A stretch of 64,000 nt of DNA, from positions 469,173-533,172 of the forward strand of contig WELA01000805.1 of assembly GCA_009602735.1 (NCBI GenBank), written 5' to 3'. A program made the translations under genes and the position numbers. The notes beneath the pieces were generated by a model. That model searched no databases and was not told the DNA's origin. It was given only the letters and a program-made list of their open reading frames with translations. Shown piece by piece: positions 1 through 64,000 of this stretch; the first letter of the stretch is position 1; each line of letters starts with the position of its first letter. This DNA is from Mesotaenium endlicherianum. Lineage: Eukaryota.

Positions 1-544
1 GAATCGAGACAGCTCCTGCTTCGTTCACCTGGGCTATTGCCTTGGCCTCTCCGATTGTATATCCTACCATTTGGGCGTAATCGTGGTAGAGGAGGAGCCC
101 TGTGCTGACCTCTATATACTTGTCAAAGTTTTTGGATGTCTCCCCTTCCTTCTGGAGGATTTCCTTCTGCGACCCACTGCGACTTCTCTGGGCATACTTG
201 AAGGCCTCCTCCAGTAGATCAAAGCCCTTGCCCAGCACCGTGTAGCGGTAGCTGCTGATTCTCCTCTGTTCTTCTTCTTCAGCCTGCTGCTTCCGCTTCT
301 CCTCAGCTTGCCTCTCCTCCTCTGCTTTCTTGGCCTCCTCTGCAGCTTTTCTGTCCATTTCTTCCTGCCTCAGTCTGGCCTGTTCCTCCTCCTCCTTCTT
401 CTTCTGTGCCTCCCGCTGTTGTTGGAGTCGTTGTGATTCCCGAGCGGAGATGGAAGATGATTCGATGTCTCCACGGAATTGCAAGTATTCTGCATGTGCC
501 TCTTCCGCCCTTCTCTTCCTCTTGAGTTCCGACTTTTGAGTCAT
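1..544 (-). CDS. Extra ORF (ORF3) downstream of pol in family A; charged coiled-coil-like N-terminus; runs off the window edge
   Basis: ATG at 544, MTQKSELKRKRRAEEAHAEYLQF...QQQREAQKKKEEEEQARLRQEE..., open to position 1. Same frame is conserved in the second copy (46255-45302). Confidence 0.6.
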   Translation of the reverse strand, partial: MTQKSELKRKRRAEEAHAEYLQFRGDIESSSISARESQRLQQQREAQKKKEEEEQARLRQEEMDRKAAEEAKKAEEERQAEEKRKQQAEEEEQRRISSYRYTVLGKGFDLLEEAFKYAQRSRSGSQKEILQKEGETSKNFDKYIEVSTGLLLYHDYAQMVGYTIGEAKAIAQVNEAGAVSI

Positions 545-868
545 CCTGCTCAATCATAAACACAATGCAGTTAGTGAAGTCATGATATTTTGCCGCTACT
601 GAGTGCCCTTGATGAAGAGGGACGCGATCGGGAGAGTTCCTAGAGTGGAATACCTGGTGTGAGCGAATATAAGGAAAAATTGAGTTGGAGAGCAAGTGAG
701 TGTGAGCGCAGGTTGAGTGTGTAATATGGTGATCAGAGAGTACCACTCCCTCCAACTTAAATTTAAAGGTGGGTTGCCTGTCACAACTGTCACTAACTGT
801 CACATCTCCCTCCAACTTATATGGAGACAGGACCTCCGGTTACCTTCCCGTGTCAACTGAAATGACTG

Positions 869-3800
869 TTAGGGAGGTGCCCCAGCCGCCCGAAGGTGGA
901 ACCGTTTCAACGCCCCTTTGGCATTGGTCAGCTGNNNNNNNNNNNNNNNNNNNNNNNNNNNNNNNNNNNNNNNNNNNNNNNNNNNNNNNNNNNNNNNNNN
1001 NNNNNNNNNNNNNNNNNNNNNNNNNNNNNNNNNNNNNNNNNNNNNNNNNNNNNNNNNNNNNNNNNNNNNNNNNNNNNNNNNNNNNNNNNNNNNNNNNNNN
1101 NNNNNNNNNNNNNNNNNNNNNNNNNNNNNNAACCGACCTGTGAACAGTGTATCACCTTTGATGTACGCTTCCAGGAAGGAGACATTAATGACCGGGTGAC
1201 CCTTGTAGTCAGTTGACATGTTCAGTTTGTAAGCATTCTGACCGACACGACGGACCACCGAATATGGACCGACCCAGACAGGGCCAAGCTTTTTCTTGAC
1301 CACACCAGGGAGGTACAGGTGCTAAGAATGCAGTTTGACTAAATCCCCCTTGGAAAATGTCAGTTCCCGACGGTGTTGATTAGCGTATTTTTGTTGGTTT
1401 TCTTGGGCCGTGTGCAAGTTTCGTTGGACTTCTGACAGGGTGTCAGCAAACTCCTGAGTTAACTGGAGGGAGACCGGGTTGTCAATCTCTTCAGGGTGAC
1501 TTAAAGATTCCCCTAGCACATCTAAAGGAGACTTAGGGACTCTACCCAGGCTGAGTTCAAAGGGAGTCTTGCCCGTTGACGCATGCACCGCACTGTTGAC
1601 CGCAAACTGAATTTGAGGCAACAGGTCATCCCAATTATCTTGTTTTTGGTTAATATATGCTCTCAGCACCTCCTGCAGAACTCGGTTAGTTCTTTCAGTC
1701 TGCCCATCAGTCTGAGGGTGGTTTGCTGTGCTGAGCAGCTGTTTGACTCCCATTAACCCCATTAAAGCTCTCCAGAACTTAGAGGTGAATTTTGAGTCTC
1801 TGTCTGAGATGATATTAGAAGGGAGCCCATGTTGGCATACTACATGGTTGTAAAACTGTCTCGCTGTTTCGAGTGCAGTCACTTTGACAGTTGTGGGGAT
1901 AAAAATGACCATTTTTGTCAGTTTATCCACGACTACCAGTATTGAATCATGCCCGTTGGCAGTTCTTGGTAGTGAGACCACCCAGTCCATGGATATAGTT
2001 TCCCAGCGTCCCGCTGGGATGGGTAGCGGTTGCAAGAGACCTCCGGGTGGTGTGTGCCGAGACTTATTTCTCTGACACTGGTCACAGGACTTGACATATT
2101 TCAAGACCTCCCGGGGTAACCCCTCCCAATGATAATGTTTTGCCAGTTTGCCAACAGTTTTGGCCTGCCCCAAATGTCCACCCAGGAGACTGTCATGAGC
2201 TTGACTCAGTAAGAGAGACCTTATTTCCAAATTATTAGGAATGACCAGCTTCAGCCTGCCTGAAGTGGTTTCAGTCACCCAGACCCCTCCCTTGAGCTTA
2301 TACCCGAGTGCAGTAGCACGACACACACCAGTAGTGGGGCTGGGCTCAAATGTTGGGTCAGAAAGGTAGGCTTTCCTAAGTTGTTCAAGGAAGGACTTTT
2401 TCACCTTTAGTGAAGTGAGTGCACACAGGACTTTATCTACAGCATGCTGACTAAAGTTCCTTTCTTGCAAGTCAGGTCTTCTAGAGAGTGCATCAGCAGG
2501 ATTCAACTTCCCTGGTTTGTAGTCGATCTGGACTTGGAACTGCTCCAGCATCTGGCTCCAGCGGTTCTCCCTCCTCGACAGCTTGGACTTCTTCTGAAAG
2601 TGGGTCAGAGCTAGATGATCTGTAATCACCTTAAAAGCTTTACCATGTAAGTATGCTCTCCACTGTTTGAGTACATGAATGATAGCTAGCAGCTCTTTAT
2701 CATGCACTGAGTAATTAATCTCCGCTGGATTAAATTTCATAGACTCATACAACACAGGATGCCACTCCTGCCGTACCTTACCATCCTTTGTGGTTTTGTC
2801 AGCAGGCTGCAACAAAATAGCACCCATGGCAAAGTCAGAGGCATCAGTAACCACCTGCACCGGTTTGCTGGGGTCATACACGGCTAGCACTGGGGCAGAA
2901 CAAAGGGCATCTTTAAGGGTCTGGAAGGCAGCCTGCTGCTCTTCCCCCCACACATACCCGATGTCTTTCTTAGTAAGGTCAGTCAGTTTACTGGCCTTTG
3001 TGGAATAATTCTCAATAAATCTCCTATAGTAGTTAGCCAACCCGAGGAAGGATCTAACTTCAGAGACAGACTGTGGTACTGGCCAGTCCCTTATGGTCTG
3101 GACTTTCTGAGGATCCACGCTGATGCCCGTTTTACTGACAATGTGGCCTAAGAATTCAATACTGTCTTTAAAGAAATCACACTTGCTCATTTTAGCATAT
3201 AAGTGATTCGTTCTTAGAGTGTCCAGGACTGTTCTTAAGTGTTCAGCGTGCTGAGCTTCATCTTTAGAGAAAATTAAAATATCATCCAGGAAAACTTGCA
3301 CAAACTTATCCAAATAAGGTCTGAAAATGTCATTCATAGCACCCATGAAGGTGGCAGGAGCATTAGTCAGTCCAAATGGCATCACGTTGAACTCATAGTG
3401 TCCATAACGTGTACGGAATGCAGTCTTGTGTTCATCCCCCTCAGCAATTCTGATTTGATGATAACCACTCTTGAGATCTATCTTACTGAACACCTTAGCA
3501 CCAGACAGGGTATCAAGCAAGTCCTCGATCCTGGGTAAAGCATACTTGTTCTTTACAGTAATTCTGTTCAGGGCTCTGTAATCCACACACATCCACATAC
3601 TGCCATCCTTTTTCTTAACAAATAGGATGGGTGCGCCGTAAGGTGATTTACTGGGAGAAATATAACCATTTTCCTCAAGCTCTGCAATCTGTGTTTTCAA
3701 CTCCTCGCTCTCCACATAAGAAAAGCCATACGTGCGTTGCCAAGGTGGCTGACTCCCAGGTAATAGATCAATCTTATGATCTACTTCCCTCTTAGGGGGT

Positions 3801-4231
3801 AAACCTGGAGGCATATTAAACACATCAGTGTACTGAGCAACATTTTTTGCAGCAGTAGGGTGCTCCGGAGGGCTTACCTTTTTCTCAATCACTTCTTCCG
3901 GTTGAGGAGGTACCTCTCTTAGCAGCAGACAGAACATTCTGTCTTCCTTCTGGTTCCAGCTTTTGACGAACTCCATTACATTCAGCAACTTGCATCCTTC
4001 TGGAAACCTCTTCTTTTCCTTCATTTGCCATCCACACAGGACAAGAGGAAGAGCACTGGTGGGTGACAAGTCAGTCTGCCCATCACTGGCTCCTCTCACT
4101 TAATTGTACCTCTGCTCCAACACACTTCAGCTTGAAGTCTATTAAGCCAGGACCTGCCTAGCACGAGATTATAAAAGCCAGTGTTGAGTACCTCAAATGT
4201 AAGCGTTTCAGTTAGAACTGCAATGCCAGAA
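869..4231 (-). pseudogene. pol: Family A pol (protease C-terminus, RT, RNase H, integrase) with in-frame stops
   Basis: RT motifs [27 protein letters not shown]; RNase H TDASD; integrase zinc finger (HDSLLGGH...CDQCQ), ISMDW, SDRD, QTER. Stops at about 4096 and 1322; the latter is CAG in the other copy. Confidence 0.92.
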
Positions 4232-4813
4232 NNNNNNNNNNNNNNNNNNNNNNNNNNNNNNNNNNNNNNNNNNNNNNNNNNNNNNNNNNNNNNNNNNNNN
4301 NNNNNNNNNNNNNNNNNNNNNNNNNNNNNNNNNNNNNNNNNNNNNNNNNNNNNNNNNNNNNNNNNNNNNNNNNNNNNNNNNNNNNNNNNNNNNNNNNNNN
4401 NNNNNNNNNNNNNNNNNNNNNNNNNNNNNNNNNNNNNNNNNNNNNNNNNNNNNNNNNNNNNNNNNNNNNNNNNNNNNNNNNNNNNNNNNNNNNNNNNNNN
4501 NNNNNNNNNNNNNNNNNNNNNNNNNNNNNNNNNNNNNNNNNNNNNNNNNNNNNNNNNNNNNNNNNNNNNNNNNNNNNNNNNNNNNNNNNNNNNNNNNNNN
4601 NNNNNNNNNNNNNNNNNNNNNNNNNNNNNNNNNNNNNNNNNNNNNNNNNNNNNNNNNNNNNNNNNNNNNNNNNNNNNNNNNNNNNNNNNNNNNNNNNNNN
4701 NNNNNNNNNNNNNNNNNNNNNNNNNNNNNNNNNNNNNNNNNNNNNNNNNNNNNNNNNNNNNNNNNNNNNNNNNNNNNNNNNNNNNNNNNNNNNNNNNNNN
4801 NNNNNNNNNNNNN

Positions 4814-5781
4814 GCAACTGAAGTGGTCTGCTTCAGTGTCAAGGAGATTATCGCATAGATAGCTTTCTCCTACTGGTTGATAACATCAAACTTCTCATGC
4901 AACTTCTCGACAAACTCTACCCACGTAGGGTCACCGAGTTGCCGAGCCTTACGCTCTTCCTTCCAGTAAAGCCACCAGTCTGCGGCACTGCCTTTCAGTA
5001 GCGCACCGGTGTGCCTGACCTTCTCGTAATCTTGCAGTTCTGGGTAGTTCTCCAGCCACTGCTCAACATCCGCGAGAAACTTGATCAGGTAATATTTTCT
5101 GTTTCCCTCAGGATCATAGTCCTGGGGAGGTTTCGGCTTGGGCTTACTAGGCCCTCGGCCACCACCACTAGTGGTGTGAGACCCCAGTTGGTCTCTGTCC
5201 CGGAGTAGGGACATTATGATTCTTTTGTCCTCCTGCTGGGACTGATACATGGTCGCCATTTGCGACTGCATCTGAACGAACAATGCTCCCAAGTCTACAT
5301 TTTGGGGTGGTAGATTAGCAAATGCAGCAGCAGCATTGGCATCTACTCGCTGAGTAGTGTCCTCAACAATCCCTCTTGCTCCTGCAGCAGCAATTCCTGC
5401 CGCATTCAGCCGGTCACGTATTTGACCTAGGGGTACATTGAGTTGTACGGCAGGAGGTGGGTTCAGAACATTGGCCCTTGATGCCATAAGTTCTTCAACA
5501 GTGCGCTCGTCAGCTGGCTGTCCTTCCCTCCTTTCTGTATCTTCAGCGGCCTTTGCTAATTGTTCAGCTTCTAGCCTGGCTATCTCCTCCTCAGCTTGCT
5601 GAGTTGCGACTGCGGCAATAGCAGTTGCCTCATCCGCAGCCTCCCTAGCTGCAGTATCTGCTACTGCTTCCGAATAGGTACGGTTTCCCGCTACATGGCT
5701 TTCCGCCTGGTTTTCGACATTCTCGTTATCCTGGTTCTCCATGTCTCGGGAGTTGCTAGTTTGAGACCTTGTCCTTACCAT
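4814..5781 (-). pseudogene. gag: Family A gag (N-terminal part; premature TAG at 4870; remainder in gap)
   Basis: Starts just after the PBS; retrotransposon gag-like LKGSAADWW...TWVEFVEKL; continues past the stop as EKAIYAIISLTLKQTTSV. Confidence 0.85.
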
Positions 5782-5802
5782 ACAAAGAAGACTGTGATAA
5801 CT

Positions 5803-5814
5803 GCTCCAATACCA
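5803..5814 (-). promoter_or_regulatory. Primer binding site (tRNA-iMet type), family A
   Basis: Minus strand TGGTATTGGAGC, 1 nt after the LTR end (...TTTCA). Confidence 0.8.
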
Positions 5815-5815
5815 C

Positions 5816-6536
5816 TGAAATGAATCGACTTACCAAATAGGCGATTAACAATTAATAAAGATCTTTATATCAGCAAGTAATCTTTATGGTATTTTCCGTT
5901 AACTGTTTTAACGGCAAAGGACAGCACACCAACAGTGAATAATACTCATCAGTCAAATGAGAGTAAACTAGCATCAATAATGCAAATCAGTAAACTCATA
6001 CATAAGCAAGGTTAGAAGACAGTGCGTATCAATGGCTTCTCGCCTTGGATTCAGATCTCTCTCAGTAAGCTGTACAGGAGAGTTGGCCTCGTTTCCGAAT
6101 GCCGAACTCGAGAGCAATGCCTAGCATATGTACATGGAATGAGTTTACTGTTCAACGGTCAGTGCGATGGCACCGCCTACCCGGGAGTTAACCACGTTGG
6201 TAGGACCTCGGTTAACCAAATCCACCGCCATCTCCCATCATCCCGAATCGCCATCCATCATAGGGATGTCATCTGGCCATTCATCTAGCATACCACACTT
6301 AGATGCATATCGAGGCAGTTCGCTGCTACCGAGTACGGAAGTCAGCTGGCTGTCAAAGAATGTGTCAGCAAGCTGACTTAAGGTCACCTCAGCCTGGTAC
6401 TTCTGGCCAAGTCATTAAACTGATATTAAGTATAAAGTCCAGCAGACTGATTGTTAACTAGAGTTCAGCAGGCTGAATTTATTTAACTATATTATTTAAA
6501 TGAATATTATATCAACCAGTATACTGATTCATTACA
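5816..6536 (-). repeat. 5' LTR of family A element
   Basis: Termini TGAAATGAATC...GATTCATTACA form an imperfect inverted repeat; homologous to 62649-63092. Confidence 0.88.
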
Positions 6537-6573
6537 CTCTGGTAACCGCAAGGATATCCAGAAGTATGAAGCT

Positions 6574-7110
6574 ATGAGTGCAGAAATCGCTGAGTTGAAA
6601 GCACAGTTTGCAAAACTAAATGCGCCCAATGTCTACTATGATGCAGATGTTGCAAAAAAGACCGTCTGCAAAGGCGAGAAGCAGCTGCCTGAAAAGGCTG
6701 TGGATGCAACGGCTGCCGAGCAAGCAGATCACAACCGTCTGGTGCCAAGGAATGCTGGGAAGCTTCCTCAGACTTTCCGGATCACTCTGGATGAAAACGA
6801 GATCTCGCAGCTACGACAAACCAGGCCCGGGTCGCGCAAGACATTCAATTTTTCACTGGAGAAGCTGAAGGCTCTGGTGGAACACCGGATCCAGCATGCT
6901 TCTTTGCTTTCTCTCGCTGATTTGCACATCATCTACCCATTCACGGTTTAAGAGGCCGGACATCAGCTGGATATAGCTGAGGAAGGTGCAAATAGCGCCT
7001 CATTGCCCACCAATTTTAGCACCGTGAGAGTGCAAAATAAGGATGGTGCATAAATCTTCAACAAATGGGCAGCTCCCAACATTCTGTTGGATACAGGCGC
7101 ACAGCCAGTC
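6574..7110 (+). pseudogene. Element B late gag-like region and N-terminal half of the aspartic protease
   Basis: Frame of ORF 6574 continues through stops to ILLDTGAQPV (7081-7110), the retropepsin DTG active site. Confidence 0.75.
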
Positions 7111-7875
7111 TGAAAGGGGCAAAGTGCCCTAGTGGAAGCGTAGTGACTCACGAGGAAAAGAACTAGTTGCAATCATACTAAAGAGTGCAGCGGCATATCA
7201 CTAAGAAAGCTTAGGAAAATTACTCAACATTTTGAGTAGCAAGAAACTGCTCACAAATGATATAGGATGAAAGACCTTGTCATTACAAACCCGTAGAAAT
7301 TTACAGAAGTGAAAACTGATATGAAACAAAGAAGTTATGCCTATTTATAATTTTCTGCCTAAATGCTCCTCTCTAGGAGGAAGCTACGGATTTTCCTAAG
7401 TGTTCGTCAAATCGTCCCTTCCAGAATATTCGTGAGTAAGCCAGATCAGTCTAATCTGACGTGTCGGGCCGCATTGACGTCCACATACATGCATCGACAT
7501 TACTAGAATATTCTATCTTAGACGCGCTAGGCTAAACCGAAACTTCTAGGTAAATCGACCTAGTCGGCACTCCACGTCAGCCGAACTTACGTGAAGGTTC
7601 GAGTTTATTCCAACGGGCCAGATCGNTATTCCAACAGGCCAGATCGCTCGACGCTGTCGGTTAATCCGACGCGCGCGCTCACCGCGAATTAAGGACAGTC
7701 GTCAACCGACCTCAAAACCAATTAAACTTCAGAAATTCGTAATTCTCTCAATACTTGACCAAATTCGATGAATTTTATATCAAAATGACCACAAAAATGC
7801 ACTCTACACTACTAGACAGTCAAAACATACTTTCATGAACCCCAAAAATGCACTTTATAAACCTATGACCTTACA
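7111..7875 (-). repeat. 3' LTR of element C
   Basis: TGAAAGG...CCTTACA; direct repeat of 12966-13703; includes a short duplication around the single n at 7626. Confidence 0.93.
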
Positions 7876-7889
7876 TCATCCCCCTCCTC

Positions 7890-9440
7890 AAGATGCGACG
7901 TCCTCGACGCATTCTGCAAATAACGTCTCAACTTACTCTTACAATGAGTCAAGTTGGCCTCTGGCTCCCAAGTGTTGTCGTCCGCATGGTAGCCCTTCCA
8001 CTTGACCAGATACTCTTGAACAAGTCGTTGACCTCGCTTGACTCGTCAATCGCCGACAATCGCCTCCACTTCATACTCCAATACATCATCGATCTCGACC
8101 GGTGGTGGCGGTGTAGGTAGTCGTCCTGGATGTCCTTCATTCGGGTCAACGTATGGCCGCAGACAACTGACATGGAACATATCATGGATACGCCAGCCTG
8201 AAGGAAGTTCCAACTTGTAGGTCACTGCATTCACCTGCTTGAGCACCGAAAATGGACCTGTAAATCGTGCCCGCAGGTTCCTCTTTCCTGTGAAAGGTAG
8301 GCTTTTTGTTGACAAGAGTACTTTGTTGCCCATATGGAATGCCACTTCCCTCCGATGCTTGTTGGCATGCTTGACCTGCTCTTCTTGTGCCTTCCGTATA
8401 GATGTCTTAGCCATGTCCCAAGTCTTGGCCATCTGCTCCATAAACGCTTGTGTAGTAGGAACCTGAGTCTCCTTGGCCTTCTCCAACAAGATGTTCCTTG
8501 GATGATATACTTCTCTTCCATAAACCATGGTGAGTGGTGACTGCTTGGTCGATCCTTGCATGCTGTTGTTGTAGGCAAACTCCAACCCTGGTAGCTTCTT
8601 GTCCCACTCTGAAGGGTCTTCCATAGTGAAACTCCTGAGCACCTCTTGCAGAGTTCTGTTGAGTCTCTCACTCTGCCCGTCTGTCTGAGGGTGATAGGAA
8701 GTACTCATACTCAGCTTGGTCCCCATCAAAGTAAACAATGATCGCCAAACGTTGCTAGTAAACCTTGGGTCCCGATCTGAAACAATCACCTTTGGCAACC
8801 CATGTAGCCTAAAAATATGATCAAAGAACAGCCGTGCCACATCTGCTGCCGTACAAGTCTTCTTCATGGGAATGAAGTGTGCCATCTTGCTGAGCCGATC
8901 ATACACAACCCAAACTGCATCGTGCCCTTGACCACTCATTGGTAACGACGTCATGAAGTCCATAGCAATCTGCTCCCAAGGATACTCTGGAATAGGTAGG
9001 GGCTGCAATGTACCTCCCTTCTTTTGATTTGGTGTCTTGTTACGCTGGCACGCATCACAAATCCTGATCCACTCCTCGATGTCCTTGTCCATATTTCTCC
9101 AATAGTACTCTCGCTTCAGCACGCTTGCCGTCTTCTCGCTTCCAAAGTGTCCAGCATATAAGCAACCATGATGCTCTGCAAGTAGTAAGTCTCGTTACTC
9201 CTTGATGTCTGGAATCACTACTCTCTTGGAATCACCATAATACCATATGCCGTCCTCCTTCTGCATTCTTGAGTTGGACTCAGCTGCTCCACCATCAGCA
9301 AACTCTGGGTCCTCCTCATAACCTCTCTGAAGCTTCTCCTTGATGTCCATATTCTCCTTGATGACTGAAACAGCTGCAAGGTCACACCTTCTGGATAAGG
9401 CATCTGCAGGGTTGATCTTCCCAGGTAAATACTCAATCTC
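7890..9440 (-). pseudogene. pol: Element C integrase plus chromodomain (stops at about 9195 and 8046)
   Basis: CDACQ, IAMDF, SDRDPRF, QSER; after the TGA at 8046 the frame reads QEYLVKWKGYHADDNTWEPEANL (chromodomain). Confidence 0.9.
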
Positions 9441-10177
9441 CAGGTTACGCCGTACGCCGTACTGGCCGACCTTCGTACGCTTAATTAAGCGTACTGAGTC
9501 GATACGCACGTATTAAGCGTACGTACCCTTTTAGACACGTGCGGACTGGGCCTTGACGCCGTCCGACGCCCGTTTAGTCCGCAAGTTAAGCTTTTTATTT
9601 TCGAAGTTTCAGGTTGCCTCCGTGCGACGGGGCTTAAAATTATGAATCGACAAACTTTCGGCAGCAAGGGCAGGATCTTCAGTGTCGACGCGTTTTGCTT
9701 GCTTTGGCAAACGAGAACTCATCTACCACTGCTTGCTACCAGTTGGTGAGAGTTTGTATAACTTGCCCATAATCTAATAGTCGAGACGGGACAGGCTACT
9801 TCTGGCATTGTATGCTTGTCTCTTGAAAACGAGCGACAATTCTTTACGAGCAATGTTGGGGGGGTGGAACTTGGTGCCAAGTAACGACATTATACGCGGT
9901 TGGCGCTTGGAAAGGTTCGAAGTTCGAATGTCTCTCGCGCCGATAGGCTTTGCTACGGTTGCCGACAGGGGTTAGAAACGGCTATTGTGGTAAGGCTCGA
10001 GAAAGGGAAGGCCAGGTCACATGCAACTGAGGGGCGGGACCCACTCCTTGTCCGTTCTCTGACCCTGTCAGACATGGCACTACTCTTGTCTCACGGAGTG
10101 AGCATCCCTTCTGAGGTCACGATTGAGTGTCAAACGAATAGTTCTCTGATGTGAGGAGTACAAGTTAACGTATTTTG
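9441..10177 (+). mobile_element. Truncated single end of a hAT-related DNA transposon
   Basis: Begins CAGGTTACGCCGTACGCCGTACTGGCCGACCTTCGTACGCTTAATTAAGCGTACT, nearly matching the left end of the hAT at 38913. Internal sequence then diverges and no second TIR is visible. Confidence 0.75.
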
Positions 10178-11981
10178 AAGGAAGTTCTGGACTGGCGATT
10201 GCCAATACAGGTGCCTGTGTCAACAGCTCGTTAATCTTCTCAAAAGCTTGCTGCTCCTTGTCACCCCATAGCCACTTCTCCTGCTTCTTCAACATGTCCG
10301 TGAGCGGTGCACACACCTTGGCAAATCCTTCAATGAAACGTCGATAATAATTCGCTATGCCGAGGACACTGCTGAGTTGATGAATATCAGCAGGTAGCGG
10401 CCAATCTCTGACTGCTTGCACCTTCTTCTGCTCCACCTTGACTCCTCCAGCCCCCACTATGTGTCCATGAAACTCGACTTCCTTGAGACAGAAGTCGCAC
10501 TTGCTCATCTTCCTATACAGCTTTTGATCACTTAAGACCTCCAACACCTTCCTCAGATGCTCTACATGCTCTTCCAAGGTCTTCGAATAGATCAGGATAT
10601 CGTCCAAAAATACCACCACAAACTGGTCCAAATAGGGTCTGAAGATACTATTCATGAGTCCCATAAATGTAGCAGGTGCATTAGTCAATCCAAAAGGTGT
10701 GACTGTGAACTCGAACAAACCATAGCGAGTTCTGAAAGCAGTCTTCTGAACGTCTCCTTCCGCAATCCGTACCTGGTGATAGCCACTCCTCAAATCGATC
10801 TTCGAGAAATACTTCGCCCCGACAAGCCTGTCAATCAACTCGTCCACTCGTGGAAGTGGGTACCTGTTCTTGATGGTGACCTTGTTGAGTGCCCGGTAGT
10901 TGACACACATCCTCATAGTCCCATCCTTCTTCTTCACAAATAAGACTGGCGCTGCAAATGGAGACTCGCTGGGTCGGATGAATCCCTTCTCCAATAACTC
11001 CGTCAGTTGCTTCTTTAACTCATCCAACTCCGCAAACGATTGTCGATAGGCGGGTCTCACTGGTGGCTTGCTCCCTGGTTCCAACTCAATCTTGTGCTCC
11101 ATAGCTCTCTGTGGAGGTAATCCTGCAGGTAGCTCCTCAGGAAATACGCACTTGAACTCCTCCAACAGCGCCTTAATTTGGGCAGGCATCTCAGCAGGCT
11201 TCTTCTCTTGAGCAGTTGGGCTCTGCTCCTTCTGAGCAAGGGGATCAGACACCACTACTTGCTCCTCCGGCGATGTACATTCGCCCAGGCTGTTAGGATT
11301 CACGCTTGCTCCATCTGATGACCTGGCCAGGGCCACCGAAACAAGGTACATCTCCTTCACCTGATTCGCCCTGCATAGCTTCTTAACTTGCAGGCTCGAC
11401 AGAAGACAGTTACTTGTGGTCGTATCTACCTCCACCTGTTTCGCTGTCTCCATTCGACCATCACGCCCTTGGACTTTCACTTGTCCTGTGCTCCAGTGCA
11501 CTTGAGGGTTGGCTTTCCTTAGCCATGGTCGGCCCAATATCACCTCATGGTGACCCAACTCTGCCTGCTCCATAACTTCCTTACTCCGGTGCCCCGCTAC
11601 TTCCACGTGAATAGCTTCCGTAGGTGCACCACACTTGAGTCTCTGCCCATTTGCCAAAATTGCCTCCTTAGGCTCATAATGCTTCTGCACAGGGACTCGC
11701 CACTCTTTCACCAGCTTCTTGTGCACAAAGTTTGCACTTGCGCCACTGTCGACCATACACTTCGCATTGTTGCCGTCGACCACTCCTTCCACGATGATAG
11801 GCTTGTCAACGTCTCGTCCTTTGCTTCTCGGCAGGCTCCTGGGGATAACCTCCTTGTGAGTTCTCGTCTTCACGCCAGTAGACACCCCAGAACGACTTAC
11901 TGGCGTCCTCCTTTTTCCTGCTGTTGAGGTTGCTTCGCCTTCACATGACAGTCTCGAGCCAGATGTCCAAGCTTGCCGCAA
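10178..11981 (-). pseudogene. pol: Element C pol N-terminal part (protease and RT), truncated before RNase H
   Basis: MVDSGAS protease site; [20 protein letters not shown]; retroelement similarity ends at [12 protein letters not shown]. Confidence 0.92.
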
Positions 11982-12928
11982 CTATAGCACGGTCCTCTCG
12001 GCTTGAAATTCTGCTGCCTGCGCTGGTACTGCACAAGTCCCAACTCCATGGGTACTGGACCTTGAACACTCGTGCTTGGCGCTTGAGATCCAAAGTGTCG
12101 ATATCCTCCAAAGTTGTGGCTGCCCCACTGCCTCTGACTATACTCCACAGCGTCGACCCTTGTTGCCAATGCCATCATTTCTCCAAGACTGGTAGGGTCC
12201 TTGAGCGCCACTTCCTTGGCCACAGTTGGCTTGAGTCCCCTCTTGAACTTGTCCATCATCTCCGACTCGTGCATGGATGGACATTGAAGCACCAGCTCGT
12301 TGAAGCGCGATACATACTCCTGAACGCTTCCTCGCTGACGAAGGCGCACCAATAGATCTCGAGCGGTAGCCTCGGGTGCAATAGGTTGAAATTGCCTCTT
12401 CAAGCCTTCAAATAGCTGATCAACAGTAGCAGGAACTCCAGACAGCTGCTCTTCTCGTTCATACCAAGCTCCAGCACTCTTCTGCAGCAAAGTTATGACA
12501 AAGGCGACTTGCCTGTCGGGCGTGAGCGCAGAATACTCCATAAACTTCTTCACTCCAAAAATCCATTGATGAACAGGCGGCGATCCACGCTCTCCAGTAT
12601 AAACTTCAGGCTTAGGTGCACGCACTCCTGATGCGGGTGGAATAACTGGTTGCACCACTGGGTTAACATGAATCGGTGGTACAACAGGTGCAGGTGCCGA
12701 ACTCGTCGAAGCGGCGTTCCCCATAACAACTCGCACCATTCTCTCCACCTCCGCGCGCATATTTTGTTGAAACTGGGTGTAGACTTCTCCTCCAATTGCA
12801 TTTGCCATTTGCCTTAGCATCGTCTGCATCTCTTGTTGCTCTCTGGTCATTGTTGGTGCTGCCTGCTGCCCCGCGCGCTCAACATGCTCGACATGTTCGT
12901 CTCCTCCAGCTGCCGGATGCGACTCCAT
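11897..12928 (-). CDS. gag: Element C gag with CCHC zinc knuckle
   Basis: 343-aa ORF after the [35 protein letters not shown]; overlaps pol in the -1 frame. Confidence 0.92.
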
Positions 12929-12965
12929 AATATAATATGCAAACTAGCCCTGCTCCGATACCAGA

Positions 12966-13703
12966 TGAAAGGGGCAAAGTGCCCTAGTGGAAGCATAGTG
13001 ACTCACGAGGAACAAAGCTAGTTGCAATCATACTCAAGAGTGCAGCGACATATTGCTAAGAAAGCTTAGGAAAATTACTTGACATTTTGAGTGGCAAGAA
13101 ACTGCTCACAAATGATGTAGGATGAAAGGCCTTGTCATTACAAACCCGTAGAAATTTACAGAAGTGAAAACTGATAAGAAACAAAGAAGTTATGCCTATT
13201 TATAATTTTCTACCTAAGTGCTCCTCCCTAGGAGGAAGCTACGGATTTTCCTAAGTGTTCGTCAAATCGTCCCTTCCAGAATATTCGTGAGTAAGCCTGA
13301 TCAGTCTAATCTGACGTGTCGGGCCGAATTGACGTCCACATACATGCATCGACATTACTAGAATATTCTATCTTAGACGCGCTAGGCTAAACCGAAACTT
13401 CTAGGTAAATCGACCTAGTCGGCACTCCGCGTCAGCCGAACTTACGTGAAGGTTCGAGCTCATTCTAACGGGCCAGATCGCTCGACGCTGTCGGTCATTC
13501 CGACGGTCGCGCTCACCGCGAATTAAGGACAGTCGTCGACCGACCTCGAAATTAATTAACCTTCAGAAATCCGTAACTCTCTCAATACTTGACCAAATTC
13601 GATGCACTTTATATCAAAATGACCACAAAAATACACTGTACACTAATATACAAAATACTTTTATGAAACTCAAAAATGCACTTTATAAACCTATGACCTT
13701 ACA
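12966..13703 (-). repeat. 5' LTR of element C
   Basis: Direct repeat of 7111-7875; adjacent to the PBS. Confidence 0.93.
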
Positions 13704-13708
13704 CAGTC

Positions 13709-13987
13709 ATTTTGGGAAAACGAGCTGTGAAAGCTCTAGGTTTGACGACAAGGGACCTGAAAGAGAGTCCTTTTTAGTTGAGAATTGCCTCAGGACAAGT
13801 CTCAAAGTCTTGTGGGATTACCCGCAAGCCTGTGAAAATCACAGTAAATTTAGGGAAACCTGAAGAGGCGTCACTATTCATGGAGTGCACAGTGACGGAA
13901 GCTGAGAACTATGATGTTCTCTTGGGAACAGAAGCACTGATTCCCTTGGGTATGATCATTGATCTGCGGAAACAGAGAGTGACTTAG
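13709..13987 (+). pseudogene. Element B protease, C-terminal half
   Basis: ILGKRAVKALGL...LRIASG...YDVLLGTEALIPLGMIID (retropepsin flap and ILG motifs), in frame with DTGAQPV once element C is removed. Confidence 0.8.
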
Positions 13988-14329
13988 CAGTCAACAGATA
14001 GACAGCCGGCAGGAGAAATTCCTGTGAAAATGGTTTGCATAGGAGAAGCAAACTACGGACTGCCAGACTGCTACGTTAATGACAGGTACCCAGAAGCCAG
14101 CGACAACCTCATGAAGCAAGAAGAGGAAGGCTATACAAGCATCAACATACCAACACCCTTGGTATGGCAATCCCGGATCATGAAGCAGCTGGAAACTGTG
14201 AGTAATAGGGACCACGGCCCTCAAGAGCTGCTGCCAGTACCCTACCCAGTTACCTCCTTTGCAAATCTGATGCCTGGAGTGGAGCCGCTGCCGCAAGGCA
14301 TTGTCAGGATGGAAGATCCTTTCCGCAAA

Positions 14330-15200
14330 AGGGGAGTGGTGGTGTTGGAATTATTTGCCGCACTTGGCTCTAGGACCATAGCATTGATCCAGCGAGGAAT
14401 ACAGTTGGCCAAAGTCCTGTATGTGAACAACGATGACCACGCTTTTTGAGCATTCCAAGAGGTCATGAATCAGATGCGGCAAATGCATCATTTTCAAAGG
14501 TTGGCACCTATATATAGCAATGTTGAGCGCATTGCTGGAGGCAACATTATGAACGTGAAGCCTGAATACCTGTATGGCTACAAGATTGATTGGATCTTTG
14601 CTGGATTCCCTTGTCAACCATTTTCTCAAGCTGGAAACAGGAGGGGATTCAGTGATCCACAAGCACAACACTGAGGATGGATGGTGAAAATCATCAGCAT
14701 ACTGCGGGAACGTCAGCACTATCACCCACCTGTGTTTGTGATTGAGAACGTACATCCAGGAATGGACTACAAGCAGATGAAGCCGGGAGAACCATGGCTC
14801 ATTTTTGACTCCACTTTGGGCCATCATGTGCTAATCAACGACGCCAAGCACGAAGGATTGTCTCATAGGGCCAGGATATTTTGGACCAACGGCATGTCTA
14901 TCGAGGTTCTGAGAGAAATGGAGGACATTACACGGCGATCACCAACAGCCTTGACAGTGGAAAAGGCACTGGCGGTGCATACCAGACCATTGACCTGGAG
15001 GGATTCCTATCCACAGTGTGTCATCAACGAACCAGGTCAGCCAAGAGTGGTACTGCCTACCTTTACAGCATATCCAGGATCCTGAGCCTTCAGAGGAGGT
15101 GGACCAGGAATGGTCAAGGACATATATAAAAGAGACGCCGTGTGGAGGGAGCCCACCGCGGTGGAAAAGGGCAAATGCCTTGGAATACCCGACCACATAG
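14330..15200 (+). pseudogene. C5 cytosine DNA methyltransferase domain (DNMT3/DRM-like) inside the element B polyprotein
   Basis: One frame gives motif I VLELFAALG (about 14340), motif IV IFAGFPCQPFSQAG (about 14595-14635), motif VI FVIENV (about 14735-14752) and motif VIII DAKHEGLSHRARIFWTN (about 14840-14890). A motif IX-like EPTAVE/RANALEYP spans a frameshift at about 15165. TGA stops at 14447, 14672 and 15083. Confidence 0.9.
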
Positions 15201-15240
15201 CTCGGCATATAGCTGGTGCTGTAGGATCAGATGAGGCAGC

Positions 15241-17449
15241 ATGATCGAGCAGCACTCTATGACTTGGTTGGTGGAAACAATCACGACATGGCAACAGTTG
15301 ACCTTCACTGACAAGCCTATGCCAAGACCTAGACCAGTAACAATAGGGATCAATGTGGTGCCAACATCTGACCAGAGGGCTATCAGAACAGCACATCAAC
15401 AACAAGAAGAATACTGGGTGCAAAGAGACGCAGCGGAAGCCGCTGTAGACAGAGCATACAGGGGAGATAGGATGGCAGAACTGATGAGATGTCAGAATCT
15501 ATTGGACCGGATTGATAACCGGACCAATAAATTACAAGCACCTTTGGAAAGAGAGGATACACCCATGAGGGATCAGGCGCCTGAGCAAGCAGCACCGCTA
15601 CCAGGAGTGGAAGACGATACGCATGGCACCCCATTATCTGTGAGAAACGCCACTCACAGCCAGATTTTTGGGAGCTCACCTCTCGGAACAACGACATCAA
15701 GACGTGAAGAGACCCCAGAAGAGGCGAGGTCAGGGTATGGTACCCCCCTCAGCCCAAGGGCAGCTGGGCACGGAGACAATTGGCAGAAAAGCTCAAGTAG
15801 CTGGAAAGCCAACCAAAGTAACTATCGTCTTCACCGGAGCGAGCATCGTTAAAAGACATGTCAGAAGCATCTGAGCAGAAGGCTCCTGAGCCTACAACTG
15901 AAAATACCGGATACTGCTTAAACCAAGTACCAAGGCAAGAACGCCAGTGCAATCTTGGTGAATGGGCCGAAGAGAGTAGCCAGAACTCAGGAGATTCTGG
16001 AGGGTCTGCAAAGACCATATGTCTTGAAGTAATATTCGAAGAACGCCAGGAGGAGTTGGACAACAAACTGTTTACAACACCTGCCTTGATGAGCCCAGAG
16101 CCGCAAGCTAAGGGGCAACAGCAGGGTTCAGCCAGTCAAACAGCTGAATCCATTGCAAGGGAAATCATGGAGCAGCTGCTGGACGTAGGCGCCCAACAAC
16201 ACAAGGAACGGGAAGTGCCTAAGGCGGCAAGCACTCTGCAATCAGCCATCGTCAACTTGGCAAAGCTCAACACAGATAATGAAGGAGAAACGCCACCACC
16301 TGGAGCGGAGAAATCAATTGAAGATGAGGCAGAGATGCCAGACCTTCCAAGGCTTGACCTGCCGTCAGTCACCAATGAAGAGGAGATTCAGGAAGCAATT
16401 CCAAGTTTTCCTACCCCAGAACTGGATCTATTGGAGCTACAAGAAGTCAGAACGGATGACTGGGTGAACGACCAATTGATGATGGAAGGACCCAACCCGG
16501 CCAATCTTTACAACGATCTAAGGTCGCCTACATCCAGCACTCCAACCGCCAGTTTGCCGGCACCAAAAGCTACCCCACATCAGCTACAACAGCCGCAGGA
16601 AGTGGCTGCCTGCACCGCTAAGGTGGAACCAACACAAGGAAATCCTCACGGTCGCGCAAGCAGACCAAGAAAGGTTGCCCGGGAAGGGAATGCACCTTTC
16701 AGGCGGATGCTGATGCGTTACTTCAAGTACAGGAAAACAGCTCCAAGAGAAGGGTTTCCGAAAGGAACCACGGCTCCTCCTCCGCAACCTATCCTAGAGA
16801 TTTTGCAGAGAGAGGGAGAGGATGGCTTAATTCGCAAAGCCGTGATTTTCGGAATTCACATTCCATGGTGCATCCCTCATCCACTGAAACATGGGAGAAG
16901 GACAGTTCAGCTCCTAGGACACCTACAGTGTTGGAAAGGGAATTGGTAGAGCTAAGAAGCACCATAAGCCGCTTGACAGCAGAAAATGCTGTATACGCAC
17001 AAATAGCTGCGGCCCAAAGATCGCAGACTATGACACAAACATGGACGATTACGCCACCAGCCAGAGAGGAGTTTGGCACAACCGTTGCGCGCATAGCTAC
17101 CATTGAGCGCGAATGGGGTTGGACAATCGACCCCAGAGCAGATCCAGCAGGGTGGCCTTTGCCAAACCCACCCGCACCACTTGAAGAAGGAGGAACAGGG
17201 ACCAGCTGGACTGCGGCCGATGAAGAAAGATTCTTGAGGCAGCCCATCCGGAGGCGCCTGACCTACACCACGCAACCAGAAAGGCGACGATCTATCGGGA
17301 AAGGTAAGAGGCCTAAGAAGCAGGCCTCCAAGCCTGAGATAGCGGAGGAGCAAGCTGCAAAGCCTGCCACTCCACCGCCAAACAATCAGGCAGAAAAGCC
17401 TGAAGGCCAGGATGAGGGCGGAAACCCCCCACCTGGACCCAAAGAGTAG
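15241..17449 (+). pseudogene. Long low-complexity (P/E/Q/T/A-rich) linker of element B between DNMT and RT, frameshifted
   Basis: Consecutive long ORFs 15241, 15858 and 16865; the last is in frame with RT; no recognisable domain. Confidence 0.55.
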
Positions 17450-20224
17450 CAACTACTGGATGCCTGTGTTGGGGAAAAGCAACCAGCAACTGAGGTTTTC
17501 ACCATGGGAAACATAGTCTCAGCCCAACAGAGAGCACAAGTAGAAAGGCTGCTGAAGAAGCACCGCAAGGTGTTTGCTTTTACCAAAGAGGAGAATGGTA
17601 GAACCACCGCCGGTGTGTGTGAGATCACACTAACTACTGATAACCCAGTCAGACTTGGGCCTCATAAGCTCAGTCAGACCAAATAGGACTGTGTGGAGAA
17701 AACTTGCCAGGAGCTGCACAAGCTCAGCATGATCGAGAAATCAACCTCAATACATGGATCTCCCACGGTAGTAGTTGCCAAGAAGGACGATGATGGCAAT
17801 TATACAGCAACTCGTATGTGTGGAGACTACAGAGGACTGAATCTTCACACAGAGCCAGACAGCTATGTGATGCCTACACCAGAGCGGATTTTTGCGATTG
17901 CTACCACCGGGAAGGTGTTCAGCATCATCGATCTACGCCAAGGGTTCAACCAGATCTCTGTGAAAACAGAAGATCGAGGTAAGACCGCTTTCTGGGCCCA
18001 AAGGGAACTTTGGCAATGGACGGTAATGCCGTTTGGACTGAGAAATGCTCCAGCCATCTTTCAGAGGACTATGGATAAAGTGCTGGAGGGATTGGATTTC
18101 GCAAAACCATACATCGATGACATGGTGGTATTCAACAAGTCCATAGAGGAGCACCTGGAGCATTTGGAACAAGTGTTCCAGCGCCTAGAGAAATTTCAGA
18201 TGACGTTGCACCCTGGACAGTGCAAATTCTTTGAGGCACATGTGCCTTACTTAGGACATGAGATTGGGAACAATGCTATGTCCCCTCAGGTTGTAAAGAC
18301 TGAAGCCATTTACAAGATACCTGCACCAACGAATATGTCTAAGCTTAAAGGTCTGTTAGAGCTAAGCGGATACTATCGTAAATTTGTGAAGGATTATAGC
18401 AAAATTGCTAAACCCTTCACAGAACTCCTGAAAAAGAACGTACCTTTTGTGTGGACGGAAGAGGCCATGAACGAGCTCAAGGAGCGGCTGGTAACAGCCC
18501 CAGTCTTGCGAACACCTGACTACTCCAAGCCGTTCAATTTACACACCGACTGGAGTCGTGTGGGAATTGGCGCAGTACTCACTCAGGCCAAAAGTCCTAG
18601 AGAGGAGTACGTCATTGCCTATGCCTCGAGCTCTAACAACCGAGCGGAGAGCAACTACTCGTCCTACAAAGGAGAGCTACTGGCAGTGGTTTGGATTGTT
18701 GCACATTTTAGAAAGTATCTGTGGGGAAGACCCTTCACGCTGATCACAGATCATTTGCCATTACTTTGGCTGATGAAGAATGGAGACCTCACTGGTAAAC
18801 TGGCTCGTTGGGCTCTCAAGCTCCAGGAGTACCAGATGACGGTGATATACCGAGCAGGTATACTCAACAACAAAGCTGATGGACTCAGCAGGAACCCGGA
18901 CCCATCCGCAGACGACAGAACAGGAGCTCGAGAAGACGAAGATCCGAGCAGCCCCACAGAATCGGCCGCCTGCCTGGCCGAAATGGCTAGAATGGTAGCA
19001 TCAAGAGAAGCTGAGCCCCTACCTTTGTTTAGTCCAGAAATCTGGAAAGATCAAGCCACTATGCATTGGTTGAAGACGGGGGCCCATATAGAAGGATTAT
19101 CGGCAAAAGAAGAGGACCAGGTAGGCCATCGAGCTAAAAGGTTTTGCTGGAAACGCAATAAATACTTCAAGATTGAAGAAACTGGTCAGGAAAAGTTAGT
19201 GCCAGAACCCACCAAAAGACGAGCTCAAGTGCAGGAAATGCATGAGAATACTGGACACTATGGTGTCAAGAAGACATACAGTCTTCTGGAGCTGTCTTAC
19301 TGGTGGAGGGGCATGAAGCAGCGGTGCGAGGATGTGATCAAGGCCTGTACAAGCTGCGATCGCGTCAAGGCTGGTTTTACGCAGCAACACCCACACCTGC
19401 AACCTCTGCCAATCATGGACCTAGGCTACCGGTGGAGCTGCAATCTCGCAGGTGAGCTACCGCTGTCCAAGCGAGGTAACAAGTACATTATGGTCATGAT
19501 TGAGCATTTTTCTAAGTGGATAGAGGTGGTGCCTCTAACCGCTAAGGAAAGCTTGGGGACCGTGGAAGCGCTCCTCAATGGTGTGATTGTACGTCATGGA
19601 GCCCCAGCAGAAGTGCTGACAGACCAAGGGTCTGAGTTCCAAGGATCTTTTAAGAAACTCCTGGATAAATGCTTCATTGACCATCGCACTACGTCTAGAG
19701 ACCACCCACAAGCAGATGGTCTGGCAGAACGGATGGTGCAAACCATTAAGTCTGCTTTACGCAAACTTTGCCTTGAGCATGATAAGCGTAATTGGGATCT
19801 GGCCCTGCCATGGCTGGTTATGGGTTACAAATTAAGCAAGCAAGCTGCTTTGGCAAATTACTCGCCTTATGAAATTCTGTTTGGAAGAAGTCGAGTTGTG
19901 CCCAGCAGCATCAAGCAGGACATTGAGCAGGTGAAAGATCTGGACAACCCTGATGAATTGTTAAAGGTCATGTTGCGCCGCAAGGTGCTATTTGAGTACA
20001 TGATGCCTGCTGCCCTAGACAATCTGAAAATTGCACAGAAAAGAGACACACAGCGTTACGCTAGGACGCAAGATGGGAGCTACCGCCTGCAAATGACGCA
20101 GATCCAGGAAGGAGACTTCGTCTACCGCAAGCGCCAGACTAAGACCACCATTGACACCAGGTGCAGTAATCTTACGCGTGAAACATGCGTTCGACAATGG
20201 TGTGTTGGAACTGGAAGGTTCTGA
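17450..20224 (+). pseudogene. pol: Element B RT, RNase H and integrase
   Basis: RMCGDYRGLN, IDLRQGF, MPFGLRNAP, YIDD; LHTDWS; HENTGH...CTSC; TDQGSEF, GLAER. Stop at 17684, first integrase Asp appears as Asn (WSCNLAG), frameshift near 20160. Confidence 0.93.
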
Positions 20225-20330
20225 TGGTAAGACCATGGGAGATCACGTGCAAAACTGTTCGCTGTGCCATGTGCCAAATATTGATCCTACAATTAAGACT
20301 GAGCCTGAGGAATTGGTGCCAGCCACGCCT

Positions 20331-20459
20331 TGTGCCAACTGCAAAGTACTGGATGATCAAGAAGCAATGGTAACCTGCGATAAGTGTGGTGCCCGTTAGC
20401 ACACCTTCTGCATTGGTGAAGAAGAGATTTTGGCAGGACAATGGGAATGTCTTGACTGC
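20331..20459 (+). pseudogene. PHD finger (C4HC3) at the end of element B pol
   Basis: Hand translation: CANC-KVLDDQEAMVT-CDKC-GAR*-HTFC-IGEEEILAGQWE-CLDC; the TAG sits where an aromatic residue (TGG) is typical. Confidence 0.85.
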
Positions 20460-20529
20460 CTTCCCAAAACCCCCAGCCACAGGGCCAGGAAATAAAAGCT
20501 TTCAGCAGAAAGGCAGGGACGCCTCAGCT

Positions 20530-21140
20530 GAAAGGGAGGGGTGTAAGGGAAACTGAAGAAAGCTATCTTTTTGAAAATTTCTGCTAAGTGTTGAATGAGG
20601 AACTGGTTAAACATGGGAAGCACTAAGTGTGGGATGCCCCACCGCATGATGCAAGTGCAGGAAGACCAGGAATGGATCAAACCCCAACCAGACTGTCACC
20701 GACACACGTGCAAGGGACGATCAACCCGGTCGATTCCCACGTGCAGTGACGCACCGACACGTCAACCAAGTCAAAGGCACACGTGCTGAGAAGCCACGCA
20801 CGCGCCAGGGGTCCAACACTGTTAGGCACGACAGCTGTCGCGACTGTTATCCACTTGACGGTGCCGCACGCGCAGCGCAAGTCACGGTCGCCCAGGTACG
20901 GGAAGTCAGCATCGACTCACCGACCAAAGGACCGAGTCAGCGGTTATGTTGAAGTCGTTGTCACTGTCAAAGTGGTCACGACACGTCACATCCACACCCA
21001 GGATGGGATGGGGATGTGGACCGAGTGGTCAGCCAAAAGGCTAGGGACATGGAACCAGCAATGAGCCAGACTAGCAAGTGCCAAGAAAGGCACTGATCAA
21101 TCGGCTATCCAAGCCAAGTACAGCAGGGATGTTGCAAAGG
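20530..21140 (+). repeat. Polypurine tract (20530-20541) and partial 3' LTR (from 20542) of element B
   Basis: GAAAGGGAGGGG directly followed by TGTAAGG; no partner LTR in the window, so the extent is inferred. Confidence 0.6.
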
Positions 21141-21501
21141 TGTTGAAAATCTTCATCTGACATTGCTTACTTGTTCTATGGCAAGACAAATACTTCACTT
21201 GCAGCTCATACACAACACATATAAGCATGCACACGACACCAAGAGGAGCACTCTCTTTCTCGGGGGCTCAACTCTTTCTTACTCAAGTGTGTCCCTTACA
21301 AGTTTCTCTGCCCTTCCATATTCACATTTGCGGCTGCTAACCTACCTCGAACTAATCGACAGTCCTAGTCATCAGAAGCCCTACACATCGACACTCTCAA
21401 CCAACATTAGCTGGACTCGATCGACCACAAACTTCGGTCAACCTCCACACATGTGAGCGCACATGCTAAGCAATTAGAGCTAGGACTGCTTTTTTTCTAC
21501 A
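21141..21501 (-). repeat. 3' LTR of the copia element
   Basis: Termini TGTTGAAAA...TTTTCTACA; adjacent to the PPT. Confidence 0.75.
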
Positions 21502-21519
21502 CTCCCTCTCAGTTCTAAT

Positions 21520-24500
21520 CTATTTGCTCACTATCTCTTTTAGTCCTAGCATCTCAGCACACCATTGGTGCCTTACTCTAGAAACAGCCTTTGTCAAGGC
21601 ATCAGCCACCATCTTATCAGTTCTAACAAACTTGAACTCTACACTACCATTAAGCACACACTCTCTGCACTTATGATATTGAATATCTATAAGTTTACTC
21701 CTAGCATGCTCAACAGGGTTCTTTCCTAATGCAATGCAGCTCTGACTATCACTCAATATAATAGTGGGCCTCTTTTGCTCATAGCCCAGGTCCTCCAGAA
21801 GTCTTCTCAGCCACAGTGCCTCTCTCACTGCCTGTGAGGCTGCCATATACTCTGCCTCCATGGACAACAAGGCCACCACCTTTTGTCTCTTGCTCTTCCA
21901 GGTCACAGCACCCTTAGCCAGAGAGAATGCATAACCTGTTGTAGACTTCCGAGTGTCTATGTCTCCTCCCCAATCAACAACACTGCACCCTTCTAGCCTC
22001 ACACTATCACTTCCTCAAAGGTGCAACCACAGGTTTGGTGTCCCCTTGAGATATCTCATGATCCTCTTCATAGCCTCCCAGTGTGCAGGGCCTGGATTCT
22101 CCATGAATTGACTCACTATCCCGACTGCGTTAGCAATATCGAGACGTGTGCACACCATCAGATACATGATACTACCTGCAACCTTCCTCATGGGCACCTG
22201 AGACATCATCTCCCACTCCTGCTCATCCTTAGCACACATACTCGAGCTCAGCTTGTGCTTAGGATCAAGGGGCACACTGACAGGCTTACAGCCCATCATA
22301 TCAAACCTCTCCAGCACTGTCTGCAAGTAGGCTGGCTGACCCAGCATTACAATCCTCTTGGCCCTATCTCTCTTCACCTGAATGCCAAGCAGGAACTGTA
22401 CCTCTCCCAAGTCCATCATATCGAAGGCACAACTCAGGGCATCCTTCACCTTCTGCACCTCCACCATCTTCTTGCCAACGAGCAGCAGGTCATCAACATA
22501 TAGTACCAGCATCACCCTGTCATCACCTGCTCCCTTCATATACAAACTGCTGTCAGCATTGGACTTCACAAATTCCTCACCATGAAGAAAGGAGTCTATC
22601 TTCTGGTTCCACACTCTTGGAGACTGCTTCAGTCCATACAGGGACTTCTTCAGCTTGCACACCTTCTTCGGGAACTTCTCATCAATGAATCTCTCTGGCT
22701 GCTCCATGTAGACCTCCTCCTCCAGCTCTCCATACAGAAATGCAGTCTTCACGTCCATCTGATGCATCTCCATATCCTCCACTGCGGCAATCTGCGCCAC
22801 GACTCTCACTGTGGCAATCTTTGCAACTGGTGCAAAAGTCTCATGACAGTCTTCTCCCTCTGTCTGGGAGTAGCCCTTTGCCACAAACCGCGCCTTGTAT
22901 TTGTCCACTAATCCATCTGCCTTCCTCTTCTTCCTGTAGATCCACCTGCCTCCCACAACCTTCTTACCAGGTGGCAGCTCTGTTAGGTCCCATGTCTCAT
23001 TCTTTGCCAGTGACTCCATCTCTTCCTCAGAAGCCTTTCTCCACTTAGCTGCTTCCTCTGTTTGCATAGCAGCCTCAAAGGTCTTGGGCTCTGAGTCATT
23101 TACCATGTAGACCACCTCACTCTCTACAGTGTCCTCCTCAGCCATCGACTCAGCCACGCTTACATACTCATCAAAGCCAAATCTAGCAGGTGGCACACTC
23201 TCTCTTCTTGAGTGTCTAGTTGAGCCATGGCTCTCTCCACTAGTGGACGCTTCTCCTCCTGCACGTGATCTGGAGCTCCTCTCAGCTCCCTCTGTTGCTT
23301 CTGCCTCCCTGCCTGCCAGTCTCCTTGATCTTCTCTCCTCTGGTGCTGTCGCTCCCTGAGGTCGTGGACTTGTTCTCTTCCTCTCCTGTGCTGCTCCCTC
23401 TGAGAGTCTAGGTCCTGTTCTCTCCCCAATGAACTTGACCTCGTCCTCAGAATCAGAGGCTGCTCCCTCTTGCTCATCACTCCTTGATTCAAGCTCCTCC
23501 TGAGCTTCAATGCCTGGTTGCGGCATCTCTGGCAGTGCCTGAGCTCCAGCAGCAGGGGCAGCTCTTGCAGCAGCTTGAAGCCGAGTCTCAACTCTGCTCT
23601 GCTCTTCTCCCTCTGGTACAAACTCTTCATAGAGTCTAGAGCTCCCAGGATCCAGCACCTTCTCGTTGAAGATCACATCTCTGCTCACGATCACATCTCC
23701 TGTTCTCACTTTCACCAGCCTGTACCCTTTGCTGTTGGTGTCATAGCCCACGAGTAGACACCTCTCAGACTTGGGTTGCAGCTTGTGCCTCTTGTCCAAG
23801 GGAATATGGGACCACACCTCTGTCCCGAAGACTCTCAACTCTTGCACAGAGAGTTTCTTCCCACTCCAGACCTCTTCAGGAATCCTTCCACCAATAGCAG
23901 CCGATGGCAGCCTGTTACTCACATAAGTAGCAGTGCTTACAACTTCTGCCCACAAGCTCACGTTTTGACCAGACGCAAAGATCATCGCTCTTGCAGCCTC
24001 CACAAGAGTCCTGTTCTTCCTCTCAGCAACTCCATTCTGCTGAGGAGAGTAAGTGATAGTCAGCTCATGCTTGATTCCTTCGTCCCTCAGAAACTTGTCA
24101 AAGTAGCCGTTGACATACTCAGACCCATTGTCAGTCCTCAGGGTCTTGATCTTCTTTCCCAACTGCTTCTCCACGGATGCCTTGTACTTCAAGAACTTTT
24201 CATACGCCTAATCCTTGGTTCTCATGAAATACACCTCAGTCTTCCTGGAGTAGTCATCTGTGAAGGTGATGTAATACAAGTTTCTCGACAATCTGGCTGT
24301 TACACTAGCAGGTCCCCACACATCTGAGTGGACCAACCCCAGCAGCTCACTAGCCCTTGAAGCTTCTCCCTTTGGGAATGCCTTCCTGGCCTGCTTCCCC
24401 ATCTGACATCCCCTGCAAAATTCTAAACTCTGCTTTGTAAAGTCTGGCAGCCCTCTCTCCTTGTCTTGTGCCATCTGCTTCAATCTCTGCTCACTCACAT

Positions 24501-24717
24501 GTCCCAGCCTCTGGTGCCACAGGTTGATGTCACTCTCCAGCTTGGCACCTCCCTGTGCACCAAGTGCAAACTCAACCTGAAGAACCTGGTCCATTACAGA
24601 TAGAGCAATCTTAGTTTGGCATTGGATTTTAAACAAGCTGCCTTGAACACTTGACTTCACAGCCTTCATTACCACATCACCGTCCGAGTCCATGACTCGA
24701 CACTCACTTCCAGACAC
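21520..24717 (-). pseudogene. pol: Copia pol with in-frame stops at about 24208 and 22015
   Basis: LWHQRLGH, VHSDVWGP, RTDNGSEY, QQNGVAERKNR, YKARFVAKG, QMDVKTAFL, LYGLKQSPR, LYVDDLL, RKSTTGY, IDIQYH. Confidence 0.95.
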
Positions 24718-24849
24718 TCACTCAATTTCAGACCATTCCGACAACATCGCCGCAAATGGCGCTAAAAAGTACCTAAGTGTCTAAAAAATGGGCATTTGGA
24801 CTGCATGTGATGGCAACCAAGGACACACAATTTGGAGGAGGCATTGCAA

Positions 24850-26041
24850 GGCCCCCACGGGACCCACCTGCAGCACTGGCGCCTACGGCAAAGCACCAGA
24901 AGCTCACGGTGACTTCCGACGTGTCGACGCCCGTCGCGGTAGCGAAGTCGGCGTAGATGCTGCCGAGATAAGTGCAAAAGTATTCAGTAGGTATGCTCTC
25001 TTGCAGTGTCCCTGCACCCGGAGGCTTCACAGGCGTATCCAAGACCAACACCGTGACAAACGTGGTAGCACCTCCTATTCGAGGAGCAAAGTCGATCCAG
25101 GCGTATTTGGGGTCACCATCTGCGGGAGTGGTTTGGCGCTGAGCTTGAGCGGGAGAAAACATGCTGTATCCTAAGTCCACTCCCACCGAGCTGTCAATGC
25201 CATCATCAATCTTATTATTCTAGGCAATGTCAAACTTGATGGCAAGGGACGGCTCCGCAGGAGGCGACGCCGCAAACCCCCAGCCCATGTATTTCCCGGT
25301 GTCCCCCAGGAGGCCTGGCAGCAGGTTGAGGAAGAACACCATCCTGTCCGCGTGATTTCCATCGATCTCGGGAGTCATCCAGAATTGAAAGGATGTGCTC
25401 CAGGGGACGCTGTCGCAGCCGGCACCGCCCGAGTAGTCCTGCAGCGTGAACGCCGTCGCGTAGCTAGCTATTCCTGCCTGGTTTGTAGGGGCCTCCGTCG
25501 TCAGCCGGAGGTGGCTTCCAATGGTTGCGGCTGATCTGTCGTGGATGAATTCGCTGATGCCGCTGAAGTTTGAGATGAACACGTACTCTGCAGCACAAAA
25601 GCAGCTTAGCAACCACAATATATCTGTTAGAAGATTGTCACTTACAGCAAAAACACAGAAAGGAAGACCACCTGCAGTGCTCAATCTTGCCAAGGGACCT
25701 CACCATGCTCAAGGGCAAGGGCAAACTAGAAGAGCCAAAAGAAGGGCAGTGCAGCAGCATGACTCGCCCACGCACAAGCCCAGCTTGTCTACTCCGGCCA
25801 GTCAGCGGCACAAAGCGGAAACTATGAGGCGTATGACTCACCAGGGGATGCAGATGGTGGTGGAGAGGTTGGTGGCGGAGGAACTGGTTGGGGGGAGGAT
25901 TACTGCAATGAGGCGGTGACGGTGATGACGGTCGCGGGGAGGACAGTTGTTGAACAAAAGATGGCGGAGGGGATGGTGGTGGCGAGGATGGTGGAGGGGA
26001 GGCAGGTGGCGGGGAGGATGGTGGCAAAGAGCTTGATGGTG
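24850..26041 (-). pseudogene. Legume (L-type) lectin domain gene, copy 1, with an upstream Ser/Pro-rich exon; frameshifted
   Basis: WSTSFQF...HADRMVFFL...LAIKFD, then VGVDL...KYAWIDF...YADFATATG...VSFWCF in a shifted frame. Acceptor TGCTGCAG near 25590; SPPP-rich exon about 25842-26041 flanked by AG and GTGAGT. Confidence 0.72.
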
Positions 26042-26943
26042 CTGCACACACATGCACTCAAGAGGCAAGGCAAAGTGAGGGAGAGAGGTTCTTCTTTCAA
26101 TCAGCAGCACCAGAGGTTTCACCAAAACACCTGCCGCACGCACCCTTACGGAAGAATTGGAACCCAAACTCGAACATAGCCACACCACTGGGGTTGCCTG
26201 ACAGCGGTTGTTGAGATGCTGACTTATGAGCCACCTGTCCATAGAGAAATACAACAACATGCAAGTGCTTCTTTGATTGCAACATGCTGTGAAAAGTGTG
26301 CATTCTGCCACGGGTAATTAAGGAGGCGGCTCTGCAAAGTCAATGAGGATTGAACATGGCCTGGTCATCATAGGTGCAACGGGTGGACTTCACAAGATTG
26401 TCACTGTCAGAAGTGAAGCCAACAACAGACTGGATAGAAAAGGGTCACAAAAGAGAGAGTGCAGGGGACACATTGGCCCTTCGGGCACAGTCCTCACTTA
26501 GCATAGTGTATTAAGGTGGCCGCGGCGTTGGACGACATTCTAAGAATACGTACTTGCATGCACAACTCAAAGCATCAGGAGTGGAAGTGAATATGGCTGG
26601 GAAGGCGGCAAGAAGACTTACGAGGAAGTGCAACACGCAGTGAAGCCGGGAATGCGGCACACTTGGCTGCACACAATACACGGGTCAAGGTACCCCCCTC
26701 CTCCAACAAGACGAGAGAGTGAACAAGTCTTTTCATGAACAAGTTGAGCATCACACTACGTGTGTATGGAAAGCCACCGGTCATCTTTCTGGCATGTAGA
26801 GAGCAATGGCTTGAGGCTGGCTTTTAAGTGCTGATCTTACTTGATTGCATGCTTGACTTTGGACGGACCACTTTGGTCTTATAGTGGTGGTCCACGCAGG
26901 CACTGGGGGGCACTTGTCCTAGTTCCTCGTGGGGACCATGCCC

Positions 26944-27891
26944 TCATGGGCTTGCCATGGATGTTTTGACATCACGCTCCACTTCACTTGCCAAAAGCAG
27001 TTCAAGCAGGGGCAGAAAAAGAGTCAAAATAGGAGCCTGAGGAAGACGATCAGGTGCGTGCACCACCGCAACCGAGTCAAGTGCTTGCAGAAGGGTACAT
27101 ACTACTTTCACAACCTGACATGGGGCAAGAGCGACAAGAGGTGACGAGGCCCCGTGGGACCCACTTGCAGCACTGGCGCCGCTGGCAAAGCACCTGGAGC
27201 TCACGGTGACTTCCGACGTTTCGTCGCCCGTCGCGGCAGCAAAGCCAGCATGAAGGTTGCCCGGGGAGCGGCAGAAGAGGTTGCTGGCCACGACCGCAAG
27301 CATGGGTCCGGCCGTCGTCGGCTTCACGGGCGTGTCCAAGACCCACCCCTCGAGGTGCGCACTCACAGAGCCTGCCTGAGGCGTGAAGTTGACCCAGGCG
27401 TACTTGGGGGCGCCGTCCGCAAACTTGACCACCCTCTGGAAGTTGTACGACGAGAGAGACACTATGTTGAAGTCCAGGTCCACCCCCACCATGCTGTGCA
27501 CGCCGACGACGTCGCCAAAGCTTGCGTTGGGGTGGATGTCATACTCGATGGCAAACGACGGCCCCGCAAGAGCAGATGACTCGAACCCCCAGCCCATGAA
27601 GTTTCGCGCGGCCCCCAGGAGGCCCGGGAGCGGGATGAGGAAGAACACCATCCCGTCCGCGTGATTTCCATTGGGCTCGGGAGTCATCCAAAACTGAAAG
27701 GATGTGCTCCAGGAGACGCTGGCGCAACCGGCGCCGCCCAAGTAGTCCTGCAGCGCGAACGCCGTCAAATAGTTGGCCATTCTAGTCTGCTTTGCGGCGG
27801 CCTCCGTCGTCAGCCGGAGGAGGCTTCCCACGGCCACGATCAATCCGTCGTAGACAAATTCGCTGGCGCCGCTGAAGTCCAAGACAAACAC
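26944..27891 (-). CDS. Legume (L-type) lectin domain exon, copy 2 (open frame; true exon limits uncertain)
   Basis: LRLT...SWSTSFQFWM...ADGMVFFL...SFAIEYD...VGVDLD...YAWVNF...KPT...AGFAAATG...VSSRCF follows the legume lectin motif order. Small PPPSPPLPPPG exon at about 28179-28219. Confidence 0.75.
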   Translation of the reverse strand: MFVLDFSGASEFVYDGLIVAVGSLLRLTTEAAAKQTRMANYLTAFALQDYLGGAGCASVSWSTSFQFWMTPEPNGNHADGMVFFLIPLPGLLGAARNFMGWGFESSALAGPSFAIEYDIHPNASFGDVVGVHSMVGVDLDFNIVSLSSYNFQRVVKFADGAPKYAWVNFTPQAGSVSAHLEGWVLDTPVKPTTAGPMLAVVASNLFCRSPGNLHAGFAAATGDETSEVTVSSRCFASGASAASGSHGASSPLVALAPCQVVKVVCTLLQALDSVAVVHAPDRLPQAPILTLFLPLLELLLASEVERDVKTSMASP

Positions 27892-29791
27892 ATACTTTGT
27901 AGCAGCAGCAGCACAGGGAGCACATCGGGCAATAGGTCAAAAAGGACTCGTGAGCATCCGCCACCTGGAGGGTCCGTTGGCAATGCCGGCAACTTATGCG
28001 GCTGCTTCTTGCGAGGAGAGCACTCTCACAGATGCTGCCGACCCAATGCAGCTTATGGGTGCATGCTGCTACAATGAGCAAGACCAAGTCGACGCGTTAC
28101 TTGCAAGCCAGCAAAAGATGGGAGCAAAAGGCCATGGGCACGGGCTTAAATTCGGGAGCAGGCAAATGAGTGGCTCACCGCCAGGAGGCGGCAGAGGAGG
28201 CGATGGAGGTGGTCCGCGGCTACGCAATGACAACGAAGGCGGTTAGCGGACAAGCGCAGCATCAGCACTCTCTCTCATTAAGCCGCGCAAGCACCAAGGC
28301 CCCACGCAGAAGTCAGCACGGAGCAGCAGAGTTGGGGCAATAGTGCCATTGCCTTGGGTTCACCTCCTATCTTGCATGTACTCAGCCTTTTGCCGCACAC
28401 GATACCAGGAGGCTAGTGACATGCGAGGGGACGAAGATGGCAGCAGAATATCTGATAGTGGAGAAGTTGGTAGAGGGCGGGAAGGTGGCACTCCACGCTC
28501 TGGCGGCCTATACTATTGCCGAGTTGTGAGCAATGGATACTCGGGCATAGCATAACAAAGAGGGGCAAGAGGACGACGTGCACTCGCGGTCCTCGTGTGC
28601 TAAAACGATCCGGACATAGGAGCGCTCGCGAAGACAAGTTCAAACAGGATGCATTTGGACTTGAAGCGGACCAACTTAGGGACCACCACGGCCCTCTGAT
28701 GAGATTGTCTCCCACAAATCGCTCACGACGAAGAAAGCAATACGCGGAGCTTAATCTTGGCCCTGACATTGCCGGGGAAATGGCAAACAAGACGGAGGAA
28801 AGCAAGGCGAACAATGCAGCAGCATGCATTATCCAGGAACACACCCATACACAGAGAAGGCAATGCAATTCAAAGGGGGAAACAACAAAAATCAACCACC
28901 ACTAGCAACAAACTCCACTACGCGCCCTTGGTGAGGATCCGATGACTTATGCTTGAACATAGCGACGCCACCCTGAGCTGTTGCAAATTTGCCTCGTCAG
29001 AGAGAGTAGAATGATGTGCAAGACCTCCTCCAGTTTCAAAAAGGATTTAGAGGTTTGCATGCAAGTCGCAACGGTGGCAAGGTATGTAGTGAGGACTGCC
29101 ACACAACGCGCCAGCACTTGTAGATGCAACAGGTGGAGCTCACAAAAGTGTCAGTGAAAGCAATGTTGCTGCCAAGAATCTTGTTGACAAGAGTGTCCAC
29201 ACAACATATGGGCGCTACAAACGGATCGATGTGTCTGCCACAGGCTGTGCATTACATATGATATGGGAGGCCGTCTTGAGGTGTAGCTACAAAGGGACAA
29301 CAATGGCAACTGACGTGCAAAGGAAGGTCTTGCAAGAGTACCAGGAGTAACCGGAGAATATGGCCAGGCTGGCGACAAGAATACTTACGAGGAAGCGCAA
29401 CCAGCGGCGGAGCCGGGAACGCAACGCACTTGGCTGCAGACAAAGCACCGACCAAAGTGCCCCCCGGCCCCCGACAAGACAGCATAGTAAGAATCACAGG
29501 GCCTGTGAATCTAATGAGCTGAGCAGTGCTGAGCGCTGCGTGTGGAGAAGCTTCTGGCAAGTAGGGGCAAAGGCTCAAGGCTGGCTCAAAGGTGCTCATT
29601 TGATTCAATTGCGTGCTTGTTCCTACCAGCTCCCCTTTGGTTTTGATAGCGGCTACTTCTGGTTTCTGCTATTCTCAGGGGCGGTCCATGCAGGCACTGG
29701 GGGCCTTGTCCTAGTTCCTTCTGGGGACCATGCCCTCCTGGGCTCATCATGAAGGGTCAACACCGTGATCCACTTCAGTCGGAAAAGCAGT

Positions 29792-30050
29792 TCAAGTAGG
29801 CAGCAGAAAGAGACAGCGAATAGGAGCCCGAGGCGGACGATCAGGTGCCTGCACCACCGCAATCGAGTCATGTACTCGCAGGAGGGCACATACTATTTTC
29901 ACAACCAAACATGGAACAAGAGCGGCAAGAGGTGGCGAGGCCCCGTGGGACCCACCTGCAGCATTGGCGCCGCTAACAAAGCACCAGGAGCTCACGGTGA
30001 CTTTCGACGTGTCGTCGCCCATCGCAGCAGCAAAGCCAGCGTAGACGCTG
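29792..30050 (-). pseudogene. 3' remnant of a third lectin copy, truncated by the LTR of element D
   Basis: VYAGFAAAMGDDTSKVTVSSWCF; downstream about 29340-29950 resembles 26580-27150. Confidence 0.7.
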
Positions 30051-30771
30051 TGTAAGGTCATAGGTTTATAAAGTGCATTTTTGAGTTCCTTGAAAGTAGG
30101 TTTTGATTGCATAGAACAGTACAGTGCATTTTTGTGGTCATTTTGATATAAAGGTCATCGAATTTGGTTGAGTAATGAGAGAGTCGTGGACTTCTGAAGT
30201 TTAATTAGTTTTGAGGTCGGTCGACGACTGTCCTTAATTCACGGTAAGCGCGACCGTTGGATTGACCGACAGCGTCGAGCAATGTGGGCCGTTAGAGTGA
30301 AATCGAACCTTCACGTAGTTTTGGCTGACGCGGAGTGCCGACCAAGTCGATTTACCTATAAGTTTCGGATTAGCCTAGCGCGTCTAAGTTTGCATATTCT
30401 AGAAATATCGATGCATGCATGTGGACGTCAAATCGGCCCGACACGTCAAATGAGACTGATCTGGCCTACTCTCGAATATTCTGGAAGGGACGATTTGACA
30501 AACACTCAAGAAAATCTGTTGCTAAGCGGCCATTCTGCCTAGAGAGGAGGACTTAGGTCACAAAACTATAAATAGGCATAACTTCCTCATTTTCACTTCT
30601 CTACATTTCTACGGGTTTTTAAGGACAAGACCTTTCATCCTAGTCCATTTGTGAGCACTTTCTTGCTACTCAAAATGTCAAGTTATCATCCTAAGCTTTC
30701 TTAGTGACATGTCGTTGCACTCATTAGTATGATTGCAACTAGTGCTTTTCCTCGTGAGTCACCACACTTTC

Positions 30772-31274
30772 TGTAGTGAAACAGATAGATAAAGTACTTA
30801 GTAAAACAGAATACTTTATCTATTCAAGACAAGGATCTTTGAACACAAGTGGTAGCTTCTTGAAAGAGAGATGGCTTCTTGAAAGTTAATATATTTCTGG
30901 ATTTTGGCAAGTACAAGAGTGATTCTGGAATGTCTTTCTATGTTCTAGCTCTTGTTTATATACTTGCTACATAAGTAATTTCTAGGAAGGTGTATGTTGA
31001 TGTGTTGGCACCCAACACATCCCAAAACTTGCCACCTCTTTCTAGAATAATGTACACATGTCCTTTTGACCTAAAAATGGCACATTTGACTTTTGCCACA
31101 TGGAGTTCTTCTAGGTCTTTCCTCTAACTTCGAAAATGCCTTGGAAGGTTCAAAGGACATGAACCAAGTTACTAGAGTACCTATTCACACTTGACTCCAC
31201 ACAATACTACTCCAAATATATTTGAAAACATTAAAATATATGCAAACTAATATATAATAACTCAAATCACTACA
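30772..31274 (-). repeat. 3' LTR of element E
   Basis: TGTAGTGA...TCACTACA, perfect 8-bp inverted termini. Confidence 0.95.
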
Positions 31275-31311
31275 TCACCCCCCCGATAGAAAAAGCGACG
31301 TCTCGGCGCGT

Positions 31312-31437
31312 CAAGTCAGGTCTTACACATGTGGAGCAAACTAGTCAACAGTTTCAAGTCAGATGCCACACATGTGAAGAGGACTAGTCAAAGGCGCCAA
31401 GTCAGGTGCTACACATGTAAGGTAGACTAGGCAAGGT
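31312..31437. repeat. Three imperfect ~43-bp tandem repeats in the 3' UTR of element E
   Basis: CAAGTCAG.T..ACACATGT...ACTAG.CAA occurs three times next to the PPT. Confidence 0.75.
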
Positions 31438-32043
31438 CGTAGGTGGTGTGACCTTATTGGCTAGCCTACTCCTTAATGATAAAGAAAATTGTACAAGTTG
31501 GCCCAGAATCTGCCACGAACTCAAAAATTCATAGCGGCCACAGAACTGCTCCAAATCTGAAAATTCGAGTGCCAGACGGACCGCGTCGGAGAACTCTACC
31601 GGGTCACCAAATTTGAGAGCATTCTCATTTCTGGAGTGTCGTTGAGAGCTGAGAGAGTAGGCACTCCTCCAAATCTGTGCAGAAACTTCTGAAAATCATA
31701 AGTCCTTCTATACTTCTCCAAATTCTGCAAACTAAGTCTCAAACTGGGCGCTGTAAGATGTTCTACCAGAGTCTTGAGTTTCAGAGCATTCCAAGTTCAG
31801 GGGAGGGCACAATGTCAGAAGGCATATTCTGCCCTAACAATGCCAGCAGCCTGACCCCCTTCTACTTAGAGCATCATATCTCTCTCACCAGTGCTCCAAA
31901 TTGAGCAAACTTGGACTCTAAATGACCGGCTACTCATGGACTACAGCCAGGTAAATTTTCAGAATTTATTATGCAGAGACCTATTACCAGTAGCAGTTTT
32001 AGTTTTCTGTCCAGAAACTGCGAGAAGAGAAGAGTGTCTAATG

Positions 32044-35000
32044 TCAATTTTTCCTCTTTCTTGTTCTTGCAGGCTGCCTCCAAGGGGTCTTCTGCTGCTT
32101 CTTGATGGTGGCAGGCTGCCTCCCTGAAGTCTTCGGGCTTCTAGTAGAGAGACTTGGGGCTGGTCCAAGATGGGGGTTGGCGGCATGGAAGCGCTTCAAC
32201 TTTCTCTGAACTTTGTCAAGGTAGTGCGCCGCCACCCAACTATTCTCCGAATCTGGATATCCTTTCCACTTGATCAAGTATTGCTGCTGTCTCCTGAAAT
32301 TTCTCATAGCCACTATGTCTTCCACTTCGTACTCCAAATGATCATCCACTATTGTTGGGGCTGGTGGGGTTGTCACACGTCCTGGGAACTTGTTGTCGGG
32401 TTGCACATATGGCTTGAAGAGGGAAGCGTGGAATACGGGGTCGATGTGCATAGTCTGGGGAAGTTCTAGCTTGAAAGCAACGGGGTTGACTTGCTGGATA
32501 ATCTTGAAGGGTCCCAAATACTTGGGAGAGAACTTGCTGCCGGCAGGCCTGTTGTTCAGGGAAATGTTCTTGGATGATAGTAACACGTTGTCACCCACTC
32601 TGTACGTAATTTCTCTTCTGGATCTGTTCGCCACTCTTGCTTGAGCATCTTGCGCGTGTTGTAGAGCTTTCTTCGCTGCTGTAAGGGCTGCTTCTAATGT
32701 CTCCATAAAATCTGTGGCTGCAGGTACTTCATCATGGCCAGCCGTGAAGCTCAGTGGCGTGGTCGGATGGAAGCCATAGTTGAGGAAGAATGGGGACTCT
32801 TGGGTAGAGGCCTGCGTAGTGTTGTTGTAGGCAAACTCGAGGGGGGTCAAGTACATGTCCCAGTCTTGCTCGAGGGTAGACACGTAGGCCTTTAGAGAGG
32901 TCTTTAGGGTACGATTCATACGCTCGGTTTGCCCATCTGATTGTGGGTGGTAGGCAGTAGACATATCCAGCGATGTACCCAAGTTCTTGAAGAGATTTTT
33001 CCAGAAATGGCTTGTGAATCTTGGATCTCTATCTGACACAATTCTTGATGGTAGTCCATGGAGTCGGAAGATGTTGTCAAAGATGAGTCTTGCAAGTTGT
33101 GGTGCTGTAGCCTTAGTCGTCGTGGGAATAAAATGAGCCATCTTGGTAAGTCTGTCCACCGCCGTGAGTATTGCATTATGGCCTCGAGGTGTCACGGGCA
33201 AGTCCACGATAAGGTCCATTGAGATGTCCGTCCATTGTCTTTCGGGGATTGGTAGTGGTTGGAGGAGTCCTCCCGCCTTTTGCGATGATGGCTTGATTCT
33301 TTGGCATGTGTCACAGCTCCTGCAGTACTCCTTGACTTGCTTAGACATGCCTGGCCAACAATAAGTCCTAGCTAGAACGCCCGTGGTCCTTAGGATTCCA
33401 AAGTGTCCTCCAAGAGGGTTGTCGTGTGCTTCTCGTAGAAGCAAGAGCCGGAGGTCTAAGTCATTAGGAACACATCTCTGGCCCGTATCTTGCCTCACCC
33501 AATAATTGCCTTCTTGCTTCTTGCATGGGTCCAAGGCTGCTTCTCCGTTCTTGTAGTAAGGGTCTCTTTCATAGGCGGCTGAAAATCGAGCTTCCAGATC
33601 TGTCTTCAGGGATACCATCACTGCATTTAATTGCAGTCTTGAGAGGGGGTCAGCCGGGTTTGTCTTGCCGGGCTGGTACTGAATCGTGATGTTGTATTGT
33701 TGCAAGTATCCGCTCCATCTTGCTTGTCTCCTTGAGAGATACGGCTGCGTTTGGAGGTGCTTTAACGCCTCGTGGTCCGTGGTGACCAGTACTTTGCGTC
33801 CTTCAACGTAGCAGCGCCAAACCTTCAAGGCATGTACAATCGCCAATGCCTCTCGCTCCGTGGTTGTATAATTTTGCTCGGCTGGATTTAGCTTCCTTGA
33901 CTCGTAGGCGATGGGCTGCAGTCCCTTGCCTTGGTCTTGAAGCAGGATTGCTCCTATTGCATAGGAAGATGCATCGGTGATGACGTGGAAGGGCCAATCT
34001 GGGTTTGGACTTGGGAGTGTGAGCACCGGGGATGTGGTCAATCTTCGCTTTAACTCTTGAAATGCCTCTTCCTCTTTCTCGGTCCATGTATATAGCCTGT
34101 CCTTCTTGAGTAGATCTGTCAGGGGGGCTGCTATGTGCGAGAAGCCTTGGATGAATTTTCTGTACCAATTGGCAAATCCCAAGAATGACTGGAGTTCTTT
34201 CTTGGTCGTGGGGGTTGGCCATTCCTCCACCACCGTGGTCTTCTTGGGGTCTATCTTGATGCCATCAGCAGTCACGTGGAGACCTAGGAACTCCACTTCT
34301 TGTTTGGCAAACTCGCATTTTGACTCCTTCGCAAACAGCTTGTTTTGCTTCAATACTTCAAGGACTTCTTTCAAGTGTCTCGCATGCTCTTCAAGGGTCT
34401 TGCTGTAGATAAGGATGTCATCGATGAATACCACCACAAATCTGTCCAACATGGGCTGAAATATGGTGTTCATCATAGTCATGAAAGTTGCTGGCGCGTT
34501 GGTGAGTCCAAATGGCAGGACCATGAACTCAAAATGTCCATATCTTGTCCTGAATGCCGTCTTCTCTATGTCCGGTTCTGCGATGCGAATCTGGTGGTAG
34601 CCGCTCCGTAAGTCAATCTTCGTGAAGTACTTGGCTCCAACCAGCCGGTCCATGAGCTCATCCATGCGCGGCAGCGGGTATCGATTCTTGATGGTGATCT
34701 TGTTGAGGGCGCGATAGTCCACACACATCCTCAAGGTACCATCTTTCTTCTTGACAAATAGCACCGGGGCTCCAAATGGCGACTTGCTAGGTCGAATGAA
34801 GCCATGCTCCAGTAGCTCCTTGATTTGCTTCTTGACTTCGTCTAGCTCCGTGTATGACATTTTGAACGTAGGCCGAGAGATGGGCTTGCTTCCGGGCTCC
34901 AACTCTATCTTGTGGTCTACGAATCTTTTGGGGGGTAGGCCCTTGGGCAATTCCGGGGAGAACACTTCTTTGTAGTCCTCTAAGACTTCTTGTATCTCCT

Positions 35001-35709
35001 TGGGAACGGGGCTGCCTTCTTGACTCTCGATGTCTTTCTTGATGTCTTTTGGCGTGATCAAGGCCAAAAGAAGCTCGTGTCCCTTCCTCACAAGTCTCTT
35101 GAGTTGGAGGGCGGACAATAGTATCTCGTGTGCCGGCTTCTGGATGTCTTGGGTCTGGATATTCTGGATTGCGCGCAAAATACAGATTCTTGAAGTGATG
35201 TCATTCTTGATCTTGATAGTACCGGTCCTCCAATCAACTTGGGGGTTGTGCTTGGTCAACCAAGGCGTCCCTAGGATGACGTCGTACTTGCCCAATTGCA
35301 TGGGGGAGAACACTACTCTATCCTTGAAGGACTTGATAGAGAGTGCCAAGGGGTACGTCTTCTTGGAAGGGGTAGTATAGGAGAATCCATCGGGCATCAT
35401 AATCTCCTCGTCGTGGTCAAGAGTTCGCATAGTAATACCGTGCTTGGTGGCAAAATCTGCAGCAATGAAGTTGCCTTGAGCTCCGCTATCCACCAAGATG
35501 TGGACCTTCTCTCCTCCAAGGTAACCTCTCAAACTCATTGGGGCTGGAACGTCGTCTTCAACGGGGGTCTCCACCTCACTTGGCGTGTTGCCTTCTCGTG
35601 AAGTGGGTCTTGGGGTGGTAGGCTCCTGGCCTACCGGCGCTGTCCGTTTTTTGACAACTTTTTGGGGCATGAAAGTGCACGATGGCCCTTTTCCTTGCAA
35701 TAAAAGCAT
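32044..35709 (-). CDS. pol: Element E pol: protease, RT, RNase H, integrase, chromodomain (probably reached by -1 frameshift)
   Basis: 1221-aa open frame; [51 protein letters not shown]...YLIKWKGY. Confidence 0.96.
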
Positions 35710-36911
35710 AGTCCAGCCGTCATGAGAGCTTCTTTTTCAGCCGGGGAGAGTCTTGCTTTCACTCCTTGCTGGTTTCTTGCATCATAAGTGTCATTGGAGG
35801 GTCTTCCACTCTTCCGGGCAGCCGCGGGGTCCCTTTTAATAACTCCGATTTCCATGGGTGTGGGTCCAGATTCGGATGTGGAAGGGGCTGCGTACACCCG
35901 CGTCGTCGGTACCCGTGAAGATGAAGGCACGGAGTGCTTGAAATCCAAGGTATCCACCTTTTGGGCCACTTCAATGATCTTTGAGAAGTCCGTCAAGTCG
36001 CGTAACTCCACTTCCTTTGCCACCTTGGGTTTGAGGCCAAAGATGTAGCGGTCAATCTTCTCCTCGAGAGACATGTTGGGGATCTCAAGAGTGAGGGCGT
36101 GAAATCTGGATGTATACTCTTGAACGGACGTCGTTTGCTTGAGATGGTGGAGCTTTCCTCGGGCAATCTTCTCCGCATTGATGGGCATGAATTGCTTCTT
36201 GAGGGCCTCACGAAAATCTGCCCATCTTGCATATGATGGTGGGGGCTCTTGGCCGAGCATGGGGTGCGCCATAGCTTGATATATAGCCGCTTGATAGTTA
36301 CGCCACCATGATGTTGCTGCTCCTCTAAGTAAGGTAACGGCAAAGGGAACGTAGTCCTCCTCGGGTACTTCAAGGAATGCGAGGTACGTCTCCACTTGGT
36401 AGAGCCATAAATTCAGGTTGGCACCTTTCCCGGGGTTGAAAGTGTCGGGTTTGCCGGGCTTGATGAGTTTCCTTGCTCTCGTTGGCTCTTGTGGAGGCGC
36501 TTGAGCCGGGGCTGGATTTTGAGCATTGCTCGCAATAGGGGCAACCATGGCAGCCATAGCTTCTCTTGACGCTTGCACGGTTGCTTCATAGGTGGCCAAG
36601 CCCACTTGGTTGTGGACGGTCATTAGGAAGGCTGCCCACTCATTTGCGGGAACTCCTTGTGGTGGGGTCAACTTTGCTATAGCGGCTGCCACGGGATTTG
36701 ACGGTGCTCCTCCTTGTGGTGCTTCTTGTTGTTGGAGATTTCCTTGAGTAGGCTCTCCCATCGACGCTGGAGGAGGGTGTGCTCCTCCTTGTGGTGCTTC
36801 TTGTTGTTGCAGATTTTCTTGAGTGGGCTCTCCCATCGGCGCTGGAGGAGGGTGTCTTGGAGAGGAAGGGCTTCCTTCGAAAGCTTGCTGTTGGTCTTGA
36901 GGATCGGCCAT
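35631..36911 (-). CDS. gag: Element E gag with CCHC zinc knuckle and a 25-aa N-terminal duplication
   Basis: 426 aa; [54 protein letters not shown] occurs twice. Confidence 0.95.
35646..35652 (-). promoter_or_regulatory. Candidate -1 ribosomal frameshift slippery site A_AAA_AAC
   Basis: gag reads TCA AAA AAC GGA CAG CGC CGG TAG; pol is in the -1 frame. Confidence 0.75.
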
Positions 36912-36948
36912 CTTCTTGTGCTACCAAAGTGCCTAGCTCCGATACCAC

Positions 36949-37451
36949 TGTAGTGAAACAGATAGATAAAGTACTTAGTAAAACAGAATACTTTATCTAT
37001 TCAAGACAAGGATCTTTGAACACAAGTGGTAGCTTCTTGAAAGAGAGATGGCTTCTTGAAAGTTAATATATTTCTGGATTTTGGCAAGTACAAGAGTGAT
37101 TCTGGAATGTCTTTCTATGTTCTAGCTCTTGTTTATATACTTGCTACATAAGTAATTTCTAGGAAGGTGTATGTTGATGTGTTGGCACCCAACACATCCC
37201 AAAACTTGCCACCTCTTTCTAGAATAATGTACACATGTCCTTTTGACCTAAAAATGGCACATCTGACTTTTGCCACATGGAGTTCTTCTAGGTCTTTCCT
37301 CTAACTTCGAAAATGCCTTGGAAGGTTCAAAGGACATGAACCAAGTTACTAGAGTACCTATTCACACTTGACTCCACACCATACTACTTCAAATATATTT
37401 AAAAACATTAAAATATATGCAAACTAATGTATAATAACTCAAATCACTACA
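36949..37451 (-). repeat. 5' LTR of element E
   Basis: Direct repeat of 30772-31274; adjacent to the PBS. Confidence 0.95.
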
Positions 37452-39619
37452 CTTTCACTAGGGCACTCCGCTCCTTCTATCTGGTATTGGAGCAAGGCTA
37501 GTTTGCATATTACATTCTGGAGTCGCAACAGGCAACTGGAGGAGGCAAACATGTCGAGCTTGTGGAGCGCGTGGAGCAGGAGGCAGCACCAACAATAACG
37601 AGAGAGCAACAAGAGATGCAAGCGATGCCTAGGCAAATGGCAAATGCAATTGGAAGAGAAGTCTACGCCCAGTTTCAACAAAATATGCGTGCGGAGGTGG
37701 AGAGAATGGTGCAAATTGTTGTGGGCAACACCGCTTCGACGAGTTCGGCACCTGTACCTGCTGTACCACCAATTCATGTTCAACCAGTTATTCCACCTAC
37801 ATTGAGAGTGCGTGCGCCTAAGCTTGAAGTGTGTATTGGAGAGCATGGATCGCCGCTTGTTCATTAATGAATATTCGGAGTGAAGAAGTTTATGGAGTAT
37901 TCTGCGCTCACGCCCAACAGGCAAGTCGCCTCTGTAACTACTTTGCTGAAGAAGAGTGCTAGAGCTTGGTATGAGCAAGAAGAGCAGCTGTCTGAAGTTC
38001 CTAATACTGTTGATTAGCACTTTAAAAGCTTGAAGATGCAATTTCAACCTATGGCACCCGAGATCTATTGGTGCACCTTCGTCAACGAGGAAGCGTTCAG
38101 AAGTATGTTTTGCGCTGCAACGAGCTGGTGCTTCAATGTCCATCCATGCACGAGTCGGAGATGATGGACAAGTTCAAGAGGGGACTCAAGCCAACTGTGG
38201 CCAAGGAAGTGGCACTCAAGGACCCTACAAGTCTTGGAGAAATGATGGCATAGGCGACGAGGGTCGATGGTGAGAATTATAGTCAGAGGCAATGGAGCAG
38301 CCACAACTTTGGAGAACACCGACACTTTGGATCTCAAGCGCCAAGCACGAGTGGACAAGGCCCAATACCTATTGAGTTGGGACTTGTTCAGTACCAACGC
38401 GGGCAGCACAATTTCAAGCCGAGAGGACCCTGCTATAATTGCGGCAAGCTTGGACATCTGGCTCAAGACTATCTTGTGAAGGCGAAGCAACCTCAACGGC
38501 AGGAAAAAGGAGGACGCCAAGAAGTCGTTCTGGGGACTCTACTAGTGTGAAGAAGGAAACTCACAAGAAGGTTAACCCCAGAAGCCTGGCCAGAAGCAAA
38601 AGACGAGACATTGACAAGCCTATTATTGTGGAAGGAGTAGTCGACGGCAACAAAGCAAAGTGCATGGTCGACAATGGTGCAGTTGCATACTAAGTGCACA
38701 AAAAGCTGGTGAAGGAGTGACGAATCCCTGTGCAAAAGCATTATGAGCCTAAGAAGGCAATTTTGGCAAATGGGCAGAGACTCAAGTGTAGTGCACCTAC
38801 GTAAGCTATTCACGTGAAAGTAACTGGGCACCAGAGTAATGAAGTTATGGAGCAGGCAGAGCTAGGTCACCATGAGGTGATATTGGGCCGACCATGGCTG
38901 AGGATAGCCAACCAGGGTTACGCCGTACGCCGTATTGGCCAACCTTCGTACGCTTAAATAAGCGTACTGCGTCGGTACGCTCGTACTAAGCGTACGATTA
39001 ACTTTTTATTCGTGCGCGCGGCCCAGCAACGTTTTGACACCTTCACGTCCGCCACCGCACGCTCTGTTTCACTCGTGACTTTGCATACATCGTCGATCGA
39101 CGGGATTCAAACTACCAAGTGCATCTTGACAGGTTTGTGGAGCAACGGCGGGAACTAAAAAAAAGTCACTAGCCTTTTCACCAATATTTTGGCCACCAGC
39201 CATTTCAATTTTCGCCTCCAACGTGCATCTGCTTGAGTTGCTGCCCATCTTACAAGCTACAATCCTTTTGGCCAATTTTGCGGAGCCTACTTAAGAGACT
39301 TCTAGCGCCTTTCTTTGCATTTCGCACCTGCTATTCATCGTAAGTTTTCTTACTTCCGCATTTAGGACCTTGCTGCCTTGCATTCCTCNNNNNNNNNNNN
39401 NNNNNNNNNNNNNNNNNNNNNNNNNNNNNNNNNNNNNNNNNNNNNNNNNNNNNNNNNNNNNNNNNNNNNGGGGGGGGGGGGGGCTGGAGGGCATAGGCAT
39501 AGGCACAGCTCGTCTGCAAGCGATAGCTGCTCCTTGCCTCCACGGGCTACATTTGCTTTTTCCACAGGTTGATCTAAGCTGCCCTTTTGTTGTCGGCTGC
39601 TCCCTCCCCTGTCAGCTGA

Positions 39620-40500
39620 CAACCAGTCCCTCGTTTGCCTGTGTCGGGGCTGGCTGCCAGCACCTTCCTTGCCTGTGTCGGGGCTGGCAACCAGCCCCTT
39701 GCTTGCTTGTGTCGGGGCTGGCAACCAGCCCCTTGTTTGCCTGTGTCGGGGCTGGCTGCCAGCCCCTTGCTTCATTGTATCGGGGCCGGCAACCAGCCCA
39801 TTCATTGCTTGTATTGGGGTTGGCTACCAGCCCCTTGCTTGCTTTTGGGGGGCTGGCAACCAGCCCCTTGCTTGCTTGTGTCGGGGCTGGCTACCAGCCC
39901 CTTGTTTGCTTTTCGGGGGGCTGGCAACCAACCCCTTGCTTGCCTGTGTCGAGGCTGGCTGCTAGCCCCTTGCTTCATTGTGTTGGGGCTGGCAACTAGC
40001 CCCTTCATTGCTTGTTTCGGGTATGGCTGCCAGCCTCTTGCATGCTTTTTGGGGGGCTGGCAACGAGCCCCTTGCTTGCTCTTAGGGGGGCTGGCTGCCA
40101 GCCCCTTGTGTACTTTTGTCAGCGCAAGCAACTAGCCCCTTGCTTCCCTGTGTCGGGGTTGGCTGCCAGCCCCTTGCTTGCCTGTGTCGGGGCTGGCAAC
40201 CAGCCCCTTGCTTGCTTGTGTCGGGGCTGGCAACCAGCCCCTTGCTTGCTTTTTGGGGGGCTCGCAACCAGCCCCTTGCTTGCTTGTGTCAGGGCTCGCA
40301 ACCAGCCCTCTGTTTGCCTGTGTCGGGGCTGGTTGCCAGCCCCTTGCTTGCTTGTGTTGGGCTGGCTGCCAGCCCCTTGCTTCATTGTATCGGGGCCGGC
40401 AACCAGCCCCTTCATTGCTTGGGTTGGGGCTGGCTCCCAGCCCCTTGCTTGCTTTTGGGGGGCTGGCAACCAGCCCCTCGCTTGCTCTTAGGGGCGCCCT
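39620..40500. repeat. Array of ~34-bp units, each with the palindrome GGGGCTGG(N3)CCAGCCCC, in hAT copy 1
   Basis: Repeated GGGGCTGGCAACCAGCCCC / GGGGCTGGCTGCCAGCCCC separated by ~15-nt TTGCTTG... linkers; degenerate units continue to about 41600. Confidence 0.92.
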
Positions 40501-41739
40501 TTGCATGCTGCTGTTTTGACGACCCTATGCCCTTTTGTGTGTCTTGTATCAGTGAGGAAGGCGTGAAAAAGAAGCTACCAGACTCACCCCTCATTGGTGC
40601 ACACACGTCTTCCGACACGCGCATCAGGTGCCATGCCCTTCCCTATCTTCTTTCTCCCTCTTTGCCCTGTTCTTACTGGTAGTGGCGTCCGCGCGCCCCT
40701 TGCTTTTTTGAGTGGGGTTGTCTGGCATGCTGTCTGGCTGCTGCTGTGCTACAGTTGCCCCTTGCTTGTTTTGGTTGGGGCTGTTCGGCTGCAGCACCGT
40801 GCTCTTGCTGGTGTGCTGTTGTCTATCTTACATGTGTGTACATTGTCCCTTCTCTTATGTGTGAAGCAGCCCAAGTTCAAAACGAGCGAGTCGGCAGGCC
40901 TTGCGCCAATCCACACGCAGCCAATCTCCAACAAGTGTTTCAGGTCCCCCCCCCTTCCCCTGCGTCTCCCTCCCTTGCGTATTTTTCTCTTGCTTTGGTC
41001 GGGGCAGTCTGTCTTTTGTGCTGCAGCCGCCCCTTGCATGCTCTGGTCAGGGCGGGCTGGCTGCTGCTTTGCTGCAGCAGCCCCTTGCATGCTCTTGTCA
41101 GGGCGAGCTGCTAGCCCCTTGCTTGGTTTTGTGGGGCTGGCTGTTAGCCCCGGACTTGCTTTTGAGTTTTGTCGAGGCTGGTTGTCAGCCCCTTGCTTGC
41201 TTTTGTCAGGGCTGGCTGCCAGTCCCTTGCCTGTTGTCTTAGGGTTACAGTCAGGGCGGGCTGGTTTGCCTTTGCTTGCTGTTTAGGATTTTAGTGGGGG
41301 CGGGCTGCCAGCGCCTTGCTTAGTTTTGTCGGGGCTGGCTGTTAGCCCCGGACTTGCTTTTGAGTTTTGTCGAGGCTGGTTGTCAGCCCCTTGCTTGCTC
41401 TCTTAGGGTTTTAGTCGGGGCGAGCTGGCTTGCTGTTTTAGGTTTAGTCGAGGCGGGCTTGCTTGCTGTTTTAGGGTCTTAGTTGAGGCTGGGTGTTGTC
41501 GTGCTTGCTCGTGTCGGGGCTGGCGGCCAACCTCATGCGTGGTCTTGTCGGGGCTGGCTGCCAGCCCCGTGCTTGCTCTTGTTGGGGCTGGCTGCCAGCT
41601 CGTGCTTTTGTTGGGATTGCCTGCTCTCTTGTTTGCCTATTGTTGTGTTTTTGCTTGTTTAAATGGCATTTGAATGGCATCTTGTTATGTCTCTTACAAG
41701 TTGTTACTGTACTTCATTATTGCAGGTTTCACGCGCATC

Positions 41740-44091
41740 ATGTCTCAACCATGCACTTCGTCTGGAGCAACGCTTGGTGGAATGAGGGCGTCCACTGCAG
41801 CTTTAACCGCTCGTCTTCCCCCTAGGGCAGTTGCTGCAAGGTCTGGTCCAGAGTGGGGCCATGTGACCATCGTTGTGGAAGCCAAGTCCAAGAATTCATA
41901 TCCGAAGGTGAAGTGCAACTACTGCCCCAGGGAGTTTACCGGTGGAGTCACGCGGATTCGTGGCCATTTCACAGGAGGCTGTAAGGATGTTAGTCAGTGT
42001 GAGGATGTTCCCGATGAAGTTCTAGATCTCATGATTAGCCGTAGCAACGGTATGGCTAATTCTTTATTAGGAACGCGACGTAGGAAGAGTGTCATACAAG
42101 CTGCACGAAAGCGCGTGCATGAATGGGGTTGTGCAAGTGCTGGAGAGTCCCCCTCCTTAGGCAGGGAGTCAGGGCAAACCTCTATAAGTGACATGTTGCA
42201 GAAGATGAATGCTGATGCTGTTCATGAGACTGTCGCCCGTTTCTTCTATGGCACTGGTTGCTCATTCAATGTTGCTCGCAGTGACTTCTTTAGGGACATG
42301 TTGGTTGCTGTCAGTAAGTACACCTTAGAAACGGGTCTAGTGTATGTCCCGATGAAGGATAAGCCTCTCGGAAGTACCCTACTAGATAAAGAGGTGTCGA
42401 AGATAGAGGCTTGGGAGAAGAAACAAAAAAAGGGACTACCACAGATGGGTTGTAGCATTGTAGCAGATGGGTGGACCGATCCATGTGGGCACCCTCTTCT
42501 TAACGTGCTTATGGTTGTGGGAGGCACTGAAATGTTCATGGATGCTATCAACACTGAGGGTGAAAGGAAAACGGGTGAGTACATTGGTAGCCACCTGCTT
42601 GCGGCCGTGGAGAAAATAGGGGCCGATCATGTCGTACAACTTTGCACAGACTCTGCAGCTAACATTGTAGCTGGTTGTAATGTGGTTCGTGAGAAGCACC
42701 CGCATATATATTGGACGCCTTGTGCTGCTCACATTTTGGACCTGCTGTTGAAAGACATAGGAAAAGTAAAAGAGCTAGAGGGCATAATCGATAGCTTCAA
42801 GCACTTGGTCCAGTTTGTTGCAAACCACCACATGCCTCACGCTCTTTACCGTGAGCATGGGGCAAGGCTTGAGAATAAACTAGAGTTGTTGAAGCCAGGA
42901 CCCACGAGGTTTGCTAGTAACTTCCTTTGCTTGCAACGACTCATTGTTGTGAGGGATACCTTACAAGCTATGGTGTCTGACAGAAGATGGCTCGAGTGGG
43001 CGGCAAAGAACGGTTGTGTAGGTGAGGCTACGGAGATTAGAGACCTAGTTCGCGACGATGAACTTTGGGAGCGAGTGAAGGTATGGGTAGCCGTGTGTGA
43101 GCCGATTGTAGTTCTCCTTCGACTAGTCGACTCTCCACAACCTTCTCTTGGGAAGATTTGGGCTCGCATGAGTGCCATTAAAGAGCATGTGCATGAGATT
43201 GTAGGACTCAAACCAGCACAAATAACCCAAGTTAAGAAGGACGTGAAGGCTCGCTGGGAGCAGCTTCACAGCCCCCTGCATTCTGCAGGTAAAACTCTAT
43301 TTTGATGTTGCTCACTTTTTTGCTTGGCGGCTGGCGTTCTCTTGCATGCTTGTTATCGTGTGCTGGTCATTGTTTTTGTTTTTGTGCTTGCTATTGTTAT
43401 TGCTCTCTCTTTTGTGAAGTGCATTGTGTTGTCATATACTAAGTTTACTTCTTGACTTTGTTTGACTACAGGCTACTATTTGGACCCCGAGTTCCAAGAC
43501 CATGAGTCTTGGGCAATTGAGAAGTGTCTACTAACCGATTGGTCCGACGTGCGGAATACCCTTGTTGGAGGAAGTGTGCTTGACCGAGCATTGGTGGATC
43601 GAGAGTTGGCGCTCTACCGGCAGAGCGGTGACATTTTTGGCGATGATGTTTGCAAGGCTAATAAGACCATGATGCCTGCTCACAAGTGGTGGGAAACATA
43701 TGGAAGTCATTGTCCTAATCTTCAGCTTCTTGCTATGAGAATATTGTCGCAACCCGGTTCAGCAGCTGCATGTGAGAGAAATTGGTCTGAGTACGGGTTT
43801 GTTCATAGTCCACTTCGCAATAGGCTGCTCCCTACTAGAGCAAAGAAGTTAGTGTACGTGCATTCTATGTTGAGACTTCAGGAGAAGAGTTTGGACTTCC
43901 TTGGACCAAGTGTCGGCGCGACTCCATGGGTTGAAGAAGCGGAGTTCTTGGAGACATCTGAAGAGGAGGATCTCAATCTTGCCGTGCATGCCTCGTTGCG
44001 TGAGGGGATGGAGGTGGAGGAAGAGGAGGTGGAGGAGCGACCTAGTGTTTCCGCTCCACTAAGAAGAAGGCCAAGAGCGATTGGTTACTAG
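41740..44091 (+). CDS. hAT transposase, two exons join(41740..43288,43472..44091), about 722 aa; BED finger, DDE core, C-terminal dimerisation domain
   Basis: VKCNYC...RIRGHF; ADGWTD; CTDSAAN; PCAAHILDL; PTRFAS. The GT-AG intron 43289-43471 splices to the conserved LHSAG-YYLDP; then WWETYG...LAMRILSQ...ACERNWS. Start chosen at the ATG after an acceptor at 41725. Confidence 0.92.
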
Positions 44092-44320
44092 ATGTGTTAG
44101 TCAGTTAACTTGTATGTACTAAAGGTAGCATGTACATATTAAAGAAAAAAAAGGAGGTTGAGAAAATGAATATATTTGAAATCAATTTTTTGTGCCCTAT
44201 GTCTTCATGGAATGTGGTACTTTGTGAATGACTTACATGGTATGGATTACCTCTAACTTCTTATGCATGCTTGCAAAGAGTATGAATCATGTTTATACTT
44301 CTACATTAAAGCTCATTTTA

Positions 44321-44661
44321 CTCGTTTAAGAAGTAATGATACTCCTAAGTGTTCTTATTGAATCAATTAGCTAGTTAAAATGTACAAAAAGAATGCTCTG
44401 CTAAGTGGCCCTCCCAGTGTTAGTGAGAAAAAGAGAGTACAAAAATAATCCTTAATCTATCTTCAATCACTCTTGAATGTGGCATTTATAAGAACTTCTT
44501 AGTTGTTAGACATGCTTGCTAAGATGTTGAATTATATTTATACCTCTTCATTGAAGCTTGTTGTACTCGACTAAGAAGTAATGATACTGCTCAATGTTCT
44601 AATTCAACAAATAAATAAATTAGGAAGTACAAAAAAGAACTTTGCTAAGCGGCCCTCCCAG
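44321..44661. repeat. Imperfect ~95-bp direct repeat in the hAT 3' region (mirrored at about 48306-48646)
   Basis: TAAGAAGTAATGATACT...GTACAAAAA...TGCTAAG.GGCCCTCCCAG at about 44321-44417 and 44567-44661. Confidence 0.7.
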
Positions 44662-44751
44662 CTTTGACATGATTGAATGTCGTATAGATGGTACATAAAC
44701 AAAGCGGTTACAAGACATTTTGTATAAGAACAAGAATGCGGGTTGTCGTAA

Positions 44752-44990
44752 GCTACTTATAGTGAATAATTGGTAAATCGTCGCTTCCGCCAACTGGTGG
44801 CTGGGGTTCGAGCCCGACGGCTGGCGCCCGGAGCCATCCATTTTGTGGAAATCCGTGATTTCCTTTTCGCCAAGCGTTTTTGCCCTAATGGATAAGTAAT
44901 TACCGATCGCGGAGTAATAAGAAACGTGCATGGCTGGTTGGGTAGTGTCTTATCCCTGCACCCGGCGGTGGGTGTTCAAATCCGCTTGCT
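44752..44990 (+). other. Two degenerate tRNA-like (Pol III A-box/B-box) modules in the hAT 3' subterminal region
   Basis: TAGTGAATAATTGG (44760) with GGTTCGAGCCC (44805); TGGCTGGTTGG (44931) with GTTCAAATCC (44974). Spacing is tRNA-like, but no convincing acceptor stem was found. Confidence 0.45.
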
Positions 44991-45301
44991 TACATCCCTA
45001 AATAGAAGAAGTTCAAAGTAGTTTTCGAAATTGTCGCCGCAATCCGGGCAGAGAGCAGATCCGAAATTGCCCGAAAAAAGTTACCGGTCATTTTGAACGA
45101 AATAAACAGTCTGACATGACGTGCTTTTTGTACACGTGCGACCGACATGTAATGTCAACGTCGTCGCTACTGCACGTCGACGCCGTTGTGACGTTGGCGT
45201 ACTAAGCGTATTAAGCGAACTAGTCCATTTTTTTTGAACACCGATCTAAGCGAACTAGCGTAGTAGACGAACTAAGCGTACAAGCGTACGGCGTAACCCT
45301 G

Positions 45302-46255
45302 CTCTTGGGCCCTGCTTTTGTCCCCGTGCATCTCCTGGCTCATGCAGTCTCTGACTCCATCCAATCTTGGGTCCCAAGCCGCAATGTGAGGGGGCAATAC
45401 TATGTTCCCCTTTAGGTCTGTCAGGAAATCCTCATCCGTCGCCCTGTCATTCTGCTGGTCCCTCATGTTGATGGTCATCCACCGCCAATCGGTGGGCTTT
45501 TGGAAGAAGGCAGGGTCTGTCCTTTTAAGAGTACAAGGGTACCATTGGCCTGCAAAGTCTAGCTGACTGGTTTCCCTGGCCAAAAATTCCCAGCTCCTCC
45601 TCTCCACCTCGTTATACATGGCCTTGAACCTGTTATGGGGTGTTGAGTCCTTGAAGCTGTCCGCGTCCATGGGGATCATCCCGATGACCCTATCTGCCCC
45701 CCAGATACCAAGAATCGAGACAGCTCCTGCTTCGTTCACCTGGGCTACTGCCTTGGCCTCTCCGACTGTATATCCTACCATCCGGGCGTAATCGTGGTAG
45801 AGGAGGAGCTCTGTGCTGACCTCTATATACTTGTCAAAGTTTTCGGATGTCTCTCCTTCTTTCTAGAGGATTTCCTTCTGCGACTCACTGCGACTTCTCT
45901 GGGCATACTTGAAGGCCTCCTCCAGTAGATCAAAGCCCTTGCCCAGCACTGTGTAGCGGTAGCTGCTGATTCTCCTCCGTTCGTCTTCTTCAGCCTGCTG
46001 CTTCCGCTTCTCCTCAGCTTGCCTCTCCTCCTCTGCTTTCTTGGCCTCCTCTGCAGCTTTTCTGTCCATTTCTTCCTGCCTCAGTCTGGCCTGTTCCTCC
46101 TCCTCCTTCTTCTTCTGTGCCTCCCGCTGTTGTTGGAGTCGTTGTGATTCCCGAGCGGTGATGGAAGATGATTCGATGTCTCCACGGAATTGCAAGTATT
46201 CTGCATGTGCCTCTTCCGCCCTTCTCTTCCTCTTGAGTTCCGACTTTTGAGTCAT
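45302..46255 (-). pseudogene. ORF3 of A' (at least ~318 codons; one CAG>TAG at 45863; truncated by the hAT TIR)
   Basis: ORFs 45863-46264 and 45272-45781 share a frame; the stop is CAG in copy A. Confidence 0.6.
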
Positions 46256-46579
46256 CCTGCTCAATCATAAACACAATGCAGTTAGTGAAGTCATGATATT
46301 TTGCCGCTACTGAGTGCCCCTGATGAAGAGGAACGCGATCGGGAGAGTTCCTAGTGTGGAATGCCTGGTGTGAGTGAACATAAGGGAAAATTGAGTTAGA
46401 GAGCAAGTGAGTGTGAGCGCAGGTTGAGTGTGTAATATGGTGATCAGAGAATACCACTCCCTCCAACTTAATTTTAAAGGTGGGCTTCCTGTCACAACTG
46501 TCACTAACTGTCACATCCCCCTCCAACTTATATGGAGACAGGACCTCCTGTCACCTTCCCGGGTCAACTGAAATGACTG

Positions 46580-47665
46580 TTAGGGAGGTGCCCCAGCCGC
46601 CCGAAGGTGGAACCGTTTCAACGCCCCTTTGGCATTGGTCAGCTGATCTTTAAATTCCCAAGTGTCCCCAGAGGCATCGTAACCTTTCCATCGGATGAGG
46701 TACTTCATGACATATTTAGATGATCGACGGAGCGAGCGAGCGTCTAAAATCTCCTCGACCTCATATTCCTCAGGATCGCCGTGTCGGACAGCGGGGACTG
46801 GTTCCGGTTGGACAGGTAACCGACCTGTGAACAGTGAATCACCTTTGATGTATGGTTCCAGGAAGGAGACATTAAAGACCGGGTGACCCTTGTAGTCAGC
46901 TGACATGTTCAGTTTGTAAGCATTCGGACCGACACGACGGACCACCGAATATGGACCGACCCAGACAGGGCCAAGCTTTTTCTTGACCACACCAGGGAGG
47001 TACAGGTGCTGAGAATGCAGTTTGACTAAATCGCCCTTAGAAAATGTCAGTTCCCGACGGTGTTGATTAGCGTATTTTTGTTGGTTTTCTTGGGCTTTGT
47101 GTAGGTTTTGTTGGACTTCTGACAGGGTGTCAGCAAACTCCTGAGTTAACTGGAGGGAGACCGGGTTGTCAATCCCTTTCGGGTCAGTTAAAGATTCCCC
47201 CAGTACATCTAAAGGAGACTTAGGGGCTCTACCCAGGCTCAGTTCAAAAGGAGTCTTGCCCGTTGACGCGTGCACCGCACTGTTGACCGCAAACTGAATT
47301 TGAGGCAACAGGTCATCCCAATTATCTTGTTTTTGGTTAATGTATGCTCTCAGCACCTCCTATAGAACTCGATTAGTTCTTTCAGTCTGCCCATCAGTCT
47401 GAGGGTGGTTTGCTGTGCTGAGCAGCTGTTTGACTCCCATTAACCCCATTAAAGCTCTCCAGAACTTAGAGGTGAATTCTGAGTCTCTGTCTGAGATGAT
47501 ATTAGAAGGGAGCCCATGTTGGCATACTACATGGTTGTAAAACTGTCTCGTTGTTTCGAGTGCAGTTACTTTGACAGTTGTGGGGATGAAAATGACCATT
47601 TTAGTCAGTTTTTCCACGACTACCAATATCGAATCATGCCCATTAGCAATTCGTGGCAGTGTGAC
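46580..47665 (-). pseudogene. pol: A' integrase core plus chromodomain
   Basis: SDRD, QTER, GPYSVV, EYEVEEILD...YLIRWKGYDASGDTWE; stop at about 47360. Confidence 0.9.
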
Positions 47666-48875
47666 CAGGGTTACGCCGTACGCTTGTACGCTTAGTTCGA
47701 CTACTACGCTAGTTCGCTTAGATCGGTGTTCAAAAAAAATGGACTAGTTCGCTTAATACGCTTAGTACGCCAACGTCACAACGGCGTCGACGTGCAGTAG
47801 CGACGACGTTGACATTACATGTCGGTCGCACGTGTACAAAAAGCACGTCATGTCAGACTGTTTATTTCGTTCAAAATGACCGGTAACTTTTTTCGGGCAA
47901 TTTCGGATCTGCTCTCTGCCCGGATTGCGGCGACAATTTCGAAAACTACTTTGAACTTCTTCTATTTAGGGATGTAAGCAAGCGGATTTGAACACCCACC
48001 GCCGGGTGCAGGGATAAGACACTACCCAACCAGCCATGCACGTTTCTTATTACTCCGCGATCGGTAATTACTTATCCATTAGGGCAAAAACGCTTGGCGA
48101 AAAGGAAATCACGGATTTCCACAAAATGGATGGCTCCGGGCGCCAGCCGTCGGGCTCGAACCCCAGCCACCAGTTGGCGGAAGCGACGATTTACCAATTA
48201 TTCACTATAAGTAGCTTACGACAACCCGCATTCTTGTTCTTATACAAAATGTCTTGTAACCGCTTTGTTTATGTACCATCTATACGACATTCAATCATGT
48301 CAAAGCTGGGAGGGCCGCTTAGCAAAGTTCTTTTTTGTACTTCCTAATTTATTTATTTGTTGAATTAGAACATTGAGCAGTATCATTACTTCTTAGTCGA
48401 GTACAACAAGCTTCAATGAAGAGGTATAAATATAATTCAACATCTTAGCAAGCATGTCTAACAACTAAGAAGTTCTTATAAATGCCACATTCAAGAGTGA
48501 TTGAAGATAGATTAAGGATTATTTTTGTACTCTCTTTTTCTCACTAACACTGGGAGGGCCACTTAGCAGAGCATTCTTTTTGTACATTTTAACTAGCTAA
48601 TTGATTCAATAAGAACACTTAGGAGTATCATTACTTCTTAAACGAGTAAAATGAGCTTTAATGTAGAAGTATAAACATGATTCATACTCTTTGCAAGCAT
48701 GCATAAGAAGTTAGAGGTAATCCATACCATGTAAGTCATTCACAAAGTACCACATTCCATGAAGACATAGGGCACAAAAAATTGATTTCAAATATATTCA
48801 TTTTCTCAACCTCCTTTTTTTTCTTTAATATGTACATGCTACCTTTAGTACATACAAGTTAACTGACTAACACAT

Positions 48876-51227
48876 CTAGTAACCAATCGCTCTTGGCCTT
48901 CTTCTTAGTGGAGCGGAAACACTAGGTCGCTCCTCCACCTCCTCTTCCTCCACCTCCATCCCCTCACGCAACGAGGCATGCACGGCAAGATTGAGATCCT
49001 CCTCTTCAGATGTCTCCAAGAACTCCGCTTCTTCAACCCATGGAGTCGCGCCGACACTTGGTCCAAGGAAGTCCAAACTCTTCTCCTGAAGTCTCAACAT
49101 AGAATGCACGTACACTAACTTCTTTGCTCTAGTAGGGAGCAGCCTATTGCGAAGTGGACTATGAACAAACCCGTACTCAGACCAATTTCTCTCACATGCA
49201 GCTGCTGAACCGGGTTGCGACAATATTCTCATAGCAAGAAGCTGAAGATTAGGACAATGACTTCCATATGTTTCCCACCACTTGTGAGCAGGCATCATGG
49301 TCTTATTAGCCTTGCAAACATCATCGCCAAAAATGTCACCGCTCTGCCGGTAGAGCGCCAACTCTCGATCCACCAATGCTCGGTCAAGCACACTTCCTCC
49401 AACAAGGGTATTCCGCACGTCGGACCAATCGGTTAGTAGACACTTCTCAATTGCCCAAGACTCATGGTCTTGGAACTCGGGGTCCAAATAGTAGCCTGTA
49501 GTCAAACAAAGTCAAGAAGTAAACTTAGTATATGACAACACAATGCACTTCACAAAAGAGAGAGCAATAACAATAGCAAGCACAAAAACAAAAACAATGA
49601 CCAGCACACGATAACAAGCATGCAAGAGAACGCCAGCCGCCAAGCAAAAAAGTGAGCAACATCAAAATAGAGTTTTACCTGCAGAATGCAGGGGGCTGTG
49701 AAGCTGCTCCCAGCGAGCCTTCACGTCCTTCTTAACTTGGGTTATTTGTGCTGGTTTGAGTCCTACAATCTCATGCACATGCTCTTTAATGGCACTCATG
49801 CGAGCCCAAATCTTCCCAAGAGAAGGTTGTGGAGAGTCGACTAGTCGAAGGAGAACTACAATCGGCTCACACACGGCTACCCATACCTTCACTCGCTCCC
49901 AAAGTTCATCGTCGCGAACTAGGTCTCTAATCTCCGTAGCCTCACCTACACAACCGTTCTTTGCCGCCCACTCGAGCCATCTTCTGTCAGACACCATAGC
50001 TTGTAAGGTATCCCTCACAACAATGAGTCGTTGCAAGCAAAGGAAGTTACTAGCAAACCTCGTGGGTCCTGGCTTCAACAACTCTAGTTTATTCTCAAGC
50101 CTTGCCCCATGCTCACGGTAAAGAGCGTGAGGCATGTGGTGGTTTGCAACAAACTGGACCAAGTGCTTGAAGCTATCGATTATGCCCTCTAGCTCTTTTA
50201 CTTTTCCTATGTCTTTCAACAGCAGGTCCAAAATGTGAGCAGCACAAGGCGTCCAATATATATGCGGGTGCTTCTCACGAACCACATTACAACCAGCTAC
50301 AATGTTAGCTGCAGAGTCTGTGCAAAGTTGTACGACATGATCGGCCCCTATTTTCTCCACGGCCGCAAGCAGGTGGCTACCAATGTACTCACCCGTTTTC
50401 CTTTCACCCTCAGTGTTGATAGCATCCATGAACATTTCAGTGCCTCCCACAACCATAAGCACGTTAAGAAGAGGGTGCCCACATGGATCGGTCCACCCAT
50501 CTGCTACAATGCTACAACCCATCTGTGGTAGTCCCTTTTTTTGTTTCTTCTCCCAAGCCTCTATCTTCGACACCTCTTTATCTAGTAGGGTACTTCCGAG
50601 AGGCTTATCCTTCATCGGGACATACACTAGACCCGTTTCTAAGGTGTACTTACTGACAGCAACCAACATGTCCCTAAAGAAGTCACTGCGAGCAACATTG
50701 AATGAGCAACCAGTGCCATAGAAGAAACGGGCGACAGTCTCATGAACAGCATCAGCATTCATCTTCTGCAACATGTCACTTATAGAGGTTTGCCCTGACT
50801 CCCTGCCTAAGGAGGGGGACTCTCCAGCACTTGCACAACCCCATTCATGCACGCGCTTTCGTGCAGCTTGTATGACACTCTTCCTACGTCGCGTTCCTAA
50901 TAAAGAATTAGCCATACCGTTGCTACGGCTAATCATGAGATCTAGAACTTCATCGGGAACATCCTCACACTGACTAACATCCTTACAGCCTCCTGTGAAA
51001 TGGCCACGAATCCGCGTGACTCCACCGGTAAACTCCCTGGGGCAGTAGTTGCACTTCACCTTCGGATATGAATTCTTGGACTTGGCTTCCACAACGATGG
51101 TCACATGGCCCCACTCTGGACCAGACCTTGCAGCAACTGCCCTAGGGGGAAGACGAGCGGTTAAAGCTGCAGTGGACGCCCTCATTCCACCAAGCGTTGC
51201 TCCAGACGAAGTGCATGGTTGAGACAT
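48876..51227 (-). CDS. hAT transposase copy 2, complement(join(48876..49495,49679..51227))
   Basis: ORF-track translations are identical to copy 1; same intron. Confidence 0.92.
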
Positions 51228-51479
51228 GATGCGCGTGAAACCTGCAATAATGAAGTACAGTAACAACTTGTAAGAGACATAACAAGATGCCATTCAAATG
51301 CCATTTAAACAAGCAAAAACACAACAATAGGCAAACAAGAGAGCAGGCAATCCCAACAAAAGCACGGGCTGGCCGCCAGCCCCAACAGCAGCAAGCAAGG
51401 GGCTGGCAGCCAGCCCCGACAAGAGCACGCATGAGGTTGGCCGCCAACCCCGACACAAGCAAGCAGGACAACAGCCAGC

Positions 51480-52140
51480 CCCAACTAAGACCCTAAAACA
51501 GCAAGCAAGCCCGCCCTGACTAAACCCTAAAACAGCAAGCACGGGCTGGCCGCCAGCCCCAACAGCAGCAAGCAAGGGGCTGGCAGCCAACCCCGACAAG
51601 ATCACGCACGGGGTTGGCCGCCAGCCCCCACACGAGCAAGCACGACAACACCCAGCCTCAACTAAGACCCTAAAACAGCAAGCAAGCCCGCCCCGACTAA
51701 ACCCTAAACAGCAAGCACGCGCAGGCCTCCAGCCCCAACAGCAGCAAGCAAGGGGCTGGCAGCCAGCCCCAACAAGAGCAAGCACGGGGCTGGCAGCCAG
51801 CCCCGACAAGACCACGCATGAGGTTGGCCGCCAGCCCCGACACGAGCAAGCACGACAACACCCAGCCTCAACTAAGACCCTAAAACAGCAAGCAAGCCCG
51901 CCCCGACTAAACCCTAAACAGCAAGCACGCGCAGGCCTCCAGCCCCAACAGCAGCAAGCAAGGGGCTGGCAGCCAGCCCCAACAAGAGCAAGCACGGGGC
52001 TGGCAGCCAGCCCCGACAAGACCACGCATGAGGTTGGCCGCCAGCCCCGACACGAGCAAGCACGACAACACCCAGCCTCAACTAAGTCCCTAAAACAGCA
52101 AGCAAGCCCGCCTCGACTAAACCCTAAAACAGCAAGCCAG
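51480..52140. repeat. About three copies of a 210-bp tandem repeat built from degenerate palindromic units and AAACCCTAAA motifs
   Basis: CACGAGCAAGCACGACAACACCCAGCCTCAACTAAG at 51631, 51841 and 52051; only one copy in hAT copy 1. Confidence 0.85.
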
Positions 52141-53959
52141 CCCGCCCCGACTAAAACCCTAAGAGAGCAAGCAAGGGGCTGACAACCAGCCTCGACAAAA
52201 CTCAAAAGCAAGTCCGGGGCTAACAGCCAGCCCCGACAAAACTAAGCAAGGCGCTGGCAGCCCGCCCCCACTAAAATCCTAAACAGCAAGCAAAGGCAAA
52301 CCAGCCCGCCCTGACTGTAACCCTAAGACAACAGGCAAGGGACTGGCAGCCAGCCCTGACAAAAGCAAGCAAGGGGCTGACAACCAGCCCCGACAAGACT
52401 CAACAGCAAGCTCGGGGCTAACAGCCAGCCCCACAAAACCAAGCAAGGGGCTAGCAGCTCGCCCTGACAAGAGCATGCAAGGGGCTGCTGCAGCAAAGCA
52501 GCAGCCAGCCCGCCCTGACCAGAGCATGCAAGGGGCGGCTGCAGCACAAAAGACAGACTGCCCCGACCAAAGCAAGAGAAAAATACGCAAGGGAGGAAGA
52601 CGCAGGGGAAGGGGGGGGGACCTGAAACACTTGTTGGAGATTGGCTGCGTGTGGATTGGCGCAAGGCCTGCCGACTCGCTCGTTTTGAACTTGGGTTGCT
52701 TCACACATAAGAGAAGGGACAATGTACACACATGTAAGATAGACAACAGCACACCACCAAGAGCACGGTGATGAAGCCGGACAGCCCCAACCAAAACAAG
52801 CAAGGGGCAACTGTAGCACAGCAGCAGCCAGACAGCATGCCAGACAGCCCCACTCAAAAAAGCAAGGGGCGCGCGGACGCCACTACCAGTAAGAACAGGG
52901 CAAAGAGGGAGAAAGGAGATAGGGAAGGGCATGGCACCTGATGCGCGTGTCGAAAGACGTGTGTGCACCAATGAGGGGTGAGTCTGGTAGCTTCTTTTTC
53001 ACGCCTTCCTCACTGATACAAGACACACAAAAGGGCATAGGGTCGTCAAAACAGCAGCAGCAATCCCAATCAAGCAAGCAAGGGGCGAGCTGCTGCAGCA
53101 CCACAGCAGCCAGACAGCATGCACCAGACAGCATGCAAAGGGCGGCTGCTGCAGCCAGACAGCAGGGCGGCAGCCAGCCCCACCAACAGCAAATAAGGGG
53201 CTTGCAGCCAGTCCCAACACAAGCAAGCAAGGGGCTGACAGCCAGCCCCCACAGAAGAAAGCAAGGGGCTGGCAGCCAGCCCCGACCACAGCAAACAAGG
53301 GGCACGTGAGAGAACGGGAAAGAGGAAGAAGGATTAAGGCACCTGTCCACGTGTCAATGTCGCTCACGCGTCAATGGGCACACGTGGGGTAGGCACAAGG
53401 GGGGTCTACTTGCTCCTTATTGTCTTGCCCTGCTTCACAAAAGACAAAAAAGGAGACAAAGCTGTAAAAAGATGCAACAGACAGCTAGCCCTAATCTACA
53501 GGACACAAACACGCAAGCACGAGGGAGAAAGTTCACAATCAGCAGAACAACAAATGTGCAATGGGTGCACAAAAACAGCAGCCGAGTTAGAAAAGGAAGG
53601 AAGCAAGAATGAACAACACAGGCACAGCAGGTTGCAGATAGAGCTGATGCAAATGTGGACTAAAATCTCAAAATTGTAAGCAAGGGGATGCCAGCAAGCC
53701 CCGTGAAACCCGAGCAAGGGGTTGGCAGCCCACCCCCACTAAAACCTTGAAACAGCAAGCAAGGGGCTACCTGCCAGCCTCGACAGAAGCAAGCAAAGGG
53801 GCACAACAGCAGCCAGCCCCAATAAAAACCCTGACTTAACGAGCAAGAGGCTGGCAGCCCACCCCGACTTAAACACATTGCAAGCGAGGGGCTGGCAGCC
53901 AACCTCGACAAAAGCAAGCAAGGGGCACAACAATTGCCAGCCCCGACTAAAACCCTAAA

Positions 53960-56900
53960 CCAACAAGAGGGGCTGACAACCAGCCCCAACACAAGCAAGC
54001 AAGGGGCTGGCAGCTAGCACCCCAAAAAGCAAGCAAGGGGCTGGTAGCCAGCCCCGACACAAGGAAGCAAGGGGCTGGTTGCCAGCCCCCTCAAAAGCAC
54101 GCAAGGGGCTGGCAGCCAGCCCCCCTAAGAGCAAGCAAGGGGCTGGTCGCCAGCCCCCAAAAAAGCAAGCAAGGGGCTGGCAGCCAGCCCCGACACAAGG
54201 AAGCAAGGGGCTGGTTGCCAGCCCCCTCAAAAGCACGCAAGGGGCTGGCAGCCAGCCCCCCTAAGAGCAAGCAAGGGGCTGGTCGCCAGCCCCCAAAAAA
54301 GCAAGCAAGGGGCTGGCAGCCAGCCCCGACACAAGGAAGCAAGGGGCTGGTTGCCAGCCCCGACAAAAGCACGCAAGGGGCTGGCAGCCAGCCCCCCTAA
54401 GAGCAAGCAAGGGGCTGGTTGCCAGCCCCCAAAAAAGCAAGCAAGGGGCTGGCAGCCAGCCCCGACACAAGGAAGCAAGGGGCTGGTTGCCAGCCCCGAC
54501 AAAAGCACGCAAGGGGCTGGCAGCCAGCCCCCCTAAGAGCAAGCAAGGGGCTGGTTGCCAGCCCCCAAAAAAGCAAGCAAGGGGCTGGCAGCCAGCCCCG
54601 ACACAAGGAAGCAAGGGGCTGGTTGCCAGCCCCCAAAAAGCAAGCAAGGGGCTGGCAGCCAGCCCCAACACAAGCAATGAAGGGGCTGGTTGCCAGCCCC
54701 GACACAATGAAGCAAGGGGCTGGCTGCCAGCCCCGACACAGGCAAGCAAGGGGCTGGTTGCCAGCCCCGACAAAAGCACGCAAGGGGCTGGCAGCCAGCC
54801 CCCCTAAGATCAAGCAAGGGGCTGGTTGCCAGCCCCAACACAAGCAATGAAGGGGCTGGTTGCCAGCCCCGACACAATGAAGCAAGGGGCTGGCTGCCAG
54901 CCCCGACACAGGCAAGCAAGGGGCTGGTTGCCAGCCCCGACAAAAGCACGCAAGGGGCTGGCAGCCAGCCCCCCTAAGATCAAGCAAGGGGCTGGTTGCC
55001 AGCCCCAAAACAAGCAATGAAGGGGCTGGTTGCCAGCCCCGACACAATGAAGCAAGGGGCTGGCTGCCAGCCCCGACACAGGCAAGCAAGGGGCTGGTTG
55101 CCAGCCCCGACAAAAGCACGCAAGGGGCTGGCAGCCAGCCCCCCTAAGATCAAGCAAGGGGCTGGTTGCCAGCCCCAAAACAAGCAATGAAGGGGCTGGT
55201 TGCCAGCCCCGACACAATGAAGCAAGGGGCTGGCTGCCAGCCCCGACACAGGCAAGCAAGGGGCTGGTTGCCAGCCCCGACAAAAGCACGCAAGGGGCTG
55301 GCAGCCAGCCCCCCTAAGATCAAGCAAGGGGCTGGTTGCCAGCCCCAACACAAGCAATGAAGGGGCTGGTTGCCAGCCCCGACACAATGAAGCAAGGGGC
55401 TGGCTGCCAGCCCCGACACAGGCAAGCAAGGGGCTGGTTGCCAGCCCCGACAAAAGCACGCAAGGGGCTGGCAGCCAGCCCCCCTAAGATCAAGCAAGGG
55501 GCTGGTTGCCAGCCCCAACACAAGCAATGAAGGGGCTGGTTGCCAGCCCCGACACAATGAAGCAAGGGGCTGGCTGCCAGCCCCGACACAGGCAAGCAAG
55601 GGGCTGGTTGCCAGCCCCGACAAAAGCACGCAAGGGGCTGGCAGCCAGCCCCCCTAAGATCAAGCAAGGGGCTGGTTGCCAGCCCCAACACAAGCAATGA
55701 AGGGGCTGGTTGCCAGCCCCGACACAATGAAGCAAGGGGCTGGCTGCCAGCCCCGACACAGGCAAGCAAGGGGCTGGTTGCCAGCCCCGACAAAAGCACG
55801 CAAGGGGCTGGCAGCCAGCCCCCCTAAGATCAAGCAAGGGGCTGGTTGCCAGCCCCAACACAAGCAATGAAGGGGCTGGTTGCCAGCCCGACTTAATGAA
55901 GCAAGGGGCTGGCTGCCAGCCCCGACACAGGCAAGCAAGGGGCTGGTTGCCAGCCCCGACAAAAGCACGCAAGGGGCAGGCAGCCAGCCCCCCTAAGATC
56001 AAGCAAGGGGCTGGTTGCTAGCCCCAACACAAGCAATGAAGGGGCTGGTTGCCAGCCCCGACACAATGAAGCAAGGAGCTGGCAGCCAGCCCCGACACAG
56101 GCAAGCAAGGGGCTAATTGCTAGCCCCGACAAAAGCACGCAAGGGGCTGGCAGCCAGCCCCAACCCAAGCAATGAAGGGGCTGGTTGCCGGCCCCGATGC
56201 AATGAAGCAAGGGGCTGGCAGCCAGCCCAACACAAGCAAGCAAGGGGCTGGCAACCAGCCCCGACACAGGCAAACAGAGGGCTGGTTGCGAGCCCCGACA
56301 CAAGCAAGCAAGGGGCTGGTTGCGAGCCCCCCAAAAAGCAAGCAAGGGGCTGGTTGCCAGCCCCGACAAAAGTACACAAGGGGCTGGAAGCCAGCCCCCC
56401 TAAGAGGAAGCAAGGGGCTGGCAGCCAGTCCCGACACAAGCAATGAAGGGGCTAGTTGCCAGCCCCATCACAATGAAGCAACGGGCTAGCAGGCAGCCCC
56501 GACACAGGCAAGCAAGGGGCTGGCTGCCAGCCCCAACACAAAAAAGCAAGGGGCTGGTTGCCAGCCCCCCAAAAAGCAAACAAGGGGCAGGCAGCCAGCC
56601 CCGACACAAGCAAGCAAGGGGCTGGTTGCCAGCCCCGACAAAAGCACGCAAGGGGCTGGTTGCCAGCCCCCCTAAGAGCAAGCAAGGGGCTGGTTGCCAG
56701 CCCCCCAAAAGTAAGCAAGGGGCTGGCAGCCAGCCCCAACCCAAGCAATGAAGGGGCTGGTTGCCGGCCCCGATACAATGAAGCAAGGGGCTGGCAGCCA
56801 GCCCAACACAAGCAAGCAAGGGGCTGGCAACCAGCCCCGACACAGGCAAACAGAGGGCTGGTTGCGAGCCCCGACACAAGCAAGCAAGGGGCTGGTTGCG

Positions 56901-58830
56901 AGCCCCCCAAAAAGCAAGCAAGGGGCTGGTTGCCAGCCCCGACACAAGCAAGCAAGGGGCTGGTTGCCAGCCCCGACACAGGCAAGCAAGGGGCTGGCAG
57001 CCAGCCCCGACACAGGGAAGCAAGGGGCTGGTTGCCAGCCCCGACAAAAGTACACAAGGGGCAGGCAGCCAGCCCCCCTAAGAGCAAGCGAGGGGCTGGT
57101 TGCCAGCCCCCAAAAAGCATGCAAGAGGCTGGCAGCCAGTCCCGACACAAGCAATGAAGGGGCTAGTTGCCAGCCCCAACACAATGAAGCAAGGGGCTGG
57201 CTGCCAGCCCCGACACAGGCAAGCAAGGGGCTGGTTGCCAGCCCCGACAAAAGCACGCAAGGGGCTGGCAGCCAGCCCCCCTCAGATCAAGCAAGGGGCT
57301 GGTTGCCAGCCCCAACACAAGCAATAAAGGGGCTGGTTGCCAGCCCTGACACAATGAAGCAATGGGCTGGCTGCTAGCCCCGACACACGCAAGCAAGGGG
57401 CTGGCTGCCAGCCCCGACACAGGCAAGCAAGGGGCTGGTTGCCAGCCCCGACAAAAGCACGCAAGGGGCTGGCAGCCAGCCCCCCTAAGAGCAATCGAGG
57501 GGCTGGTTAACAACCTCCCAAAAGCAAGCAAGGGGCTGGCAGCCAGCCCCAACCCAAGCAATGAAGGGGCTGGTTGCCGGCCCCGATACAATGAAGCAAG
57601 GGGCTGGCAGCCAGCCCAACACAAGCAAGCAAGGGGCTGGCAACCAACCCCGACACAGGCAAACAGAGGGCTGGTTGCGAGCCCCGACACAAGCAAGCAA
57701 GGGGCTGGTTGCGAGCCCCCCAAAAAGCAAGCAAGGGGCTGGTTGCCAGCCCCGACACAGGCAAGCAAGGGGCTGGCTGCCAGCCCCGACACAAGCAAGC
57801 AAGGGGCTGGTTGCCAGCCCCGACACAGGGAAGCAAGGGGCTGGTTGCCAGCCCCGACAAAAGTACACAAGGGGCTGGCAGCCAGCCCCCCTAAGAGCAA
57901 GCAAGGGGCTGGTTGCCAGCCCCCCAAAAAGCATGCAAGGGGCTGGCAGCCAGTCCCGACACAAGCAATGAAGGGGCTAGTTGCCAGCCCCAACACTATG
58001 AAGCAACGGGCTAGCAGCCAGCCCCGACACAGGCAAGCAAGGGGCTGGCTGCCAGCCCCAACAAAAAAAAGCAAGGGGCTGGTTGCCAGCCCCCCAAGAA
58101 GCAAACAAGGGGCTGGCAGCCAGCCCCGACACAAGCAAGCAAGGGGCTGGTTGCCAGCCCCGACAAAAGCACGCAAGGGGCTGGCTGCCAGCCCCCCTAA
58201 GAGCAAGCAAGGGGCTGGTTGCCAGCCCCCCAAAAGCAAGCAAGGGGCTGGTAGCCAACCCCAATACAAGCAATGAATGGGCTGGTTGCCGGCCCCGATA
58301 CAATGAAGCAAGGGGCTGGCAGCCAGCCTCGACACAGGCAAACAAGGGGCTGGTTGCCAGCCCCAACACAAGCAAGCAAGGGGCTGGTTGCCAGCCCCCC
58401 AAAAAGCAAGCAAGGGGTTGGCAGCCAGCCCCGACACAAGCAAGCAAGGGGCTGGTTGTCAGCCCCGACAAAAGCACCGAGGGGCTGGCAGCCAGCCCCC
58501 CTAAGAGCAAGCAAGGGGCTGGTTGCCAGCCCCCCAAAAAGCATGCAAGGGGCTGGCAGCCAGTCCCGACACAAGCAATGAAGGGGCTAGTTGCCAGCCC
58601 CAACACAATGAAGCAAGGGGCTAGCAGCCAGCCCCGACACAGGCAAGCAAGGGGCTGGCTGCCAGCCCCAACACAAAAAAGCAAGGGGCTGGTTGCCAGC
58701 CCCCCAAAAAGCAAACAAGGGGCTGGCAGCCAGCCCCGACACAAGCAAGCAAGGGGCTGGTTGCCAGCCCCGACAAAAGCACGCAAGGGGCTGGCAGCCA
58801 GCCCCAACAATAGCAAGCAAGGGGCTGGTC
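53960..58830. repeat. ~4.9-kb array of ~34-bp palindromic units with 136-bp and 170-bp higher-order repeats
   Basis: Unit about GCAAGCAA-GGGGCTGG(TTG/CAG/CTG)CCAGCCCC-GACACA. ORF-track periodicity is 136 (54079, 54215, 54351, 54487) and 170 (54826 through 55676). Roughly 140 units by length/34. Confidence 0.96.
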
Positions 58831-59464
58831 GCAAAGAGGGCAAGAGGGGATGGACGCACCTGAGAGATGTTGGTGGTGAGGCGCGTGAGCGTGAAGACGG
58901 CGCCACCTTGTAGTACAGAACGGGCTTGAATCACGCCGTCCACTCCAGCTTCGGCCCGTCCGCTGCTGGCCTGGATGTGTTACAGCCTGAGGAATGCAAG
59001 GCAGCAAGGTCCTAAATGCGGAAGTAAGAAAACTTACGATGAATAGCAGGTGCGAAATGCAAAGAAAGGCGCTAGAAGTCTCTTAAGTAGGCTCCGCGAA
59101 ATTGGCCAAAAGGATTGTAGCTTGTAAGATGGGCAGCAACTCAAGCAGATGCACGTTGGAGGCGAAAATTGAAATGGCTGGTGGCCAAAATATTGGTGAA
59201 AAGGCTAGTGACTTTTTTTTAGTTCCCGCCGTTGCTCCACAAACCTGTCAAGATGCACTTGGTAGTTTGAATCCCGTCGATCGACGATGTATGCAAAGTC
59301 ACGAGTGAAACAGAGCGTGCGGTGGCGGACGTGAAGGTGTCAAAACGTTGCTGGGCGGCGCGCACGAATAAAAAGTTAATCGTACGCTTCGTACGAGCGT
59401 ACCGACGCAGTACGCTTATTTAAGCGTACGAAGGTTGGCCAATACGGCGTACGGCGTAACCCTG

Positions 59465-62400
59465 GTTTACTGGCCTTCGTAGAATAATTCTCAATAAATC
59501 TCCTATAGTAGTTAGCCAACCCAAGGAAGGATCTAACTTCAGAGACAGACTCTGGTACAGGCCAGTCCCTTATGGTCTGGACTTTCTTAGGATCAACACT
59601 GATGCCTTCTTTACTGACAACGTGGCCTAAGAATTCAATACTTTCCCTGAAGAAATCACACTCGCTCATTTAGCATATAACTGATTTTTTCTCAGGGTGT
59701 CCATGACTGTCTTTAAATGTTCAGCATGCTGAGCTTTGTCTTTAGAGAAGATTAAAATATCATCCAGGAAGACTTGCACAAACTTATCCAGGTAAGGACT
59801 GAAAATGCCATTCATAGCACCCATGAAGGTTGCTGGAGCATTAGTCAATCCAAATGGCATCACATTAAACTAGTAAAGTCCATAACGTGTGCGGAAGGCA
59901 GTCTTGTGTTCATCTTCCTCAGCAATTCTGATTTGATGATAACCACTCTTAAGATCGATCTTATTGAACACTTTAGCACCAGACAGGGTATCAAGCAAGT
60001 CTTTGATTCTGAGTAAAGCATACTTGTTCTTTATTGTAATCCTGTTAAGAGCTCTGTAATCGACGCACATCCAAATACTTCCATCCTTTCTCTTAACAAA
60101 TAGGATGAGTGCGCCATTAGGTGATTTACTAGGAGAAATATAACCATTTTCCTGAAGCTCTGCAATCTGTGTTTTCAACTCTTCGCTCTCCACATAAGAC
60201 AAGCCATAAGTGCGTTGCCAGGGTGGGTGACTCCCAGGTAATAAATCAATCCTATGATCTACTTCCCTCTTACAGGGTAGTCCTGGAGGCATATTGAAAA
60301 CATCAATATACTGAGCAACAAATTTTGCGACAGTAGGGTGCTCCAGAGGGCTTACCTTTTTCTCAACCACTTCTTCAGGTTGAGGAGGTACCTCTCTTAG
60401 CAGCAGACAGAATATTATGTCTTCCTTCTGGTTCCAGCCTTCGATGAACTCCGCATTCAGTAATTTGCGTCCTCCTGGAAGCCTCTTCTTTTCCTTCATT
60501 TGCCATCTATACAGGACAAGAGGAAGAGCACTAGTGGGTGCCAAGTCAATCTGCCCATCACTGGCTTCTCTCACTTTAACTGTAGCTCTGCTCCAACACA
60601 CTTCAGCTTGATGTCTATTAAGCCAAGGCCTGCCTAGCACAAGATCATAAAAGCCAGTGGTGAGTACCTCAAGTGTAAGCGTTTCAGTTAGAATAGCAAC
60701 GCTAGAACCTAACTGGACCTCAATAGGCTTGGTTATTACTCCTCCCGGGATACTTGGGGCATCTCCGGGGAATATTTTTCTATTCCCTTGGGTGACAGTA
60801 GGCAGCCTTAGCCGCTTCACTAAGTCCTTGTGGATAAAAGTATGTGACGCCCCTCCGTCAACAAATGCCCTCACCTTCCTACCCGCAATCATGCAATGCA
60901 GTAGGATAGGGGGGACTGTCTTTTCCTGACTTTCGCATTGTTCTCCTGACTTAGCAAAGAAATGTTGGACATCAGGTGGAACAAGAGCATCCAGAGTGTG
61001 CACTCTCTGGACGTCCATATTGCTGATGGTCTCCTTTATCTGGTTGTCAGGCATGCATAGTGAATCCAGTTCAGCAGGACCCATAATACCTGCTACGAGG
61101 GCAGCTAGTGACGACTCACTATCTCTAGCATCCTCACAGTCAGTAGACTGGATTACTGACTGTTGCTGTCTTTTAAAGGCTGGTCCTTTCTCTCGACCTT
61201 TAAGAGGTGCTTGACTGGACACTGCCCTCTGAAGTGGCCCGTCTGATGGCAGTGGAAGCAAGTAGATCTTGCTGAGGCTGGTCTCGGCTTAGTCCTATTA
61301 CCACCTCTTCCATAGCTGCCTCAAGAGAAACCACCTCACCCTCTGGATTGCATAGCGTTGTACTTATACTCGTTTTCATCACCCTGATCATCCTCAGCCT
61401 GGTCTCCTTCAATCGCATTGTAGGAACCGTGGGGCTTTTTGACAACCTTAGACACCAAAGCTTTACTCTGGCGCTTGTGATTGAACTGCTGCTGATCCCA
61501 GGCATCAGCGTCCTGGATCAAATCAGCCGAATTCTCATACTTCTTCTCAGCAAAATGACCAGAGACTTCGGATTTCAAGCCATACCTGAAGTATGCTATC
61601 CTATACCGTTCTGGCAAGTTTGGCTGCTCATCATGTTCTCTTGGAGCTTTTGAGCAAACTCAACAACTAAAGTGGTCTGCTTCAGTGTCAGGGAGATCAT
61701 CGCATAGATAGCTTTCTCCTGCTGATTGATGACATCAACCTTCTCATGCAATTTCTCGACAAACTCTACCCAAGTAGGGTCACCAAGTTGTTGAGCCTTA
61801 CGCTCTCCTTTCCAATACAGCCACCAGTCTGCTGCACTACCTTCCAATAAAGCACCGGTGTGCCTGACCTTCTCTTAATCCTGCAGCTCTGGGTAATTCT
61901 CCAGCCACTGCTCCACACCAGTGAGAAACTTGATCAGGTAAGATTTCTTGTTTCCCTCAGGATCATAGTCTTGGGGAGGTTTCGGCTTAGGCTTACTTGG
62001 CCCTCTGCCACCACCACCCGTGGTTTGAGAACCCAGTTGGTCTTTGTCCCGCAGCAAAAACATTATGATACTTTTGTCATCCTGTTGGGACTGGTACATA
62101 CTCGCCATTTGCGATTGCATCTGAACAAATAATGCTCCCAAATCCACACTCTGAGGTGGCAGTCTAGCAAATGTAGCAGAAGCATGGGCATCCATTCATT
62201 CAGCAGTGTTCTCAACTGTCCCTCTCGCTCCTGCAGCAGCAATTCCTGCCGCATTGAGCCGGTCACAAATTTGACCTAGAGGCACAGTGGGCTGTACAGC
62301 AGGTGGTGGGTTCAGAACATTGGCCCTTGATGCCATAAGTTCCTCGACAGTGCGCTCGTCCGCTGGCTGTCCCTCCCTCCTTTCTGTATCGTCAGCAACC

Positions 62401-62615
62401 TTTGTTAATCAGACTCTTTTTTCTTCCGTCTGCTGTGCTGCGAGTGCGGCAATAGCAGCTGCCTCATCTGCAGCCTCTCTAGCTGCAGTATCTGCTACTG
62501 CTTCAGATTAGGTACGAGTTCCCGCTACATAGCTTTTGGCCTGGTTTTTGACTTCCTCGTTATCCTGGTTTTCCATGTCTCGGGAATTGCTAGTTTGAGA
62601 CCTTGTTCTTACCAT
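59465..62615 (-). pseudogene. A' gag, protease and RT with several stops and frameshifts
   Basis: FVDGGAS protease site; [15 protein letters not shown]; zinc knuckle [14 protein letters not shown] near 61215-61260; gag homologous to 4870-5781. Confidence 0.9.
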
Positions 62616-62648
62616 ACAAGAAGATTGTGATAACTGCTCCGATATCAT

Positions 62649-63092
62649 TGAAATGAATCGACTTACCAATTAGGCGATTAACAATTAATGAAGATCTTTA
62701 TATCAGCAAGTAATCTTTATGGTGTTTGTTGGCAATTGATTCAACAGCAAAAAGACAATACACTAGCAATAGACAATACTCGTAAGTCAAATGGAAGTAA
62801 ACTAGCATCAATAATGCAATTAGTAAACTCACACATAAGTAAGACTAGGAGACTGTGCATATCAATGGCTTCTCGCCTTGGATTCAGATCTCTCTCCGTA
62901 AACTGTACAAGAAAGTTGGCCTCATTTCCAAATGCCGAACTCGAGAGCAATTCCTAGCATATGTGCAGGAAATGAGTTGATTGGTCGACGGCAAGTGCGA
63001 TGGCACCGCCTACCCGGGAGTTAACCACGTTGGTAGGACCTCGGTTAACCAAATCCACCTCCATCTCCTTTCATCCCAAATCGCCAGCCATC
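62649..63092 (-). repeat. Partial 5' LTR of A'
   Basis: Matches 5816 to about 6260, then ends abruptly. Confidence 0.85.
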
Positions 63093-63460
63093 CTAAGTTT
63101 GTGCAAGTCTTCTTGGATGATATTTTAATTTTCTCCAAAGATAAAGCTCAGCATGCTGAGCACTTAAAGACAGTCATGGGCACTCTGAGAAGAAATCAGT
63201 TATATGCTAAAAATGAGCAAGTGTGATTTCTTTGAGAGAAGTTTTGAATTCTTGGGCCACGTTGTCAGTAAAGAAGGCATCAGTGTGGATCCTAAGAAAG
63301 TCCAGACCATAAGGAATTGGCCAGTCTGCCTCTGAAGTTAGATCCTTCCTTGGGTTGGCTAACTACTATAGAAGATTTATTGAGAATTAGTCTACAGAGG
63401 CCAGTAAACTGACTGACCTTACTAAGAAGAACATAGGGTGTGGGGGGGAAAGAGCAGCAA
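63093..63460 (+). pseudogene. Inverted family A RT fragment
   Basis: [24 protein letters not shown] on the plus strand; frameshifted; homologous to the reverse complement of about 59465-59790 and extends slightly further. Confidence 0.85.
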
Positions 63461-64000
63461 TGTAGTGAAACAGATAGATAAAGTACTCAGTAAAATATAA
63501 TACTTTATCTATTCAAGACAAGGATCTTTGAACACAAGTGGTAGCTTCTTGAAAGAGAGATGACTTCTTGAAAGTTGATATATTTCTAGAATTTGGCACA
63601 AACAAGAGTGATTTTGAAATGCCTTTCTATGTTCTAGCTCTTGTTTATATACTTGCTACATAAGTTATTTCTAGAAAGGTGTATGTTGATGTGTTGGCAC
63701 CCAACACATCCCAAAACTTGCCACCTCTTTCCATAATAATGTACACATGTCCTTTTGACCTAAAAATGGCACATTTGACTTTTGCCACATGGAGTTCTTC
63801 TAGGTCTTTCCTCTAACTTCGAAAATGCCTTAGAAGGTTCAAAGGACATGAACCAAGTCACTAGAGTATCTACTTACACTTGACTTCACACAATACTACT
63901 CCAAATATATTCAAAAGCATTAAAGTATATGCCGACTAATATATTATAACTCAAATCACTACATCACCCCCTCCACAGAAAAAGCGACGTCTCGGCGCGT
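63461..64000 (-). mobile_element. 3' LTR (63461-63963) and PPT of another family E element continuing beyond the window
   Basis: TGTAGTGA...TCACTACA homologous to 30772-31274, followed by the same TCACCCCC...AAAAGCGACGTCTCGGCGCGT internal sequence. Confidence 0.92.

Follow-up and report, generated by a model that had tools for sequence, protein, structure and literature searches.

A Gypsy retrotransposon family of Mesotaenium endlicherianum with a DNMT3-like cytosine methyltransferase upstream of a conserved stop codon in a readthrough context

The capture of a DNA methyltransferase (DNMT) by a Gypsy retrotransposon is already published: KnitGypsy-Dnmt3 of Klebsormidium nitens was reported by de Mendoza et al. 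in 2018 (PMC5890265). The available text of that paper describes the DNMT in one open reading frame (ORF) with the reverse transcriptase (RT) and RNase H, and the argument for action in cis is drawn from this arrangement. The K. nitens domain had no activity in yeast, human DNMT3B failed in yeast too, and the authors consider the result inconclusive. The DNMT of SymbioDIRS-Dnmt3, described in the same paper, methylates CG in yeast. The DNMTs of EpiLTRs are sister to DNMT4 and are accompanied by DAM and a chromodomain (bioRxiv 10.64898/2026.05.21.726589). In their available text, both a 2025 paper (PMC12344493) and this 2026 preprint cite Gypsy-DNMT3 as a streptophyte finding. The puzzle posed by such elements is why a transposon retains an enzyme that normally silences transposons.

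A second body of work concerns stop codons that are read through. According to the accessible parts of these sources, the type I consensus for readthrough, known from tobamovirus, reads UAG-CAR-YYA (PMC3542737), and the type II context is UGA-CGG, with the pol-env suppression of SIRE1 as a retrotransposon case (PMC3542737, PMC2754532, PMC2829016). Plant reporters gave readthrough of 32%, 11% and 9% for such contexts (PMC2754532). Both PMC3441728 and PMC2829016 treat stop-separated retrotransposon ORFs and the CARYYA hexamer. The sequence at the Tca2 junction did not by itself direct readthrough (PMC2194720).

The window, that is, the whole 64-kb stretch of M. endlicherianum DNA analysed here, contains what is almost certainly a decayed member of a multi-copy Gypsy family with a PHD finger and a DNMT3-like methyltransferase. 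The domain set and its order (protease, RT, RNase H, integrase) are those of Ty3/Gypsy elements (Table 1), and the PHD finger is common among the closest RT relatives. The 5' end of the element has been removed by another element, the end of which lies at 6536; loose ends at this position are found in 110 and 140 contigs of the host (two DNA runs, one sample). The remaining part upstream of the protease contains the sequence RLPQTF, which by eye resembles a motif in ORF1 of three relatives (P0009, P0010 and P0014). No terminal repeats were found in the window copy, the 5' end of which is missing.

Table 1. Features of the DNMT-bearing Gypsy copy and of the element nested in it (window coordinates)
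Feature	Position	Strand	Evidence or remarks
Truncated 3' part of ORF1: Gag-protease linker and N-half of the protease	6537..7110	+	DTG at 7090-7098
Nested, unrelated Gypsy LTR element within the protease	7111..13703	-	LTRs 7111-7875 and 12966-13703
C-half of the aspartic protease, two point stops	13709..14002	+	Alignment to K. nitens GAQ93235; match to positions 15-113 of a custom protease HMM
DNMT3-like C5 cytosine methyltransferase, motifs I-IX in a single frame, three point stops	14330..15280	+	Pfam, profile, fold
Low-complexity ORF1 linker, 2.2 kb, without a known domain	15235..17446	+	Three overlapping open frames
TAG CAACTA, in-frame stop in type I readthrough context; predicted ORF1/ORF2 boundary	17447..17455	+	Motif match and conservation
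ORF2	17450..20224	+	RT 17741-18274; RNase H 18521-18835; H2C2 zinc finger and integrase core 19421-19849
PHD finger 3' of the integrase, shifted frame, one stop	20331..20459	+	PF00628, E=2e-5

The element nested in the protease, immediately 3' of the DTG motif, has TG...CA ends, LTRs that are 90.7% identical and a 5-bp target duplication (CAGTC at 7106-7110 and 13704-13708). Contigs that join 7105 to 13704 directly (4 and 7 in the two DNA runs of one sample) show that copies without the nested insertion exist, and together with the LTRs and the duplication they bear out the split of the protease proposed in the initial annotation. The verdict of that annotation that the copy is dead also stands. 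RNA reads of two runs, sampled to ~6% and 24%, cover 13705-20028 at a mean depth of 0-0.4, which is weak evidence against expression. Inside the nested element, at 11070-11596, RNA reads pile up to a depth of 113 in one run; they are mostly loose-ended and so probably derive from a transcribed related sequence elsewhere.

Several other repeats share the window. Three diverged repeats on the minus strand lie at 24853-30050; in one of them a legume-lectin domain is open (26947-27936, PF00139, E=3e-18), and the clusters matched by the lectin-like ORF are from Chlorophyta, Oomycota and Streptophyta. A young Gypsy element of the chromodomain type occupies 30771-37451; its gag and pol frames are open and its LTRs share 99% identity. 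A large inverted structure at 38901-59476 contains a duplicated hAT transposase region inside 34-bp tandem arrays; its two arms (41436-45304 and 47663-51531, 3869 nt each) are 100% complementary, and the structure is either a very recent foldback or an assembly artefact.

The frame that begins at 13706 runs from the C-half of the protease through a linker into the methyltransferase; its 512 codons include five point stops (13775, 13985, 14447, 14672 and 15083). Motifs I (VLELFAALG), IV (GFPCQ, with its Cys at 14612), VI (ENV, 14744), VIII (HRARIFWTN) and IX follow one another in canonical order. The earlier description of this frame as broken only by point stops holds up to motif IX and fails beyond it: a motif X-like segment, recognised by eye, is in a different frame 3' of a break near 15235. 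A Pfam search with the protease C-half returned no protease match. The methyltransferase, which the initial annotation had staked on a significant hit to the Pfam family DNA_methylase, matches PF00145 at E=4.7e-16 when the stops are read as X (59.5 bits against a cut-off of 22).

Placing this domain among C5 methyltransferases depends on the family rather than on the single copy. A phmmer search of the PDB with the DNMT of the window copy alone puts the bacterial enzymes M.HaeIII and M.HhaI on top, with DNMT3 absent from the list, and this sequence by itself is thus too diverged for classification. A profile built from this sequence and 48 homologs (49 sequences) finds DNMT3A at 2e-26, DRM at 3e-15 and M.HhaI at 8e-12. 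The AlphaFold model of the domain has a mean pLDDT of 88 and its Foldseek ranks 1-10 are all DNMT3A/B/C; the E-value of M.HhaI is weaker than theirs by a factor of only about 30. It takes the family profile or the predicted fold to bring DNMT3 to the top; by both, the domain is closest to DNMT3A/B, and it is not rearranged, in agreement with the DNMT3-like identity originally suggested. The non-rearranged motif order rules out a DRM.

The domain is widespread. Word-indexed searches with the window DNMT gave five weak matches, the one named match being bacterial, and none among the longer proteins; the family was recovered by HMMER on the representatives of clusters formed at 50% identity, 549 of which match at E<=1e-3. 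The initial view that the arrangement is rare is therefore not borne out. The best 150 of the 549 fall into two domain orders and a remainder. In type A (25 representatives, among them K. nitens GAQ93235 and Closterium) the DNMT follows the protease or precedes the RT. In type B (72, including a cluster of the chlorophyte Scenedesmus sp. PABB004) it lies on the RNase H-integrase side, in the order RT-RNase H-DNMT-integrase-PHD (for example P0045, P0282, P0140, L048, L068 and L071). The other 53 contain no other domain. A quick DNMT tree of 150 rows, each with a DNMT stretch of at least 200 residues, collects all 74 type B rows in one branch free of type A rows (SH-aLRT 86); this tree and the RT tree discussed below are quick searches with SH-aLRT as their only support measure.

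The closest named relatives of the window element are from green algae and liverworts, and the RT relatives P0191, P0192, P0216 and P0221 come from the liverworts Calypogeia fissa and Riccia sorocarpa. One ORF2 protein of the family (P0302) is labelled uncultured cyanobacterium and is likely to be plant DNA in a metagenome bin. Related polyproteins carry further modules: an N6-adenine methylase family domain (PF05869, P0241), G-patch (P0025, P0061) and a Tudor-like domain (P0029). Two rearranged copies contain inverted DNMT fragments 3' of the integrase (L021:3994-4647 and L022:2293-2946).

The methyltransferase could in principle be a one-off capture or a separate insertion that happens to lie in this copy, with the stop downstream of it a product of decay. 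Its long branch in the quick DNMT tree, with at most 40% identity to any match, would fit such an origin. A test set of 80 loci was selected by RT-integrase similarity alone (the best 80 of 281), and 32 of these have the RT and at least 1.6 kb of upstream DNA. Thirty are type A, one is type B and one has no DNMT; with near-duplicates merged, the counts are 25, 1 and 1 (n=27). The locus without the domain, L038, also speaks for a one-off event, but it is 5' truncated about 320 nt before the RT, near the ORF boundary. Relatives with the same RT thus carry the domain as a rule, as expected if it belongs to the element family. Host contigs, moreover, cover protease, DNMT, linker and RT at a summed depth of 8,000-49,000, where the single contigs listed have 40-100; summed depth is not a copy number, and it indicates a multi-copy family. 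The two deep host DNA runs are from one sample, possibly the source of the window itself. With the stop at 17447 also family-wide (see below), a one-off capture is largely refuted and very improbable.

Purifying selection, a check proposed at the outset across copies, was assessed across relatives of the window element. In a comparison of 18 relative loci, with 13 pairs within the dS filter of 0.25-2, the dN/dS of the DNMT is 0.13 and 0.16 between subfamilies, that is, the DNMT is under purifying selection. Among decayed close copies it is 0.27-0.52, like that of their RT.

Between the DNMT and the RT lies a linker that is about 1.8 kb longer in the window element than in most relatives. It yielded no credible Pfam family and no BLAST match among stored proteins. 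Three overlapping stop-free segments suffice to tile it, against a mean of 16 and a minimum of 10 in 500 shuffles, so it is probably coding, and its depth in host contigs is continuous.

The linker ends at a TAG (17447-17449) followed by CAACTA, an exact match to UAG-CAR-YYA that is in frame with the RT and 291 nt 5' of it. Compared with the host contigs, the interval 17400-17720 contains 40 differences at the level of at least 30%, and none of these falls within 17444-17465, at a summed depth of 24,000-30,000 (two runs, one sample). The TAG-CAACTA site is likewise intact in a single contig from a different study, which shows 34 differences over 280 bases. The RT frame opens at 17450 and its core begins at about 17741; the one stop between them, at 17684, 237 bases 3' of 17447, is private to the window copy: in the two runs, 99.7% and 100% of the depth reads differently there. 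The notion that all stops in this region reflect decay is ruled out by this pair, the TAG at 17447 being kept across host copies and the stop at 17684 being private. The window family thus has no uninterrupted ORF in which the DNMT is joined to RT and RNase H, since the TAG at 17447 separates them, and given the conserved stop in a readthrough context such an ORF is not expected in its intact copies. The single protease-DNMT-RT ORF anticipated by the initial annotation does occur in other lineages (P0015, L010).

Similar junctions recur in relatives. Of the 47 RT rows whose loci extend far enough upstream, five (L001, L003, L004, L039 and L078) have a stop followed by CARYYA, in frame and 297-321 nt 5' of the RT. 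These loci are distant from the window element, and in each the motif stop is the only in-frame stop within up to 900 nt upstream. They display four different hexamers (CAATCA, CAGTTA, CAACTA and, twice, CAACCA), and by eye the protein sequence around the junction is unrelated between them and the window. The background frequency of stop plus CARYYA is 63 in 36,730 stops. Seven more rows carry a stop with CAACCC at 297, off the consensus at the last base. One RT clade (the UAG clade; SH-aLRT 99) contains 15 loci, 11 with the CARYYA or CAACCC form, two that are too short and two that are frame-broken. No relative in the tree exceeds 57% identity to the window RT, and an AU test does not reject its grouping with the UAG clade (p-AU 0.36).

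A second type of junction is found in L006 and L030, which belong to the RT clade of K. nitens KFL_013780010: here UGA-CGG, just 3' of the DNMT, is the only upstream stop. ORF1 of K. nitens ends at the same place (AFFSD, against AFFAD at the end of the L006 frame). In several other type A lineages no stop intervenes and DNMT and RT are fused, namely in L010 and its group, P0015, P0165, P0190 and the Closterium protein P0128, and the same holds for P0186 within the UAG clade; a split between DNMT and RT is therefore not required. Three Calypogeia proteins in the RT tree are split between the UAG clade and the fused clade.

These junctions bear on how RT is made. The TAG could be a true terminator, and RT, RNase H and integrase could be translated by reinitiation or from an RNA that is spliced or internally initiated; in that case too, the DNMT would be an ORF1 product. 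Tca2, where the junction does not itself direct readthrough, is a precedent (PMC2194720, as far as its available text goes), and the seven CAACCC loci are compatible with it. The 3' hairpin expected for UGA-CGG is present in L030 (z -3.4) and absent in L006 (z 0.4), and across nine junctions no consistent 3' hairpin was found (z -3.4 to +0.7). Against a terminator, the hexamer stays CARYYA although the encoded residues vary (S, L, P), every motif-bearing case has ORF2 in frame with ORF1, and the position of ATG near the junction is not conserved, L003 having no ATG before the RT core. A true terminator is accordingly an improbable reading, and programmed readthrough at TAG-CAACTA, predicted from its context and conservation, is the probable one.

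With programmed readthrough, most ribosomes would terminate after Gag-protease-DNMT-linker, and a minority would continue, adding RT, RNase H, integrase and the PHD finger. The DNMT, encoded upstream of a stop in a leaky context, would then likely be produced in bulk with the particle proteins; the 9-32% readthrough of plant reporters would correspond to roughly 3 to 10 DNMT molecules per RT. The window copy lacks its 5' end, so the placement of Gag and the DNMT in a single ORF is taken from relatives (P0009, P0010, P0014 and L003), in which long ORFs end 3' of the DNMT, and is a prediction for the window family. As is general in retroelement biology, the protease would liberate the DNMT inside the particle. 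Its target would most likely be the new cDNA, methylated before or at integration; new insertions would thus arrive marked like host DNA, at sites that the PHD finger may choose. Taken as a whole, this scheme, in which the DNMT is made with the abundant Gag-protease product, RT-integrase arises by occasional readthrough and the element's new cDNA is the predicted substrate, is somewhat favoured by the evidence.

Its last step is the least secure, and for an active enzyme that works mainly on the element's own cDNA the prospects are about even. The catalytic Cys of motif IV, the Glu of motif VI and both Arg residues of motif VIII (Arg-x-Arg) are kept in the window copy and in 114-115 of 115 full-length homologs. 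The long-branch window copy has Ala in place of the motif I Gly and Asn in place of the motif II Asp/Glu, two SAM-binding positions that are invariant in 115/115 of these homologs, and has also lost the motif IX Glu, present in 108/115. Alternatively, then, an abundant ORF1 DNMT might act mostly in trans or without catalysis, on host chromatin or other copies or as a nucleic-acid-binding particle protein, with cDNA marking secondary. The SAM-binding substitutions would suit this alternative, as would a DNMT located upstream of the stop and uncoupled from RT and the inactivity of the K. nitens domain in yeast (PMC5890265, in its available text). So would the base composition: CpG observed/expected is 0.49-0.53 in the element and 0.27-0.69 in its neighbours, with no element-specific depletion. 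The near-invariance of the catalytic residues across the 115 homologs argues the other way, and the 72 type B proteins among the 150 best matches, in which the DNMT lies in Pol on the side of RNase H and integrase, fit action on cDNA. As for the substitutions, 9 of 321 positions in 17400-17720 (~3%) are private to the window copy, so decay could account for two or three lost DNMT residues. Action mostly in trans or without catalysis is, on these grounds, unlikely, if less so than a true terminator.

A broader reading extends from the window family to green plants as a whole, and we put it forward tentatively, at somewhat less than even chances. Green-plant Gypsy-DNMT3 would be a large, old lineage ranging from chlorophytes to land plants, with the DNMT at two positions of the polyprotein and, in several branches, UAG-CARYYA or UGA-CGG between DNMT and RT; in these the DNMT would be loaded into the particles at the level of Gag and could methylate host chromatin in trans.

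A search of the openly accessible literature found no account of readthrough in Gypsy-DNMT3 elements or of the type B order. What thus appears to be undescribed is the conserved leaky-context stop that separates DNMT from RT, together with the type B order and how broad the lineage is. The published argument for cis action, in the text available, rests on DNMT and RT being within one protein. If a leaky stop puts the DNMT into the abundant product, that argument fails for the branches concerned and the dose of the enzyme becomes a tuned trait. Fused (P0015) and split (L003) versions coexist naturally with intact ORFs, so that readthrough, activity and cis versus trans action are directly testable.

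Among known methyltransferases, animal DNMT3A/3B are the top profile and fold matches of the window-family domain and share its motif order I to X, but identity in structural alignments is 17-19% and the window domain has no PWWP or ADD. It differs from plant DRM in not being rearranged. SymbioDIRS-Dnmt3, SymbioLINE-Dnmt and EpiLTRs are likewise retrotransposons that carry cytosine methyltransferases (PMC5890265; bioRxiv 10.64898/2026.05.21.726589), but as described in the available text they belong to other element classes or DNMT clades. The window stop resembles known type I readthrough sites in matching UAG-CAR-YYA exactly, in lying in frame between two ORFs and in being conserved. Unlike the type I and type II cases and SIRE1, as their accessible accounts present them, the predicted boundary here falls after protease and DNMT and before RT, and not between gag and pol or pol and env.

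The closest described element is KnitGypsy-Dnmt3 (compared here with the available text of PMC5890265). K. nitens GAQ93235 aligns to the window element over protease and DNMT (26% identity, 525 columns, E=3e-32). Both elements have the Gypsy domain set and a DNMT3-related domain that lacks introns and is not rearranged. Relatives of the window element resemble KnitGypsy-Dnmt3 in two more ways: their DNMT is under purifying selection, and 4 of 20 long related loci (L010, L036, L058 and L066) have A-coding-B-A-B (DIRS-like split direct) terminal repeats. The two differ at the junction: the window family has TAG-CAACTA between DNMT and RT, whereas the published text describes a shared ORF for KnitGypsy-Dnmt3, the K. 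nitens locus of which is represented in the database by two genes, KFL_013780020 and KFL_013780010.
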